A DNA stretch of 64,000 bases from Patescibacteria group bacterium (GTDB taxonomy: Bacteria > Patescibacteriota > Patescibacteriia > UBA9570): NCBI GenBank assembly GCA_041660305.1, contig JBAZWO010000002.1, forward strand, positions 68,739-132,738, given 5' to 3'. The notes beneath the pieces are model-generated. The model had not been told where the DNA came from. It saw only the letters and a list, made by a program, of their open reading frames with translations, and did not search any database. Positions 1-64,000 of this stretch are shown piece after piece. Both the position numbers and the translations under genes were made by a program. Position 1 is the first letter of the stretch, and every line of letters begins with the position of its first letter.

Positions 1-129
1 GTTATCGATATCTTTTCTTGAAACAAGATTAACAGTCTGGTTAGCGGTTTTGAGTAATTCAACAAATTCTAAAATCTGTTGCCATTGGGCAATAGTACAA
101 TTTTTTTGCAAGAGATCTTTTAAAGGCAT
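1..129 (-). CDS. N-terminal fragment of a probable RsmG/GidB-like 16S rRNA methyltransferase (gene runs off the window start)
   Basis: Minus-strand ATG at 129..127 opens MPLKDLLQKNCTIAQWQQILEFVELLKTANQTVNLVSRKDIDN and stays open to base 1. The pattern resembles RsmG N-termini, but only 43 codons are visible. Confidence 0.3.
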   Translation of the reverse strand, partial: MPLKDLLQKNCTIAQWQQILEFVELLKTANQTVNLVSRKDIDN

Positions 130-134
130 AAATA

Positions 135-295
135 CTACCTCTCCCCATAACACCCTTCTCCAAATGCCTACCCCACCTCCCAGCCTCCTCCCCTATAAAG
201 GGAGGAGGAGAAATTTTTCCCCCTCCCTCTTTATAGGAGGGAGGGGGTTAGGGGGAGGAAGGTAGAATTGAAAGGGGGTTGGGGGATAGAGGTAG
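135..295. repeat. Composite G/C-run palindromic intergenic element (R1)
   Basis: Outer arms CTACCTCTCCCC / GGGGGATAGAGGTAG enclose hairpins CCTCCTCCCCTATAAAGGGAGGAGG and CCCCCTCCCTCTTTATAGGAGGGAGGGGG. The track ORF 50..265 is just this repeat read in frame. Confidence 0.8.
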
Positions 296-299
296 GACG

Positions 300-644
300 T
301 TACTTCACCGCCTCAACTAATTTCTTGAACACTTCTGGATAATCCTTAGCCAGCGTGCTTAACGTTTTACGGTTCAGATCGATTTTTTTCTTTTTCAATT
401 TATCAATAAATTGGCTATAAGATAAACCGTTTGGCCGTACAGCGGCGTTAATGGAAATATTCCAAATGCCACGTTGTTGGCGTTTTTTTAATTTACGACT
501 AGTGTAAGCGTGCACGCCGGCTTTAGTAATAGCGGTGCGGGCTAGGCGCATTTTATTTTTTCGGCCTAAGCGAAAACCTTTAGCGCGTTTTAATAAATTT
601 TTACGATGTTTTACATGAATGGTTCCTCGTTTAACTCTTGGCAT
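300..644 (-). CDS. rplT: 50S ribosomal protein L20
   Basis: 114 aa starting MPRVKRGTIHVKHRKNLLKRAKGFRLGRKN, a typical L20 N-terminus. Third gene of an infC-rpmI-rplT arrangement. Confidence 0.95.
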   Translation of the reverse strand: MPRVKRGTIHVKHRKNLLKRAKGFRLGRKNKMRLARTAITKAGVHAYTSRKLKKRQQRGIWNISINAAVRPNGLSYSQFIDKLKKKKIDLNRKTLSTLAKDYPEVFKKLVEAVK

Positions 645-685
645 ACTTTAATATATTATTTATTTATAATTTAATTTGGGAGGGT

Positions 686-889
686 CTAGTAATTAATTAC
701 ACTACGGGTAGTGCGTTCGATGGTTTTGTGCACAGTGCGATTACTGCGTTTGTTACGTTTGGTTTTACTGCGTTGGCGAGCATTAAAATGATCTTGTCCG
801 GCAGTGCGAATAATTAAAGTGTGATTTTTTCCACCGCTTACTTTAATACGCTTGCTAATAGTTTTTACAGTTTTAAGTTTCTTAGCCAT
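686..889 (-). CDS. rpmI: 50S ribosomal protein L35
   Basis: 67 aa, very basic, starting MAKKLKTVKTISKRIKVSGGK. Lies between infC and rplT. Confidence 0.9.
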   Translation of the reverse strand: MAKKLKTVKTISKRIKVSGGKNHTLIIRTAGQDHFNARQRSKTKRNKRSNRTVHKTIERTTRSVINY

Positions 890-901
890 AAATTAATGAT
901 A

Positions 902-1393
902 CTATTTTTTAGGTGTTAATAACGATATAAATTTGCCGCCTTGGCGTTTAATAGGAGATTCTACTATGGCTACAGTGTCTAAAGATTTAATAAATTTATT
1001 TACTACTTCGGCGCCAATTTCTGGATGAGCTTTTTGGCGGCCGCGCAATAACAATTCTACCTGTACTTTATTGCCTTTGCTAAAGAATTTTTTGGCTTGT
1101 TCTACGCGCACAGCCGTATCATGTTCACTAATGGTAGTAGATAAGCGAATGCCTTTTACTTCAGTGGATTTTTGCTTGCTTTTTTGCCGTTGTTCTTTTT
1201 TACGATTTTCGTAACGCAGTTGGCCGTAATTAACAATTTTACAAACGGGCGGATTAGCAATCGGGGACACCTCAACTAAATCAAACCCTCGACTACGAGC
1301 CTCAATCAGTGCGGCACTGGCGGACATTACGCCAAGCAAGTCACCGATTTCGCTAATTACTCGAACTTGCGGAGCGCGAATTTGTTCATTCAC
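902..1393 (-). CDS. infC: Translation initiation factor IF-3
   Basis: 163 aa beginning (V)NEQIRAPQVRVISEIGDLLGVMS, with YGQLRYENRKKEQRQK and the C-terminal domain. The start codon in the DNA is GTG (complement of 1391..1393). Confidence 0.9.
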   Translation of the reverse strand: MNEQIRAPQVRVISEIGDLLGVMSASAALIEARSRGFDLVEVSPIANPPVCKIVNYGQLRYENRKKEQRQKSKQKSTEVKGIRLSTTISEHDTAVRVEQAKKFFSKGNKVQVELLLRGRQKAHPEIGAEVVNKFIKSLDTVAIVESPIKRQGGKFISLLTPKK

Positions 1394-1444
1394 GCGATAA
1401 TGTTTTTTGGAAATACTTTTAAAAATTAATAATTAACTTAAATA

Positions 1445-1480
1445 GTGGACTTGTCCACCGAAGTCCCGAGTAATCGGGAC
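1445..1480 (-). terminator. Two stem-loops downstream of the tmRNA 3' end (possible terminator)
   Basis: GTCCCGA-GTAA-TCGGGAC (1463..1480) and GTGGA-CTTG-TCCAC (1445..1458), followed on the minus strand by TATTTAAGTT. Confidence 0.35.
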
Positions 1481-1483
1481 GCA

Positions 1484-1882
1484 GGTGGAGATGGCGGGGT
1501 TTACACCCGCGTCTAATTCGATGCCACAATACTGTACTACTAGCTTAGAACGGATTTGTATTTAACTGTTGCTTAGTAACCGTTCCACATTACAACAGCG
1601 ATCTAACTATAGGTTCACCCTACTGCGTTAGCTAAGTAGAATAGAGCTTGATAAAGTGACACCCAGGTCGTGACTATCAGGCGTCATCACGTTGGATGGT
1701 AACGGGAATTAAGCCGCTACGGGAGCAAAAGCTGGAACGCGTACAGCATTAATTAATGCCATAACGCCAGCTTTTACTTTATTTACTAAGTTTGCACTTA
1801 GAGTTTTTGAACAGATTTAAGTGATATTCAGCACTGCTAGCTAATATTGCTACAAACGATATTATAGAAGATAAACATCCCC
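1484..1882 (-). ncRNA. ssrA: tmRNA (SsrA)
   Basis: Lies directly downstream of smpB on the same strand. The 5' GGGGAUG pairs with the 3' CAUCUCC-ACC, giving a G3:U pair. A T-arm-like GCGGG-UGUAAAC-CCCGC precedes the 3' end. The internal reading frame GCA AAC UUA ... GCG GCU UAA (1795 down to 1709) encodes ANLVNKVKAGVMALINAVRVPAFAPVAA*. Confidence 0.7.
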
Positions 1883-1888
1883 TTTAGG

Positions 1889-1967
1889 CACCTCAGAAGC
1901 CCCCTAAATCCCCCTAAAGGGGGACTTAATTATACACCCCCTTTAGGGGGCTGGGGGGCTTGAGGTG
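1889..1967. repeat. G/C-run palindromic element (R2)
   Basis: Arms CACCTCAGAAGCCCCC / GGGGGGCTTGAGGTG enclose CCCCCTAAAGGGGG (1910..1923) and CCCCCTTTAGGGGG (1937..1950). Confidence 0.7.
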
Positions 1968-1988
1968 GTTAAAGCGAACGTTTATCCT

Positions 1989-2435
1989 TTAATATTTTTG
2001 TCGAAGAGCTCGGGCGATACTGCGATCTACATCGCGTTTTTTCATTTTAGCGCGCTTGTCGGCGGCTTTTTTACCACGCGCCAACACCAGTTTTGCTTTT
2101 ACAAAGCCCCTCGTAGTATACAAAGATTCTACCAATAATGTCAAGCCGGCCGTGTTTAATTTGCTAATTAGTTCGGTAATGATTTTGCGACGCAATAATA
2201 ATTTACGATCATGAATGGGTTGATAACCGCGCTGATTATTCATTTGATAAGCATTAATTTGCGCGTTTTTTAGCCAAATTTCACCCCCTTGCACCGAGGC
2301 ATACGCGCCAGTTAAATTTGCCATTCCACGCTTACAGGCCTTCACTTCAGCCCCGGTTAATATAATACCAGCCTCGTAATCTTCCAGGATTTCATAATCA
2401 AAATGTAAACGTTTGTTGGTAGTGAGTGTTGGCAT
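1989..2435 (-). CDS. smpB: SsrA-binding protein SmpB
   Basis: 148 aa containing NKRLHFDYEILEDYEAGIILTGAEVKA and a basic C-terminal tail. Adjacent to the tmRNA. Confidence 0.93.
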   Translation of the reverse strand: MPTLTTNKRLHFDYEILEDYEAGIILTGAEVKACKRGMANLTGAYASVQGGEIWLKNAQINAYQMNNQRGYQPIHDRKLLLRRKIITELISKLNTAGLTLLVESLYTTRGFVKAKLVLARGKKAADKRAKMKKRDVDRSIARALRQKY

Positions 2436-2464
2436 AAAAAATATAGTATTACTATAGCATAATG

Positions 2465-2674
2465 CCTACCTCTCCCCCTAGCCCCCTCTCCTTAAAACTA
2501 CCTTCCTCCCTAACCCTCCTTCCTCAAAGGCAGGAGGGAATAATTTCTTTAATTATCATTTCTTATCCCCCTCTCTCCTTAGAGGAGAGAGGGGGTTGGG
2601 GGGAGTGAGGTAGGTTGTTTAGGGGAAAGGGTTGGGGATAGAGGTAGGACGTTTAGAAGAAGGGGTCGGGGGAT
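2465..2674. repeat. Composite G/C-run palindromic element, about 210 bp (R3)
   Basis: Starts CCTACCTCTCCCCC and ends GGGGGATGAGGTCTAGG. It contains CCCCCTCTCTCCTTAGAGGAGAGAGGGGG and the segment GGTTGGGGATAGAGGTAGGACGTT that is also present in R1. Confidence 0.8.
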
Positions 2675-2721
2675 GAGGTCTAGGCTTGTTTTATTGTAGG
2701 TTTTATAATATAATTCGCTGC

Positions 2722-4356
2722 ATGAAGCCGGTAATTATAGATAAAATTAATGAGGCGGTAAAAAAAATTATTCAAACGGGTACTTGGCCAAATATTAAAT
2801 TACCTGCTTTTGAAGTGAATTATCCGGTTCAGCCAGAGCATGGTGACTACGCGGTTAACGTAGCTATGAAATTAGCTAAAGTGTTGCAACAAAATCCAAT
2901 GGACATCGGAGAACTGATTAAAGAAAATTTGAATTTGGATGGCATTGAACGGGTGGAAGTAGTGCGGCCGGGCTTTATTAATATTTTTGTGAACACAACA
3001 TTTTTAGCCGGCGGTGTGCGGTTAATTTTAGAACAACAAAATGATTACGGAAAAAATAATAGTGGTAATCATAAAAAATATTTAGTGGAATTTTTATCGG
3101 CTAACCCTACCGGGCCGTTACATTTAGGCAATGGCCGCGGTGGTTTTGGTGGCGATGTAATAGCGCGCGTGTTACGGGCCAGTGGTTACGATGTTATTTC
3201 GGAATATTATGTAAATGATTACGGCAATCAAACCAATATTTTAGCGGAATCAGTGATGCGCCGGTATTTGCAAAATCAAGGTATTAATGTCGATTATCCG
3301 GAAGAATTATATAAAGGGGATTATATTAAAGAGTTGGCTAAACAAGTAGTATTACCAGATGTAAAATTAGGCAATCAAGCGGCCATGTTAGCCATTAAAG
3401 CCAAAGTAAAAGACCAAGCAGTTCAGGCCATGATTAAACAGATTAAAGAATTAGTGACGCGTAAATTAAATATTCACTACGATGTGTGGAAATCAGAAAA
3501 AGCATTATATGAAAATGATGCGGTTAAAAAAACACTAGCTTGGCTAAAGGAGCGCGGATTAACGTTTGAGCAAGACGGCGCGGTGTGGTTTAATTCTAAA
3601 AAATTTGGTGATGATAAAGATAGGGTAATTGTAAAACAAACCGGCGAGACCACGTATTTATTTTCTGATATTTTATATTTAATCGATAAATTTGAACAGC
3701 GCAAAATTGATTATTGGGTGTGTTTGTTAGGCGCCGATCATCATGGTTATCAAGGGCGCATGGAAGCGGCGGTGGTGGCCATTGGTCATCGTAATAAAAT
3801 GCAGATTATTTTTACACAGCTGGTGCGCTTAATGTTTAACGGCAAAGAGTTACGCATGTCGAAACGCCAAGGTACGTTTGTTACGCTAGAAGAATTAATA
3901 GAAGACGTGGGGTTAGATGTAGTGCGGTGGTTTTTCTTAATGCACGATACCAATACGCACATGGATTTTGATTTGAATTTAGCTAAAGAGCATTCCGATA
4001 AAAATCCGGTGTACTATGTGCAATACGCCCATGCCCGCATTTGCAGTATTTTAGCTAAAGTGCCAAAATTAGCTCCGGCTCCGTTGCAATTTACTAATTC
4101 ATCTGAAGAGAGTTTGGCTAAGATATTATTGCGTTTACCAGAATTAGTAGAAGAAGTAAGCAAAACGTACCAGGTGCATAAATTGCCGCAATATGCCTTG
4201 GAAGTAGCGCGCGCCTTTCATTATTTTTATACGAAAAGCCGAGTGATTGAAGGGGAAACAGTTAATCGCACTCGGTTGCAACTAGTGCAAGCTACACAGC
4301 TTGTGTTAAAAAATACTTTACAATTAATGGGAATAAACGCACCAGAAAAAATGTGA
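2722..4356 (+). CDS. argS: Arginine--tRNA ligase
   Basis: ANPTGPLHLGNGRG (HIGH-type motif), RMSKRQG, and a C-terminus ending APEKM. I prefer the ATG at 2722 (MKPVIIDK) over the track TTG at 2686, which lies inside the repeat. Confidence 0.92.
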   Translation: MKPVIIDKINEAVKKIIQTGTWPNIKLPAFEVNYPVQPEHGDYAVNVAMKLAKVLQQNPMDIGELIKENLNLDGIERVEVVRPGFINIFVNTTFLAGGVRLILEQQNDYGKNNSGNHKKYLVEFLSANPTGPLHLGNGRGGFGGDVIARVLRASGYDVISEYYVNDYGNQTNILAESVMRRYLQNQGINVDYPEELYKGDYIKELAKQVVLPDVKLGNQAAMLAIKAKVKDQAVQAMIKQIKELVTRKLNIHYDVWKSEKALYENDAVKKTLAWLKERGLTFEQDGAVWFNSKKFGDDKDRVIVKQTGETTYLFSDILYLIDKFEQRKIDYWVCLLGADHHGYQGRMEAAVVAIGHRNKMQIIFTQLVRLMFNGKELRMSKRQGTFVTLEELIEDVGLDVVRWFFLMHDTNTHMDFDLNLAKEHSDKNPVYYVQYAHARICSILAKVPKLAPAPLQFTNSSEESLAKILLRLPELVEEVSKTYQVHKLPQYALEVARAFHYFYTKSRVIEGETVNRTRLQLVQATQLVLKNTLQLMGINAPEKM

Positions 4357-4475
4357 GACCTCATCACCCCCTAACCCCCTCTTCCCCTGCAAAGGGAAGA
4401 GGGGGAAAATAAAAATTAATAATAATTAATTTCTCCCCCTTCTCCTGCAGGAGAAGGGGGTGGGGGGATGAGGTC
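4357..4475. repeat. Composite G/C-run palindromic element (R4)
   Basis: Starts at the base after the argS TGA. Outer arms GACCTCATCACCCCC / GGGGGGATGAGGTC enclose CCCCCTCTTCCCCTGCAAAGGGAAGAGGGGG and CCCCCTTCTCCTGCAGGAGAAGGGGG. Confidence 0.85.
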
Positions 4476-4488
4476 TTAAGGAGGACAT

Positions 4489-5652
4489 ATGACACCAAGG
4501 AGGAAACCACAATTAAAAATTGGCATTGATTGCCGTACCATGCTTAATCCGGAACTAGGGGAACGGGCTGGCATTGGGCAATACACTTACCAATTAATAA
4601 AACACTTGTTAAAAATTGATAAGCGTAATAAATACGTGTTGTTTTACGATCACCGGGTAGGGGATATTAAAGAGTTTAAACGCAAACAAGTAGAACTGGT
4701 ACGCTTGCCATTATCCGAGTATAAAAAATACCTGCCATTTGCTTATTCGCACATGGTAGTTAGCCGGGTATTTGAAAAGGCTAAACTAGACGTGTTACAC
4801 GCGCCGGCCAATGTAATACCGTTACAATATAATAAACCCACCGTGTTAACCGTGCATGATTTGGCTATTTATGAACATCCGGAATGGTTTCCCTCTGGGC
4901 AAAAATTTTCTATTAAATGGTTAGTGCCCAGCAGTGTACGTAAAGCCAAACGTGTAATTGCCGTATCACACTCTACGGAAAAAGACATTATAAAACAATT
5001 TCAAATTCTGGCGGAAAAAATTTCGGTAATTCATGAAGGCGTGGCGGCGTTGCGGACGCCTAGTAAGTTAACGGCGCATCGGTTGTTAAAGCCGTATCAT
5101 TTAGGCGAAAAATATTTAGTGTATATTGGCACCCTAGAACCACGCAAAAATATTAAAGGGATTATTGAAGCGTTCGATAGTTTGGCTTGCCAAAAACCGA
5201 AACGTTATAAAAATATTCAGCTTATTTTAGTGGGGCAAAAAGGGTATCAATTTGAAGAAACGTACAAAACGATTCAGCAAGCTAAATGCGGAAAAATTCG
5301 TTATATTGGCTATGTATCAGAAAATATTAAACACGCTTTGCTTAGCCAGGCGCTAGGTTTAGTGTTTCCGTCTTTGTACGAGGGTTTTGGGTTGCCAGTA
5401 TTAGAGGCGATGCAGTTAGGCACACCGGTGATTACGTCTAGGTTGGCTTCGTTACCAGAGTTAGTAGGTAAGAGCGCGTTATTGGTGAACCCACATCATC
5501 CTACGGAATTATCATCCACTATTGATAAATTAGTTAGTAGCCAAGCTACCAGAACTAAACTGGCTAAATTAGGAAAATTACAAGCCAAACAATTTAGCTG
5601 GGAACAGTGCGCGCGCGAAACGCTGCGCGTGTACGAAAAGGTGGTTGCCTGA
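4489..5652 (+). CDS. Glycosyltransferase, GT4/group-1 type
   Basis: 387 aa with the C-terminal motif FPSLYEGFGLPVLEAMQLGTPVI. AGGAGG lies 6 nt upstream of the ATG. Confidence 0.8.
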   Translation: MTPRRKPQLKIGIDCRTMLNPELGERAGIGQYTYQLIKHLLKIDKRNKYVLFYDHRVGDIKEFKRKQVELVRLPLSEYKKYLPFAYSHMVVSRVFEKAKLDVLHAPANVIPLQYNKPTVLTVHDLAIYEHPEWFPSGQKFSIKWLVPSSVRKAKRVIAVSHSTEKDIIKQFQILAEKISVIHEGVAALRTPSKLTAHRLLKPYHLGEKYLVYIGTLEPRKNIKGIIEAFDSLACQKPKRYKNIQLILVGQKGYQFEETYKTIQQAKCGKIRYIGYVSENIKHALLSQALGLVFPSLYEGFGLPVLEAMQLGTPVITSRLASLPELVGKSALLVNPHHPTELSSTIDKLVSSQATRTKLAKLGKLQAKQFSWEQCARETLRVYEKVVA

Positions 5653-5900
5653 TTGTTAACCCACCGGCTTAAAGCCGAGACCGTGCTTATCATGATGGTT
5701 GTGGCGCTGGGCTCGCCGGTACGAAGTCCATTGCCAGCAGGCAATAGACTATTACCAGCGAGATACTGGCCAGGAACGCGCATTCTTCTTTACGCATTCC
5801 TTCTCCTTTTCAACCTTGTTATGTTCCTCTACTTCCAGCTGGAGACACCAGTTTTATAAGAGGTCTTCCAAGGTTGGCTTACAGGTTATCTCTTAACCAC
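5641..5900 (+). ncRNA. Structured non-coding RNA candidate with RNase P RNA-like motifs
   Basis: ORF-poor block that is visibly richer in G+C than its flanks. The plus strand carries GGUACGAAGUCCAUUGCC (CR-I/P4-5'-like). Later come the hairpin CUGG-AGACA-CCAG, then AGUUUUAUAAGAGGUCUU (AG-N4-AU, CR-IV-like) and CCAAGGUUGGCUUACAGG (CR-V/P4-3'-like). The ends GUGGUU (5641) and AACCAC (5895) can pair. It is short for RNase P RNA and the S-domain motifs are not evident. Confidence 0.4.
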
Positions 5901-6136
5901 TGTTTACCCTTTTATAAACAGTAGTAAAGAACAACAAATGTAACACATTAGAGCATATTTTACCACTAAAAAACGAAGATTATTCCAGCAACAAAAATCT
6001 GAAAAATAAATTAAGAAATGAAGGAAATGAACTGTACAAAAAAATCGTACAGTTGAAAATAGCCATATTTATTGTCTTAATAAGTTAGGTATGATAAGTT
6101 AAATATGTTTTAAATAGTATTAATTATTATAAATTC

Positions 6137-9097
6137 ATGCCTCATCGTCTCGAAATTCAATTTAAGGATTATAAACAAGATACCCGCGCGCAGGTGCGGA
6201 CGAAAAAAATTCAGCAGGATTTTTCTAAAGTGATCAAAGTTTATCAAGCTGATGCTTATACGTTAAGTAAAAATTTTCCGAAAAATAAGTTAATAAAAAT
6301 TGCCGAAGCGTTAACTAATCCAGTGATTCAACATTATAGTATTGATAAAAATATCATGGCCGAAAAGTTTAGCTATGCCATTGAAATCGGTTTTTTGCCC
6401 GGGGTAACCGATAATACCGGCAAAACGGCGCAAGAAATTGTGGAAGACATGTTGAAAGTGAAATTTAAAGGAGAGGAGGCTGTGTACTTTTCACAGGTGA
6501 ATTATATTGTGGGCAATATTAGCCAAGCTGAAGCAGAGGACATTGGCCAAAGTTTAGCCAATACTTTAATTCAACGGGTGCATATTAAAACTTATGCACA
6601 ATTTAAAAAAGATCACGGCATGGATGTGATCGTGCCGAAAGTTAAATTACAGGCCAAACCAAAAGCCGATATTGTTAATTTAGATATAGCAGATGATGAA
6701 TTGATAACCATTGGTAAAAGCGGCATAGCTAATGCCGATGGAACTAGGCGCGGACCATTAGCCTTGGATTTGCGAGCTATGAAAGCGATTCGGAGTTATT
6801 TTCAGAAGTTAAAACGCCAGCCCACTGATGCCGAAATAGAATCCATTGCCCAAACCTGGAGCGAACATTGCAAACACACTATTTTCGCTTCGGCCATTGA
6901 TGAAATAAAAGATGGTTTATATAAGCATTATATTCAACGGGCTACGCAAGACATCAGAAAAAAACTGGGCAAGCAGGATTTTTGCGTATCGGTGTTTAAA
7001 GACAATTCCGGGGCGATTATTTTTGACGATAACTGGCTGATTACCGATAAAGTGGAAACGCATAATTCACCATCGGCTTTAGATCCGTACGGCGGCGCGA
7101 TTACCGGCATAGTAGGAGTGAATCGCGATACGATTGGTTTTGGTCAAGCCGCTTTGCCGATAGCCAATCGTTACGGCTATTGTTTTGCCAATCCGTTTGA
7201 TGAAGAGCCAATTTATAAAGATAAAGACAAGAAAAACAAAATGTTATCACCGCGCCGAATTTTAGAAGGCGTGGTAGCCGGTGTTAATGCTGGCGGCAAC
7301 TGTTCCGGCATTCCCACCCCGCAGGGTTTTGTGTATTTTCATGATCGCTACAAAGGCAAACCGCTGGTGTTTGTTGGCACACTAGGTTTAATTCCTCGAA
7401 AAATAAAAGGTAAACCTAGCCATGTAAAAAAAGCCAATCCCGGTGATAATATAGTGATGATCGGTGGTAAAGTAGGAGCCGATGGAATTCATGGCGCTAC
7501 ATTTTCTTCGGAATCACTGTCATCGGGCAGCCCGGCTACGGCGGTGCAAATTGGCGATCCTTACACGCAGAAAAAATTGTCTGATGCGATTGTAAAAGAA
7601 GCGCGCGAGCAGAAATTATTTAGTTCAATAACCGATAACGGTGCCGGCGGTTTATCGTCATCGGTCGGTGAAATGGCTAAAGAAGCCGGCGGTTGCGAGG
7701 TGCAATTAGATAAAGTACCGCTGAAGTATCCTGGCTTGCAACCGTGGCAAATTTGGATTTCCGAATCGCAAGAACGCATGACCGTAGCCGTACCGGCCAA
7801 AAAGTTAAAGCAGTTCATGAATTTGATGGAGAGCAGAGGCGTAGGCGCTTGGGTGATTGGTAAATTTACCAATAGCAAGAAGTGCATTGTGAAATACGGT
7901 GCGCAAGCAGTGGTTGATTTAGCGATGGATTTTATGCACGATGGCAATCCAAAATATTCCCAAACCACTAATTGGCAAAAACTAGTAGTACAGCAACCAA
8001 AATTAAATAATAAATTAAATCATGCTAAAACATTTAACAAACTATTATCAAGTTTAAATAATGCTAGTTTTAGCTTTATTTCTTATCAGTATGATTATGA
8101 AGTTTTAGGCGGTTCTTGTGTAAAACCGTTGCAGGGCGTTGGTCAGGTTAATGCTGTAGCCGCAGTTACCAGGCCGGTGCTAAATTCCAAAAAAGGTGTG
8201 GTTACCTCGCAAGCGTTGTATCCAACTTATGCCGAATTGGATCCGTATAATATGGCCGCGGCGGCAGTTGATACAGCAATCAGAAACTGTATTGCAGTAG
8301 GAGGCACTTTAGACGAATTGGCTTTATTGGATAATTTCTGCTGGTGCTCGTCTACCGAACCAGAGCGTTTAGGGCAATTAAAAGAAGCGGTAAAAGCAGT
8401 GTATGATTACACGGTAGCTTTTGGTACGCCGTTAATTTCCGGCAAAGACAGTATGTTTAATGATTTTAAAGGCTTCGATAAAAATGGTCAGCCTATTAAA
8501 ATTTCTGTGCCGCCTACTTTATTAATTTCTGCCACCGGTATTGTGCCGAATACCGACAAATGCATAACTTTGGATGCGAAAAATGTCGGCGATTTAGTTT
8601 ATGTGTTAGGCGAAACGAAAAATGAATTAGGTGGCAGTGAATTTTTGGCTAGCTTAAAAATAACCGGCGGAACAGTGCCGGCCGTTAATGCCAAAATAGC
8701 AAGTAAATTATATCGCAGTTTAGAAACAGCTATTAAAAAAGAATTAGTAGCTTCGGCTTATAGTATCGGTTGGGGTGGCTTGGCCATGGCACTAGCTAAA
8801 ACTGCTATTGGCGGCAGGTTGGGCATGGAGATTGATCTAGCTAAAGTAAAAAGCACTAATGATGTAAATCAAGATGCCATAGCGCTATATTCAGAAACCC
8901 AAAGCCGGTTAGTGGTAACGGTTAATCCTAAATACAAAACCGCTTTTGAAAAAATATTGGCTGGGCAGGCAGTAGCTTTAGTTGGCCAGGTGGTAGATAA
9001 AAAATTTATGATAAAAGGGTTGAATCATAAAATCATTATTAATGTTACTGTGGCTGAATTGGAGAAAACGTATAAGAAAACATTTAAAAATTTCTAA
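6137..9097 (+). CDS. purL: Phosphoribosylformylglycinamidine synthase subunit PurL with a long N-terminal extension
   Basis: 986 aa with WSEHCKHTIF, DNGAGGLSSSVGEMA and GKDSMFN motifs. About 235 aa precede the core. purQ follows 2 nt downstream. Confidence 0.9.
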   Translation: MPHRLEIQFKDYKQDTRAQVRTKKIQQDFSKVIKVYQADAYTLSKNFPKNKLIKIAEALTNPVIQHYSIDKNIMAEKFSYAIEIGFLPGVTDNTGKTAQEIVEDMLKVKFKGEEAVYFSQVNYIVGNISQAEAEDIGQSLANTLIQRVHIKTYAQFKKDHGMDVIVPKVKLQAKPKADIVNLDIADDELITIGKSGIANADGTRRGPLALDLRAMKAIRSYFQKLKRQPTDAEIESIAQTWSEHCKHTIFASAIDEIKDGLYKHYIQRATQDIRKKLGKQDFCVSVFKDNSGAIIFDDNWLITDKVETHNSPSALDPYGGAITGIVGVNRDTIGFGQAALPIANRYGYCFANPFDEEPIYKDKDKKNKMLSPRRILEGVVAGVNAGGNCSGIPTPQGFVYFHDRYKGKPLVFVGTLGLIPRKIKGKPSHVKKANPGDNIVMIGGKVGADGIHGATFSSESLSSGSPATAVQIGDPYTQKKLSDAIVKEAREQKLFSSITDNGAGGLSSSVGEMAKEAGGCEVQLDKVPLKYPGLQPWQIWISESQERMTVAVPAKKLKQFMNLMESRGVGAWVIGKFTNSKKCIVKYGAQAVVDLAMDFMHDGNPKYSQTTNWQKLVVQQPKLNNKLNHAKTFNKLLSSLNNASFSFISYQYDYEVLGGSCVKPLQGVGQVNAVAAVTRPVLNSKKGVVTSQALYPTYAELDPYNMAAAAVDTAIRNCIAVGGTLDELALLDNFCWCSSTEPERLGQLKEAVKAVYDYTVAFGTPLISGKDSMFNDFKGFDKNGQPIKISVPPTLLISATGIVPNTDKCITLDAKNVGDLVYVLGETKNELGGSEFLASLKITGGTVPAVNAKIASKLYRSLETAIKKELVASAYSIGWGGLAMALAKTAIGGRLGMEIDLAKVKSTNDVNQDAIALYSETQSRLVVTVNPKYKTAFEKILAGQAVALVGQVVDKKFMIKGLNHKIIINVTVAELEKTYKKTFKNF

Positions 9098-9099
9098 TT

Positions 9100-9894
9100 A
9101 TGAAACCTAAAATATTAATACTAAGTGGCTATGGCTTAAATCGTGAATCAGATGCCGAATATGCCTGGCGGCAAGCGGGGGCAGATCCGGAAATTGTGCA
9201 TATTAATGATTTGATTGCCGGCCGAAAAAAAATAAAAAATTATCAAGTTTTTATGATTCCCGGCGGTTTTTCTTACGCTGACGAAACCGGTTCTGGCAAT
9301 GCCTTAGCTAACAAAATAAAATATAATCTGGGTGATCAAATTATAAAATTTATTTCAGACGGAAAATTAGTTTTGGGTGTGTGCAACGGTTTTCAGGTGC
9401 TGGTTAATCTAGGTTTATTGCCTGGTATTAATGAGGATTATGAAAGCAGGCGAGTGGCTTTGCAATATAATGCTTCGGCCAGATTGCAGTGCCGCTGGGT
9501 GCATATCAAAAATTATTCTAAAAAATGCGTGTTTACCAAAAATTTAAACGATTTAATTTATTGTCCGGTAGCGCACGGCGAGGGCAACTTTTATACGGAT
9601 GATAAAACCCTGCAAGAGCTTTATGACAATGACCAAATTGTATTTAAATTTGTTGATGCTAATGGTAAGCCAGCTAACGGTAAATTTCCGGTTAATCCAA
9701 ACGGCGCTTTACAAGACATTACCGGTATTTGCGACGCTACTGGCCGAGTACTAGGCATGATGCCGCATGCCGAGGATGCCGTGAATTATACCAATCGGTT
9801 AGATTGGACCAAATTAAAAACGCAAAGAAACTTTAATAAACAAGACATTGCTGGATTAAAAATTTACCAGAATGCGGTAAGGTATTTTAAATAA
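9100..9894 (+). CDS. purQ: Phosphoribosylformylglycinamidine synthase, glutaminase subunit PurQ
   Basis: 264 aa with LGVCNGFQVL (nucleophile Cys) and MPHAED near the C-terminus. Confidence 0.9.
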   Translation: MKPKILILSGYGLNRESDAEYAWRQAGADPEIVHINDLIAGRKKIKNYQVFMIPGGFSYADETGSGNALANKIKYNLGDQIIKFISDGKLVLGVCNGFQVLVNLGLLPGINEDYESRRVALQYNASARLQCRWVHIKNYSKKCVFTKNLNDLIYCPVAHGEGNFYTDDKTLQELYDNDQIVFKFVDANGKPANGKFPVNPNGALQDITGICDATGRVLGMMPHAEDAVNYTNRLDWTKLKTQRNFNKQDIAGLKIYQNAVRYFK

Positions 9895-9923
9895 AATTCC
9901 GGCCTTTCCCCCTAGCCCCCTTT

Positions 9924-10006
9924 CTACCTCTCCCTGTCCTTCCTGCCTGTCCGGCAGGCAGGCGGACATCCCTCTCCTATTAGGAGAGGGAAAGAGGGAG
10001 AGGTAG
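9924..10006. repeat. G/C-run palindromic element with a nested hairpin insertion (R5)
   Basis: Same sequence as R6 (17786..17848), plus an extra CTGCCTGTCCGGCAGGCAGGC inside the TGTCC-TTCG-GGACA loop. Confidence 0.85.
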
Positions 10007-10036
10007 AATTATAGGCAAAGGGGAGAAATAATTATT

Positions 10037-10765
10037 ATGCAACCATTATATAATAAAAATAAGGGCGTAATGAATGTAGCCGGCTTCATGTCTGGCTCTG
10101 GCACAAATTTGCGGAAAATTATTGAGCATGAAAAAAATACTCAACCCAATTATCATGTGACAGTAATATTTTCAGATTGTCCAGATAGTAACGCTGAAAA
10201 AATCGGTAAAGATTATAATATTCCAGTGATTATTCATGATAAGAAAGTATATTATGCTAAGCGTAATAAGCCTTTACGTGATTTAGCGGTACGGGCAGAA
10301 TTTGATAGTGAAACTGTGCAAGTTTTAAAGCCATATAATATTTCTTGCGTGGCGTATGCTGGTTATATGAGCATAGTTACCAAGCCGTTAATTAAGGCCT
10401 TTATTGGCGTGAATGTACATCCAGCGGATTTATCGATCATGGAACATGGTAAACGAAAATATACTGGTGCGCATGTAGTACGCGATGCCATATTAGCCGG
10501 CGCTACCGAAATTCGCGCTACCACACATTTGGTAGAAGAAATAGTAGATGACGGCAGAATATTAATGATTTCAGCGCCGGTTATTATTCCGCCGGGTACA
10601 ACAACAGATCAGGCCGAGTCATATCAAAATAAATTAAAAGAAACAGGCGATTGGATAATTTTTCCAAAAACGTTAGAATACATTTCAGAGGGTAGATTTT
10701 CTCAAGACGAAACGGGAAAATTATACTTTGATGAAAAGATAATTTTTGATGGTGTACGATTATAA
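10037..10765 (+). CDS. Formyltransferase-domain protein, PurN-like (phosphoribosylglycinamide formyltransferase)
   Basis: FMSGSGTNLRKII and GVNVHPADLS resemble the PurN motifs, and the gene follows purL/purQ. An alternative start is the ATG at 10070. Confidence 0.6.
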   Translation: MQPLYNKNKGVMNVAGFMSGSGTNLRKIIEHEKNTQPNYHVTVIFSDCPDSNAEKIGKDYNIPVIIHDKKVYYAKRNKPLRDLAVRAEFDSETVQVLKPYNISCVAYAGYMSIVTKPLIKAFIGVNVHPADLSIMEHGKRKYTGAHVVRDAILAGATEIRATTHLVEEIVDDGRILMISAPVIIPPGTTTDQAESYQNKLKETGDWIIFPKTLEYISEGRFSQDETGKLYFDEKIIFDGVRL

Positions 10766-12346
10766 CTCACTTACTTTCACAATCGTGTAACCAGAGTGTT
10801 CGATGACGTTAATGATGTTATCAAGCGCGGCGGCGGTGGCATTTGAAGAACAATGCGCTAAAATTACACCGCCATCATGCAGATTGTACAACGCTCCATT
10901 AGTTACAGCTTGAATATTATTACGGTTTTGACCGGTATCACCAGTGGAGGCGGTCCATGGCCAATAACGGTAACCTAAGCTAGTCACCACTTGATCGGTG
11001 AAGACATTATGGCTACCATAAGGGTAGCGAAAATTTGGCCAGGGATTTACACCAAAGCGGTTCATTAATAACTCGGCGGCAGTAATTTCGTTACGCATTT
11101 GTGTAGCAGTTAAACTAGTAAAAGCGGGATGATTATAACTATGATTACCAATTTCATGGCCGTCATTAATCAGTTGTTGAAATTCACTAGGATGTTTTTC
11201 AATCCAATCTCCCAGCATAAAAAATGTCACCTGTAAATTATGCGCTTTTAAAGTAGCTAAAATACGATTAAACGATCCTTGTGGTGAGCTGTAACCGTCA
11301 TCAAATGTTAAAGCAATTTTTGGTCCGGTAATATAACGTTTCGGACTAGGGGCAACTGTGACAATAAAATTATTTATTTTTGGAATGAAACTAACTGTAG
11401 TTTTTCCGTGAAATGATTCATCGTAGCCAAAAAAACTGCCAATCATTTTTCCTGTCTGATAAAACACACGAACATTAGCGCCGCTATTACTGCCAGGGGC
11501 TGTTATAATTTTATCAGCTTGATGTTTTTTTTCTAAAATACTAACATTTACGCCGCCAAACATAGTATCTGGATAAGCTTTAAAGGTAGCTAAAACTTTT
11601 TTTAGCTGGGCACCATATATTTTTAACCAAGCCTGAGCTTTAGTGGCTTGGCCAACTATCAGTTCATTATTAGTATCATTGTTTATGTCACCAACAGCTA
11701 CTGTTACACCACCGTGGTAATCTGCTGGAAACGGAAACAGTGTTTGCCCAGTCCAGTGGCCAGCTTGATCAAATACTCGTACCTGCGGGCCACCACCAAC
11801 TCCGGCTCCGGTAATAATTTCAGCTTTACCATCGTTATTTAAATCGCCAGTTGTCACAAAAGCGCCGCCCTGAAATGTTTCTGAATAAGCTAAAAAGTTA
11901 GCCAGTAATTTTGGTTTATTATTTTTTAATGAATATATTTTTAACCAAGCTTGTCCGGCTGAAGCCTGGGCGGCGATTAATTCTGGAATATTATCACCAT
12001 TAACATCACCGGTCGCTAAATTTACTCCACCGCGAAAATCTTCCGAAAAAGCCAACCAGCCAGGAAATAATAATTGTCCAGCCAAAGTAAACACTTTAAT
12101 TTGCGGTTCACCATTACTTTGCGGAGCAGTAATAATTTCTATTTTACCATCATTATCTATATCGGCCGCTACGGCGTTAACACCAAAAGGCGCCGTTTTA
12201 TCATAGGCGTAAAATGATTCTATCAACTGGTATTGATCATTAAACAGGCTAACCAATGGTCCGGGAGCCTGGATTGCTTTACTAAATTTAGGGACAGCTA
12301 AACAAGCTAATACTAAAACAATTTTAATGATTTTTTTCCTCCCCAT
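10760..12346 (-). CDS. Secreted FG-GAP/VCBS-repeat protein fused to a polysaccharide deacetylase (NodB/CE4) domain
   Basis: N-terminal signal-like KIIKIVLVLACLAVPKF, repeated GD(I/V/L)NxDxxxE(I/L)I units, and C-terminal ALTFDDGY and GNHSYNHP motifs. Confidence 0.75.
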   Translation of the reverse strand: MGRKKIIKIVLVLACLAVPKFSKAIQAPGPLVSLFNDQYQLIESFYAYDKTAPFGVNAVAADIDNDGKIEIITAPQSNGEPQIKVFTLAGQLLFPGWLAFSEDFRGGVNLATGDVNGDNIPELIAAQASAGQAWLKIYSLKNNKPKLLANFLAYSETFQGGAFVTTGDLNNDGKAEIITGAGVGGGPQVRVFDQAGHWTGQTLFPFPADYHGGVTVAVGDINNDTNNELIVGQATKAQAWLKIYGAQLKKVLATFKAYPDTMFGGVNVSILEKKHQADKIITAPGSNSGANVRVFYQTGKMIGSFFGYDESFHGKTTVSFIPKINNFIVTVAPSPKRYITGPKIALTFDDGYSSPQGSFNRILATLKAHNLQVTFFMLGDWIEKHPSEFQQLINDGHEIGNHSYNHPAFTSLTATQMRNEITAAELLMNRFGVNPWPNFRYPYGSHNVFTDQVVTSLGYRYWPWTASTGDTGQNRNNIQAVTNGALYNLHDGGVILAHCSSNATAAALDNIINVIEHSGYTIVKVSEL

Positions 12347-12416
12347 ACTAACTTCATCTTAGCACAATCTTAACACAATGTTGACTAATCACCCAAAACC
12401 TTTATAGTACCTTCAT

Positions 12417-14249
12417 ATGTGTGGAATAATTGGCTACATTGGAAAACAACAGGCGGTGCCTATTATTATGGAGGGTTTAAAACGCATGGAGTACCGCGGG
12501 TATGATTCGGCAGGTCTGGCGGTGATTTGTAGTGATAAAGTACATTTATGTAAAAAGGCCGGCAAGTTAGAAAAATTACAGGAAGAAATCAAGAAATTTG
12601 ATTTAAATAGTACCGCTGGAATAGGCCATACTCGTTGGGCAACGCATGGCGAACCAAACGACATTAATGCGCACCCGCATCGTGATTGCAACGAGGAAAT
12701 TTATATTAATCATAATGGGATTATTGAGAATTATTTAGATCTAAAAGCTGGTTTAGAAAAAAAAGGTCATACTTTTTATTCTAAAACTGATACCGAAGTG
12801 TTAGCACATTTAATCGAGGAGTATCATAAAACCGTGGATTTTGAAACGGCGTTTATTGCGGCATTGAACGATGTAGTAGGTACTTATGGTATTGTGGCGA
12901 TATCCAGCAAAGAACCGAATAAAATGATGGCGGCGCGATTAGGTAGCCCGCTTATTTTAGGTATTGTGGATAATAAAGAATGTATTATTGCTTCTGATGT
13001 TTCCGCAATTATGCGGTATACGCGCGAAGTAGTTTATTTAGAAGATGGAGAAATTTGCGTGCTTACACCGAATGGTTACACAATTAAAGATTTAAAATCC
13101 CAAGTGATTAACAAAAAAATTGAACGAATTGATTGGGATATTAGCAAAGCGCAAAAACAAGGCTATCCTCACTTCATGTTAAAGGAAATCATGGAACAGC
13201 CGGAAATTGTAGTAAATTGTTTGCGTGGTCGATTAAATGCTGAAGAGGGGTTAGCACACATGCGCGGTTTTTTTGAACACGCCGAGCGTTTAAAACAAGT
13301 GAACCGTATAGTAATTGTAGCGATGGGTACAGCGCTGTATGCTGGTATGGTGGGGGAATACATGATTGAAGAATATGCCGGCATTCCTGTTGAAGTAGAA
13401 TCGGCCGCGGAGTTTCGCTATCGTAAACCAATTATTAACGATCGTACGGCGGTAATAGTAATTTCCCAAAGCGGAGAAACGCTGGACACACTAGCGGCCT
13501 TACGGGAAGCAAAATTAAAAGGCGCTTTAACGTTAGGCATTGTAAATGTAGTAGGTAGTACTATTGCGCGTGAAGTGCATGCCGGCGCTTATTCACATGC
13601 GGGGCCAGAAATTGGCGTGGCCTCTACTAAGGCGTTTATTTCACAGTTAACCGCTTTAGCCTTAGTGACTATTTTTCTTGGTCGGCAGCGTAACATGAGC
13701 ATTACCATGGGTCAACGCATTGCTAAAGAATTAACGGAATTACCAGAAAAAATTCAAACAATTTTAGATCAAAAAGATGTTATCAAATTAATCGCTAAGA
13801 AATATGCTCAATATAAAGATTTTTTCTTTTTAGGCCGAAAATATAATTTTCCAATTGCGTTTGAGGGAGCCTTAAAATTAAAAGAAATTTCTTATATTCA
13901 CGCCGAGGGTTATGGTGCCGGCGATTTAAAACACGGGCCAATTGCCTTAATTGAGCCAAGTTTTCCAGCGGTTATGTTAGTGCCACAAGATAGTGTTTAC
14001 GAAAAAACCTTTAGCAATATTCAAGAAGTTAAAGCCCGGAAAGGCAAAGTATTGGCCATTGCTACCTTGGGTGATGAAAAAGTAACACAAGTAGCGGATG
14101 ATGTTATTTTCGTACCAAAAACTTTAGAAATGCTTACGCCGTTATTAACGGTGATCCCCTTACAATTATTTGCTTATTATATTGCGGTGGAATTAGGCCG
14201 CGATGTGGATCAGCCGCGTAATCTTGCCAAATCGGTTACGGTAGAGTAG
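12417..14249 (+). CDS. glmS: Glutamine--fructose-6-phosphate aminotransferase
   Basis: Starts MCGIIGYIG, has two SIS-like regions, and ends KSVTVE. Confidence 0.95.
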   Translation: MCGIIGYIGKQQAVPIIMEGLKRMEYRGYDSAGLAVICSDKVHLCKKAGKLEKLQEEIKKFDLNSTAGIGHTRWATHGEPNDINAHPHRDCNEEIYINHNGIIENYLDLKAGLEKKGHTFYSKTDTEVLAHLIEEYHKTVDFETAFIAALNDVVGTYGIVAISSKEPNKMMAARLGSPLILGIVDNKECIIASDVSAIMRYTREVVYLEDGEICVLTPNGYTIKDLKSQVINKKIERIDWDISKAQKQGYPHFMLKEIMEQPEIVVNCLRGRLNAEEGLAHMRGFFEHAERLKQVNRIVIVAMGTALYAGMVGEYMIEEYAGIPVEVESAAEFRYRKPIINDRTAVIVISQSGETLDTLAALREAKLKGALTLGIVNVVGSTIAREVHAGAYSHAGPEIGVASTKAFISQLTALALVTIFLGRQRNMSITMGQRIAKELTELPEKIQTILDQKDVIKLIAKKYAQYKDFFFLGRKYNFPIAFEGALKLKEISYIHAEGYGAGDLKHGPIALIEPSFPAVMLVPQDSVYEKTFSNIQEVKARKGKVLAIATLGDEKVTQVADDVIFVPKTLEMLTPLLTVIPLQLFAYYIAVELGRDVDQPRNLAKSVTVE

Positions 14250-14301
14250 AATTATTTTATTGAGCGCTCACTACTTATGATGGTGTAGGGCTTTTTTATT
14301 T

Positions 14302-15744
14302 GTGAAATTACATCGGGCACAATTATTATTTTGGAGTAGTATATTTTTTTTAGCCGGCATAGCGGAGTGGTCTTTTATTTTGATTATTTTTGGCAGTATT
14401 ATTTTATTAATTTGGTATTGGTTGATTGAACATATTAAATTTAGCAGTACGATGTTATTAATGGGGTTTGTGCTGTTTAGTTGGTGGGGTGGGCAGTATC
14501 GGTTTCAGCATTATTTACCAAATACCAAACAAATACCTTATGATACAAACATTGAATTTAGTGGCCTGGTTATAAAACCGCCAAATACCGATGGAGCGAA
14601 TCAGAAATTATATATTAGCAGTAATAAATTTCCTGGTTACGTTTATATTAAAACGTTTCCGTATCCGGAATATCATTATGGAGATTTTCTTACTGTGCGT
14701 TGTAAGCTAATGCAGCCTAAACCATTTACTACATTCGCGTTTGATAAATATTTGGCGCGTTATGGAGTATTGTCTATCTGTCAGCAAGCGAAAATTAATC
14801 TTAATCAAACCAATCAAGGCAATTGGTTAATGCGAACATTGTATAATATTCGCACGGTATTACGACAACGGGTGCGATTACTTTGGCCAGAACCAGCGGC
14901 CGGTTTAATTTTAGGTATTGTGTTAGGTGTGCAAGATGATTTATTTGCCGATATTTCGGCCAATTTTCGCACTACCGGCACAGTACATATTTTAGTAGTA
15001 TCTGGTATGCACGTAGTAATTATCGCGCAGGTATTAACTAAAGTATTCAGCAAAGTATTGTCTCGAAAAAAAGTATTTATAGTGATTGTATTAGTATTAA
15101 GCGCTTTTTCGGTTATTACCGGGTTGGCCGCTTCAGTCATTCGAGCTAGTTTTATGGGTGTATTGCCGTTACTAGCTACTATTGTAGGTAGAAAACGTAC
15201 TCTACATTATAGTTTGGCACTAGTGGCGGCAATTATCGTGCTGTATAATCCATATATTTTAAAATATGATGTTGGGTTTCAATTATCGTTTTTAGCTACC
15301 TTAGGCATTATTTATTTACAGCCATTAACGCAGCGGTGGTGTAAGTGGTTACCAAGTTTATTTGAAATTAAAGAAACGCTTACTACTACGTTAGCGGCTA
15401 TGCTTACTACCACGCCACTGATTATTTCAGTATTCGGTACATTTTCGTTAGTGGCGCCAGTGGCGAATCTAATTGTAGTGCCAGTATCTAATATTATTTT
15501 GTTCGCAGGCGTTGGCATTCTTGGTGTTAGCATCATCTCAATAAATTTGACAGAATATTTAGCTTATATTTTGTGGTTAATTATTAAAGTTACGTTATAC
15601 ATTGTAGCTTGGTTAGCTAATTTACCACTTGCTTTAATACAAAATATTGTGGTACCAAATTGGGTAATTATTTTTAGTTTTTGTTTAATTATTATTTATA
15701 TCATATGGAACATAAAAAAATCATCAAATACAGCATTGTCTTAG
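14302..15744 (+). CDS. ComEC/Rec2-like competence channel, membrane part (no beta-lactamase domain in this ORF)
   Basis: 480 aa polytopic protein containing FRTTGTVHILVVSGMHV, typical of the ComEC competence domain. The track start is GTG, so the true start is uncertain. Confidence 0.7.
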   Translation: MKLHRAQLLFWSSIFFLAGIAEWSFILIIFGSIILLIWYWLIEHIKFSSTMLLMGFVLFSWWGGQYRFQHYLPNTKQIPYDTNIEFSGLVIKPPNTDGANQKLYISSNKFPGYVYIKTFPYPEYHYGDFLTVRCKLMQPKPFTTFAFDKYLARYGVLSICQQAKINLNQTNQGNWLMRTLYNIRTVLRQRVRLLWPEPAAGLILGIVLGVQDDLFADISANFRTTGTVHILVVSGMHVVIIAQVLTKVFSKVLSRKKVFIVIVLVLSAFSVITGLAASVIRASFMGVLPLLATIVGRKRTLHYSLALVAAIIVLYNPYILKYDVGFQLSFLATLGIIYLQPLTQRWCKWLPSLFEIKETLTTTLAAMLTTTPLIISVFGTFSLVAPVANLIVVPVSNIILFAGVGILGVSIISINLTEYLAYILWLIIKVTLYIVAWLANLPLALIQNIVVPNWVIIFSFCLIIIYIIWNIKKSSNTALS

Positions 15745-16565
15745 GCATTATTATTACAAGTAGCTTTGTTGCCAAGTGGTATTGGCAACAAAGTACAGCG
15801 GAGTATGCTACGGTAGCGGTGTTAGATGTTGGTCAGGGCGATGCTATTTATATTCGCAGCGTTTCTGGCCAAGATATTTTAATTGATGGTGGTCCAGATC
15901 GGAAAGTATTAGAACAACTCGGTAAACAAATGCCATTTTGGGATAGAACCATTGAATTAATGGTATTAACACATCCGCACGCGGATCATATTAACGGCTT
16001 AATTACATTGTTTGATTATTATCAAGTTAAACAAGTGTTATTAACGAAGCTTAATCGCGAACACGATCCTACTTATCAAGCATTTCTCACCCAGATTAAA
16101 AAACAGGCTAGCCAGGTTCAGTACGCGCAAGCCAATGATATTATTCAGCTTGGTAATAATGAACAATTAAATATTATTTATCCGTTTGCTAATACACTAT
16201 TAGACAACATAGAAAATCTTAACGATACCTCAATTATTTTAGATTATCAATTTGGTGAGCATAATATATTATTAACCGGCGATGCTAGTGTAGAGCTAGA
16301 ACAACAGTTAATTAATAATCAAAAATTATTTGATATAGACATATTAAAAGTCGGTCATCATGGCAGCAAATATTCATCGAGTGAAGCTTTTTTACAAGCA
16401 ATAAAGCCAGAATTAGCCGTGCTATCGGTTGGAACGGGTAATAGTTTTGGACATCCAGCGCCAGAAGCGCTCCAGCGGTTAAAAAACAGTGAAATTTTAA
16501 GGACGGATCAGTTAGGGGATATTGTGTTTCATGTTACAACAGCAGACATTGACCTAATTCGTTAA
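15705..16565 (+). CDS. ComEC-type metallo-beta-lactamase domain protein with an N-terminal TM helix
   Basis: [24 protein letters not shown] and VGHHGS motifs. The ATG at 15705 overlaps the previous ORF by 40 nt in a different frame. Confidence 0.75.
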
Positions 16566-16614
16566 TTTAGTCTACAATAATAACTGTGTTTTTATAATTA
16601 TTTATTTTTTTACT

Positions 16615-17784
16615 ATGGGCATAAAAAATACGCGTAAATTATTTACTTCGGAATCGGTTACCGAAGGGCATCCAGATAAAATTTGTGATCAAGTGGCCGA
16701 TGCGGTGCTAGATGCCGTATTAACCGATGATCCAAACAGCGCTTGCTGTTGTGAGGTATTTACCACTACCGGTATGGTGTTGGTTGGTGGAGAAATTACT
16801 ACCAAAACTTATGTAGACGTGCAAACTATTGTACGGAATGTGTTAAAAGATATTGGTTATAATAACGCCGATTATGGTATTGATTATAAAAGCTGTGCGG
16901 TAATTAATGTGATTCATGAACAAAGCGGTGATATCGCGCAAGGTGAAAATCCGAAAAAAGCGTTACACAAAGCGCAAGGCGCTGGCGATCAAGGTATGAT
17001 GGTGGGTTTTGCTTGCACAGAAACGCCAGAGCTAATGCCGTTGCCAATTATGATGGCGCACGGTATTACCAGACGCTTAGCCGAAGTGAGAAAAAAGAAA
17101 ATTATTCCTTATTTACGACCCGATGGTAAGGCTCAAGTAACAGTGGTGTATGAAAACGATAAACCAGTTGGCATTGATACGGTTGTAGTAGCCGCTCAGC
17201 ATAATGATGATGTACCATATAAAAAAATTCGCGCCGATATTATTAAGCACGTTATTAACCCAGTGTGTGGAAAGTTATTGAATAAAAAAGCTAAGATTTA
17301 TATTAACGAAACTGGTAAATTTGTTACTGGCGGCCCACAAGGGGATACTGGAGTAACTGGCCGTAAAATTATTGTAGATACCTATGGCGGCATGGCGCGG
17401 CATGGTGGTGGGGCGTTTTCTGGAAAAGTGCCGAATAAGCAAGATAGAAGCGGCGCTTATATGGCTAGATATATTGCTAAAAATGTAGTAGCGGCTGGGT
17501 TAGCCGATAAATGTGAGCTGCAGTTAGCTTACGCTATTGGCTATCCAGAGCCAGTATCAATTCATGTGAGTACGTTTGGTACTGGAAAAGTAGCCGAAGA
17601 AGCTATCGAACAAGCCATTAGACAAGTATTTGATATGACGCCAGCGGGAATTATTACTACGTTAAATTTAAAACGGCCAATTTATCGTCAAACCGCTTCT
17701 TATGGCCATTTTGGTCGTAGTGATGTGAAGTTGCCTTGGGAACAGACTGATAAGGTAAAAGAATTACGAGTAGCGGTAAAATAA
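16615..17784 (+). CDS. metK: S-adenosylmethionine synthase
   Basis: [22 protein letters not shown] and GGGAFSGK motifs. Confidence 0.95.
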
Positions 17785-17785
17785 T

Positions 17786-17848
17786 CCTACCTCGCCCTGT
17801 CCTTCGGACATCCCTCTCCTATTAGGAGAGGGAAAGAGGGAGAGGTAG
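17786..17848. repeat. G/C-run palindromic element (R6)
   Basis: CCTACCTCGCCC-TGTCCTTCGGACA-TCCCTCTCCTATTAGGAGAGGGA-AAGAGGGAGAGGTAG. It starts 2 nt after the metK stop. Confidence 0.85.
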
Positions 17849-17853
17849 AATTT

Positions 17854-18822
17854 ATGAATAAATTTAAAATGAAATATCTCATATCAGGCTCAGTGGCCTA
17901 TGATCGGATAATGGATTTTCCGGGAAAATTTTCGGATCATATTTTGCCACACAAAATTCATCAAATTAACGTTAGCTTTGGTTTAAGTACGCTGAATGTA
18001 AATTATGGTGGTACGGCTGGTAACATTGCTTATAATTTAGCGTTGTTAGGCGAAAAACCTTATATTATTTCGCAAGTGGGTAATGATTTTAAAGAGTACC
18101 AGACTTGGCTATTAAAGCACAAAATAAATTTAAGTTGTGTTAGAAAAATTACAGGTACAACTTGTCCAACGGCGCATATTATTACCGATCAGAGCGATAA
18201 CCAAATCACCGGTTTTTATTTTGGTGCCATGCAGTGGCCAGCTACGCAAGATAAACAAATTGTTCAAAAATTAAAACGTGTCTCTGCAACCATCGGTTTA
18301 ATTGCCGCCGGCAATGTTGATGACATGATATATTTGGCAAAAATATACAAACAGCAACATGTGAAATATATTTTTGATCCTGGTCAGCAAACAATTTGGT
18401 TAACGTCCGTGCAATTAAAAGCCATTTTAAATGGTGCACATGGTTTAATTGTGAATGATTATGAATTGGCGTTAATTCAAAAAAAATTAAATGTTTCACT
18501 AGCTAAATTAATAAAACAGTTACCGTATTTAATTGTTACGTTAGGTGAAAAAGGGGCAATGTGGTATGTGTCTGGAAAAAAGTTTAACCTGCCGGTAGCC
18601 AAACCAAATAAAGTATTGGATCCTACCGGAGCTGGCGATGCTTATCGAGCCGGTGTTCTATTGGGCTTAACCCGTAATTGGGATATTCAAACTACTGGTC
18701 AAGTATCAGCCTTGTGTGCTACATATGCCATAGAACACTACGGTACGCAACAACAGGCTTATTCAGTTAATCAATTTAAGAAAAGATATTATCAAGTTTT
18801 TAGAAAAAAATTAATTATTTAA
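17854..18822 (+). CDS. PfkB-family carbohydrate/nucleoside kinase (adenosine kinase-like by context)
   Basis: 322 aa with DPTGAGDAYRAG near the C-terminus. Sits between metK and ahcY. Confidence 0.7.
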   Translation: MNKFKMKYLISGSVAYDRIMDFPGKFSDHILPHKIHQINVSFGLSTLNVNYGGTAGNIAYNLALLGEKPYIISQVGNDFKEYQTWLLKHKINLSCVRKITGTTCPTAHIITDQSDNQITGFYFGAMQWPATQDKQIVQKLKRVSATIGLIAAGNVDDMIYLAKIYKQQHVKYIFDPGQQTIWLTSVQLKAILNGAHGLIVNDYELALIQKKLNVSLAKLIKQLPYLIVTLGEKGAMWYVSGKKFNLPVAKPNKVLDPTGAGDAYRAGVLLGLTRNWDIQTTGQVSALCATYAIEHYGTQQQAYSVNQFKKRYYQVFRKKLII

Positions 18823-18858
18823 TCAAACTCTTCTCATTTAATCTTGTCTAACTTTTTT

Positions 18859-18904
18859 CCCTCTCCTTAGAGGAGAGGGATGTCCGAAGGACAGGGTGAG
18901 GTAG
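18859..18904. repeat. G/C-run palindromic element, inverted relative to R6 (R7)
   Basis: Its reverse complement, CTACCTCACCCTGTCCTTCGGACATCCCTCTCCTCTAAGGAGAGGG, matches the left part of R6 apart from a few bases. Confidence 0.85.
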
Positions 18905-18913
18905 TATATATTT

Positions 18914-20176
18914 ATGCCAAAACAATACGACATCAAAGACATAAAATTAGCCGACAAAGGCAAGCAACGCATTGAGTGGGCCGATCACGATATGCCGGTT
19001 TTACAAATCATTAAAGACCGGTTTAAAAAACAACAGCCATTAAAAGGTTATAAAATGGCCGCTTGTTTACATGTTACCGCTGAAACGGCGAATTTAATGC
19101 GCACGTTAAAAGCCGGTGGTGCTGATTTAGTATTATGTGCGTCTAATCCGTTATCTACCCAAGATGATGTAGCGGCCGCGTTAGTAAAACATTATGATAT
19201 TCCAGTTTTTGCTATTACTGGTGCTGATAATAAAACATATTATCAGCATATTCGCAGCGCGATTGCTCATAAGCCAAATGTAACCATGGATGATGGTGCC
19301 GATTTAGTATCAGAAATCTTGAAAAATTATCCAGAACTGCATAATAAAGTAGTGGCTTCCATGGAAGAAACCACCACTGGCGTAATTCGTTTACGAGCCA
19401 TGGAACAAGATGGAATTTTAAAATTTCCGGTTGTGGCCGTTAATGATGCTCAATGTAAGCACTTTTTTGATAATCGTTATGGCACTGGTCAATCTACTAT
19501 CGACGGTATTATCCGCGCGACAGATGTATTGCTAGCTGGTAAAAATTTCGTAGTAGCCGGTTACGGCTGGTGTGGCCGTGGTTTAGCCGATCGGGCGCGC
19601 GGCATGGGCGCTAACGTAATTGTTACCGAAATCGATCCGGTACGTGCTTTAGAAGCAGTGATGGATGGATTTAGAGTAATGCCTATGCAGGAAGCTGCAA
19701 AAATTGGTGATATTTTTTGCACGGTAACTGGCAATATTAATGTGCTAGATGCCAAACATTTTAAAGTCATGAAAACCGGCGTGTTAATTTCCAATTCCGG
19801 GCACTTTAACGTGGAAATAAATTTAACAGCCTTAAAAAAATTGAGTAAATCTGTAAAACGCGTGCGCGAGTTTGTAGAAGCTTACACATTAAAATCTGGC
19901 CGAGTAGTGAACGTGTTAGGCGAAGGCAGGTTAATTAATTTAGCCGCCGCTGAAGGCCATCCGGCTTCAGTCATGGACATGAGTTTTGCGGTACAAGCTT
20001 CAACTACCGAATGGGCGATTAAGAACCAAAATAAATTACAGGCCAAAGTGTATAACGTACCGTCTAATATTGATGATATTGTGTCTCGTTTAAAATTAAA
20101 AGCCATGGGCGTAGCTTTAGAACAACTAACACCAGAACAAAAGAAGTACTTAGCTTCTTGGGAAATGGGCACTTGA
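18914..20176 (+). CDS. ahcY: Adenosylhomocysteinase
   Basis: 420 aa containing [18 protein letters not shown] and the NAD-binding [11 protein letters not shown]. Confidence 0.93.
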
Positions 20177-20181
20177 CGTAC

Positions 20182-20197
20182 ATACACCATGGTGTAT
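20182..20197. promoter_or_regulatory. Perfect 16-bp palindrome upstream of the RHH antitoxin gene (candidate operator)
   Basis: ATACACCATGGTGTAT lies 12 nt before the ATG at 20209. Confidence 0.4.
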
Positions 20198-20208
20198 ACT
20201 TATACTAT

Positions 20209-20460
20209 ATGATGCAGCGCACCCAAATTTACTTACCAACCAGTCAATTAAAACTATTACAAAAAATAGCTAATGTTCAATCTACTACCGTGTCTGAATT
20301 GGTTCGCGGTAGTATTAAACGCTGTTTTGTAAAACCTCAACCAATCCAACGACACGAATCTTTATTAGAAGCAGGTAAACGAATTAGTAGTATGTGGCAG
20401 GGTGGACCGTCCGACTTAGCTAGTAATCTAGATGAGTATTTGTATGGCGGTAAGCAATGA
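20209..20460 (+). CDS. Ribbon-helix-helix (CopG/VapB-like) antitoxin
   Basis: MMQRTQIYLPTSQLKLLQKIANVQSTTVSELVRGSI has a beta-strand then helix pattern typical of RHH proteins. It overlaps the following PIN gene. Confidence 0.6.
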   Translation: MMQRTQIYLPTSQLKLLQKIANVQSTTVSELVRGSIKRCFVKPQPIQRHESLLEAGKRISSMWQGGPSDLASNLDEYLYGGKQ

Positions 20461-20884
20461 TCGTTATTTCGCTGACGCAAATTATTTTGTAGCTTTATTT
20501 AATCCAACAGATGCTTCGCATGCAGCTGCTTTGGAGGTTGCTGAAGATGTGAATAATAGAGATATTCATTTAGTGATATCTAGTTTTATTTTTACTGAAA
20601 TTGTCACTGTTTTATCTTTAAGAGCCGGTCGAAAAGTAGGTATTGAAGCTGGTCGATGTTTGTTAAATGATAATAATATAGAAAACATCCATATTGATAA
20701 GTTTCTACAAGAACAAAGTTGGGAAATATTTCAAGCCACCGAACATAAAAATATAAGTTTTATAGATTGTAGTAGTGTAGCAATTATGCAAACAGAAAAT
20801 ATTTCTACTGCCTTAACCTTCGATACCACCGATTTCAAAAAACTACAAAAACAGTATCGGTTTTCATTGTATCCGATTGTTTAA
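20444..20884 (+). CDS. PIN-domain toxin (VapC-like)
   Basis: YFADANYFVALF (N-terminal Asp), FTEIVTVL, FIDCSS and TFDTTDF acidic positions. The start may be 20432 or 20444. Confidence 0.7.
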   Translation: MAVSNDRYFADANYFVALFNPTDASHAAALEVAEDVNNRDIHLVISSFIFTEIVTVLSLRAGRKVGIEAGRCLLNDNNIENIHIDKFLQEQSWEIFQATEHKNISFIDCSSVAIMQTENISTALTFDTTDFKKLQKQYRFSLYPIV

Positions 20885-20939
20885 AATTAAAAAATAGTAT
20901 ATAATTTTAGTACTTTTAACTAGTTTAATGTTTGTATTT

Positions 20940-21911
20940 ATGTTAGTACCCGGAAAATTATTATTAGAACACGCTTTAGCTAATCATTACGCGGTGGGCG
21001 CGTTCAATGCCAATAACATGGAGCAGGTGCAGGCCATTATGGATGCGGCTGCCGAAACGCAATCGCCAGTGTTTATTCAGGTATCACGTGGGGCTTTAAA
21101 ATATTCGCGCATGATATATTTACGTAATATTATTCAAGCGGCGGCTGAAGAGCATCCAGAAATACCATTAGTAATGCATCTGGATCACGGCAATAGTTTA
21201 GAAACCGTAAAGCAGGCGATTGCTTTGGGTTTTACTTCAGTAATGATCGATGGTTCACTTGATGAAACCGGTAAAATACCATTATCATTTGTGGATAACA
21301 TTAAAGTAACTAAAGCAGTATTGGATTACGCGCGTCCATTAGGAGTAAGTGTAGAAGCCGAGCTTGGCACCTTAGGCGGCATTGAAGACGGCGTTGGTTC
21401 CGGACAAGTGCATGTAACCGATCCAGCCCAAGTAGTGGAATTTATTAAGCAGGTACCAGTGGATTCTCTAGCTATTGCCATTGGCACCTCGCATGGTGCC
21501 TTTAAATTTAAAGAAAAGTGCACATTGGCATTAGATGTATTAAAAGACATTCATCAAAAAGTGCCAAACTTACCATTAGTGATGCATGGTTCATCTTCGG
21601 TGCCGGCAGAATTAGTCGCTCAAGTAAATAAATATGGTGGTAAAATGCCTAATGCCAGAGGTGTAGATATTGAACAACTAAAACAAACCCCACAATATGG
21701 TGTTACAAAAATTAATGTAGATACCGATGGTCGCATTGCCATTACCGCCGCCATTCGCAAATTTCTAGTTGAACATCCAGAAAAATTTGATCCACGAGAA
21801 TACATGACTCCAGCTCGTGATGCCTTGAAAGAGGTAGTTAAAGCCAGAATGATTGCTTTTGGGGCAGCGGGTCAGGCTAAATACCTCACCCCTAACCCCT
21901 CTCCTAAATAG
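20940..21911 (+). CDS. fba: Class II fructose-bisphosphate aldolase
   Basis: VMHLDHG and IGTSHGAFKF motifs. I prefer the ATG at 20940. The last codons (YLTPNPSPK*) are encoded by repeat R8. Confidence 0.9.
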   Translation: MLVPGKLLLEHALANHYAVGAFNANNMEQVQAIMDAAAETQSPVFIQVSRGALKYSRMIYLRNIIQAAAEEHPEIPLVMHLDHGNSLETVKQAIALGFTSVMIDGSLDETGKIPLSFVDNIKVTKAVLDYARPLGVSVEAELGTLGGIEDGVGSGQVHVTDPAQVVEFIKQVPVDSLAIAIGTSHGAFKFKEKCTLALDVLKDIHQKVPNLPLVMHGSSSVPAELVAQVNKYGGKMPNARGVDIEQLKQTPQYGVTKINVDTDGRIAITAAIRKFLVEHPEKFDPREYMTPARDALKEVVKARMIAFGAAGQAKYLTPNPSPK

Positions 21912-21919
21912 GAGAGGGG
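21882..21919. repeat. Half-copy of the G/C-run palindromic element (R8), overlapping the fba 3' end
   Basis: TACCTCACCCCTAACCCCTCTCCTAAATAGGAGAGGGG has the left outer arm and inner hairpin only. The fba stop TAG sits in the hairpin loop. Confidence 0.8.
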
Positions 21920-21940
21920 AAAAATGTAATATAAAAAATT

Positions 21941-22582
21941 ATGAATATTAAAAAACATCAATCTACAATTATATTAATTAGTACCGTTATTTTGGTAATA
22001 GCTGGTATTGCCGGTTTAATTATATGGTCGGTTAAACAGGGGAATAGTGTTAACGGTATTGTAAATCCAAACGATCCGGTATTAGGTAAAGATACGGCCA
22101 AAGTAAAAATAGTAGAGTATTCCGATTTTCAATGTCCGGCGTGTATGAAAATGTATAATTTTTTGAAACAGGCCGAAACGGAATTTGGCGATGATTTATC
22201 TATTCAATTTAAAGATTTTCCATTAACTTCATTGCATCCTAATGCCATGATTTCAGCCGAAGCCGCCCAGTGCGCTTTTCAGCAAAACAAATTTTGGGAA
22301 TATTACAACACACTCTATGATCGTCAAACTACTTGGTCACCAGAACGCGATCCAAGTAACTTATTAAAGAATTATGCTCAAGAACTTGGTTTAAATACAG
22401 CACAGTTTAATCAGTGTTTAGATAATCACGAACAACAAGCTACGGTAAAAGCCGATATGAAAATAGCTACTGATTTAGGCATTAATCAAACACCAACTTT
22501 ATATATTAATGACAAAGAATATAGCGGCGTAAGTACGTATGAGAGTTTAGCCAAGGAGATTAAGGCGCAGTTGGAAAAATAG
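21941..22582 (+). CDS. Membrane-anchored DsbA/thioredoxin-fold thiol:disulfide oxidoreductase
   Basis: N-terminal TM helix (IILISTVILVIAGIAGLIIW) and the active-site motif FQCPAC. Confidence 0.7.
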   Translation: MNIKKHQSTIILISTVILVIAGIAGLIIWSVKQGNSVNGIVNPNDPVLGKDTAKVKIVEYSDFQCPACMKMYNFLKQAETEFGDDLSIQFKDFPLTSLHPNAMISAEAAQCAFQQNKFWEYYNTLYDRQTTWSPERDPSNLLKNYAQELGLNTAQFNQCLDNHEQQATVKADMKIATDLGINQTPTLYINDKEYSGVSTYESLAKEIKAQLEK

Positions 22583-22630
22583 TCAATTAGTGATATAGTA
22601 TTATAGCTTTTTATTATTAACGGTATTTTT

Positions 22631-22972
22631 ATGAATCTACAAATATCAGGTAAAAATTTGGAATTAACCGCGGCGTTAAGAGAATATATTGAAAAAAAAA
22701 TGGCTTCGTTAAGTAAATATAACGAGCATATCATGGATGGAAAAGTTACCTTAGAACCAGCCCGCGAGGGTCATGCCGAAGCGTTTCGCGTTACGGCTCG
22801 TTTGCATTTACAACACGATGATGTATTTACCGAAGAAACTAGAGTTAATGCTTATGAAGCGATTGATGTGGTGCATAATGAACTAGAGCGGCAATTACAC
22901 GATGTAAAATCTAAATACGAAGCCTTGCAGCGTAAAGCGGGTGTTACGAAACGAAATTTAAAATCAATATGA
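22631..22972 (+). CDS. hpf: Ribosome hibernation promoting factor (HPF/RaiA family)
   Basis: MNLQISGKNLELTAALREYIEKKMASLSKY is a typical HPF N-terminus. 113 aa. Confidence 0.85.
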   Translation: MNLQISGKNLELTAALREYIEKKMASLSKYNEHIMDGKVTLEPAREGHAEAFRVTARLHLQHDDVFTEETRVNAYEAIDVVHNELERQLHDVKSKYEALQRKAGVTKRNLKSI

Positions 22973-25668
22973 ACTGGTTTAGTAATATTTTCGGTGATTT
23001 TAGCGCGCAAGAAATCAAAAAAATCAAACCAATTGTGGAGCAGATTAATGCTCTAGAACCACAGTGGCAGAAATTAACCGATGAACAGTTAAAACACAAA
23101 ACGGTTGAGTTTAAAGACCAATTACAAAACGGCCAAACGCTTGATGATATTTTACTAGAAGCGTTTGCCACAGTGCGCGAAGCTTCGCGTCGGGTGTTAG
23201 GTCAGCGGCATTTTGATGTACAGCTGATGGGCGGTGTGGTATTACATCAGGGCAGAATAGCGGAAATGAGAACCGGCGAAGGGAAAACTTTAACCGCTAC
23301 CTTACCGGTTTATTTAAACGCTTTAACTGGCAAAGGCGTACATGTAGTTACGGTGAATGATTATTTAGCTCGGCGTGATGTGGATTGGATGGGTAGATTA
23401 TATTATTGGCTTGGCTTAACAGTTGGTTGTATTCAAAACCAATTAGTTACTTATATTTTTGAGCCAGATTATCAAAATGCCAAGACGCAAGATATTGCGT
23501 CTGCTACGGCGGCAGCATCGTTCAAAATAGATATGGCCAATTTGCGGCCAGTAGAGCGTCGCGCTGCGTATCAAACCGACATTGTCTACGGCACCAATAA
23601 CGAATTTGGTTTCGATTATTTGCGTGATAACATGGTGCAAGAAGGTACTCAACGCACGCAACGCGGTTTACATTACGGCATCGTAGACGAAGTAGATAGT
23701 ATTTTAATCGACGAAGCCAGAACGCCATTAATTATCTCGGGTCAGGCCGAAGCGGCTACCGATCAATATTATCGTTTCGCGCAATTAGTGGCGCGTTTAC
23801 AAGCCAATACCGATTATAACATCGATGAAAAAATGCGCGCGGCTACGCTTACGGAAGAGGGCATTGTAAAGATGGAAAACTGGCTAGGCTTAAAAAATAT
23901 TTATGAAGCCGGCGGCGTTACAATTGTGCATCACATTGAGCAGGCGTTAAAAGCGTACACGTTATTTAAACGTGATAAAGATTATGTGGTAAAAGACGGT
24001 GAAGTAATTATTGTGGATGAATTTACCGGCCGGATGTTACCGGGCAGGCGTTACAGTGAAGGCTTGCATCAAGCCATTGAAGCTAAAGAGAATTTAGAAA
24101 TTAAGCATGAATCCAGAACGTTAGCTACTATTACGTTTCAAAATTTATTTCGGTTGTATGCTAAATTAGCGGGCATGACCGGTACCGCTGAAACGGAAAA
24201 AGAGGAATTTTATAAAATTTATAAATTAGATGTAGTAGTCGTGCCAACGCATCGGGTTATGATTCGTAAAGATGCGCCAGATTCTGTGTATCGCACGGAA
24301 CAGGGTAAGTATCAAGCGGTAGTTGAAAAAATAAAAGAATTTCACACTAAAGGCAATCCCATATTAGTAGGTACTATTTCCATTGCAAAAAATGAATTGC
24401 TAGCTGGCTTATTAGAGCGAGCCGGTATTCCACACCAAGTATTAAACGCTAAACAGCATGAACGTGAAGCGGAAATTATTGCTCAAGCCGGTAAAAAAGG
24501 TGCGGTTACGATTGCCACCAACATGGCCGGTAGAGGCGTAGATATTATTTTAGGGGGAAATCCACCTGATGCCAAAGAAGCCGATGAGGTGCGCGCGTTA
24601 GGCGGTTTAGTAGTATTTGGTACCGAGCGGCATGAAGCACGCCGGATTGATAATCAGTTACGCGGCCGATCCGGTCGGCAAGGCGATCCTGGTTGGTCAC
24701 AGTTTTTTGTGTCTATGGAAGATGATTTAATGCGTATTTTCGCTACCGATCGAGTAAAAAGCATTATGAAAGCATTAAATTGGCCGGAAGACATGCCTAT
24801 AGAAAATAAAATTGTCAGCCGCTCCATTGAAACTGCGCAAAAGCGTGTGGAAGGACACAATTTTGATATTCGCGAACACATTGTAAAATACGACGATGTG
24901 ATGAATCGTCATCGCGAAATTATTTATAAAAAACGTAACGAAATATTAGCAGCCGAACCAGAACAAGTGCGTAAGATTATCTTAGAATTAGTGGAAGCTG
25001 AAATTGAACATGTAGTATCGTTTCATACGAATATCGATAACGAGCAACAGTGGAATATTAAAGAAATTTACGAAACATTAAATTCCATTTTTCCAGTAGT
25101 CGAAGCCGAACGCAAAGCCTTGGCCGATTTGCAAACCACAGCCGGTGATCGTTTGCAAGACGCACGTGCTCGCACAGCCATAGTAGAGTATCTCATTACT
25201 TTAGCTAAACAGCGCTACGATACGATGATTAAAAAAGTAGATAACGCCACTTTGGTATTTCAAGTAGAAAAAGGGTTTTATTTACGGGCTATCGATACGT
25301 TATGGATGGAACATCTCGATCAAATGGCGTATTTACGCGATGGCATTGGTTTACGTGGTTACGGCCAACGTGATCCGTTAGTGGAATACAAGCGCGAGGC
25401 TTACGGTATGTTCACGGAATTAATTGCTAATATTCAAAAACAAGTAGTGTACAATATCTACAAAATGGCCGATGTGTACGCCATTGCGCCTACTGCCTTA
25501 AAACGTACTGCGCCCCAACAACAATTACACGGCGCCAAAAAAGATAACACCACCGAACCAGCCGTGTTATCTACCAAAGACCGCTCCGCCGACGGCACCA
25601 AAATCGGCCGCAACGATCCCTGCCATTGCGGATCGGGGAAAAAGTATAAGAAGTGTCATGGGAAGTAA
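22969..25668 (+). CDS. secA: Preprotein translocase ATPase SecA
   Basis: MRTGEGKTL (Walker A), VDEVDSILIDEARTPLIISG, and the C-terminal zinc motif CHCGSGKKYKKCHGK. Confidence 0.97.
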   Translation: MNWFSNIFGDFSAQEIKKIKPIVEQINALEPQWQKLTDEQLKHKTVEFKDQLQNGQTLDDILLEAFATVREASRRVLGQRHFDVQLMGGVVLHQGRIAEMRTGEGKTLTATLPVYLNALTGKGVHVVTVNDYLARRDVDWMGRLYYWLGLTVGCIQNQLVTYIFEPDYQNAKTQDIASATAAASFKIDMANLRPVERRAAYQTDIVYGTNNEFGFDYLRDNMVQEGTQRTQRGLHYGIVDEVDSILIDEARTPLIISGQAEAATDQYYRFAQLVARLQANTDYNIDEKMRAATLTEEGIVKMENWLGLKNIYEAGGVTIVHHIEQALKAYTLFKRDKDYVVKDGEVIIVDEFTGRMLPGRRYSEGLHQAIEAKENLEIKHESRTLATITFQNLFRLYAKLAGMTGTAETEKEEFYKIYKLDVVVVPTHRVMIRKDAPDSVYRTEQGKYQAVVEKIKEFHTKGNPILVGTISIAKNELLAGLLERAGIPHQVLNAKQHEREAEIIAQAGKKGAVTIATNMAGRGVDIILGGNPPDAKEADEVRALGGLVVFGTERHEARRIDNQLRGRSGRQGDPGWSQFFVSMEDDLMRIFATDRVKSIMKALNWPEDMPIENKIVSRSIETAQKRVEGHNFDIREHIVKYDDVMNRHREIIYKKRNEILAAEPEQVRKIILELVEAEIEHVVSFHTNIDNEQQWNIKEIYETLNSIFPVVEAERKALADLQTTAGDRLQDARARTAIVEYLITLAKQRYDTMIKKVDNATLVFQVEKGFYLRAIDTLWMEHLDQMAYLRDGIGLRGYGQRDPLVEYKREAYGMFTELIANIQKQVVYNIYKMADVYAIAPTALKRTAPQQQLHGAKKDNTTEPAVLSTKDRSADGTKIGRNDPCHCGSGKKYKKCHGK

Positions 25669-25738
25669 AGCATAGAATCACAGATTACACTGATGAAATG
25701 CTGATGACACAGATAAATACCAGGTAAATTTATTTAAA
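25648..25738 (+). repeat. Direct repeat, copy A (includes the last 7 codons and stop of secA)
   Basis: The 91-bp segment AAGAAGTGTCATGGGAAGTAA...CCAGGTAAATTTATTTAAA recurs at 26694..26784 with 6 mismatches. Confidence 0.9.
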
Positions 25739-25777
25739 CAACACTTCAAGAAGTATCATGGAAAACAAAAGCTTATT

Positions 25778-26086
25778 ATGAAGTACAAAATATTTTGGGC
25801 AATTTTTGCTACTATATTATTAATAGAATCAATTATCATTAGTTGTTATTTTGTTGATAATGATTTAAAAAAAACTACTCTTATGGAACGTAATATAGTG
25901 TTAATGGAAACTACACAACAGAAGAATGATCAAATTGAAGAAATGAGAAAACAATGCAGTAATGAGTTAATGGATGCGTTCAAAAAAATTACCAATACTT
26001 CTGATAGTCATTGGGATTCTGACGAAATGCAAACTATTCCAGTGTTTTATAAAATGTGTCTATGGAAAAAAGGTTTAGCAGAATAA
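25778..26086 (+). CDS. Hypothetical small membrane protein
   Basis: 102 aa with one N-terminal hydrophobic helix (IFWAIFATILLIESIIISCYF). No motif recognised. Lies in an AT-rich insert. Confidence 0.4.
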   Translation: MKYKIFWAIFATILLIESIIISCYFVDNDLKKTTLMERNIVLMETTQQKNDQIEEMRKQCSNELMDAFKKITNTSDSHWDSDEMQTIPVFYKMCLWKKGLAE

Positions 26087-26106
26087 TATATAATAAACAA
26101 ACAAAA

Positions 26107-26133
26107 AACAGCAATTAATTAATCGTTGCTGTT
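26107..26133. terminator. Stem-loop between convergent genes
   Basis: AACAGCAA-N11-TTGCTGTT, flanked by A-run and T-rich sequence. Confidence 0.45.
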
Positions 26134-26166
26134 CTTTGTTATGGTGTTATTTATAATTTTTTATAG

Positions 26167-26574
26167 TTATTCTTCTATCTGTGTTTTTATCATTTTCCAA
26201 CCGTCAGTGCATTTTTTAGAAACATCATCATAACCAGTTGCAACATGGTCTGATAGTTCATAGCCAACCTTTTCAATATAAGGTGTAGCAATATTATCTA
26301 CAAAACGTTCAACATCAGTAAGATTTAATTTTGTATCATCGTATACTATTCTTAATAGAAAATTTCCATCTTGTTCTTGAGTAATAAATATTTCATTTAT
26401 TTCTTGAGGAGAAACTTCATATAATTGTCGTACTAATTCAGACTGACCTTCAAACAATTCATTTTTTGCATCAAGGCTTTCAGTCTGGGTAGCAGTGCCT
26501 GTTTCTAATGATTTTTTGAAAGCATTTACTTTTTTTATATCTCTTGGTCTTAATAATTCTTCCATTCTAGGCAT
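26167..26574 (-). CDS. Hypothetical protein
   Basis: 135 aa, acidic, no motif recognised. Inside the repeat-bounded insert. Confidence 0.45.
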   Translation of the reverse strand: MPRMEELLRPRDIKKVNAFKKSLETGTATQTESLDAKNELFEGQSELVRQLYEVSPQEINEIFITQEQDGNFLLRIVYDDTKLNLTDVERFVDNIATPYIEKVGYELSDHVATGYDDVSKKCTDGWKMIKTQIEE

Positions 26575-26693
26575 AATAGTAAAATTAATTATTTGTTAGT
26601 ATATAAATTGTAGTCTAAAATTAGCTATTTGTCAACCAAACATAAAAATAAATGTGTAAACTATTTAAATTCTTCCCATTTAAATAGCACTTC

Positions 26694-26784
26694 AAGAAGT
26701 GTCATGGGAAGTAGAATATAGAATCACAGATTACACTGATGTGATACTGATGACACAGATAAATACCAGGTAAATTTATTTAAA
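26694..26784 (+). repeat. Direct repeat, copy B (orphan copy of the secA 3' end)
   Basis: 85 of 91 bases are identical to 25648..25738. It re-encodes KKCHGK*. Confidence 0.9.
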
Positions 26785-27211
26785 GTTATACCGATGAAGG
26801 TGGGAAATGGTCAGTGACTGCCGATGAAAATGGACAGCATGTAAATACTACTGAATAAATCAGCGTTATCCTTAGTGAACGACCGTTATTGACAAAACGG
26901 CTATTTTAGACTATGGTGGCACCACACAGATAAGGAAATTAGCTTCTCTATAGCTTATCCCAGCTACCATGTTTATAACAACAATAACAAGCAGTTGTAA
27001 ATAAAGTAGTTGGGTATAGCTTATAGAAGCTATACCGAGAGTGGGTTTCGAGTGGGATACTAACTCGAAATAAAGTTGACGGATCAATCTATCGATTCGT
27101 CAAAAGTTGCAGGATCAATCTATCGATCCCCCAATACCACAATCTCCTTATCTGTTTTTCTTTTGTATAAATTTATCCATTAAAATAGCACTTCAAGTAG
27201 CGCCAAGAAGC

Positions 27212-27240
27212 TTGACATTCGTCTAAGAATCGTCTAAAAT
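27212..27240 (+). promoter_or_regulatory. Sigma-70-like promoter of the fic gene
   Basis: TTGACA (27212..27217), a 17-nt spacer, then TAAAAT (27235..27240). CGTCTA occurs three times at an 11-nt period (27220, 27231, 27242). Confidence 0.5.
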
Positions 27241-27261
27241 ACGTCTATAAATTATAGATGT

Positions 27262-28293
27262 ATGTTTGAACCAAAATACACAATTACTAATAAATTGTTG
27301 GCTAATGTTAAACAAATTGGCCAAATTGTTAGTGGTTTAAACGAGCGGCGTTTTCCGCAAGTTGTGTTGTTTGAAATGGAGCGTATAGCGCGTGAGGTTT
27401 CGGCGCATGCTTCAACGAGCATAGAAGGCAATCCTTTACCGTTAACGGACGTAAAGCGTTTGTTGAAACAATCTCCGGCACATATTCGTGACACTGAGCG
27501 GGAAGTGCTAAATTATAACGAAGCCTTATTAGCTTTAAAAAAACAAGTTGATGCCGGAGTGAAAAATTTAGAAAAAGATCATATTCTATTCATTCATCGT
27601 TTAGTGACAAAAAATTTATTAGCCAATTTCAACTCTGGTTTTTTGCGCACTGCGCCGGTATTTGTAAATGATCCAAAATTAAAACAAACGGTTTATTGGC
27701 CACCAGATGCAGTGGACGTGCCAACCTTACTTAATGATTTATTACTGTTTGCAAATACTCAAAAAAATAATATCGATGCTTTGTTATTAGCTGGAATTTT
27801 TCACAAACAATTTGTGTTGATTCACCCGTTTATGGACGGTAATGGCAGAACGGTACGTTTAGCCACCAAGTTATTGTTAGCCGGTTTGGGTTTGGACACA
27901 TTTCATTTGTTTAGTTTCGAACGATATTATAACGCGAATGTTACCAAATATTTTGCTACAGTCGGTGAGCGAGGTAATTATTATGATTTAGCAGTGGATT
28001 TTACCGTTTGGTTAGAATATTTTACCGATGGTATTATTGATGAATTATTACGGGTAAAAGGGGAATTAGAAAAATTTTCACAGGCGCCGGCGGCGGGCTT
28101 AAAAGATTATCATCATTTGATTTTAAATTATTTACATGAGCACGGTTCTATCAATGATGCTATTTATACTACATTAGTATCGCGTGCCAAACCAACGCGA
28201 GCACTAGATTTTCGTTATTTACTAGACCAAGGCTTAATTGAAAGACATAATAAAGGCAAGGCCAGTTATTATTGTTTGAAAGAAGCAAAATGA
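27262..28293 (+). CDS. Fic/DOC-family protein (AMPylase-type) with a C-terminal winged-helix-like region
   Basis: Contains the canonical Fic motif HPFMDGNGRTVR. Confidence 0.85.
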   Translation: MFEPKYTITNKLLANVKQIGQIVSGLNERRFPQVVLFEMERIAREVSAHASTSIEGNPLPLTDVKRLLKQSPAHIRDTEREVLNYNEALLALKKQVDAGVKNLEKDHILFIHRLVTKNLLANFNSGFLRTAPVFVNDPKLKQTVYWPPDAVDVPTLLNDLLLFANTQKNNIDALLLAGIFHKQFVLIHPFMDGNGRTVRLATKLLLAGLGLDTFHLFSFERYYNANVTKYFATVGERGNYYDLAVDFTVWLEYFTDGIIDELLRVKGELEKFSQAPAAGLKDYHHLILNYLHEHGSINDAIYTTLVSRAKPTRALDFRYLLDQGLIERHNKGKASYYCLKEAK

Positions 28294-28386
28294 TGCTATG
28301 GTGTTTTTATATAGTAATCATCTTTAAAACCTGCTATAATACCATTAGCTAATATTATTAAATAAGCTTTTAAATTTTAAATATAT

Positions 28387-28521
28387 ATGCGCAAACAATT
28401 ACAAGCCTTAGTGAATAATGAATTAGGCATGAGCCTATCGGTAAAAATTATGGTGGGTTTTGCCGGAGCGGTGGTAGCGGTATTTTTATTAGGAGTGATT
28501 GTGTATTTTGTAAAGAGCTAA
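28387..28521 (+). CDS. Possible 44-aa single-TM peptide (below the ORF-track length cutoff)
   Basis: ATG at 28387 encodes MRKQLQALVNNELGMSLSVKIMVGFAGAVVAVFLLGVIVYFVKS*. A terminator-like hairpin follows. Confidence 0.3.
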   Translation: MRKQLQALVNNELGMSLSVKIMVGFAGAVVAVFLLGVIVYFVKS

Positions 28522-28543
28522 GCAGCTATTTTGCTATCTCGCT

Positions 28544-28586
28544 AACTCCCTTTTTCTCACGGTTGTGATAGAAGGGAGTTTTGTTT
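28544..28586 (+). terminator. Rho-independent terminator-like hairpin
   Basis: AACTCCCTT-N19-AAGGGAGTT followed by TTGTTT. Confidence 0.5.
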
Positions 28587-28599
28587 AAAGATAATTATT

Positions 28600-28640
28600 C
28601 CCCATCTCCTTTGAGGAGAGGGGGTTAGGGGGTGAGGTAG
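28600..28640. repeat. Half-copy of the G/C-run palindromic element (R9), right arm only
   Basis: CCCCATCTCCTTTGAGGAGAGGGGGTTAGGGGGTGAGGTAG. Confidence 0.8.
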
Positions 28641-28664
28641 TATTTTTATTATTGCAAAACATTT

Positions 28665-28693
28665 TTGACAATACGTCTACTTTGTGCTAAAAT
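28665..28693 (+). promoter_or_regulatory. Sigma-70-like promoter with an extended -10
   Basis: TTGACA, a 17-nt spacer, then TGC-TAAAAT, 58 nt upstream of the ATG at 28751. Confidence 0.5.
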
Positions 28694-28750
28694 TAAAATG
28701 AGCTCAAAAAATTAGGGCTTAAAAATAAAAAAGTAAAAACAAAAATATAT

Positions 28751-30163
28751 ATGATTTTATCATCTAAGATAAGGGCAATAGTTAGTGTATCGACTATTGT
28801 TTTTTGTTTAAATGTTACTAGTTCAGTAGCTCTGGCCACTACGTATTATCGAGCGCCAGAGGTGCGGGTGTATAAAAAAGTTAATTCAGCGTATCAGGTA
28901 AATAAGCAATTTAATGCTTATGCGGCAGATTATACCGGCGGTGGTACGGTAGCGCTAGGCGATTTAGGCGGGGATAATATTAGCGAGGTTATTACGGCCT
29001 CTGGTCCTGATGCTAATCCGCAGGTAAAAGTTTATCGAGCAGACGGTTCTTTGATTACGCAGTTTTATGCGTACCGTCCTAGCATGCATGCCGGTGTAAA
29101 CGTAGCTACCGGTGATGTGAACGGCGATAAAAAAGACGAAATTATTACTGGCCCACAACAAGGTGGTGGGCCACAAGTACGAGTGTTTGATCCAACTGGT
29201 CGGGTTACGTCTACAGCCGGTTTTTATGCTTACGATGTTAATTTTCGTGGCGGAGTAAATGTGGCGGCTGGTGATTTAAATTGCGATGGCCAAGCCGAAA
29301 TTGTAACCGGTAATGGTATAGACGGCACACCACATGTGCGAGTGTTTTCTGGAAATGGCACCTGGACCGGTTGGGACGTACAGCCGTTCGCGGAAAATAA
29401 TAGAGGCGGCGTTAGCGTAGCGGTTGGTAATGTAGACGGTGGTTGTGCAGCAGAAATTATTACGGCCGTGCAAGCTAATAATCAAAGCTGGGTAAAAGTG
29501 TATAAATATAATTTAGATAAAACGGTGTTAGGCGAATGGAAAGCGTTTCCCGATGATGTAAAAGGGGGTATTAATATTGCCGCCGGCGATGTAGATAACG
29601 ACAACATGGCTGAAGTGATCGTTGGTATCAATGGTCGAGGTGGATCGCAAGTTAAACTATTTGAAGCTTATGGTAAAGAGCTAGATGGTAGCTTTTTTGC
29701 CTACGAAGCAGATTTTCATGGTGGTATTCACATAGCCGTTGGTAAAACGGCCGCTGGCCAGGTAATTGTTACCATACCGAATCGGTTAAAACCAGATGGT
29801 AGAACCGATGTAGAACGTTATGTGCGGGTAGATTTAAGCGAGCAGAGAATGTATGCTTATGAAAAGGGGTTTATCGTAAATTCATTTTTAATTTCTAGTG
29901 GTACTTACATTCATCCGTCTCCACAAGGCGAGTTTCATATTATTCGCAAATTATATAGCCATTTATATGCTGGACCAGATTATTATCTGCCAAATACTTT
30001 ATATAACTTAGAATTTAAACGAGGCTATTATTTACATGGGGCTTATTGGCATAATAATTTTGGACATCCCATGAGCCATGGTTGTATTAATATTCATTAT
30101 ACCAATGCTAAATGGTTATTCGATTGGATGCAAACAGGGGATTTAACGGTGATTGAAAGATAG
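28751..30163 (+). CDS. Secreted FG-GAP-repeat protein fused to an L,D-transpeptidase (YkuD) domain
   Basis: Signal-like N-terminus, repeated GD(L/V)xGDxxxE(I/V)I units, and the C-terminal YkuD motif HPMSHGCINI. Confidence 0.8.
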   Translation: MILSSKIRAIVSVSTIVFCLNVTSSVALATTYYRAPEVRVYKKVNSAYQVNKQFNAYAADYTGGGTVALGDLGGDNISEVITASGPDANPQVKVYRADGSLITQFYAYRPSMHAGVNVATGDVNGDKKDEIITGPQQGGGPQVRVFDPTGRVTSTAGFYAYDVNFRGGVNVAAGDLNCDGQAEIVTGNGIDGTPHVRVFSGNGTWTGWDVQPFAENNRGGVSVAVGNVDGGCAAEIITAVQANNQSWVKVYKYNLDKTVLGEWKAFPDDVKGGINIAAGDVDNDNMAEVIVGINGRGGSQVKLFEAYGKELDGSFFAYEADFHGGIHIAVGKTAAGQVIVTIPNRLKPDGRTDVERYVRVDLSEQRMYAYEKGFIVNSFLISSGTYIHPSPQGEFHIIRKLYSHLYAGPDYYLPNTLYNLEFKRGYYLHGAYWHNNFGHPMSHGCINIHYTNAKWLFDWMQTGDLTVIER

Positions 30164-30208
30164 GTAGTTGTTAATTGCACAAAATAATCTTTGTGTTATA
30201 ATAGCAAC

Positions 30209-31597
30209 ATGAAAAAATATATTATTATCGCTTTGGTTAGCTTATTTGCTCCCATGGCGGTGTTTGCGGTGGATAGCATGGAGCCGCAAGTAAAAATTTT
30301 TAACGATCAGCTGAAAGAAACCAAATCATTTTTGGCGCTAGATGGTAAAAATGATAACGGCCTGGATGTGTCCGTAGCCGATGTAGATGGTGATAATAAA
30401 GCGGAAATTATTATTGGCGCTGGGCGAGGCAGTGCGCCGCTAGTACAGGTATTTAAGGCTGATGGTACAAAAATTAGCGAGTTTTACGCGTATGATAAAA
30501 GCTTATTAAGCGGTGTGCATGTAGCGGCCGGGGATTTTAACCGCGATCATAAAGCAGAAATTGTTACCACACCCGATTATGGCGGTGGTCCACAAGTAAA
30601 AATATTCGATCAAGCTGGTAACCAAAAATTTACGCCCGGGTTCTTTGCCTTTGACGAAGGTTTTCGTGGCGGCGCTGATATAACGGTAGGTGATTTTAAT
30701 GGTGATCGATCTATGGATATTGCCGTAGCGGCTGGTCCTGGTGGCGAGCCACACGTACGAATATTTAATAAAAAAGGAGAGTTTTTAGGCACAGAATTTC
30801 GGCCGTTTGCCGCCGATAATAAAGGTGGTGTGGTATTGGCCACAGCCAATGTAGATGGCGGTCGCGATCGTGAATTAGTAATGGCTATTCATTCTGGTGG
30901 CGAAGACTGGGTAAAAGTTTATAAAAACAATGGCCAGATATTAGGTGAGTGGAAAGCGTTTAACGGTTTGTATACCGGTTTAAATGTTGGTGCTGGTGAT
31001 ATCGATGATAATGGTTTAGATGAAGTAGTGGTAACGCCACGACAAGACGCTGGCGCACAACTAATGTTCTATAAAGGCCATGGTAAATATTTAAAAAACT
31101 TTTTCGCTTATAATGAAGATTTTCGTGGAGGAGTAAATGTGGCTAGTGGTGATTTAAATGGTGATGGCAAAGATGACTGGGTAACCGTGCCAGGTAAAAA
31201 TCGAGCCCAAGGGCGGTCTGATTTAGTGCGTTATATTGATGTAAATTTAACTCAACAAACTACCCGAGTGTATGAATATGGTGAGTTAGTACATGAGTTT
31301 TTAATTTCTTCCGGTATTCCCAAATATCCTTCACCGGTTGGTAATTTTTCGGTGTTACAAAAATCTTATATTAAAGATTATGTGCATAGTTATGGTACTA
31401 ATCATCCAGATAATTATGCGTTATATAATGTAAAATGGAACATGCGTTTCAATGGGCCTTATTTTTTACACTACGCGTATTGGCATAATAATTTTGGGCA
31501 TCGCATGAGCCATGGTTGTATTAACATTAACGCCGCCAATGCCGAATGGCTATATAACTGGTCTAAAGTAGGCGATCCGGTTATTGTACATTATTAA
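30209..31597 (+). CDS. Secreted FG-GAP-repeat protein fused to an L,D-transpeptidase (YkuD) domain, paralog
   Basis: Same architecture as 28751..30163, with HRMSHGCININ. I prefer the ATG at 30209 (MKKYIIIALVSLF). Confidence 0.8.
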   Translation: MKKYIIIALVSLFAPMAVFAVDSMEPQVKIFNDQLKETKSFLALDGKNDNGLDVSVADVDGDNKAEIIIGAGRGSAPLVQVFKADGTKISEFYAYDKSLLSGVHVAAGDFNRDHKAEIVTTPDYGGGPQVKIFDQAGNQKFTPGFFAFDEGFRGGADITVGDFNGDRSMDIAVAAGPGGEPHVRIFNKKGEFLGTEFRPFAADNKGGVVLATANVDGGRDRELVMAIHSGGEDWVKVYKNNGQILGEWKAFNGLYTGLNVGAGDIDDNGLDEVVVTPRQDAGAQLMFYKGHGKYLKNFFAYNEDFRGGVNVASGDLNGDGKDDWVTVPGKNRAQGRSDLVRYIDVNLTQQTTRVYEYGELVHEFLISSGIPKYPSPVGNFSVLQKSYIKDYVHSYGTNHPDNYALYNVKWNMRFNGPYFLHYAYWHNNFGHRMSHGCININAANAEWLYNWSKVGDPVIVHY

Positions 31598-31604
31598 CAT
31601 TAAC

Positions 31605-32210
31605 ATGAAGTATTATTTTTTAGTTTTAGTGTTTAGTGTTATTACTCTGGCTTGGCCAGCAAGCACGTGGGCTGAAAATATACCAGCTATGAATGCGGTA
31701 GTTTTACTGTATCAGAATGAGCAGGAAACCAGTAAACATAATTATTTATTTACTATTTCTGGTGATGACACTATTTACCCATGCGCGGCGAATCAGTGCG
31801 ATATGGCTAAATGGACTGCAGTAACAACGGTGAACATGACTATTTATGTATTGCCAGCTGGTTTTAATCGAGTAGCTAGTATGGTTGATCAATTAGTGTT
31901 GCGTGAATATACCCAAGCTGCTGAACGTACATATCAGTTAAATAATTTTAATATAGTAGGCAGTAGTACTGGTGGTGGACGAGCCTATCAAACAGTTGCA
32001 TTACAAGCTGATGGTTCTTATCAAATATCAGCAAATAATTATGTTAAGCCAGATGTAAAAGAACAGCGTAATACTAATAAAATCACTACAGAAGATAGCG
32101 CTAGTTTTTCAGTACAACAAGTAGCGGCTCTTATAGGAGGCGTATTATTGGTTTTAGCTGTAGGAGTGGGTTTGTGGCGTTTTTATAAGTATTGGCGGTT
32201 GCGTTATTAA
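31605..32210 (+). CDS. Hypothetical exported protein with a C-terminal membrane anchor
   Basis: Signal-like MKYYFLVLVFSVITLAWPAS and a C-terminal helix VAALIGGVLLVLAVGVGLW followed by basic residues. Confidence 0.5.
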   Translation: MKYYFLVLVFSVITLAWPASTWAENIPAMNAVVLLYQNEQETSKHNYLFTISGDDTIYPCAANQCDMAKWTAVTTVNMTIYVLPAGFNRVASMVDQLVLREYTQAAERTYQLNNFNIVGSSTGGGRAYQTVALQADGSYQISANNYVKPDVKEQRNTNKITTEDSASFSVQQVAALIGGVLLVLAVGVGLWRFYKYWRLRY

Positions 32211-32238
32211 TCAATTTACTTTATACTAGTTCGAGTTT

Positions 32239-33891
32239 ATGACGATGCGTAAAAAATTATGGTTAACACTAGCAGGAATTATTGTGTTAGTAGGGTTAGC
32301 GGCGGTAGTAGATTATCCAAAGGGGCCAAATATTACTTGGCAAGGTAAATTAGTACGTGAATTAAAAGTACAGCTTGGGTTAGATTTACAAGGTGGTACG
32401 TCTTTGGTATATCAAGCCGACACCGCACAAGTTACGCCTGGTGAAGAAGCCGAAGCCATGGCCGGCGTGCGCGATGTTTTAGAAAACCGTATCAATGCTT
32501 TTGGAGTATCAGAACCAATTATTCAAACAAATCAAGTATCTGGTAACTGGCGCGTGTTAGTGGAATTACCTGGTGTAACCGATTTAAATGAAGCAATCAA
32601 ACAAATTGGTGAAACACCATTATTAGAATTTAAAGTAGAAGGAGATCAACAGACATTAAGTGAGGAGCAATTAAAGATTGTACAGCAATTAAACGATCAA
32701 ACTAAACAGCAAGCGCAAGATGTATTAGAACAATTAAAACAAGACGGTGATTTTTCAGCTTTGGCTAAAGCCAAAAGCCAAGATGAAGCCACCGCTAGTA
32801 CCGGCGGAGAAGTTGATTATGTAGATAAAGCCACGCTACCTCAATCATTAGCCGATGCGGTTGCTAATAATGAAAACGAATTAAATAAAGTGTTGCCAGA
32901 TTTAATCGAAACAGACACTGATTATCAAGTTGTTAAAGTGGTCGATCGAAAAGATGATAATCAAGTAAAATATGCGCATATTGTGTTCAAAAAAATACCG
33001 GCTACGCCAGATATTTTTGGGCCAAATTATGTGAATACGCAGTTAACCGGCAAACAGCTAGCTAAGGCTATGTTGCAATTTGATTCTACTACCAATGCGC
33101 CGGTAGTAGCTTTAACTTTTAATGATGAAGGGGCGAAATTATTTGAACAGATTACTAAAGAAAATATTAATAAAACAGTAGCGATTTATTTGGATGGTGA
33201 AGCTATTAGTACGCCAGTGGTTAATGAGGCTATTACTGGTGGTCAAGCAGTGATTTCTGGCAAATTTACCTTAGATGAAGCTAAACAATTAGTGCGTCGT
33301 TTAAATGCTGGAGCATTACCAGTAAAAATTACGTTAGTTAATCAGCGTAATGTAGGTCCAACCTTAGGTGTAGAAGCCTTACAGCGCAGTGTGTTGGCCG
33401 GTATTATTGCCATGTTAGTATTAGGTGTTTTTATGATAGCGTATTATCGTTTTCCCGGTTTAATTGCCATGATTGCTTTAAGTATGTACGGTTTAATGTT
33501 GTTAGCGATATTTAAATTGTGGCCGGTAACATTAACGTTATCTGGTATTGCCGGATTTATTTTATCGCTTGGTATGGCCGTAGATGCTAACGTGTTAATT
33601 TTTGAACGTCTCAAAGAAGAATTACGGAGTGGCAAAAACCTACAAAGTGCTATTGATGAAGGGTTTAAACGAGCCTGGTTGTCTATTCGTGATTCTAATG
33701 TATCTTCTTTAATTACCTGTATGATTTTAAGTTGGTTTGGTACCGCTATGATAAAAGGTTTTGCTATTACGTTAGCTTTAGGTATTATTTTAAGTTTATT
33801 TTCTGCCATTACTATTACTAGAACATTATTAAAAATATTGGCCGTGAAAAATATCCGATGGTATGGCGTTAACAGAAAAGACTATGTTTAA
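32239..33891 (+). CDS. secD: Protein translocase subunit SecD
   Basis: LGLDLQGG motif, a large periplasmic-type insert, and a C-terminal 6-TM region containing GMAVDANVLIFERLKEE. Confidence 0.9.
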   Translation: MTMRKKLWLTLAGIIVLVGLAAVVDYPKGPNITWQGKLVRELKVQLGLDLQGGTSLVYQADTAQVTPGEEAEAMAGVRDVLENRINAFGVSEPIIQTNQVSGNWRVLVELPGVTDLNEAIKQIGETPLLEFKVEGDQQTLSEEQLKIVQQLNDQTKQQAQDVLEQLKQDGDFSALAKAKSQDEATASTGGEVDYVDKATLPQSLADAVANNENELNKVLPDLIETDTDYQVVKVVDRKDDNQVKYAHIVFKKIPATPDIFGPNYVNTQLTGKQLAKAMLQFDSTTNAPVVALTFNDEGAKLFEQITKENINKTVAIYLDGEAISTPVVNEAITGGQAVISGKFTLDEAKQLVRRLNAGALPVKITLVNQRNVGPTLGVEALQRSVLAGIIAMLVLGVFMIAYYRFPGLIAMIALSMYGLMLLAIFKLWPVTLTLSGIAGFILSLGMAVDANVLIFERLKEELRSGKNLQSAIDEGFKRAWLSIRDSNVSSLITCMILSWFGTAMIKGFAITLALGIILSLFSAITITRTLLKILAVKNIRWYGVNRKDYV

Positions 33892-34771
33892 TATATTAGG
33901 AACTAGAAAAATTTGGTATGCTGTTTCAACTATATTAATTATTACTAGTGTAATAATGATGGTGGTTTATGGTTTTAAATTAGGGATTGATTTTACCGGT
34001 GGTTCATTATTACAAGTGCATTATAATACTACTCGGCCAGATACTACTACGATTGTTAATCAATTAACGTCACTAAATTTAGGGGAAATTATTGTGCAAC
34101 TATCTGGAGATAGTGCCGTAGTTATTAAAACAGCTTTTTTAGACAATGAAAAACGGCAGCAGGTGTTACAAGCACTTGGTAGTGATGTGGTAGAGGATAG
34201 TTTTGAATCGATTGGGCCAACAGTAGGAGAGGAGTTGCGTACTAAGGCGGTACAAGCAGTTATTTTAGTGGTAGTGTTTATTATTATATATATTGCTTGG
34301 GCGTTTCGTGGTGTGTCTAAGGGTCCAGTACCTTCATGGGCATACGGAGTATCTGCTTTTATTGCGTTATTACATGATATTACCATACCGTTAGGCGTGT
34401 TTGCTGTGTTAGGCCATTATCAAGGTGTAGAAATTAATGTAATGTTTATTACGGCATTGTTAACTATTTTAGGTTTTTCGGTACATGATACTATAGTAGT
34501 GTTCGATAGAATCAGAGAAAATTTAAAACGTAGCAGTCAACCGACTTTTGCTGGGATAATTAATGAGAGTATTAATAATACTATGATGCGATCATTAAAT
34601 ACTTCAATGACCGTGTTATTAGTGTTAACAGCAATGTTTTTATTTGGTGGAGAGGCCACTAAATATTTTATTTTAGCTCTAATGATTGGGGTTGTGGTAG
34701 GAACTTATTCCTCAATATTTATTGCCAGCCCATTATTGCTTATTTGGGAAAGGCTATTGCATAGAAGATAA
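33884..34771 (+). CDS. secF: Protein translocase subunit SecF
   Basis: GIDFTGGS motif and FSVHDTIVVFDRIREN. The ATG at 33884 overlaps the secD stop. Confidence 0.9.
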   Translation: MFNILGTRKIWYAVSTILIITSVIMMVVYGFKLGIDFTGGSLLQVHYNTTRPDTTTIVNQLTSLNLGEIIVQLSGDSAVVIKTAFLDNEKRQQVLQALGSDVVEDSFESIGPTVGEELRTKAVQAVILVVVFIIIYIAWAFRGVSKGPVPSWAYGVSAFIALLHDITIPLGVFAVLGHYQGVEINVMFITALLTILGFSVHDTIVVFDRIRENLKRSSQPTFAGIINESINNTMMRSLNTSMTVLLVLTAMFLFGGEATKYFILALMIGVVVGTYSSIFIASPLLLIWERLLHRR

Positions 34772-34773
34772 TA

Positions 34774-34864
34774 CTACCTCTATCCCCAGCCCTTTCCCCT
34801 AACCAGGGGAAAGGGAGAAATTCTCCTCCTCTCCTCAAAGGAGAGGAGGCCGGGAGGAGAGGTA
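34774..34864. repeat. Composite G/C-run palindromic element (R10)
   Basis: CTACCTCTATCCCC...GGGAGGAGAGGTA encloses CCCTTTCCCCTAACCAGGGGAAAGGG and CTCCTCCTCTCCTCAAAGGAGAGGAGG. Confidence 0.8.
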
Positions 34865-34928
34865 TTTGACAGTTTGTAAAGTAAATGCTATACTATTAGC
34901 GTATATAAATGAGTAATTTTATGCGTTT

Positions 34929-36050
34929 ATGAGTAAAGCAAATAATTCAGTCAATAACCATTCAATTTTAGATAAGATTATTGCTAGTAAAGAAGATCAG
35001 GAAAAGCAAGAATTTGCTCCTGACGAAATTATTAGCCAATTATTACGTAATATTACGCCAAAAGAGGCGGATGTTTTGGTACGACGACATGGTTTAAAAG
35101 GTTCAAAAAAAGAAACTTTAGAGGCCATTGGTCAGGCTTACCATGTTACCAGAGAACGAGTACGACAAATAGAAAATTTAGCCATCAAGAAAATTAAGCA
35201 GAATTTAAAGCATTTAGAATTAATTCGGCCAATTGAGCACGTGCTTACCACGGTATTGGATGAACACGGTGGCATGATGAGCGAAACGCATTTATTAGAA
35301 GAATTATTTGCGCTCAATCCAACTTTTAATAATAAACCATCGGTATTATTTTTATTATCTGAATTAGCTGAAGCTAGATTTGATAAAGTAGAGGCTAATG
35401 AGCATTTTGTCCGTTCATGGAAAATTAAAACAGCTGATTTAGATTTTGTAATGACTGCTATTAACATGTTAGCTGAAGTAATTACTAATCATGGTACACC
35501 AATGGAATTGGCACATATTTTAGAACGTTTACAAAGCCATAATTTTTATCAGGCGCAAGCTCAGCGTATTAATCATAAAGTAGTGGTGGCTTATTTGGAA
35601 GTTAGCCGAAAAATTGAAAAGAACCCATTTGGTGAATACGGTTTAACGCATTGGGGCAGTATTATACCTAAACGTATGAATGATAAAATTTTTCTAGTAT
35701 TAAAAAAAGCTGAAAAACCCATGCATTTTGTGGATATCGCTAAGAATATTACGGAAATTTTTAAAAAAGAAGCCTATCCACCAACCGTGCATAACGAATT
35801 AATTTTAAATGATAATTATGTGTTAGTGGGGCGCGGTATTTATGCGTTAACCGAATGGGGTTATCAACGCGGTGTGGTGGCTGATGTGATTGCACAAATA
35901 CTTAAAGAATACGGTAAACCGATGAAACGTGAAGATATTGTAGCTAGGTTAATGAAGCAACGATTAGTGAAACGGAATACTATTCATTTAGCTTTAACGG
36001 ATAAAAAACGTTTTCAACGTTTACCAGATGGCCGCTATACTGTAAAATAA
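34929..36050 (+). CDS. Sigma-70 region-4-like HTH protein with a C-terminal HARE-HTH-like domain
   Basis: ETLEAIGQAYHVTRERVRQIENLAIKKIK is a region 4.2-type HTH. C-terminal segments such as MHFVDIAKNI...VLVGRGIYALTEWGY resemble HARE-HTH. Confidence 0.5.
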   Translation: MSKANNSVNNHSILDKIIASKEDQEKQEFAPDEIISQLLRNITPKEADVLVRRHGLKGSKKETLEAIGQAYHVTRERVRQIENLAIKKIKQNLKHLELIRPIEHVLTTVLDEHGGMMSETHLLEELFALNPTFNNKPSVLFLLSELAEARFDKVEANEHFVRSWKIKTADLDFVMTAINMLAEVITNHGTPMELAHILERLQSHNFYQAQAQRINHKVVVAYLEVSRKIEKNPFGEYGLTHWGSIIPKRMNDKIFLVLKKAEKPMHFVDIAKNITEIFKKEAYPPTVHNELILNDNYVLVGRGIYALTEWGYQRGVVADVIAQILKEYGKPMKREDIVARLMKQRLVKRNTIHLALTDKKRFQRLPDGRYTVK

Positions 36051-36072
36051 AGGCTATAAAAAAAACTTAGCC

Positions 36073-37566
36073 ATGAATCCGATATTGTATGAAATAATTA
36101 CTGCTGGTGGATCTAATCCGTTTAAAGCGGGTTGGTATATTTTTAAGTATGGTGGGGGCTTGGTTTTTATTCCATTAATGATGCGGCTGGCTTGGAAGGG
36201 TTGGATTTTTTGGATTCAAGAAAAATTTAAGCATCATATACCGCATACCCTGTATCGTGTTGAGGTGCCGCAAAATAATGAGCAAAGTATGAAAGCCGTA
36301 GAGCAAATTTTTGCGCAGATTTACGGCACTTATAATGTGCCCGATTGGTGGGAACGCTGGTGGCAAGGTTTTGTGCAAGAGGAATTTGCCCTAGAAATTG
36401 TTAGTGATGATGGCTACATTACTTATTACGTTCGAACCCCTACGTATTATAAAGAAATTATGCAAGCCGCTTTTTATTCACATTATCCAGACGCTATCCT
36501 AACGGAAGTAGAAGATTATGCTAAAGACATTACTGTAGAGATGATTAATAAGGAAGAGTTGAAGGTATGGGGATCTGAAATGAAATTAGAAAAAGATGAT
36601 GTTCATCCTATTAAACCCTATCCTGCTTTTGAACACACCTTAACTCAAAAAGCCATTGATCCATTGGCTAACATGTTAGAGTTTATGAGTTGTATGCAAC
36701 CAGGCGAACGGTTGTGGTATCAAATTTTAGTTCAGCCGGTAGATTTAGGCCATTTGAAACATCGAGCTGAAGAAGCTATTAACGCTATTGTAGAGCCCGG
36801 TAAACATACACATAGTGATCCGCTGTTTATTCATAGTTTATTTGAATGGTTAAATAAAATAGTGGATGTGTTTCATGAAGCAATCTGGCCTGGAGATTAT
36901 GCTAGTGCTGCCCACGCTGAAGCAACTGGTCTGGAAGAGCGGCAACGTTTAACAACTCCGGAACGAGAATATGTAGAAGAAGTAGATAAAAAAGCTTCCC
37001 GCTGGCCATTTCACACTAAAATACGTTTTATGTATTTTGCCGCTCCAAAAATTTGGGATGGCAAGAAAGCCCGCCGTGGTATGTTGGGTGGTTTGCGTTT
37101 GTATCGTTTTATTAATGCTTTTGTGGAAGGAGCCTTAACCAGAACAGATTGGGGTTGTTTGCCGTTTCGGTATGTATTTCCAGAGAAACGCTTGATTGGA
37201 CGAGCGCGGCGCATGTTTTGGGCCTATCGATCTCGTGATATGGAAAGAGGTGAACACGAGGGTTTTGTTTTGTCTACGGAAGAAATTACCGCGTTGTTTC
37301 ACTTTCCAACGATTGATGTGCGTGCCCCATTTGTGGCTAAAGCGACAGCTCGTGGGGTGGAGCCACCTACGCAATTACGTCATACTCAAGAAACGATTGA
37401 TTCTAAAACTAATATTTCTGTCACTTTAGAAAATGAAGTAATGCCAATTTCGGCCAATACGCCAGTAAAAAAAATAATCGAGCCGGAAAAAAACGTGCCG
37501 GTAATTCCAATTGAAACAGAAAAAGCAGAACCATTACCACCTAGTAATTTACCATTTGTTGATTAA
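36073..37566 (+). CDS. Hypothetical membrane-anchored protein (partner of the downstream ATPase)
   Basis: 497 aa with an N-terminal hydrophobic segment (GGGLVFIPLMMRLAWKGWIFW). No catalytic motif recognised. Lies 12 nt upstream of the ATPase gene. Confidence 0.5.
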   Translation: MNPILYEIITAGGSNPFKAGWYIFKYGGGLVFIPLMMRLAWKGWIFWIQEKFKHHIPHTLYRVEVPQNNEQSMKAVEQIFAQIYGTYNVPDWWERWWQGFVQEEFALEIVSDDGYITYYVRTPTYYKEIMQAAFYSHYPDAILTEVEDYAKDITVEMINKEELKVWGSEMKLEKDDVHPIKPYPAFEHTLTQKAIDPLANMLEFMSCMQPGERLWYQILVQPVDLGHLKHRAEEAINAIVEPGKHTHSDPLFIHSLFEWLNKIVDVFHEAIWPGDYASAAHAEATGLEERQRLTTPEREYVEEVDKKASRWPFHTKIRFMYFAAPKIWDGKKARRGMLGGLRLYRFINAFVEGALTRTDWGCLPFRYVFPEKRLIGRARRMFWAYRSRDMERGEHEGFVLSTEEITALFHFPTIDVRAPFVAKATARGVEPPTQLRHTQETIDSKTNISVTLENEVMPISANTPVKKIIEPEKNVPVIPIETEKAEPLPPSNLPFVD

Positions 37567-37578
37567 ACTACTATTTTT

Positions 37579-39513
37579 ATGAGTGAACAAGTAAAAGAAT
37601 CTATCATTGCCTTTGCAGAAACTCGGTTTCGTAATCAACACCGCCGCTTTGGTATTAAATTAGATGATCGGCGGCGGCACATGTATCTAGTTGGTAAAAC
37701 CGGTATGGGTAAATCTACTTTACTAGAAAACATGATTATTGCTGATATGCGGGCTGGTCACGGTTTAGCGGTAGTGGATCCACACGGAGATTTGGCCGAA
37801 AAGATATTAAATTTTGTACCCAACGACCGAATTAACGATGTAATTTACTTTAATCCAGCGGATACTAAATATCCGGTGGCATTTAATATTTTGGAAAGCG
37901 TTGGCCCAGATTATAAGCATTTGATAGCTTATGGATTAGTAGGAGTATTTAAAAAAATCTGGGCGGATTCTTGGGGGCCACGGATGGAGTACATTATGAC
38001 TAATACAATCTTAGCTTTGTTAGATTATCCAGGCAGTACATTGTTAGGCTTAATGCGCATGTTAGTAGATAAACAGTATCGTAAGAAAGTAATTGATAAA
38101 GTAACTGATCCAGTAGTCAAAACGTTTTGGACAGATGAGTTTTCTAACTATTCAGAAAAATTTCGTACGGAAGCAATTGCGCCTATTCAAAACAAAGTTG
38201 GTCAATTTTTATCTTCTTCAATTATTCGTAATATTGTTGGTCAATCCAAGAGTACTATAGAAATGAGACAAATCATGGATAATAAAAAAATCCTAATTAT
38301 GAATCTAGCTAAAGGGCGAGTTGGTGAAGAAAATTCAGCGTTACTCGGTGCCATGATGATTACCAGATTGCAGATTGCCGCCATGAGCCGAGTGAATATC
38401 CCTGAAAACGAACGGAATGACTTTTTTCTTTATGTAGACGAGTTTCAAAACTTTGCCACCGATAGTTTTGCCAGTATTTTATCGGAAGCCAGAAAATATC
38501 GGCTGTGTTTAATTATGGCGCATCAGTACATTGAACAATTAGGCGATGTAGTTAAGCCGGCGGTGTTTGGCAATGTTGGCACAATGATTGTTTTTCGAGT
38601 TGGCGCGGCCGATGCGTTGGAATTGGAGCCGGAATTTACACCGCAATTTTTAGCCCAAGATATTGTAAATTTGCCCAAGTACGCTTTTTGTTTGCGTTTA
38701 ATGATTGATGGTATTGCTACCGATCCATTTTCGGCCATGGGCTTGCCGCCAGCCACCGGGCGCACAGATAATGGTGAAAAAGTAATTAAAGTATCACGCG
38801 AACGTTATGCTCACCCACAGGATCAAGTAGAAGATAGAATTATCAAGTGGAGTGGTGTGGAAATTAATCGGCCAAAAATTAATCAAGCCAGCAACGCAGA
38901 GCTAGGTAAAATAGAGGAAAAAGACAACGAACCAATTGAAGATAGCGTTGTTGAACAAGCGCAAGAAAAGTCCGAAGAAGTAGTTCAGCTGGATGTATTA
39001 CCAACGGTTAATCCATTACATTTTATTCTTGGTGTTAAACCAGAGGCAAAACCAGCAGTAAAAGCAAAAGAGATTATTTTAGAACCAGAGGAACCGGCTA
39101 GTGAAGAAAATGAAATACCGGCTAAACCAAAAATTAATTTTGTAAAACAACTCACGCAACCACCAGCGCCCGCACGTACAACAGAACTAGCCAGAGTTTC
39201 TGCGCCTACAATACCAGTAATACAGCCTAAGCCGGAAACAGTTATAGAACAGGTAAAACCGGCTGTAGTTAATCCAGTGCGCAACAGTGCTAAGTTAGTA
39301 GCAGATAAAAAAGAGGCGGTTATTTCTTTAAGTGCACTTAAGCAGGGTAATGTACCAAAAGTTAATTTTGGTAAAAATAAACAACCGTCACGACCAGTAT
39401 TTTCACAGCAACAGCCAGCTAAAGATGCAAAACCAAGGCCAGTAACAGCACAAACTAAACCGGTTAATAATGCTAATAATAAATACAAAGTAAATATTAA
39501 GGATTTGTTGTAA
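37579..39513 (+). CDS. P-loop ATPase of the VirD4/TraG/TraD (type IV coupling protein)-like class, with a low-complexity C-terminal tail
   Basis: HMYLVGKTGMGKST (Walker A), AVVDPHGD, FFLYVDEFQNF (Walker B) and ARKYRLCLIMAHQY. The last ~200 aa are P/A/K/E/Q/V-rich. Confidence 0.65.
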   Translation: MSEQVKESIIAFAETRFRNQHRRFGIKLDDRRRHMYLVGKTGMGKSTLLENMIIADMRAGHGLAVVDPHGDLAEKILNFVPNDRINDVIYFNPADTKYPVAFNILESVGPDYKHLIAYGLVGVFKKIWADSWGPRMEYIMTNTILALLDYPGSTLLGLMRMLVDKQYRKKVIDKVTDPVVKTFWTDEFSNYSEKFRTEAIAPIQNKVGQFLSSSIIRNIVGQSKSTIEMRQIMDNKKILIMNLAKGRVGEENSALLGAMMITRLQIAAMSRVNIPENERNDFFLYVDEFQNFATDSFASILSEARKYRLCLIMAHQYIEQLGDVVKPAVFGNVGTMIVFRVGAADALELEPEFTPQFLAQDIVNLPKYAFCLRLMIDGIATDPFSAMGLPPATGRTDNGEKVIKVSRERYAHPQDQVEDRIIKWSGVEINRPKINQASNAELGKIEEKDNEPIEDSVVEQAQEKSEEVVQLDVLPTVNPLHFILGVKPEAKPAVKAKEIILEPEEPASEENEIPAKPKINFVKQLTQPPAPARTTELARVSAPTIPVIQPKPETVIEQVKPAVVNPVRNSAKLVADKKEAVISLSALKQGNVPKVNFGKNKQPSRPVFSQQQPAKDAKPRPVTAQTKPVNNANNKYKVNIKDLL

Positions 39514-39610
39514 AAAATAGTTTAGTATAAATTATATTTACATCCCTGTTTAAAAAATTACCTAAAGTTAGATTAAAATAATACATATTAAGATAAACAT
39601 CAAAAACTAT

Positions 39611-39639
39611 TTGACCACGTTTAGATATGAGTTTATGCT
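39611..39639 (+). promoter_or_regulatory. Conserved TTGACC-N17-TATGCT box, copy 1 (upstream of paralog 1)
   Basis: ATTTGACCACGTTTAGATATGAGTTTATGCTGA is nearly identical to 61133..61165 and shares ATTTGACCACGTT plus TTATGCT with 44935..44965. Confidence 0.5.
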
Positions 39640-39646
39640 GAAAATA

Positions 39647-39713
39647 CTACCTCACCCCCCTGCCTACCGGCAGGCAGGCAACCCCTCTCCTCTAAGGAGA
39701 GGGGAATGAGGTA
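39647..39713. repeat. G/C-run palindromic element (R11), between the box and paralog 1
   Basis: CTACCTCACCCCC-CTGCCTACCGGCAGGCAGG-CAACCCCTCTCCTCTAAGGAGAGGGG-AATGAGGTA. Confidence 0.85.
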
Positions 39714-39731
39714 AAAATAATTTATAAAAAT

Positions 39732-41405
39732 ATGTCCAAACCACAATGTGTACAGTGTAGTAAAACATTCGTTATCACGGATAACGACGAACAATTTTAT
39801 CAACGCATTAGTGTTCCTAAGCCAACGCACTGTTCCGATTGCCGGGCACAACGCAGAATGGTTTGGCGCAACGAACGCACATTATATGCACGCGCTTGTG
39901 ATTTGTGTAAAAAGAACATTATTTCTATTTACGATGCCACTAGCCCATGTACTGTATATTGCAATGAATGTTGGCATTCTGATAAATGGAACGCATTGGA
40001 TTATGGGCGAAACATAGATTTTAGCAAACCGCTTTTTGAACAGCTAAAAGAGCTGTATATAAAAGTGCCAAGTATTTATGCCATGGTGGCCAGTAATGAA
40101 AATTCAGAATATACCAATGGTTCATTTTATAATAAAGGCAGTTATTTGATATTTGTCAGCGATCACAACGAAGACTCTATGTATTCTTATTGGATTTTAT
40201 ATTGTAAACAAAGTTTTGATTGTTTAAATACCATTAAAGCAGAGCTTTGTTATGAGTGTATTGGCTGTTCAAGTTGCTATAATGTGCAATATTCAGTGGA
40301 TTGCGCTAACTGCAACGAAAGTAGTTTTTTACTGGATTGCAAAGGTTGCCAAAATTGTTTTATGTCTTATGGATTGCGTAATAAACAGCATGTTTGGCAC
40401 AATAAACAATTAACGCCAGATGAATATAAACAAAAATTAACACAATTACAGCAAGGCAGTTATGAAAAAATTCAACAGCTTAAACAAGAATTTGAAGAAT
40501 TAAAGAAAAAACACACTTTTAAATATTATCATGGCCTGAATAATGAAAATTTTAGCGGTGATTATTTAGAAAGATGCCGCGGTAGTTTTAACTGCTTTGA
40601 AAGTAATGAATTAGAGCAGTGTAATTACGTAATTTTTGGTAACAAAAGCCGGGATTGCCATGATTGCTACGTGGCGGTAGATCAATCAGAATTATGTTAT
40701 GAAGATACTAGCGCGGTGGCTTTGTATAACGTGAAATATTCTTATTTAAATCAACATTTGCGTGATGCGGAATATTGCAATTACTGCAATCACTCCAATA
40801 ATTTATTCGGTTGTAGCGGAGTAACGAAAAATCAATTTTGTATTTTAAATAAACAGTATTCTGAAGTAGAATATCATAAATTAAAAGCCAAATTAATAGA
40901 GCATATGAAACAAACCGGGGAATACGGCCAATATTTTCCTATCAATTTATCGCCATTTGCCTACAATGAAACCGTCGCGCAAGATCAATACCCATTAACT
41001 AAAGAACAAGTGCTAGCTAATGGCTGGATATGGAAAGAACCAAAAGACACAACTGGTAAATATACCGATTTTAGAATTTGCGACAGCATAGCCAGCGTAA
41101 AAGATAATATTTTACAAGAAGTTTTATGCTGTAAACAATGTTATCGTAATTATAAAATTTTACCACAAGAATTAACATTTTATCGCCAATATAATATTCC
41201 TATCCCACGCTTATGTTTTAATTGTCGCCATTTAGCGCGCTTACAGCAAAAAAATCCCCGAGCTTTATGGCAACGCCAGTGCATGTGCACGCAAACCAGC
41301 CATAGCCACAATGGCAGATGTGCAACTGAATTCGAAACTACTTATTCAGATAAGAACCCTACTATAGTATATTGTGAGCAATGCTATATGAAGGAGATAA
41401 ATTAA
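39732..41405 (+). CDS. Cys-rich multi-CxxC protein, family paralog 1 of 11 (function unknown)
   Basis: 557 aa. N-terminal CVQCSKTF..FY..PTHCSDCR..RNER..CDLCKK..VYCNECW. Core has CYECIGCSSCY and FCILNKQYS. C-terminal block FAYNET, CCKQC..FY..CFNCRH, RQCMCTQTSHSHNGRC, YCEQCYMKEIN. Confidence 0.85.
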   Translation: MSKPQCVQCSKTFVITDNDEQFYQRISVPKPTHCSDCRAQRRMVWRNERTLYARACDLCKKNIISIYDATSPCTVYCNECWHSDKWNALDYGRNIDFSKPLFEQLKELYIKVPSIYAMVASNENSEYTNGSFYNKGSYLIFVSDHNEDSMYSYWILYCKQSFDCLNTIKAELCYECIGCSSCYNVQYSVDCANCNESSFLLDCKGCQNCFMSYGLRNKQHVWHNKQLTPDEYKQKLTQLQQGSYEKIQQLKQEFEELKKKHTFKYYHGLNNENFSGDYLERCRGSFNCFESNELEQCNYVIFGNKSRDCHDCYVAVDQSELCYEDTSAVALYNVKYSYLNQHLRDAEYCNYCNHSNNLFGCSGVTKNQFCILNKQYSEVEYHKLKAKLIEHMKQTGEYGQYFPINLSPFAYNETVAQDQYPLTKEQVLANGWIWKEPKDTTGKYTDFRICDSIASVKDNILQEVLCCKQCYRNYKILPQELTFYRQYNIPIPRLCFNCRHLARLQQKNPRALWQRQCMCTQTSHSHNGRCATEFETTYSDKNPTIVYCEQCYMKEIN

Positions 41406-41644
41406 TAATTATTATAAGTATTATCAGAGCGTTGTTCTAGGGCTAAAATAAAAATGTCATGATTAGTAACTCGAAAAATGATGCGATATTTTCCTTTGCG
41501 AACACGGTAAATATTAACTTGTCCTTTTAAACGCTTGCAATCTAAATTAGCGTATTGGCCGGCATTTATTTGTAGGAGTAATTGTTTAAAAAGCACCTGC
41601 TCTTTAGGTGTTAAGCGTAATAATGCTTTAGTGATTTTATCCAT
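41402..41644 (-). CDS. RelE/ParE-family toxin-like protein
   Basis: 80 aa with the IYRVRKGKYRIIFRV...ILALEQRSDNTY pattern, typical of RelE/ParE. An upstream antitoxin-sized ORF is present. Confidence 0.55.
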   Translation of the reverse strand: MDKITKALLRLTPKEQVLFKQLLLQINAGQYANLDCKRLKGQVNIYRVRKGKYRIIFRVTNHDIFILALEQRSDNTYNNY

Positions 41645-41665
41645 AACTTATAGAGATGTTTTACG

Positions 41666-41884
41666 CTATAAGCGATTTAGTAATTCATTAATATTTACAC
41701 CGCCTTTATGTAGTTTTGTAAAGTCAATTACTTCTTCCCATAGTTCATCGGTGATAGGGGAGATTTTAAAAACTGGTTCACTGCGACGATAAACAACAAA
41801 TGATTGTCCGGTTTGAACTTGTTGTATATAGGTATCCATATTTTCTCGCAATTTTTTTAAATAAATAATTTGTTTAGTAGTCAT
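41666..41884 (-). CDS. Putative antitoxin (Phd/YefM-like)
   Basis: 72 aa, encoded 21 nt upstream of the RelE-like gene on the same strand. The N-terminal IYLKKLRENMDTYIQQVQTGQSFVVYRRSEPVFKISP resembles Phd/YefM. Confidence 0.45.
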   Translation of the reverse strand: MTTKQIIYLKKLRENMDTYIQQVQTGQSFVVYRRSEPVFKISPITDELWEEVIDFTKLHKGGVNINELLNRL

Positions 41885-42008
41885 ACGGCCATTTATGTTT
41901 ACTACTATTAAGATTAATTTAAGTTTATCTTTACGTTAACCATTTGTCAAATATTAATTTGTGCATAACTCTATTGCCTAGTATTACGATGTATAGTAGA
42001 GTGATTGC

Positions 42009-43085
42009 ATGCAGATATTAACCAGAATAGTGCCGGTGGTATTAGATGACCAAGAAATTTATCCATCTGGTCATGTGATTATTGCCCAAGATCCATTAAT
42101 TCATTATCAATGGAATACATTAGAATTGCCGGATAATTTAGCTAATAGAGGTTATTATTTTGAAATTTGGGATAACGGTAATAAACCAGTACCTGGTTTT
42201 CGGGCACAAAAATTAGAAAGCAGTAGCATTTCGTTAAACAGCATTGACCCTAGCTTAATTCCGGGCATTCGCGTGGTAATATTTAAGCCTAGTACCGTTA
42301 CAGAAGCAATTAATGTAAATCAGCCGATTTATTTTACCTATCAACAAGCTACGAATTATAATTTATTTGGTTTAGCAATTCTTTTAACTTTAATTTATGC
42401 TGGTTTAATTTTAGCGGCCGTAAAATGGCATATTACTTTTAGAACAATTTGGCAAAACACTAAACAATTATTAAATAGGCAGATTGCTAGTGAAAATTTT
42501 GGCAAACGAATTGCTGTTTACGGTTGGTTGACTTTATTATGGTCGGGTTTATTTGGAATAATTGTAGGTAGCTATATTGGTGGTATTCAGATTATTTATT
42601 TAATTATAAAATTACCATTTTTATTAATTGGAGCGCTGATATTTTCGTTAATTAGTTTGGTAGTATTATCGTTATTATTAGGCGTGAAAGCTTCAGTAAA
42701 GGAAATTATCACGCAGGCGTTTCAATTAATTGCTATTACGGCTTTAGCGCTAGCTTCGTTTAGCCCGATTATGTGGTTTTATATTCATATTCCACAAGCG
42801 CATGATCAGTTATTGGTATCGATGGTAATGTTTTTTTGTATCAGTGGCATGTTAGCAGCGTTTTGCTTAGCTAAGTGGTTAAAACAGTTAAACTGGCTGA
42901 CACGTTTGGCAATTACTGGTATTTGGGTGTTGTTATATGGCATGATGTTGCTGCAGTTAGGCTGGTTGTTGCGGCCGTGGGTGGGCATTACGGATGATTT
43001 ACACGGTACGTTACCGTTTACTCGGTTATATTCCGGCAATGTGTATGTGGAATTATTTAATACAATTAATAGAACAACTAAATAA
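42009..43085 (+). CDS. Polytopic membrane protein with a ~115-aa soluble N-terminal domain
   Basis: 358 aa with at least 6 hydrophobic helices after residue ~118. The segment ALASFSPIMWFY resembles MALTPLTWFF of the next ORF. Confidence 0.5.
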   Translation: MQILTRIVPVVLDDQEIYPSGHVIIAQDPLIHYQWNTLELPDNLANRGYYFEIWDNGNKPVPGFRAQKLESSSISLNSIDPSLIPGIRVVIFKPSTVTEAINVNQPIYFTYQQATNYNLFGLAILLTLIYAGLILAAVKWHITFRTIWQNTKQLLNRQIASENFGKRIAVYGWLTLLWSGLFGIIVGSYIGGIQIIYLIIKLPFLLIGALIFSLISLVVLSLLLGVKASVKEIITQAFQLIAITALALASFSPIMWFYIHIPQAHDQLLVSMVMFFCISGMLAAFCLAKWLKQLNWLTRLAITGIWVLLYGMMLLQLGWLLRPWVGITDDLHGTLPFTRLYSGNVYVELFNTINRTTK

Positions 43086-43105
43086 AATTATTTATAAAAA
43101 AATTT

Positions 43106-43702
43106 ATGACAACATCACCCATTACGGCGTTACTAAAAAACAAAGAAGAATTATATAATGCCATTGAGCACAAACATACTTGGAACAAAACTACAGTCCA
43201 GTTTATCTTAGTAAGCATTATTGGTTTAGTATTATTTGGTTTTATGATGGGTACGTATTTACCGGGTTGGCAACATATGGTAGATACTATGTGGAAAATG
43301 ATCGTATTGGTGTGGGGACCGGTAATATTATGCACACCGGCGTTATATGTTTTTAGTTCGATTCGCGGTTCTACGATTAAAATATCAGAGTTAGTCTATT
43401 TGTTAATCGGAGCACTAGCCACCAGCGGTATTGTGTTAATGGCTTTAACACCGCTAACTTGGTTTTTCATGTGGACAACAGATAGTAAAGAATTCATTCA
43501 AGCTATGAACGGATTTTTTATTGGCTTGAGTTTGATGTTTGGTTTATTTTATTTTGGGCAGGGAATGAGATATGTGTATAAAAAAGTAAAAGTAACCAAT
43601 CCGCAAGCCAGCGCCGCGGTTGATGTATTGTTGCTGTGGTTTATATTATTAATAGTGGTAGTAGCACAAATGAGCGAAAAGTTGGGACCGTGGTATCAAT
43701 AA
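43106..43702 (+). CDS. Polytopic membrane protein, distant paralog of the membrane part of 42009..43085
   Basis: 198 aa with 5-6 hydrophobic helices. No motif recognised. Confidence 0.5.
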   Translation: MTTSPITALLKNKEELYNAIEHKHTWNKTTVQFILVSIIGLVLFGFMMGTYLPGWQHMVDTMWKMIVLVWGPVILCTPALYVFSSIRGSTIKISELVYLLIGALATSGIVLMALTPLTWFFMWTTDSKEFIQAMNGFFIGLSLMFGLFYFGQGMRYVYKKVKVTNPQASAAVDVLLLWFILLIVVVAQMSEKLGPWYQ

Positions 43703-43768
43703 GACATCATTATCCCCTGATCAATTCTCTCGCGTCTGCGTAGCCATGCACGTTACGGTAAGAGCCTA

Positions 43769-43797
43769 TTGAAGAGAAGGAGAAATTGTAGTATAAT
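43769..43797 (+). promoter_or_regulatory. Sigma-70-like promoter
   Basis: TTGAAG (43769..43774), a 17-nt spacer, then TATAAT (43792..43797). The first ATG follows 10 nt later at 43807. Confidence 0.45.
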
Positions 43798-43806
43798 TAG
43801 GTTAAT

Positions 43807-43944
43807 ATGCAAACAAATACATCACAAGCTAGTTCGGAATTAACTGAGAACGACATTAAGCAATATCAAAAGAATTTACAAGACTCTATTAAGTTGCTTA
43901 ATAATTTTTTGGAGTTGGCTAAGATTCAAATAAAAAATCAATAA
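43807..43944 (+). CDS. Possible 45-aa helical peptide (below the ORF-track cutoff)
   Basis: Encodes MQTNTSQASSELTENDIKQYQKNLQDSIKLLNNFLELAKIQIKNQ*. The stop lies 2 nt before the next ATG. Confidence 0.3.
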   Translation: MQTNTSQASSELTENDIKQYQKNLQDSIKLLNNFLELAKIQIKNQ

Positions 43945-43946
43945 AT

Positions 43947-44774
43947 ATGATAGAACGTGAAAAAGGGGGGCTGCGACCTCCACAAACAAAAAGGGAAGAA
44001 GAAGTTATTGAGCCTGAGATCGTACAAGAGAAATTTCCTTCAGGTGAAAATACAACTGCTGTCGTAATAAGACAACTTAAACAAGAAATAGCTAAACTAC
44101 AAGATGAGGCATTAATGTTTGAGTCATCTGAACCAACTGAAAAGAAGTTGGAAGTTTTACAGCAGCTAGTTGAAGAATTAACAAATTTAACCACACAAGT
44201 AACGACCGAGCTTTATAAGAAGGACCCTGATCAATTTCAGGAATTAATAGTTAAGATTGAACGGCTTCTGGCGAAAATTGAAAGTAACTTAATTACTTTT
44301 ACTGCCGCAGTAGAAATTCAGTATCCGAAAGTAAGTTTATTTCAAAAACTAGCTTTAACCGTGATTGCCATAGTACGTGGTAGTGTTAGAGAGTCCACTC
44401 TACTGCGAATTTTGGGAGATAATCCAGCAAAACGTCGTGCGCTTCTTGGTGCAGCTGGACAATTTCGTACGGTAGTTCTCCAACATAAAGGACAATTAGA
44501 AGAAGTTAAACAACGAGTTCAGGAGGAAATTGATAGACCGATATTACTACGTCAAAAAAAACTTTTAAAAGATAATGAACGCTATCAGGAGTTAATAGTG
44601 AAAAAAAGAAAAGAGGAACAGTCCATTTCGTGGGATAAAAAACAGAAGCTTCAAGTAAATCAACTTAGTGTTACCGAATTGGAGTCAATTGAAAAGGAAA
44701 TGCTTCAAATTGAACAAGAAACAAAGGAACAAGTAGAACGAGAATTATTAGCTGCACAAGATTCAAAGAAGTAA
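43947..44774 (+). CDS. Coiled-coil-rich hypothetical protein
   Basis: 275 aa, E/K/Q/L-rich with heptad-like stretches. No catalytic motif recognised. Confidence 0.5.
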   Translation: MIEREKGGLRPPQTKREEEVIEPEIVQEKFPSGENTTAVVIRQLKQEIAKLQDEALMFESSEPTEKKLEVLQQLVEELTNLTTQVTTELYKKDPDQFQELIVKIERLLAKIESNLITFTAAVEIQYPKVSLFQKLALTVIAIVRGSVRESTLLRILGDNPAKRRALLGAAGQFRTVVLQHKGQLEEVKQRVQEEIDRPILLRQKKLLKDNERYQELIVKKRKEEQSISWDKKQKLQVNQLSVTELESIEKEMLQIEQETKEQVERELLAAQDSKK

Positions 44775-44936
44775 GATCTTTTTAATCGTCATTTTGAGTT
44801 ACATAGAAGCTTTTTAGTGTTGAGGATTGTTATTATCAATTAATTGTAGTACAATATAGTTTGACATTGATAGTTTAAAATATTAGCTAATTTTAGATTT
44901 ATATTTAGTTATACACAGATTAAAATATAAACCTAT

Positions 44937-44965
44937 TTGACCACGTTAAACCTTAACCTTATGCT
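44937..44965 (+). promoter_or_regulatory. Conserved TTGACC-N17-TATGCT box, copy 2 (at the TrmB-like gene)
   Basis: ATTTGACCACGTTAAACCTTAACCTTATGCT. The TATGCT contains the ATG (44961) that best fits the TrmB-like N-terminus, so its role as promoter or operator is unresolved. Confidence 0.4.
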
Positions 44966-45737
44966 TACAACGAAGTTAAAACAAGATCTTTTAAAACTAG
45001 GGTTATCCGATAACGAGATAAAATTTTACGTAGCCGGCTTAGAATTAGGCTTAGCTACTATTCCCCAAATTGCCGAGCGAGCCAGTTTATCGCGCATGAG
45101 CGGCTATAATATTTTTAAAACGCTTAGCCAAAAAGGGATGGCCGATATGGATGTGCGTAGCTACGGCCAGAAATGCAAAGTGGCTAAACCGGCTAAGTTG
45201 CTAACGCTGTTTGAAGACACTAGAAAAAGCATGGATAAATTAGCGACAAATTTACCAAATTTAATCGGCGAATTAAATGTACTATATGCCAGCGTGCCGG
45301 AAGATTTAGAGATTCATTATTTTCGAGCCAAAGAAGCCGTTACCAAAATTTGGGATGAAGCGTTAACGAACACCAAAAAAGGCGATGACATTCTCACGTT
45401 ATCAGCTGTGGATTTCGCGCCAACATTTGGTGAGCAATACGTGGAATTTTTGGAAGAACTGGCGTTGCGCTGTAACGAAAAGGGCATTCATCATAAGATG
45501 ATATTGGAAAAAACCGGCACCTATACTTTAGAGCGGCGAGTCATCACGGAATTGTTTCCAGAATCAGTCCAGATGAAATTAGGCGCCACTTGCGAGCAAA
45601 TGGTGTACGCGGATTATGTAGCTTATATTTTTCCCGGCCGTGAATTATTTGGTATTTCAATTCATAACCGCGAATTAGCCAATCATCATTCCAGGATTTT
45701 CTATACGCTGTGGAATAAGATGTATAACGTCGGGTAA
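44961..45737 (+). CDS. TrmB-family HTH transcriptional regulator
   Basis: LLKLGLSDNEIKFYVAGLELGLATIPQIAERASLSRMSGYNIFKTLSQKGM is a TrmB-type wHTH. The start is uncertain (track start is TTG at 44937). Confidence 0.7.
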   Translation: MLTTKLKQDLLKLGLSDNEIKFYVAGLELGLATIPQIAERASLSRMSGYNIFKTLSQKGMADMDVRSYGQKCKVAKPAKLLTLFEDTRKSMDKLATNLPNLIGELNVLYASVPEDLEIHYFRAKEAVTKIWDEALTNTKKGDDILTLSAVDFAPTFGEQYVEFLEELALRCNEKGIHHKMILEKTGTYTLERRVITELFPESVQMKLGATCEQMVYADYVAYIFPGRELFGISIHNRELANHHSRIFYTLWNKMYNVG

Positions 45738-45740
45738 AGT

Positions 45741-45788
45741 CCTACATCACCCCGCCCTTCGAGCACCCCTCTCCTCTAAGGAGAGGGG
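45741..45788. repeat. G/C-run palindromic element (R12)
   Basis: CCTACATCACCCCGCCCTTCGAGCACCCCTCTCCTCTAAGGAGAGGGG. Confidence 0.75.
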
Positions 45789-45801
45789 AATTATTAAAAT
45801 T

Positions 45802-47484
45802 ATGTTAACAAAACAATGTGTCCAATGTAATAAAACCTTTAAGATCGATGATCGGGATTTAGAATTTTACAAAAAAATTACAGTATCACAGCCAACGCAT
45901 TGCCCGGATTGTCGGCAACAAAGACGTCTTGCTCAAATAAATCAATTATTTTTGTATTCTAGAAAGTGTAATGTTACAGGTAAAACGTTAATTTCCAATC
46001 ATCATACGGATCAGCCCTATCCAGTGTATGATTCGGCCTACTGGCATAGCGATCAATGGGATCCAACCGAGTATGGTCGTGATTTTGATTTTGCTCGGCC
46101 ATTTTTTGAGCAATGGCAAGAGTTGAGTAGAGTAGTGCCTCGGCCGGCATTAACTACCGCTTATGAATTTGATCAAAATTCACCCTATACAAATTATGCT
46201 GGTAAAAATAAAAACTGCTACATGATTTTTGATTCTGATGAAAACGAAGATTGTTATTATTCGTATAGTTTAAATTCTTGTAAACAGTGTTTGGATTGTT
46301 ATCGTAGTCGTAAACTTGAATTATGTTATGAATGTGTTGATTGTACAGAGTGTTATGGAAGTTGGTTTCTGCAGGATTGTGTGCAATGCAATTTTAGCAC
46401 GCTCTTAAAAGATTGTGTGGATGTGTCTAACTCTATTATGTGTGTTGGTTTACGGCATAAGGAATATTATATTCTTAATAAACCGGTTGCTAAAGAAGTA
46501 TTTGAAAAAACGTTGCAAGACTTAAAAAGTCGCCATAACTTGAAAAAATATCGTCAACAATTTACAGACTTTGTATTGAAATTTCCAAATAAATTTATGC
46601 ACGGCAGTCAGAATGAAAAAAGTTTTGGTGATTATTTATTACATTGTCAAAATGCTTCGAATTGTTACGATTCAAGTGATTTAGAGAAGTGTAGTTATAT
46701 TTATCAAGCATTTGGTAATGCGAAAGATAGTATGGATTGTGATGAAATTGGTATGAATGCAGAGTTAATGTATGAATGTACTAATGTAGGCTATACGTCT
46801 TATGGTACACAATTTTCTATGGACGCATTATCAGATATTATTAATGTTACTTACAGTGATTACTGTTTTCATTCACAAAATTTATTTGGTTGTATTGGTA
46901 TGAATAAACGTAAATTTTGTATTCTAAACAAGCAGTACAGTGAAAGTGATTATCAGCAGTTGCGCGATAAAATTATTGAACACATGCGAACAACAGGGGA
47001 ATGGGGAGAATTTTTTCCAATCACTACTTCGTCATTTGCTTATAATGAAACACTAGCTCAAAGCTATTACCCACTAACCGAACTGCAAGCTAAAAATAAA
47101 GGATATCACTGGCGCATCCAGGTATTACCGGCCACTAGTGAATCGCAGGCGGTTTTACCAGCTACAGCCGCTGAGATTACACCAGAATTAGTTAAGCACA
47201 TTTTTACGTGTATTCAGTGTAGTCGGAAATATAAATTTTTAAGCCAAGAATTAGTGATGTACCAAGCGGCCGGTATTCCCTTACCTACTCAATGTTTTTA
47301 TTGTCGCAACACTGTTCGACAACAACAACGTAATCCACGTCAATTGTGGCAGCGCCAGTGCATGTGTACACAAATAGATCATAATCATCAAGGTAGGTGT
47401 ACTAATAAATTTCCCACTACCTATAGTCCTGACAGAGTTGAGTTAGTATATTGTGAACAGTGTTATCAAAAAGAAATTTATTAA
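45802..47484 (+). CDS. Cys-rich multi-CxxC protein, paralog 2 of 11 (second N-terminal CxxC pair lost)
   Basis: 560 aa with the family blocks FCILNKQYS, FAYNET, RQCMCTQIDHNHQGRC and CYQKEIY. CNVTGK...VYDSAYW replaces CDLCKK...VYCxxCW. Confidence 0.85.
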   Translation: MLTKQCVQCNKTFKIDDRDLEFYKKITVSQPTHCPDCRQQRRLAQINQLFLYSRKCNVTGKTLISNHHTDQPYPVYDSAYWHSDQWDPTEYGRDFDFARPFFEQWQELSRVVPRPALTTAYEFDQNSPYTNYAGKNKNCYMIFDSDENEDCYYSYSLNSCKQCLDCYRSRKLELCYECVDCTECYGSWFLQDCVQCNFSTLLKDCVDVSNSIMCVGLRHKEYYILNKPVAKEVFEKTLQDLKSRHNLKKYRQQFTDFVLKFPNKFMHGSQNEKSFGDYLLHCQNASNCYDSSDLEKCSYIYQAFGNAKDSMDCDEIGMNAELMYECTNVGYTSYGTQFSMDALSDIINVTYSDYCFHSQNLFGCIGMNKRKFCILNKQYSESDYQQLRDKIIEHMRTTGEWGEFFPITTSSFAYNETLAQSYYPLTELQAKNKGYHWRIQVLPATSESQAVLPATAAEITPELVKHIFTCIQCSRKYKFLSQELVMYQAAGIPLPTQCFYCRNTVRQQQRNPRQLWQRQCMCTQIDHNHQGRCTNKFPTTYSPDRVELVYCEQCYQKEIY

Positions 47485-47493
47485 TTTTTATTG

Positions 47494-47521
47494 GTAGAGA
47501 CGCGCTGCAGCGCGTCTCTAC
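47494..47521. repeat. Perfect 28-nt GC-rich palindrome between paralogs 2 and 3
   Basis: GTAGAGACGCGCTGCAGCGCGTCTCTAC is identical to its own reverse complement. Confidence 0.9.
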
Positions 47522-47533
47522 CTCCCAGAGATT

Positions 47534-49216
47534 ATGCTAACCAAACAATGTATCCAATGCAGTAAAACTTTCAAAATCACCGATACTGATTTGGTGTTTT
47601 ATGAAAAAATAGATGTGCCAGAGCCAACTCAATGTCCAAAATGCCGTTTAATCCGTCGGCTGTTAGAACGCAATGCCAGAGTTTTATATAAAAGAAAATG
47701 TGATTTTAGTGGCAAAATTATCATTTCGCAGTTTCACGAAAAACAACCATTTCCGGTATACGATCAAAATATTTGGTGGAGCGATAAATGGGAAGCTTTA
47801 GATTATGGACGTGAAATTGATTGGACACGATTATTTTTTAAACAATTTCAGGAATTATCAAATGTTGTGCCGCACATGTCGGTGTTCATTATTGGCGGTA
47901 CATTAGAAAATAGCGATTATACTAATTGCACGGGGTATTTAAAAGACTGTTATTTAGTATCCGAAGCTGATTATAATGAAAATTGTTATTATTCTAACCG
48001 TTTTTATCACAGCAAAGACTTGGTTGATTGTTCCGAAGGTTACCAGAATGAATTGTGCTATGAATGTATCGATTGTTCTAATTGCTATCAAACATTTTAT
48101 TCGCAAGAAAGCAAATATTGTCTAAATAGTTATTTTTTATATAATTGCCAGGATTGTAAAGATTGTATTGGTTGTATCAATCAACGCCATAAACAATACC
48201 TGATATTTAATAAGCAATATTCTCAAATAGAATATGAGCGTTTAAAACAAGAGTTTAAATTAGATGTCAGAACGGGCATTGAACAATTACGGGTCAAATC
48301 TCAACAATTTTTTGTAACGCAAATTTATAAACACTTGCAAGTGGAAAAAAATGTTTCTAGTTTCGGTGATCATTTATATCAATCAAACAATGCGCAATTT
48401 TGTTTTGATGGTTCTAAATTAGAGAATTGTAAATATTGTACCAAAATACTCGAAGCTAAAGACTGTATGGATCACACTTCTTGGGGAATTCAAGCGGAAT
48501 TAACCTATCAATGCGCGGCTTGCGGCGACCATATTAATAATATGAAATTTTGTAGTACGTGTACAACTAATTTAACCAATTGTGAATATTGTTATTCATG
48601 TGTTAAATCTTCAGATTTATTTGGTTGTGTTGGCTTAACAAATAAGCAGTATTGCATTTTAAATAAACAATATGCAAAAGAAGATTATTTTATTTTAAAA
48701 GAAAAGCTGATTCAGCATATGAAAAAAACAGGTGAGTATGGCGAATTTTTTCCGTTGGATTCGTGTCCTTTTGCGTATAACGAGACAATAGCCATGGATT
48801 ATTTTCCTTTAACTAAATCAGAAGCTTTACAGCAAGGTTATCACTGGTATGAAGAAGAAAAAAATATTTTACCACAAACATATAAATTAGCTGATAGTAT
48901 AGCGGCTGTTAATAATGACATTTTAGATAATGTTTTAGTTTGTACAACATGCGGCAAGAATTACAAAATTATCAAGCAAGAGTTTGATTTTTATAAAAAG
49001 TTGAACATCCCGGTGCCTAATAAATGTTATACTTGTCGGCATTTAGCCAGAATCAAATTACGCAATCCTATTGAATTATGGCGCCGGCAATGCATGTGTA
49101 CCCAACCAATGCACCAGCATCAAGGCAGATGCACCGTTGAATTTGAAACAAATTTTGCACCAGACAGGAAAGAAATAGTTTATTGTGAACAATGTTATAA
49201 CAAAGAAATATATTAG
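47534..49216 (+). CDS. Cys-rich multi-CxxC protein, paralog 3 of 11 (second N-terminal CxxC pair lost)
   Basis: 560 aa. CDFSGK...VYDQNIW replaces the second ribbon. Has YCILNKQYA, FAYNET, RQCMCTQPMHQHQGRC and CYNKEIY. Confidence 0.85.
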   Translation: MLTKQCIQCSKTFKITDTDLVFYEKIDVPEPTQCPKCRLIRRLLERNARVLYKRKCDFSGKIIISQFHEKQPFPVYDQNIWWSDKWEALDYGREIDWTRLFFKQFQELSNVVPHMSVFIIGGTLENSDYTNCTGYLKDCYLVSEADYNENCYYSNRFYHSKDLVDCSEGYQNELCYECIDCSNCYQTFYSQESKYCLNSYFLYNCQDCKDCIGCINQRHKQYLIFNKQYSQIEYERLKQEFKLDVRTGIEQLRVKSQQFFVTQIYKHLQVEKNVSSFGDHLYQSNNAQFCFDGSKLENCKYCTKILEAKDCMDHTSWGIQAELTYQCAACGDHINNMKFCSTCTTNLTNCEYCYSCVKSSDLFGCVGLTNKQYCILNKQYAKEDYFILKEKLIQHMKKTGEYGEFFPLDSCPFAYNETIAMDYFPLTKSEALQQGYHWYEEEKNILPQTYKLADSIAAVNNDILDNVLVCTTCGKNYKIIKQEFDFYKKLNIPVPNKCYTCRHLARIKLRNPIELWRRQCMCTQPMHQHQGRCTVEFETNFAPDRKEIVYCEQCYNKEIY

Positions 49217-49239
49217 GCCCCCTAACCCCCTGAAGGGGG
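49217..49239. repeat. Short G/C-run hairpin (R14)
   Basis: GCCCCCTAACCCCCTGAAGGGGG starts at the base after the stop codon. The same sequence occurs at 50893..50915. Confidence 0.8.
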
Positions 49240-49254
49240 AAAATACAAATATTT

Positions 49255-50892
49255 ATGAATAAACAATGTAAAAATTGCAACAAAACGTTCAAGATCGATG
49301 ATCAAGATTTGGAATTTTACAAAAAGATGCAAGTACCACAACCAACTCATTGTCCGGATTGCCGGCAACAGCGGCGATTGGCGTGGCGGAATGAAAGAAA
49401 ATTATATGCGCGCACTTGCGATCTATGTAAAAAATCTATCATTTCAATTTATTCACCAGAATCTCTTTATCTAGTGTATTGCCAAGAGTGTTGGTGGAGT
49501 GATCGATGGGATGCTTTGCAATATGGTCGACAATTTGATTTTAACCGTCCTTTTTTTGAGCAGTTTCACGATTTGCAATTGCAGGTGCCACGTTTAGCCT
49601 TATTTAACTTACATAGTATCAACAGCGAGTATACCAATCATTCATTTGATAATAAAAATTGTTATATGGGGGTAGCGTTTGGTGGTTGTGAAGATTGCTA
49701 TTATGGACAGTGGTTGCTAAATTCACGTAATTGTCTTGATTGTTTATATCTCACTGATTGTGAATTATGTTATGAATGTTCTTATTGTAATAATTGTTAT
49801 CAAACTTATTGGTCGCAGCATTGTGATAACATGCAGAATAGTTTATTATGTTTTGAATGTCGAGACTGCGCCAATTGTTTAGGCTGTGTTCAGTTGCAAC
49901 ATCAACAGTATGCCATCTTAAATAAAACTGTGTCAGTTAATGAATTTAATCAGCAGAAGCAAGTAATATTAAATGATCCAAAGAAATTTCAAGAGCTACA
50001 AAAAGCTTATGAAGTTTTAAAATTAAAAACACCTCGGCGCTGGAGCTTACAGGTGAATTGTGAAAATTGTACCGGTAATGATTTGTATTATAGTACTAAT
50101 GCTAACGCTTGCTTTCATTGTCGTAAAGTGCAGAATTGTAAATATGTTTATGATGCTGTAAATAACATTGATTGTTTTGATTCTTATGAACATGGTTGGG
50201 ATATTGCCAGCCAGTTAATTTATGAAACACATGCTGGTATGGCTGGTTATAATTTAAAATTTTGCCATATTTGTGCCGAAAGTAGAGATCTGGAATATTG
50301 TGATTGCTGTTTTAGTAATTCAGTCAATTTATTTGGTTGTGTTGGTTTGAAAAATCAGAAATTTGTTATTTTAAATAAACAATATTCTGAAACAGATTAT
50401 TTTAAAATGAAAAATGAAATTATTAAGCACATGTCTGGCGGAAAACAAACAAGAGAATACGGCGAATTTTTTCCCATCAAATATTCACCGTTTGCTTATA
50501 ATGAAAGCGTAGCACAAGAATATTTTCGTTTAAATAAAACAGAAGTTTTACGTAAGCGATGGTACTGGCGTGATGAGGTGGTTCAGCAGAAACAAACAAT
50601 AGGTAATTTTCTTACTTGCCAAAGTTGCCAGCAATTTTATCGTTTAATTCCTCAGGAAATAAAATTTTATCAACAAATTAGTGTTAAGGCACCAAAATAT
50701 TGCCCAGATTGTAGACATTTACAGCGCATGCGTTTGCGTAATTCAAGACAGCTTTGGCACCGCCAATGTATGTGCACTCAACCGGATCATAATCATAACG
50801 GGCGTTGTGCTACCGAATTCGAAACCACTTATTCACCGGACAGGAAAGAACTAATTTACTGTGAACAGTGTTACAACAAAGAAATATATTAG
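49255..50892 (+). CDS. Cys-rich multi-CxxC protein, paralog 4 of 11
   Basis: 545 aa. I count 45 Cys. Full N-terminal four-CxxC module, FVILNKQYS, FAYNES, RQCMCTQPDHNHNGRC and CYNKEIY. Confidence 0.85.
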   Translation: MNKQCKNCNKTFKIDDQDLEFYKKMQVPQPTHCPDCRQQRRLAWRNERKLYARTCDLCKKSIISIYSPESLYLVYCQECWWSDRWDALQYGRQFDFNRPFFEQFHDLQLQVPRLALFNLHSINSEYTNHSFDNKNCYMGVAFGGCEDCYYGQWLLNSRNCLDCLYLTDCELCYECSYCNNCYQTYWSQHCDNMQNSLLCFECRDCANCLGCVQLQHQQYAILNKTVSVNEFNQQKQVILNDPKKFQELQKAYEVLKLKTPRRWSLQVNCENCTGNDLYYSTNANACFHCRKVQNCKYVYDAVNNIDCFDSYEHGWDIASQLIYETHAGMAGYNLKFCHICAESRDLEYCDCCFSNSVNLFGCVGLKNQKFVILNKQYSETDYFKMKNEIIKHMSGGKQTREYGEFFPIKYSPFAYNESVAQEYFRLNKTEVLRKRWYWRDEVVQQKQTIGNFLTCQSCQQFYRLIPQEIKFYQQISVKAPKYCPDCRHLQRMRLRNSRQLWHRQCMCTQPDHNHNGRCATEFETTYSPDRKELIYCEQCYNKEIY

Positions 50893-50915
50893 GCCCCCTA
50901 ACCCCCTGAAGGGGG
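50893..50915. repeat. Short G/C-run hairpin (R15)
   Basis: Identical to 49217..49239 and part of the 88-bp identity block 50875..50962. Confidence 0.8.
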
Positions 50916-50930
50916 AAAATACAAATATTT

Positions 50931-52607
50931 ATGAATAAACAATGTAAAAATTGCAACAAAACCTTCAAGATCACCGATCAAGATTTGGCGTTTTATGAAA
51001 AGATCAATGTGTCAATACCGACTCATTGCCCGGATTGTCGGTTACAGCGCCGGTTGGCCTGGCGGAATGAGCGCACTCTTTATGCCAGAACATGTGATTT
51101 GTGTCATAAAAAAATTCTAGCGCTTTATCCAAAAAACAGTTCGTACAAAGTTTATTGCCATGATTGTTATTGGGGAGACAGTTGGTCTGGTTTAGAAGAT
51201 GGTCGAGAGTTTGATTTTGATAAACCATTTTTTGAGCAGTACACTGAGTTGATAAAAAAATTACCTCATCCTGCCGCTTACAACGATCAAATTGAAAATA
51301 GTGAATACATTAATTACTGTTATGGTGCCAAAAATTGTTATTTATTATTTGGTTCAGATGAAAATGAAGATTGTTATTATTGTACTCATGTTAAAAATTG
51401 CGTAAACTGCATCGATTGCATAACATCAGATCATCTGGAATTATGCAGTAATTGTGTTGATTGTTCGTATAGCTATAATACTCACTACGCACAAGAAAGC
51501 CATCAACTGCGGGATTGCTATTTCAATTTTGATTGTAAGAACTGCTCTAATTGTTTTGGTTCGGCGGGATTAAGAAATAAGCAATTTATTTTATTCAACA
51601 AACAAGTGTCGGCCGAAGAATATCACAAACAAGTTGATGATATGTTAAAGAAGCACACTGTGGCAGAACTATATAAAATGGCGGAGCAGACCAGATTAAA
51701 AAATCCATGCCAACCGGCTATAATTATAGCTAGCCATAATAGCAGTGGAGACCATTTGCATAATTGTTCTAACGCTCAACAATGTTTCGATAGCAATGAC
51801 ATAATTGATGCAAAATATATTTATTATGTTAATGGTAAAGCGTTTGATTGCATGGATGTATACGGCGGTGGCTTTAACTATGAACAATGTTACGAGTTTA
51901 TTGTTGGCATTGGCCACAATTTGCATTTTAGCATGTTGTGTTGGAAATCCGTATATAATATTGCTTATTCGATTCTTACAAACAACGCGCACGATTGTTT
52001 TGGTTGTTTTTCTTTAAAAACCGGACAATACGCTATTTTTAACAAACAATATTCAGCTTCTGATTACAGTCAGTTAAAAAATAAAATTATCCATCACATG
52101 AAGCAAACTGGCGAGTGGGGAGAGTTTTTTCCGGTAGAAAAATCAATTTTTGCTTATAATGAAACTAACGCGCAAATAGAATTTCCATTAAATAAAACAA
52201 CCGTGCAACAACGTAATTGGCGGTGGACGGATACTATATATGTAACCACTGGTAAAGAAACGGCTGATATAAATAAAACGGCAACTTTTGCCCCATTGCT
52301 AAATAATAATATCACCAAAAATATTTATAAATGCAGTACTTGTGAGAGAAATTTTAAAATATTAGGTCAAGAATTTATTTTTTATCAGCGTCAGAAAATT
52401 TTCATTCCGGTAGATTGTTACGAATGCCGCTTTGTTAAATTGTACAAAAAACGTAATTCATATCAAATTTGGCATCGCCAATGCATGTGCACTCAGATTG
52501 ATCATAATCATCAAGGCCGGTGTGCTACAGAATTCGAAACAACTTATGCACCAGACAGAAAAGAATTAATTTATTGTGAACAGTGTTATCAAAAGGAAAT
52601 ATATTAA
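50931..52607 (+). CDS. Cys-rich multi-CxxC protein, paralog 5 of 11
   Basis: 558 aa with the family blocks YAIFNKQYS, FAYNET, RQCMCTQIDHNHQGRC and CYQKEIY. Confidence 0.85.
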   Translation: MNKQCKNCNKTFKITDQDLAFYEKINVSIPTHCPDCRLQRRLAWRNERTLYARTCDLCHKKILALYPKNSSYKVYCHDCYWGDSWSGLEDGREFDFDKPFFEQYTELIKKLPHPAAYNDQIENSEYINYCYGAKNCYLLFGSDENEDCYYCTHVKNCVNCIDCITSDHLELCSNCVDCSYSYNTHYAQESHQLRDCYFNFDCKNCSNCFGSAGLRNKQFILFNKQVSAEEYHKQVDDMLKKHTVAELYKMAEQTRLKNPCQPAIIIASHNSSGDHLHNCSNAQQCFDSNDIIDAKYIYYVNGKAFDCMDVYGGGFNYEQCYEFIVGIGHNLHFSMLCWKSVYNIAYSILTNNAHDCFGCFSLKTGQYAIFNKQYSASDYSQLKNKIIHHMKQTGEWGEFFPVEKSIFAYNETNAQIEFPLNKTTVQQRNWRWTDTIYVTTGKETADINKTATFAPLLNNNITKNIYKCSTCERNFKILGQEFIFYQRQKIFIPVDCYECRFVKLYKKRNSYQIWHRQCMCTQIDHNHQGRCATEFETTYAPDRKELIYCEQCYQKEIY

Positions 52608-52660
52608 GCCCCCTAACCCCTCTTCGAGCCAGAGCCTCAGAGCCGATGGCCTGAAGGGGG
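52608..52660. repeat. G/C-run element (R16)
   Basis: GCCCCCTAACCCCTCTTCGAGCCAGAGCCTCAGAGCCGATGGCCTGAAGGGGG has the same ends as R14/R15, with an extra ~28-nt internal segment. Confidence 0.7.
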
Positions 52661-52671
52661 AATAAAATATT

Positions 52672-54354
52672 ATGTCAACAAAACAGTGTGTTCAATGCAA
52701 CAAAACCTTCCAGATCGATGATCATGATTTAGCGTTTTATAAAAAAATGCAGGTGCCACAGCCGACCCATTGCCCGGATTGCCGGTTGCAAAGAAGATTG
52801 GCGTTTCGTAACGAACGAAACCTTTATCAGCGCACTTGTGATTTAACTGGCAAACCAATTTTATCGGCGTTTAGTTTGGACAAGCCGTTTCCGGTATATA
52901 GCATAGAGGCTTGGTGGTTAGATAAATGGAACGCGTTGGATTATGGCAGGGAATATGATTTTAATAAAGCTTTTTTTGAACAGTATCGCGAATTGCAAGC
53001 TAAAGTGCCGCGCTTAGCTTTGCAGCAGCAACAGCCAATGGAAAATAGTGAGTACTGCAATTGCGCCAGCCGTAATAAAAATTGCTATTTAGTTTTTTCT
53101 ACCAATCAATGCGAGGATTGTTACCATGGTTCATGGGTGAACTCTTCTAAGAATTGCGTGGACAGCTATGATATTCTTAATTGCGAACTGTGTTATGAAA
53201 ATATTGATTGTCTGCATTGTTATAATTGTAGTTACGCGCAAGATAACCGTGATTGCACGGATTGTTATTTTATTAAAAATTGCGTTGGCAGTAATAATTT
53301 GGCTTTTTGCACGAATTTAGTCAATGCCAGTTATCAGATTTTTAATAAACCGGTGAGTCCGGAACAATTTGCTGTTTGGGTGAAAGCCTTGCGAGCGGCT
53401 ACTAGTGAAACATGGCGGCAGTATCAGCAAGATTATTTAAACTTGATAAAAAAATCATTTGTTCGTTTCTACCAAGGCGCGCGCAATGAAGCATCAACCG
53501 GTAATTATATTTATAATTGCCATCAGTGCGCGGATTGTTTTCTAGTTACCTCGGCTGAACAACTGCGTTATTGCGCGCATTTGGAGTTTGTTAAAGACGC
53601 GATGGATTATACGTATTGGGGGCAACAAGCCGAATTAATGTATGAAGTGATTGGCTCCGGCTATCAGGTAAACAATTTAAAATTTTGCGTGTTATGCTGG
53701 TCGGGCTGTAAAAATTTAGAATATTGCGATCATTGTTTTTCCTGCCAAGATTGTTTCGGTTGCGTCGGTTTAAAAAAACAGCAATACTGCATATTAAATA
53801 AACAATTCACAAAAAGCGCGTATGAAATAATGGTTAATAAAATAAAAGCTCAAATGCGAAAAAATAAAGAGTATGGTGAATTTTTTCCAGTAAGTTGCTC
53901 GCCGTTTGCCTACAATGAGTCATTGGCTAATGATTTTTTTCCTTTATCTGAAGCGCAAGTAGCACGGCATGGTTGGCAGTGGAAAATGAAAAATAGCAGT
54001 GATTATCAGACACAGCAGTATAAAATTCCGCCACATATTTTAAACGTGCCGGATAATATAGTAAAAGAATTATTGGCTTGCGAGCTGTGCGGAAAAAATT
54101 ATAAGATTGTTCTTCCGGAATTGCAATTTTATCGTACACAATTATTGCCAATACCAACTTTGTGTCCGGAGTGTCGCCATTTAGCGCGCGTGCACCGCCG
54201 GCCCGGTTATGCCATTTGGTCGCGCCGCTGCATGTGCACTCAACCGATGCACAAACATAGTGGCCGGTGCGACCTAGAAGTTTCTACCGCCTATTCGCCG
54301 GATAAACCAGAATTAATTTACTGTGAGGAGTGTTATCAAAAAGAAATTTATTAA
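52672..54354 (+). CDS. Cys-rich multi-CxxC protein, paralog 6 of 11 (second N-terminal CxxC pair lost)
   Basis: 560 aa. CDLTGK...VYSIEAW replaces the second ribbon. Has YCILNKQFT, FAYNES, RRCMCTQPMHKHSGRC and CYQKEIY. Confidence 0.85.
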   Translation: MSTKQCVQCNKTFQIDDHDLAFYKKMQVPQPTHCPDCRLQRRLAFRNERNLYQRTCDLTGKPILSAFSLDKPFPVYSIEAWWLDKWNALDYGREYDFNKAFFEQYRELQAKVPRLALQQQQPMENSEYCNCASRNKNCYLVFSTNQCEDCYHGSWVNSSKNCVDSYDILNCELCYENIDCLHCYNCSYAQDNRDCTDCYFIKNCVGSNNLAFCTNLVNASYQIFNKPVSPEQFAVWVKALRAATSETWRQYQQDYLNLIKKSFVRFYQGARNEASTGNYIYNCHQCADCFLVTSAEQLRYCAHLEFVKDAMDYTYWGQQAELMYEVIGSGYQVNNLKFCVLCWSGCKNLEYCDHCFSCQDCFGCVGLKKQQYCILNKQFTKSAYEIMVNKIKAQMRKNKEYGEFFPVSCSPFAYNESLANDFFPLSEAQVARHGWQWKMKNSSDYQTQQYKIPPHILNVPDNIVKELLACELCGKNYKIVLPELQFYRTQLLPIPTLCPECRHLARVHRRPGYAIWSRRCMCTQPMHKHSGRCDLEVSTAYSPDKPELIYCEECYQKEIY

Positions 54355-54357
54355 AAT

Positions 54358-54397
54358 CCTACCTCACCCCCAGCCCCTCTCCTGTTCAGGAGAGGGG
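54358..54397. repeat. G/C-run palindromic element (R17)
   Basis: CCTACCTCACCCCCAGCCCCTCTCCTGTTCAGGAGAGGGG is identical to 56099..56138. Confidence 0.85.
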
Positions 54398-54415
54398 AGA
54401 AATGCAAAAATATTT

Positions 54416-56095
54416 ATGAATAAACAATGTGCCAAATGTAATAAAACCTTTCAGATCACCGATCAAGATTTGGCGTTTTACAAAAAAATTGACGTGCCAA
54501 TGCCGACGCATTGCCTGGATTGCAGAATGATAAATTTAATGTGTTGGCGCAATGAACGAGTGTTTTATACTAATCAATGTGCCTGGTGTAGGCAAAGCGT
54601 AATTTCTTGTTTTAATAAAAAAGTCACTTTTCCAATATTGTGCAATGATTGTTGGTGGAGTGAAAAATTTAATCCATTAACTTACGGCAGAGAAATTGAT
54701 TTTAATAAGCCGTTTTTTGAGCAGTTGAAAACATTAATTAATGAAGCACCAGTAGGTAATTTATTTATCGCATCTTCAGAAAATTCTAAATATACTAATT
54801 TATGTGTTGGTAATAAAAACTGTTATATGGTAACAGCGTCCGATTATAACGAAAATGCTTATTATTTAGATAATTGTAATTATAATAGAGATGTTATTGA
54901 TTTAGGCTTTAGTCATCATAATGAGCTGTGTTATGAATGTATTGATTGTGAATACTGTTATAATTGTATGTATTCACAAAATAGTCGACACTGTAATTAC
55001 TGTTATTTTTGTATCGATAGCAGTGGATTAACAAATTGTGTAGGTTGCATTGGAATTAAAAATGATACCTATAAAATTTTTAATAAACAGTATTCGCAGG
55101 AAGAGTATGAACAAAAATTAGCTACACTAGCATTAAATACTTATACTGGTAGAGAAAAATTTAAATCAGAATTTATGGAATTTATTTTAAAATATCCTCG
55201 TCGTTTTGCTTCAGTTGAGCAATGTGAAGATTCCACAGGTAATTATTTAAAGCGTAGTAGTAATTGTAAACACAGTTTTGATTTAGAAGCTTGTGAAAAT
55301 TGTTCATACACTATTTTTGGCAATAACGCTAAAGATTGTTTGGATGTTTATGGAGCTACTGGCAATGAACTTGGTTATTATTCTTGTGCCTTACCAGAAA
55401 ATAACCGAATATTTTTTTCTGCTATTATTTGGCCTGGTTCATCTGATGTTTATTATTCTTATTTATGTCGTACAGCACAACATTGTTTTGGCTGTGTTTC
55501 GTTACATAATAATAAATATTGCATTTTGAATAAACAGTATTCTGAACATGATTACAAACAACTTAAGTTTAAATTAATTAAGCATATGCAGAAAACGGGG
55601 GAGTGGGGGGAATTTATGCCGATGGATATTTCACCTTGGGCTTATAACGAAACTATTGCCAATGATTATTATCCAAAAAATAAAGATGAAATATCACGTT
55701 TAAATGGCAAATGGGAAGATACTTTACCGGGTTCATATCATCAGGAAACTTTAACTATGGATAAACTACCCAATGCAATTAAAGAGGTGTCAGATGTTAT
55801 GTTAGAGGCAGTGTTAAGCTGTATGAATTGTTCAAGAAATTTTCGTATTATTAAACACGAATTAACTTTTTATAGAAATTTGAATATTCCTTTACCTAGG
55901 TTATGTTCTACTTGTAGATATATAATAAGAAAAAAATTACGTAATCCGCGGCAATTGTGGCAACGACGTTGTATGTGTACCCAACCAGATCATAATCATC
56001 AAGGTCGATGTGCTACAGAATTTGAAACGACGTATTCGCCAGACCGGAAAGAATTAATTTATTGTGAAGATTGTTATCAAAAAGAAATTTATTAA
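54416..56095 (+). CDS. Cys-rich multi-CxxC protein, paralog 7 of 11
   Basis: 559 aa from the ATG at 54416 (MNKQCAKCNKTF). The track start 54323 reads through the previous gene end and repeat R17. The family blocks are present, but the basic linker is altered (CLDCRMINLMCWRNER). Confidence 0.85.
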   Translation: MNKQCAKCNKTFQITDQDLAFYKKIDVPMPTHCLDCRMINLMCWRNERVFYTNQCAWCRQSVISCFNKKVTFPILCNDCWWSEKFNPLTYGREIDFNKPFFEQLKTLINEAPVGNLFIASSENSKYTNLCVGNKNCYMVTASDYNENAYYLDNCNYNRDVIDLGFSHHNELCYECIDCEYCYNCMYSQNSRHCNYCYFCIDSSGLTNCVGCIGIKNDTYKIFNKQYSQEEYEQKLATLALNTYTGREKFKSEFMEFILKYPRRFASVEQCEDSTGNYLKRSSNCKHSFDLEACENCSYTIFGNNAKDCLDVYGATGNELGYYSCALPENNRIFFSAIIWPGSSDVYYSYLCRTAQHCFGCVSLHNNKYCILNKQYSEHDYKQLKFKLIKHMQKTGEWGEFMPMDISPWAYNETIANDYYPKNKDEISRLNGKWEDTLPGSYHQETLTMDKLPNAIKEVSDVMLEAVLSCMNCSRNFRIIKHELTFYRNLNIPLPRLCSTCRYIIRKKLRNPRQLWQRRCMCTQPDHNHQGRCATEFETTYSPDRKELIYCEDCYQKEIY

Positions 56096-56098
56096 AAA

Positions 56099-56138
56099 CC
56101 TACCTCACCCCCAGCCCCTCTCCTGTTCAGGAGAGGGG
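56099..56138. repeat. G/C-run palindromic element (R18)
   Basis: Identical to R17 and part of the identity block 56072..56248. Confidence 0.85.
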
Positions 56139-56156
56139 AGAAATGCAAAAATATTT

Positions 56157-57776
56157 ATGAATAAACAATGTGCCAAATGTAATAAAACCTTTCAGATCAC
56201 CGATCAAGATTTGGCGTTTTACAAAAAAATTGACGTGCCAATGCCGACTCATTGCCCGGATTGTCGACAGCAACGGCGATTAGCTTGGCGGAATGAGCGA
56301 GTGTTTTATGAACGACAGTGTGATTTGTGCCAACAGCACATTATTTCCATGTACCAAGCTAATGTTAGCTTTCCGGTGTATTGCCAGGCTTGTTGGTTTA
56401 GTGATCAGTGGGATCCTAAAGACTACGCGCAGAATTATGATTTTACCAAATCATTTTTTCAACAATTTCATGGATTACAAAAACTAATTCCCCGAGTCGC
56501 TTTAGTGAATAATCAAGGAGAAAATTCTCCCTATATTAATTTTGCCGATCGCAATAAAAATTGTTATTTAACCACCTCGTGTAATGATTGTGAGGATTGT
56601 TATTATGGGTTTTTTATGCTTGGTAACAAAAATTGTGTAGACGTAAGTTACGCTTATCACAATGAATATTGTTATGAGTTAATAGATTGCAGTAAGTGTT
56701 ATCAGGTTCGATTTGCTCAAAACTCAACTAATTGTCTGGATAGTTGGTTTTTATACGACTGCAGTAACTGCTCTAATTGTTTTGGTTGCACTAATCTACG
56801 GCAAAAAGGATATTATATTTTTAATCAGGCATATTCAGCGGAAGAATATAAAATGATTGTTACTAAACTAACGGCTGACGCTACTAGCCTGACGGAAGCC
56901 AGGGCTAAATTTACAGAGCTAAAGAAAAAAGCCATTTATAAGTATAGTAAAGGTTCACACAATGAACGGGTTAGCGGTGGTGGGCTGGAAGGTTGTTATA
57001 ATGTTAAGCGTTGTTTTGAAGCGACAGAATTAATAGACAGCGCCTATTGTTATAATGCCGTTCGGACTAAAAATTCTTATGACGTGTCGTTTGCTGATGG
57101 AGCCGAACTATGTTATGAAGCCCAAAGTATCATAGGGTATAGTTCATGTTTTACCCTGTTTTGTCGGCAGTGTCCAGATAGTTGGTATTCAGATTCATGT
57201 CATAATAGTCACGATCTATTTGGCTGTATTGGTTTGCGTAAACAGCAGTTTTGCATTTTGAACAAACAGTATTCGGTTAAGGAGTATTTTGCTATTCGAG
57301 AAAAAATTATTCAGCAAATGACTAAAGATCAAGAATTTGGTGAATATTTTTCTATTGCCCAATCATTCTTTGCCTATAATGAATCTCTAGCTAATACTTT
57401 CTATCCTTTAAAATCGGAGGAGGTAAAACAACACGGCTGGCGCTGGCAGGAACCATTTGATAATGTTAAACGATCAGAAAGTGATAGCCAACAGCAAGTA
57501 TGTGAAAAATGTAATCGTTCGTATCGTTTTATTCAGCAAGAATTAAAATTTTATGAGTCATTATCAGTGCCATTGCCTAAACAATGTTTTTATTGTCGAT
57601 TAAGCGCTCGAGAAACTCAACGTAACCCATGGCAATTATTTCAGCGGCAATGTATGTGTACCCAAATCGATCATAAGCATCAAGGTCGTTGTGCGGAAAC
57701 ATTCGAAACAAACTATGCGCCAGATAATACAGCGATTATTTATTGCGAGGAATGCTACAATAAAGAAATATATTAA
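56157..57776 (+). CDS. Cys-rich multi-CxxC protein, paralog 8 of 11
   Basis: 539 aa from the ATG at 56157. The first 92 nt are identical to paralog 7. Has FCILNKQYS, FAYNES, RQCMCTQIDHKHQGRC and CYNKEIY. Confidence 0.85.
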   Translation: MNKQCAKCNKTFQITDQDLAFYKKIDVPMPTHCPDCRQQRRLAWRNERVFYERQCDLCQQHIISMYQANVSFPVYCQACWFSDQWDPKDYAQNYDFTKSFFQQFHGLQKLIPRVALVNNQGENSPYINFADRNKNCYLTTSCNDCEDCYYGFFMLGNKNCVDVSYAYHNEYCYELIDCSKCYQVRFAQNSTNCLDSWFLYDCSNCSNCFGCTNLRQKGYYIFNQAYSAEEYKMIVTKLTADATSLTEARAKFTELKKKAIYKYSKGSHNERVSGGGLEGCYNVKRCFEATELIDSAYCYNAVRTKNSYDVSFADGAELCYEAQSIIGYSSCFTLFCRQCPDSWYSDSCHNSHDLFGCIGLRKQQFCILNKQYSVKEYFAIREKIIQQMTKDQEFGEYFSIAQSFFAYNESLANTFYPLKSEEVKQHGWRWQEPFDNVKRSESDSQQQVCEKCNRSYRFIQQELKFYESLSVPLPKQCFYCRLSARETQRNPWQLFQRQCMCTQIDHKHQGRCAETFETNYAPDNTAIIYCEECYNKEIY

Positions 57777-57780
57777 ATTT

Positions 57781-59448
57781 ATGTTCACTAAACAATGCAC
57801 GCAATGTAGTAAAACTTTCCCGATCACTGATCAAGATTTGGCGTTTTATGAAAAAATTGTTGTACCACAGCCAACATTATGTCCGGATTGCCGGCATCAG
57901 AGAAGATGTTGTTATCGTAATGAAAAGAATTTTTTTAATCGACAATGTGATTTATGCAAAAAGAACATTGTTTCTATTTTTCCTAGCAGTGTAAAATTTC
58001 CAGTATATTGCCATGATTGTTTTTGGTCGGATAAATGGGATCCGACAAGCTATGGCGCAGCGATTGATTACTCTAAATCTTTTTTTGATCAATTTTATCA
58101 ACTAACGCAAACTGTGCCGCATTTGGCATTAATTAACAGCAAGAGTGAGAATTCAGATTACACTAATTATTCAACGCAAAATAAAAATTGTTACATGTGC
58201 GCTGGTACTGGCCGAGCGGAAACTTGTTATTATTGCAATCGTGTAGTGTATAGCAAAGATTGTGTATCGTGTTTTGATATTTTTAAATGTGAATTGTGTT
58301 ATGAGTGTGTGCAATGCACTAATTGTTTTAATGTAAAATTCAGTAAACAATGTACGGATTCTAACGACTTAGAATATTGCTATGATTGTGTGGGCTGTGC
58401 GAATTGTTTTGGCTGCGTTGGTCTGCGTCATAAGCGTTATCAAATATTAAATCAAACTTACACCGCAGCAGATTATTATGCTCGGTTAGCAGATTATAAA
58501 AAAGATCCGACTGGTTTTTTAAATAAATACGCAGAATTAAAATTAAAGACGCCGCGTAAATTTGCTCGTTTGTTACATTGTGAAAATTGTAGTGGAAATA
58601 ATTTAGAATACTGTGTTGCTGCGCAGCAATCATTCATGGTGCATAAAGGTGAGCAGGTAAAATATATGCACATTGCCACGGAAGTGAAAGACGAAATGGA
58701 CGTTACAGTAGATGATAAATCGGAAATCGGCTATGAAATTTGCGGATCGGATACCAATTATTATAATTTATTTGCCATGATTTGCTGGTTTTGCAAATAT
58801 ACCTGGTATTGCCATTTTTGTTTCAATTCAACAAATTTATTTGGTTGCGTGAGCATGACCAAACACCAATATTGCATCTTAAACAAGCCTTACCATACTT
58901 TAGAAGCTTTTAATAAAGAAAAAAACAAACTGATTGATTATATTAGAAAAACGCATGAATGGGGAGAATATTTTCCAGCGTCATATAGTCCGTTTGCTTA
59001 CAATGAATCCGTGGCCAATATCTATTATCCTTTAACAAAAAATGATGCACTGCGTCATGGTTGGCAGTGGCGAGAAGATAACAGCGCCACTAAAGGAAAA
59101 GAAACTGTCAGTTTGGATAATATTCCAGATATTACGCAAATTACCAATGAATTCACTAAAGAAATATTAGCTTGTGCGCATTGTGGTATAAATTATAAAG
59201 TGATTAAAGAAGAAATCGAATTATATCAACGCTTAAACGTGTCGATTCCAAAATATTGTCCAGCTTGTCGAAATTTAAATCACATTAAACAGCTAGACCC
59301 ATTTCATTTATGGCACCGTCAGTGCATGTGCACACAGCCAGATCATAATCATTATGGGCGTTGCAGTGTAGAATTCGAAACTACTTATTCTCCAGAACAA
59401 AAAGAACTGGTTTATTGCGAGGAGTGTTACAATAAAGAGATATATTAA
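57781..59448 (+). CDS. Cys-rich multi-CxxC protein, paralog 9 of 11
   Basis: 555 aa from the ATG at 57781 (MFTKQCTQCSKTF), 4 nt after the previous stop. Has YCILNKPY, FAYNES, RQCMCTQPDHNHYGRC and CYNKEIY. Confidence 0.85.
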   Translation: MFTKQCTQCSKTFPITDQDLAFYEKIVVPQPTLCPDCRHQRRCCYRNEKNFFNRQCDLCKKNIVSIFPSSVKFPVYCHDCFWSDKWDPTSYGAAIDYSKSFFDQFYQLTQTVPHLALINSKSENSDYTNYSTQNKNCYMCAGTGRAETCYYCNRVVYSKDCVSCFDIFKCELCYECVQCTNCFNVKFSKQCTDSNDLEYCYDCVGCANCFGCVGLRHKRYQILNQTYTAADYYARLADYKKDPTGFLNKYAELKLKTPRKFARLLHCENCSGNNLEYCVAAQQSFMVHKGEQVKYMHIATEVKDEMDVTVDDKSEIGYEICGSDTNYYNLFAMICWFCKYTWYCHFCFNSTNLFGCVSMTKHQYCILNKPYHTLEAFNKEKNKLIDYIRKTHEWGEYFPASYSPFAYNESVANIYYPLTKNDALRHGWQWREDNSATKGKETVSLDNIPDITQITNEFTKEILACAHCGINYKVIKEEIELYQRLNVSIPKYCPACRNLNHIKQLDPFHLWHRQCMCTQPDHNHYGRCSVEFETTYSPEQKELVYCEECYNKEIY

Positions 59449-59452
59449 ATTT

Positions 59453-61048
59453 ATGCCCACCAAACAATGCCTACAATGCAACAAAACTTTCAGGATCACT
59501 GATCAAGATTTGGCGTTTTACGAAAAGATCAATGTGCCACAGCCTACATTGTGTCCGGATTGCCGAGAGCGGCGGCGCTTAACGTGGCGGAATGAAATGC
59601 ACTTTTATGAGCGTAATTGCGCTTTGTGTAAACAAGCGATTATTTCGATTTATTCAAATAATAAACCTTTTCCGGTGTATTGCGCGCGGTGTTACTGGTC
59701 CGATAAATGGAATCCGTTATCATTTGGCCAGGAATATGATTTTACACAAACATTTTTTTCACAACTGCAAAGTTTGCAAAATCGTGTGTCGCGCTTAGCT
59801 ATTATTAATCGTAATAGTGAAAATTCTGAATACACCAATGTTTGCGAGCGCAATAAAAATTGCTACATGATTATTGAATCCAGCAATAATGAAAATTGCT
59901 TATATTGTTATTGGATTCAGAAATCGAAAGATTTAGTTGATTGTTCGTTTTGCTCTGAATGTGAATTGTGTTATGAATGCGATAATTGCAATATTAGTTA
60001 TGAATTGCATTATTCTAAAAATTGTACAAATTGCAGTCAAAGTAAGTATTTAGTAAATTGTTCCGGCGTGAATAATTGTTTGGGGTGTGTTAATTTAGTG
60101 AATAAGCAATATTATATTTTAAATCAGCCTTACTCACCAGAAGATTATCAACAATATATTAATAATTTGGACAAAGATAAATTTATAAAATTATTTCAAG
60201 AATTAGTTATCAAACAACCTAGAAAATACGCCGAAATTTCGAAAAGTGAAAATTGTATTGGCAACTATATTATTAATGCTCATAATTGCCAATCTGCATT
60301 TCATGCCCATGATTCTGAAAATTGCCGCTATGCTTATCATGTATGGCGGCAGGCCAAAGATTGTCTGGATGTTGATACAGTGGGCATGCAAACGGAGCTG
60401 GTTTATGAATCAACTAACACGGCCATTAATAGCTACAATTGCCAGTTTTGCGCGCGTTGTTGGAGCGTGCGCGATAGCCAATATTGTATTGATTGTGATA
60501 ATGCAAAAAATATACTCGGTTCGATTTCGTTAATTAAAGCTGAGTATTGCATTTTAAATAAACAGTATTCTAGGAGTGATTATCAAATAATGATAAACAA
60601 AATAAAACAAGACATGATAAAGAACCATGAGTATGGTGAATTTTTTCCAAGCAATTTATCGCCATTTGCTTACAACGAAACAGCGGCTATGTTGTATTAT
60701 CCATTGCAGTCAACCGAGGCTTTGATGCAACAACAAAATATTAATATAGCTGCTAAAAATAATGAACCGATCTGTGAGTCATGTCATAAATTATTTAAAT
60801 ATATAAAACAAGAAGAAGTTTTTTACACCAATCACGCTATAGCATTACCAAAAATATGTTTTAGTTGTCGTTTATTACATCGTTTACAACAACGCAATCC
60901 TAATCATCTCTGGCACCGCCAATGCATGTGTACTCAGCCGGATCATAACCACCAAGGCAGGTGTGCTGAAGAATTCGCCACGACTTATTCTCCAGAACAA
61001 AAAGAGCTGGTGTATTGCGAGCAGTGTTATCAAAAAGAAATTTATTAA
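59453..61048 (+). CDS. Cys-rich multi-CxxC protein, paralog 10 of 11
   Basis: 531 aa, starting 4 nt after the previous stop. Has YCILNKQYS, FAYNET, RQCMCTQPDHNHQGRC and CYQKEIY. The linker before the C-terminal module is shorter. Confidence 0.85.
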   Translation: MPTKQCLQCNKTFRITDQDLAFYEKINVPQPTLCPDCRERRRLTWRNEMHFYERNCALCKQAIISIYSNNKPFPVYCARCYWSDKWNPLSFGQEYDFTQTFFSQLQSLQNRVSRLAIINRNSENSEYTNVCERNKNCYMIIESSNNENCLYCYWIQKSKDLVDCSFCSECELCYECDNCNISYELHYSKNCTNCSQSKYLVNCSGVNNCLGCVNLVNKQYYILNQPYSPEDYQQYINNLDKDKFIKLFQELVIKQPRKYAEISKSENCIGNYIINAHNCQSAFHAHDSENCRYAYHVWRQAKDCLDVDTVGMQTELVYESTNTAINSYNCQFCARCWSVRDSQYCIDCDNAKNILGSISLIKAEYCILNKQYSRSDYQIMINKIKQDMIKNHEYGEFFPSNLSPFAYNETAAMLYYPLQSTEALMQQQNINIAAKNNEPICESCHKLFKYIKQEEVFYTNHAIALPKICFSCRLLHRLQQRNPNHLWHRQCMCTQPDHNHQGRCAEEFATTYSPEQKELVYCEQCYQKEIY

Positions 61049-61134
61049 TCCAACCATTTTTTACATGTTTGCTAATTTAATTATCTTAATCTAGCTAAAA
61101 AATTGGTATAATTTTAAGTCATGTAAAAAAGCAT

Positions 61135-61163
61135 TTGACCACGTTTAGGTATGAGATTATGCT
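61135..61163 (+). promoter_or_regulatory. Conserved TTGACC-N17-TATGCT box, copy 3 (6 nt upstream of the paralog 11 ATG)
   Basis: TTGACC (61135..61140), a 17-nt spacer, TATGCT (61158..61163), then GAGAAC and the ATG at 61170. A second candidate -10, TGGTATAAT, lies at 61104..61112. Confidence 0.5.
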
Positions 61164-61169
61164 GAGAAC

Positions 61170-62849
61170 ATGCCTAAACAACAATGCATCAAATGCAGTA
61201 AAACATTTACTGTGACAAATAACGATCAAGCTTTTTATGAAAAAATAAATGTAGATGAGCCAACGCACTGTCCAACTTGTAGATTGTTACGCCGGTTAGC
61301 TTGGCGTAATGAGAGATTTTTATATCAACGGCAGTGTGATTTGTGTAAGAAAACTATTATTTCAAATTATTCTCAAGATAAATCTTATACTGTTTATTGT
61401 CATGAGTGTTGGTGGAGTGATCGCTGGAACGCTTTAGATTATGGGCAAAACATTAATTGGTCTGAGCCATTTTTTTTACAGATTCAGCGCTTATTAAAAC
61501 GTGTGCCGTTATTAGCCACTATGGTTAGTAAATGCGAAAACTGTGATTACACTAATTATTCATTTGAAAATAAAGATTGTTATTTATCTTTCGATATCGG
61601 CGGCAACGAAAATGTGTATTATAGCCGTACCATGTACAATAACAAAGATTGCTTCGATTGTTTATTTTGTAAAGAACATTGTGAATTGTGTTACGAATGT
61701 GTTTACTGCACAGCTTGCTATAGTTGTAATTTTTGTTTAGATTGCGAGCATTTAACTAACTGTTCATTTTGTTTCGATTGTAGTGGCTGTTCTGATTGCT
61801 TTTTATGTTTCAATTTGCGTAACGCCCAATATTGCATAGAAAACAAACAATATACCAAAGAACAATATCAACAAAAAATTAAGCAGTATTATGCTTTAGG
61901 TAGTTATCCGCGTTTGCAACAACTAAAAGAACGCTGGCAAGAATTGAAACTTAAACAACCACATCGTTTTAGCAAAAACATTGCTACCGAAAATAGTATC
62001 GGGGATCATTTACAGCACTGCACTAATTGCTATTTTGTGTTTAGCTCTAATAATTGTGAAAACGCGCATTATGTATTTGAAACAATGATCGGAAAAGATT
62101 TTTATGATGATAATTTTAGCGGGTGGGGAGCAGAATTATCTTATGAAACTATGGGCATACCCACGCCTTATCATTGTATGGGGATAATTTCTTGCGGTTA
62201 TCCAATAGAGTTATATTATAGTTTGTTTGCGCAACAGGCAAAATACTGTTTTGGCGTGGTAGCTACCAAAAACACGCAATATTGTATTTTGAACAAGCAA
62301 TATACTAAAGAGCAATATGCACAGCTTTTTTCAAAGCTGATTAAGCATATGTGTAATACCGGAGAGTGGGGCGAATTCTTTCCAAAAGCCATGAGCCCAT
62401 TTTGTTATAACGAAACATTAGCTAACGAAGTACAATCACTCACAAAAACCGAAATACTAGCGCAAGGATTGTGCTGGAAAGATTTAGATTTTAAAACAAC
62501 ACAGTATTCAGCTGTAAATATACCAAATACAATTAGTGCTGTAACTGACAAAATAATACAACAAGCCTTAACTTGTCAGCACTGTCGTAAAAGATACAAA
62601 ATTATTCCACAGGAATTAGCTTTTTATCGTCAGCAACAATTAGCACTGTCTAGATTATGCCCAAATTGCCGGCATTTACAACGCAAAAACTTTATCAACG
62701 CCTATAATTTTTGGCACCGCCAGTGCATGTGCACTCAGCCTGATCATAATCATTTCGGGCGTTGCAGTGTTGAATTTGAAACAACCTATTCGCCAGAGCA
62801 AAAAGAGTTAGTGTATTGTGAACAGTGTTATAACAAAGAAATTTATTAA
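61170..62849 (+). CDS. Cys-rich multi-CxxC protein, paralog 11 of 11
   Basis: 559 aa. It contains a 53-aa stretch with 17 Cys, mostly at C-x2-C spacing (61650..61808). Has YCILNKQYT, FCYNET, RQCMCTQPDHNHFGRC and CYNKEIY. Confidence 0.85.
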   Translation: MPKQQCIKCSKTFTVTNNDQAFYEKINVDEPTHCPTCRLLRRLAWRNERFLYQRQCDLCKKTIISNYSQDKSYTVYCHECWWSDRWNALDYGQNINWSEPFFLQIQRLLKRVPLLATMVSKCENCDYTNYSFENKDCYLSFDIGGNENVYYSRTMYNNKDCFDCLFCKEHCELCYECVYCTACYSCNFCLDCEHLTNCSFCFDCSGCSDCFLCFNLRNAQYCIENKQYTKEQYQQKIKQYYALGSYPRLQQLKERWQELKLKQPHRFSKNIATENSIGDHLQHCTNCYFVFSSNNCENAHYVFETMIGKDFYDDNFSGWGAELSYETMGIPTPYHCMGIISCGYPIELYYSLFAQQAKYCFGVVATKNTQYCILNKQYTKEQYAQLFSKLIKHMCNTGEWGEFFPKAMSPFCYNETLANEVQSLTKTEILAQGLCWKDLDFKTTQYSAVNIPNTISAVTDKIIQQALTCQHCRKRYKIIPQELAFYRQQQLALSRLCPNCRHLQRKNFINAYNFWHRQCMCTQPDHNHFGRCSVEFETTYSPEQKELVYCEQCYNKEIY

Positions 62850-62853
62850 AGTA

Positions 62854-63597
62854 TTAATTTATCGAGCGCCAAATAATCTCGAATAATTCTTGTTGCATTT
62901 TTATCACACTTTTATTTTCAATCACAATAGCCATAATAGGCGGTATCAGCTGATGAATGATTAGTCGATTAGGAATTAATACGAGATCGATTTCTAAAGC
63001 CGTGCCGGCCGGCAGTATTTTTACCTGCTCATTAAAGTTTTTTTCTAGACGTTTATGTTCGCGTGCGATAGGGGAATCTTGAAATAATAATCGAGTGTTA
63101 ATGTTTAATTTCGCTCGCTTTTTAATGTAATTCATGAAAAATTTTTCATCCAACTGCAGCCATTGCTCTTGATTGGTAATCACCAAATAATCTTCATGCG
63201 GTTTGATTTGTTTTAGCGAATCTTCGTATAGCGCTTTTACAGCCGTTAAACCTTCGTAATATTTTACGAAATTGTTATTACTTTCTAAATTGTATATTGC
63301 CAAAAAATCCGGCAAGTGTTTTTTAAAGTTATCTTGGCGTTGTTCAAGAATGTGTTCCAATTGTTCCGGATTAGCCGCTGTATAGAGTTTTTTTAAGCCC
63401 TGCATTTTAATATGCATTAATCCTTTTTGTTTTAAAGCTTCAACTATGGCATATACCGTACTGCGTTTCATACTCGCATTGCGCGCTAAGTTTAAGATAG
63501 TGCTAGAACCCAATGATAAAGCAGAACAATACACCTTGGCCTCGTTTTCCGATAGGCCAATATTTTGCAATATTTTAATTAATTCAGCATGGTTCAT
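62854..63597 (-). CDS. TrmB-family HTH transcriptional regulator
   Basis: LQNIGLSENEAKVYCSALSLGSSTILNLARNASMKRSTVYAIVEALKQKGLM is a TrmB-type wHTH. Paralog of 44961..45737, convergent with the array. Confidence 0.75.
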   Translation of the reverse strand: MNHAELIKILQNIGLSENEAKVYCSALSLGSSTILNLARNASMKRSTVYAIVEALKQKGLMHIKMQGLKKLYTAANPEQLEHILEQRQDNFKKHLPDFLAIYNLESNNNFVKYYEGLTAVKALYEDSLKQIKPHEDYLVITNQEQWLQLDEKFFMNYIKKRAKLNINTRLLFQDSPIAREHKRLEKNFNEQVKILPAGTALEIDLVLIPNRLIIHQLIPPIMAIVIENKSVIKMQQELFEIIWRSIN

Positions 63598-63802
63598 AAT
63601 TTTAATGCTAGTTGATGTATAAAAAACGCCGTAAAAACCGACAACATATTACAATTTAATTATACAGTAAATAAGCCATATAATCAATAGCATCATGTTT
63701 AATGTCGACAAAAATGACAATATCAAGTATTTGCTCTATTATGTGAATGTTTTAAATAGCTGTATACTAAATAATAAATAATTAATTTAGGAGGAAAAAA
63801 TT

Positions 63803-64000
63803 ATGTCAACACCATTAACAAAAATAGTAGAAATATTTGATACTCTTACGCCAGAACAGCAAAATACACTGTTAAATATTTCAGAAACTATAGAGGGTAT
63901 AGATGGTGCTGGTAGAATGATAAGAAAAAGAGATGTAGGTAATATATTAACACAAGCTACTGGTGGAACTCCAGAAGAAGGAGATGTGCGGCCGGCAATT
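63803..64000 (+). CDS. Hypothetical protein, 5' fragment (runs off the window end)
   Basis: AGGAGG lies 7 nt upstream of the ATG at 63803. The frame MSTPLTKIVEIFDTLTPEQQNTLLNISETIEGIDGAGRMI... stays open to base 64000. Confidence 0.45.
   Translation, partial: MSTPLTKIVEIFDTLTPEQQNTLLNISETIEGIDGAGRMIRKRDVGNILTQATGGTPEEGDVRPAI

Follow-up and report, generated by a model that had tools for sequence, protein, structure and literature searches.

The 13-nt motif ATTTGACCACGTT is one box of a rigid module of approximately 120–125 nt, and it probably represents the extended −35 element of a family-specific sigma-70-type promoter, here termed P2, within that composite module. Its membership in a module was missing from the preliminary description of the window (the whole 64-kb stretch of DNA analyzed here), which had noted three copies of the motif associated with genes for cysteine-rich paralogs and a TrmB-like regulator. 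The conservation, geometry, and spacing of the boxes were observed by comparing the module across assemblies of related, uncultured Patescibacteria, and it is from conservation and geometry that we infer the functions proposed for them.

Motif copies and gene context in the window

A tmRNA at 1483–1882 identified the window as bacterial. Exact matching over its whole length found ATTTGACCACGTT at 39609–39621, 44935–44947, and 61133–61145, all on the + strand, against a mean of 0.00 copies in 100 dinucleotide-preserving shuffles, none of which contained any copy, and no further copies with up to two mismatches were present in the window. In all three copies the end of the 13-mer is followed after exactly 11 nt by TTATGCT, giving TTGACC-N17-TATGCT at 39611–39639, 44937–44965, and 61135–61163. 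The preliminary description had placed three copies with a downstream TTATGCT before paralog 1 (start 39732), at the TrmB-like gene, and before paralog 11 (start 61170), and both the sites and their positions relative to the genes were correct (3 exact matches vs 0 expected). Its statement that TTATGCT follows 17–18 nt later holds for the spacer between the hexamers (N17), whereas only 11 nt separate the 13-mer from TTATGCT.

Comparison of the three copies with profile searches and with an alignment of related modules (alignment A2, below) delineated the following features, in which the boxes are lettered A, B, D, F, G, and H from 5' to 3'.

39519–39639, + strand: module copy 1, upstream of paralog 1 (nhmmer E 3.7e-10; alignment A2)
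39524–39531, + strand: A box of copy 1, AGTATAAA
39537–39544, + strand: B box of copy 1, TTTACATC
39562–39571, + strand: D box of copy 1, CTAAAGTTAG
39597–39605, + strand: F box of copy 1, A-rich
39609–39621, + strand: G box of copy 1, the 13-mer, with the −35 TTGACC at 39611–39616
39634–39639, + strand: H box of copy 1, TATGCT (−10)
39647–39712, + strand: REP-like branched hairpin, GC-rich, between P2 and the ATG of paralog 1
39732–41405, + strand: paralog 1, of the ~560-aa cysteine-rich family with an N-terminal treble-clef zinc finger
44827–44855, + strand: P0, predicted upstream promoter, TTGTTA (44827–44832), N17, TACAAT (44850–44855, in the A box)
44842–44965, + strand: module copy 2, at the TrmB-like gene (nhmmer E 1e-19; alignment A2)
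44848–44855, + strand: A box of copy 2
44861–44868, + strand: B box of copy 2, TTGACATT
44887–44896, + strand: D box of copy 2, CTAATTTTAG
44923–44931, + strand: F box of copy 2, AAATATAAA
44935–44947, + strand: G box of copy 2, the 13-mer, with the −35 at 44937–44942
44960–44965, + strand: H box of copy 2, TATGCT, containing ATG 44961
44961–45737, + strand: TrmB-like regulator gene (trmB), 258 aa (Pfam TrmB E 3.5e-8), with its start inside the P2 −10
45802–61048, + strand: paralogs 2–10, tightly packed after trmB, with no module in between
61051–61163, + strand: module copy 3, upstream of paralog 11 (nhmmer E 6.5e-10)
61060–61067, + strand: B box of copy 3, TTTACATG, paired with TATCTT at 61082–61087
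61085–61094, + strand: D box of copy 3, CTTAATCTAG, degenerate
61121–61129, + strand: F box of copy 3
61133–61145, + strand: G box of copy 3, the 13-mer, with the −35 at 61135–61140
61158–61163, + strand: H box of copy 3, TATGCT, with the ATG 6 nt later
61170–62849, + strand: paralog 11, with a predicted leaderless mRNA
62854–63597, − strand: second TrmB-like gene, convergent with paralog 11

In this Patescibacteria clade, every transcription unit of the paralog family is preceded by one module, the units of the window being paralog 1, trmB with paralogs 2–10 (presumably one operon), and paralog 11. No further motif copies were found among paralogs 2–10 in the window, and the profile search detected no module upstream of the second TrmB-like gene.

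Copies 1 and 3, described earlier as nearly identical over about 36 nt, agree at 33 of 36 positions in the stretch that starts at the motif and runs 5 nt beyond TATGCT, and the 90 nt 5' of the motif agree at only 48 of 88. The genes behind them, paralogs 1 and 11, show 45% protein identity, 54.6% DNA identity, and 40.6% identity at third codon positions. Because these genes are so divergent while the P2 core is almost unchanged, the similarity is not left over from a recent gene duplication. The 36-nt identity is restricted to the source genome. A search for TTTGACCACGTT-N11-TTATGCT in 185,579 species genomes, with the source genome not among them, returned only two chance matches, in Bryobacterales and Syntrophomonadaceae.

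The module in related genomes

Contigs with TrmB orthologs 58–85% identical were fetched for comparison, and a metagenome scan with the TrmB alignment added only four new loci. Nearly all of the fetched TrmB-ortholog contigs carry TTTGACCAC[G] 24–30 nt 5' of the ATG. An nhmmer profile built from 15 trmB-upstream regions and searched against the window and related loci detected 23 modules (E 2e-25 to 1.6e-6), three of them in the window, at 39519–39637, 44842–44963, and 61051–61161, and the other 20 spread over 12 assemblies of related Patescibacteria. Each unit is ~120–125 nt long; 15 copies lie before trmB (trmB-type) and eight before stand-alone paralog genes (paralog-type). Alignment A2 comprises 22 of the 23 modules, with 14 trmB-type modules aligned, and yielded six boxes.

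A box: consensus TAGTATAAT, also given as TAGTATAA(T)
B box: consensus TTGACATC
D box: CTAA-N2-TTAG palindrome
F box: AAATATAA or AATCTAAAA, A/T-rich, UP-like
G box: TTTGACCACG, the 13-mer motif including the −35
H box: TAnnnT, the −10 hexamer

Pairwise identity is 67–87% in the boxes and 34–43% in the gaps between them, which are essentially saturated; the preliminary description had proposed looking for the box in related genomes carrying this gene family, and conservation was indeed found there, for the whole module and in 12 assemblies. The spacing is equally strict. In 14 of 14 aligned trmB-type modules the distances are A–B 11, B–D 26, D–F 39, F–G 11, and B–G 76 nt, and in the paralog-type modules they are B–D 25, D–F 38, and B–G 74 nt (B–G 75 in window copy 3). 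Over both types the G-to-H spacing is 16–18 bp. A plain promoter needs neither the conserved bases that flank the −35 hexamer nor the fixed B–G distance, and both suggest one or more additional bound proteins. Small open reading frames are no explanation for this conservation: the longest stop-free stretch in the module is only 21–39 codons, and the occurrence of both 74-bp and 76-bp spacing argues against the module being coding. Across 262 kb of sequence (the window plus related loci), TTGACCAC occurs 21 times, with 14 occurrences in modules on the gene strand, one in a module remnant, and six inside coding regions.

These comparisons bear on whether the repeat has any function at all, since it might be a duplication remnant or a product of local gene conversion in the tandem array. 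Gene conversion does act in the array: at junctions 3/4 and 4/5, and again at 6/7 and 7/8, stretches of more than 100 nt are almost the same while the genes are ~42–47% identical in protein, and the agreement of copies 1 and 3 at 33/36 positions could have a similar origin. However, 12 other assemblies, with TrmB proteins 58–85% identical, carry the boxes in orthologous places while the gaps there have fallen to the identities given above, and conservation across species is not explicable by conversion within one genome. We consider a functionless repeat highly improbable.

P2, start codons, and predicted upstream promoters

Sigma-70 contacts comprise the TTGA(C) of the −35 and the T, A, and T of the −10. 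The pattern TTGAYN-N16–18-TAnnnT was present in 23 of 23 modules (which are related by descent and not independent observations), the most divergent being TTGATT-17-TATTAT in L010. Among the 22 aligned modules, the invariant columns are TTGA and the T, A, and T of TAnnnT, the C after TTGA is at least 90% conserved, and the spacer between the hexamers is saturated, with 40% identity across species. The sigma-70-type geometry noted in the preliminary description is strongly supported by this phylogenetic footprint. In all three window copies the −35 TTGACC matches TTGACA at five of six positions, and TATGCT is a mediocre −10 (4/6). A consensus scan of this AT-rich DNA found promoter-like sites to be as many in shuffled as in real sequence (42 vs 37.3), so the case for a promoter rests on conservation rather than on match score. 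In L005, L008, and L013, where the trmB ATG is shifted 5 nt downstream, a replacement hexamer (TACGGT or TAACCT) lies 16–17 nt from TTGACC; as the hexamer keeps its distance from the −35 when the ATG moves, it is constrained by the −35 and not by the start codon.

The hexamers themselves appear to be the ordinary promoter type of the organism. TTGACA-N17-TAnnnT stands upstream of at least seven unrelated window genes, for example at 12381–12408, where the ATG follows after 8 nt (leaderless spacing). Family specificity appears to be limited to the extension, with its T before TTGAC and its A, C, and G behind it. Clade-wide conservation outside the hexamer amounts to approximately four bases (T−36, A−29, C−28, and G−27). 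The F box starts 11 bp 5' of TTGAC in 22 of 22 modules and is 70% identical, and its position and composition fit an UP element, which is an A/T-rich contact site for alpha-CTD spanning about −38 to −59. The F box could also be taken for the −10 of a further promoter, but this was rejected because nothing is conserved 17 nt upstream of it, where a −35 would lie, and ECF-type and Bacteroidetes-type promoter motifs do not fit the module. Use of the P2 sites by RNA polymerase, and the transcription start sites (TSSs) referred to below, are predicted from this arrangement.

At the regulator gene, the preliminary description had pointed out that TATGCT overlaps the ATG at 44961, so that a simple promoter reading fails there. 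The overlap was confirmed and is conserved in 15 of 15 orthologs: the trmB ATG lies inside or abuts the P2 −10 in every trmB-type module (offsets −5, −2, and 0), with the hexamer TATG[CA]T in ten, TAGTAT or TATTAT followed by G in two, and TACGGT or TAACCT followed by ATG in three. ATG 44961 is the start given in the source annotations, and the aligned N-termini of 17 orthologs agree with it. Because the start codon is inside or against the −10, P2 as predicted cannot express trmB. A leaderless trmB transcript from P2 or from a −10 in the spacer was also considered and rejected, since the stretch between the predicted TSS and the HTH contains no in-frame ATG, GTG, or TTG and the spacer shows no conserved −10.

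A complete upstream promoter (P0 or P1) was found in 13 of 14 trmB-type vs one of eight paralog-type modules, counts that again come from copies related by descent and not from independent observations. It is formed either by a good −35 with the A box as its −10 or by the B box plus TAnnnT at 16–17 nt. Such enrichment at trmB is expected if P2 cannot express this gene. For the trmB start codon of the window, P0 (44827–44855) is the best candidate promoter. In the arrangement we propose, trmB would be transcribed from the upstream promoter (TTGTTA-17-TACAAT in the window), reading through the B, D, F, and G boxes and P2, and the P2 transcript at trmB would begin at about codon 3–5 and serve only the downstream paralogs 2–10. 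We infer from this a division of labor, with the upstream promoter for trmB and P2 for the array. If confirmed, it would be an unusual uncoupling of a regulator from the operon that it heads and would add to the known promoter architectures. A transcript starting at P2 a few codons into trmB would carry an untranslated leader of ~780 nt, which is awkward for the P2 model.

Stand-alone paralog genes showed a different relation to P2. In five of the eight paralog-type modules the ATG lies 6, 7, 9, 9, and 9 nt past the −10 hexamer without a Shine-Dalgarno sequence; the 6-nt gap is that of paralog 11, whose predicted TSS is the A of the ATG. The exceptions are paralog 1, with a 92-nt leader, and two orthologous copies with leaders of 54 and 67 nt. 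This geometry predicts leaderless mRNAs for five of the eight stand-alone paralog genes, at which P2 would initiate at the ATG or within ~3 nt of it. Nearly all of the paralog 1 leader is taken up by the hairpin at 39647–39712 (MFE −40.3 kcal/mol, z −6.65), which belongs to a dispersed, intergenic family with eight CCTCTCC-N5-GGAGAGG copies in the window vs 0 expected. Insertion of this REP-like hairpin appears to have turned a leaderless paralog 1 arrangement, of the kind seen in copy 3, secondarily into one with a 92-nt leader.

The motif could in principle act in RNA instead, as a UUGACC hairpin loop in a 5' leader near the start codon that serves protein binding, processing, or translational control. 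Inverted repeats of 5–7 bp and of differing sequence do flank TTGACC in L014 (ACACTGT/ACAGTGT) and L009 (GCCGT/ACGGC), with further examples in L012 (AAACGT/ACGTTT) and L019, and at trmB the motif necessarily falls in the 5' UTR of a transcript initiated upstream. The TTGACC-loop hairpin, attractive in five orthologs, did not rise above shuffled and slid controls on 22 modules: the covariation of the flank helix was 0.167 vs 0.145 in controls (98/500). Furthermore, RNAalifold predicted 0 pairs for the module, the Rfam search gave no family match (chance-level hits only, E 0.33 and 0.96), and the window copies form only 3–4 weak pairs. Action in RNA would also leave the invariant TAnnnT at 16–18 nt and the leaderless ATG spacing unexplained, and we regard it as extremely improbable.

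Candidate regulators and known systems

The TrmB-like protein has 33 orthologs, labelled Patescibacteria or Candidatus Kerfeldbacteria. At 23% identity, the second TrmB-like protein is a distant but full-length paralog of the first, with weak matches to the Penicillinase_R and CopY models, below their cut-offs. Both match archaeal TrmB models through the N-terminal HTH only, far below the curated cut-offs.

With these two regulators at hand, the motif could be read chiefly as an operator for one of them, its promoter look being incidental or the operator overlapping the −35; a regulator binding TTTGACCACG at all three units would then repress its own gene and the paralogs. Several features agree with such a role: the extension outside the hexamer is family-specific, one copy sits at the regulator's own start, the box spacing is rigid, copies 1 and 3 are alike over the whole P2 core including the spacer, and in L020 (10870) a TTTGACCACG stands alone, with no −10 to partner it, in the interval separating trmB from the paralog that follows. 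As at TrmB operators, a TrmB-like HTH gene lies directly at the site and next to site-bearing genes. However, the G box has neither dyad nor direct-repeat symmetry (flank pairing 55.8% vs 53.5% in shuffled sequence, 86/500), the spacer is unconserved across species, and the invariant bases are exactly the sigma-70 contacts (TTGAC and the T, A, and T of the −10), held at 16–18 bp. The TGM of Thermococcales is TATCAC-N5-GTGATA, and the asymmetric 13-mer shares no sequence with it. The 13-mer is equally unlike the H. salinarum TrmB site TACT-N7-8-GAGTA (PMC2710871), and the TrmB-like proteins of the window are bacterial. The shared operator and autoregulation suggested in the preliminary description found no support here, since the site lacks a dyad and any likeness to TrmB sites, its clade-wide extension is confined to the four bases named above, and the 36-nt identity is specific to one genome. 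We consider it unlikely that the 13-mer is chiefly an operator; an added operator role beside that of a promoter is conceivable.

Within the same module, the CTAA-N2-TTAG palindrome of the D box is more operator-like, and we regard it as a better operator candidate than the 13-mer. It occurs six times in the window vs 1.4 expected, with its inner four pairs invariant, lies ~40 nt upstream of the motif, and overlies the −10/+1 region of the B-box promoter. An RNA helix at this position was rejected in favor of a DNA palindrome, because the inner four pairs do not vary and covariation in the outer ones is not significant. The D box, as distinct from the 13-mer, resembles in form the cop box TACANNTGTA of CopY/BlaI-type winged-helix repressors (PMC7253601), both being 4-N2-4 palindromes that overlap a promoter −10/+1 region. 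The half-site sequences differ, and the likeness in form is a lead only.

Synteny around the locus is conserved and begins with a protein combining sigma-70 region 4 and HARE-HTH, DUF8128, a TrwB-like ATPase, and a stand-alone paralog with its module, after which come variable genes, trmB with its module, and the paralog array. The region-4 protein at the head of this cluster (34929–36050) has VTRERVRQIE fused to HARE-HTH and lacks regions 2 and 3. We take VTRERVRQIE to be the canonical −35-reading helix of primary sigma factors, and binding of this protein to the two TTGAC boxes is a speculative candidate interaction. A more elaborate scheme can be built on it, in which the module is a nucleoprotein platform, or hard-wired clade-wide switch, made of two TATAA-N6-TTGAC units 74–76 bp apart with a palindrome between them. 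The region-4/HARE-HTH protein would compete or cooperate with sigma-70 at both TTGAC boxes, perhaps joined by either or both of the TrmB-like proteins. Since the downstream −10 incorporates the trmB start codon, the upstream promoter would yield the regulator, P2 would drive the array without it, and each mode would rule out the other. We hold this scheme to be a long shot.

P2 as an extended sigma-70-type promoter has partial counterparts in well-studied systems. E. coli rrnB P1 exemplifies sigma-70 promoters with an adjoining UP element, and P2 shares with this type a TTGACA-like −35, a 16–18 bp spacer, invariant T−12, A−11, and T−7, and an A/T-rich block directly 5' of the −35, the region bound by alpha-CTD in promoters of this type. 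The module differs from the rrnB P1 type in four further conserved positions around the −35, in an A/T block that always lies a single helical turn away from the −35, and in the locking of its promoter at 74–76 bp from a second TATAA-N6-TTGAC unit and at a fixed distance from a palindrome.

Tandem promoter regions such as gal P1/P2 and rrn P1/P2 are likewise comparable, with two or three same-direction promoter-like units in ~120 bp and regulator sites between or over them. In contrast to these, the downstream promoter of the module excludes the start codon of the operon's first gene, which is the regulator, and the distance between the promoters is invariant across species.

Leaderless promoters include lambda cI from PRM and those of many Actinobacteria and Deinococcus genes, in which the −10 lies ~7 nt before the ATG. 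The ATG 6–9 nt past the −10 and the lack of a Shine-Dalgarno sequence in five of eight stand-alone modules, that of paralog 11 among them, correspond to this type. However, paralog 1 and the two orthologous copies have leaders of 54–92 nt, and the trmB ATG lies so far upstream that a P2 transcript would lack it. We know of no demonstration of leaderless translation in Patescibacteria, and a full-text search of the literature gave no paper on Patescibacteria that also mentions promoter and leaderless.

To our knowledge, almost nothing has been established experimentally about transcription control in Patescibacteria (CPR). Although its core promoter type is ordinary and of a familiar kind, the locus offers a well-defined entry point into this subject, as a compact unit in which a promoter footprinted throughout the clade is combined with transcripts predicted to be leaderless, a palindrome that may serve as operator, and two candidate regulators encoded nearby. 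The set of genes that it would control is a tandem array of eleven ancient, uncharacterized cysteine-rich paralogs. These ~560-aa proteins are 39–48% identical to one another, and the family is old. Pfam gave only a sub-threshold N-terminal treble-clef match, and NCBIfam, PADLOC, and a PDB sequence search returned nothing. An AlphaFold model from the 11 paralogs reached a pLDDT of 66.5 and a pTM of 0.70, and a Foldseek search of the PDB with this model gave no match with E <1. The paralog array adjoins the gene for the TrwB-like coupling ATPase.

The D-box sequence and other candidate operators

The D box of the module, a CTAA-N2-TTAG palindrome, lies within the 13-mer AGCTAATTTTAGA, which has two exact matches in the window against 0.28 expected:

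44885-44897, + strand: AGCTAATTTTAGA, exact match, D box of the module preceding the TrmB-like regulator gene (trmB)
26614-26626, - strand: AGCTAATTTTAGA, exact match, in the spacer of a TTGACA-N17-TACAAT promoter

The gene behind the TTGACA-N17-TACAAT promoter (26167-26574, - strand) encodes a product with a weak phasin-like match, and the divergent promoter at 26889-26917 carries a similar spacer, CTATTTTAGAC. AGCTAATTTTAGA could be an operator common to the trmB module and the promoter of the 26167-26574 gene.

A different repeat was observed at the promoter of a Fic-domain gene (27212-27262), where three CGTCTA(A) direct repeats span the spacer, the -10 element, and the +1 region; the promoter of the following unit, a YkuD/FG-GAP gene (28665-28693), likewise carries ACGTCTA within the spacer. 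These repeats constitute a separate candidate operator. Elsewhere, the members of a divergent gene pair at 12346-12417 are separated by a gap of only 70 nt, and at each start a -10-like hexamer lies 8-9 nt 5' of the ATG (TATAGT at 8 nt for one start and TGCTAAGAT at 9 nt for the other), suggesting that leaderless transcripts are frequent in the source genome.

Variants of the control module

Module copy 3, which precedes paralog 11 of the cysteine-rich family, contains a consensus extended -10 element, TGGTATAAT, at 61104-61112 between the D and F boxes, a feature found in this copy only. It would be a predicted extra promoter with a start near 61119, approximately 50 nt upstream of paralog 11.

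In the alignment of 22 trmB-type and paralog-type module copies, columns 66-79 (window 44909-44922) showed a weak TTTTC/GAAAA inverted repeat, TTTTC[CA]ACAG-N3-4-(G/A)AAA. Its conservation was limited to the trmB-type modules from the closer clade (the window and the related loci L005, L007, L008, L013, L020, and L010), and the paralog-type modules of the alignment lacked it; the repeat could be a trmB-specific site. At locus L020, the 165 nt that separate trmB from the paralog after it contain an isolated TTAGATTTGACCACG (10861-10878) that lacks a -10 partner. The sequence resembles half of a D box joined to a G box and is a collapsed module or else a putative binding site on its own.

Neighboring genes

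Two further features were annotated in the window:

34929-36050, + strand: sigma-70 region 4 + HARE-HTH protein, 373 aa
41402-41884, - strand: ParE-like toxin / Phd-YefM-like antitoxin pair, from weak Pfam matches

The first protein consists of an N-terminal sigma-70 region 4, including the -35-reading helix VTRERVRQIE, and a C-terminal HARE-HTH/RNAP-delta-like domain, with no other parts; sigma regions 2 and 3 are absent from it. Its top NCBIfam and PADLOC match was MzaA, with the match confined to region 4. In the window and at loci L006, L012, and L020, a protein of this type comes first in a syntenic cluster, followed by DUF8128 and then a TrwB-like protein.

The ParE-like/Phd-YefM-like pair forms an insertion that separates paralog 1 from the trmB unit. 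After it come two membrane proteins that carry no annotation and one coiled-coil protein; this intervening segment is variable among relatives.

Intergenic palindromes and paralog junctions

Many genes, tandem paralogs among them, are separated by GC-rich palindromic elements dispersed through an otherwise AT-rich genome:

2572, 9971, 17813, 18860, 28603, 34828, 39684, 45768: GC-rich palindromic intergenic elements with CCTCTCC-N5-GGAGAGG cores
47500-47530, 49217-49254, 50893-50930, 52608-52671: related hairpins

The cores are often nested within CCTACCTC...GAGGTAGG arms, and no T-tract follows the elements 3' in the window. This intergenic palindrome family is REP-like.

Paralog junctions, each running from a gene 3' end through a spacer hairpin into the 5' end of its successor, are near-identical between neighboring repeats (49165-49290 vs 50840-50965; 54300-54420 vs 56040-56160). 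This holds despite an overall protein identity of only about 42-47% between the genes and indicates gene conversion acting locally, or else a recent duplication of two genes that was restricted to the junctions.
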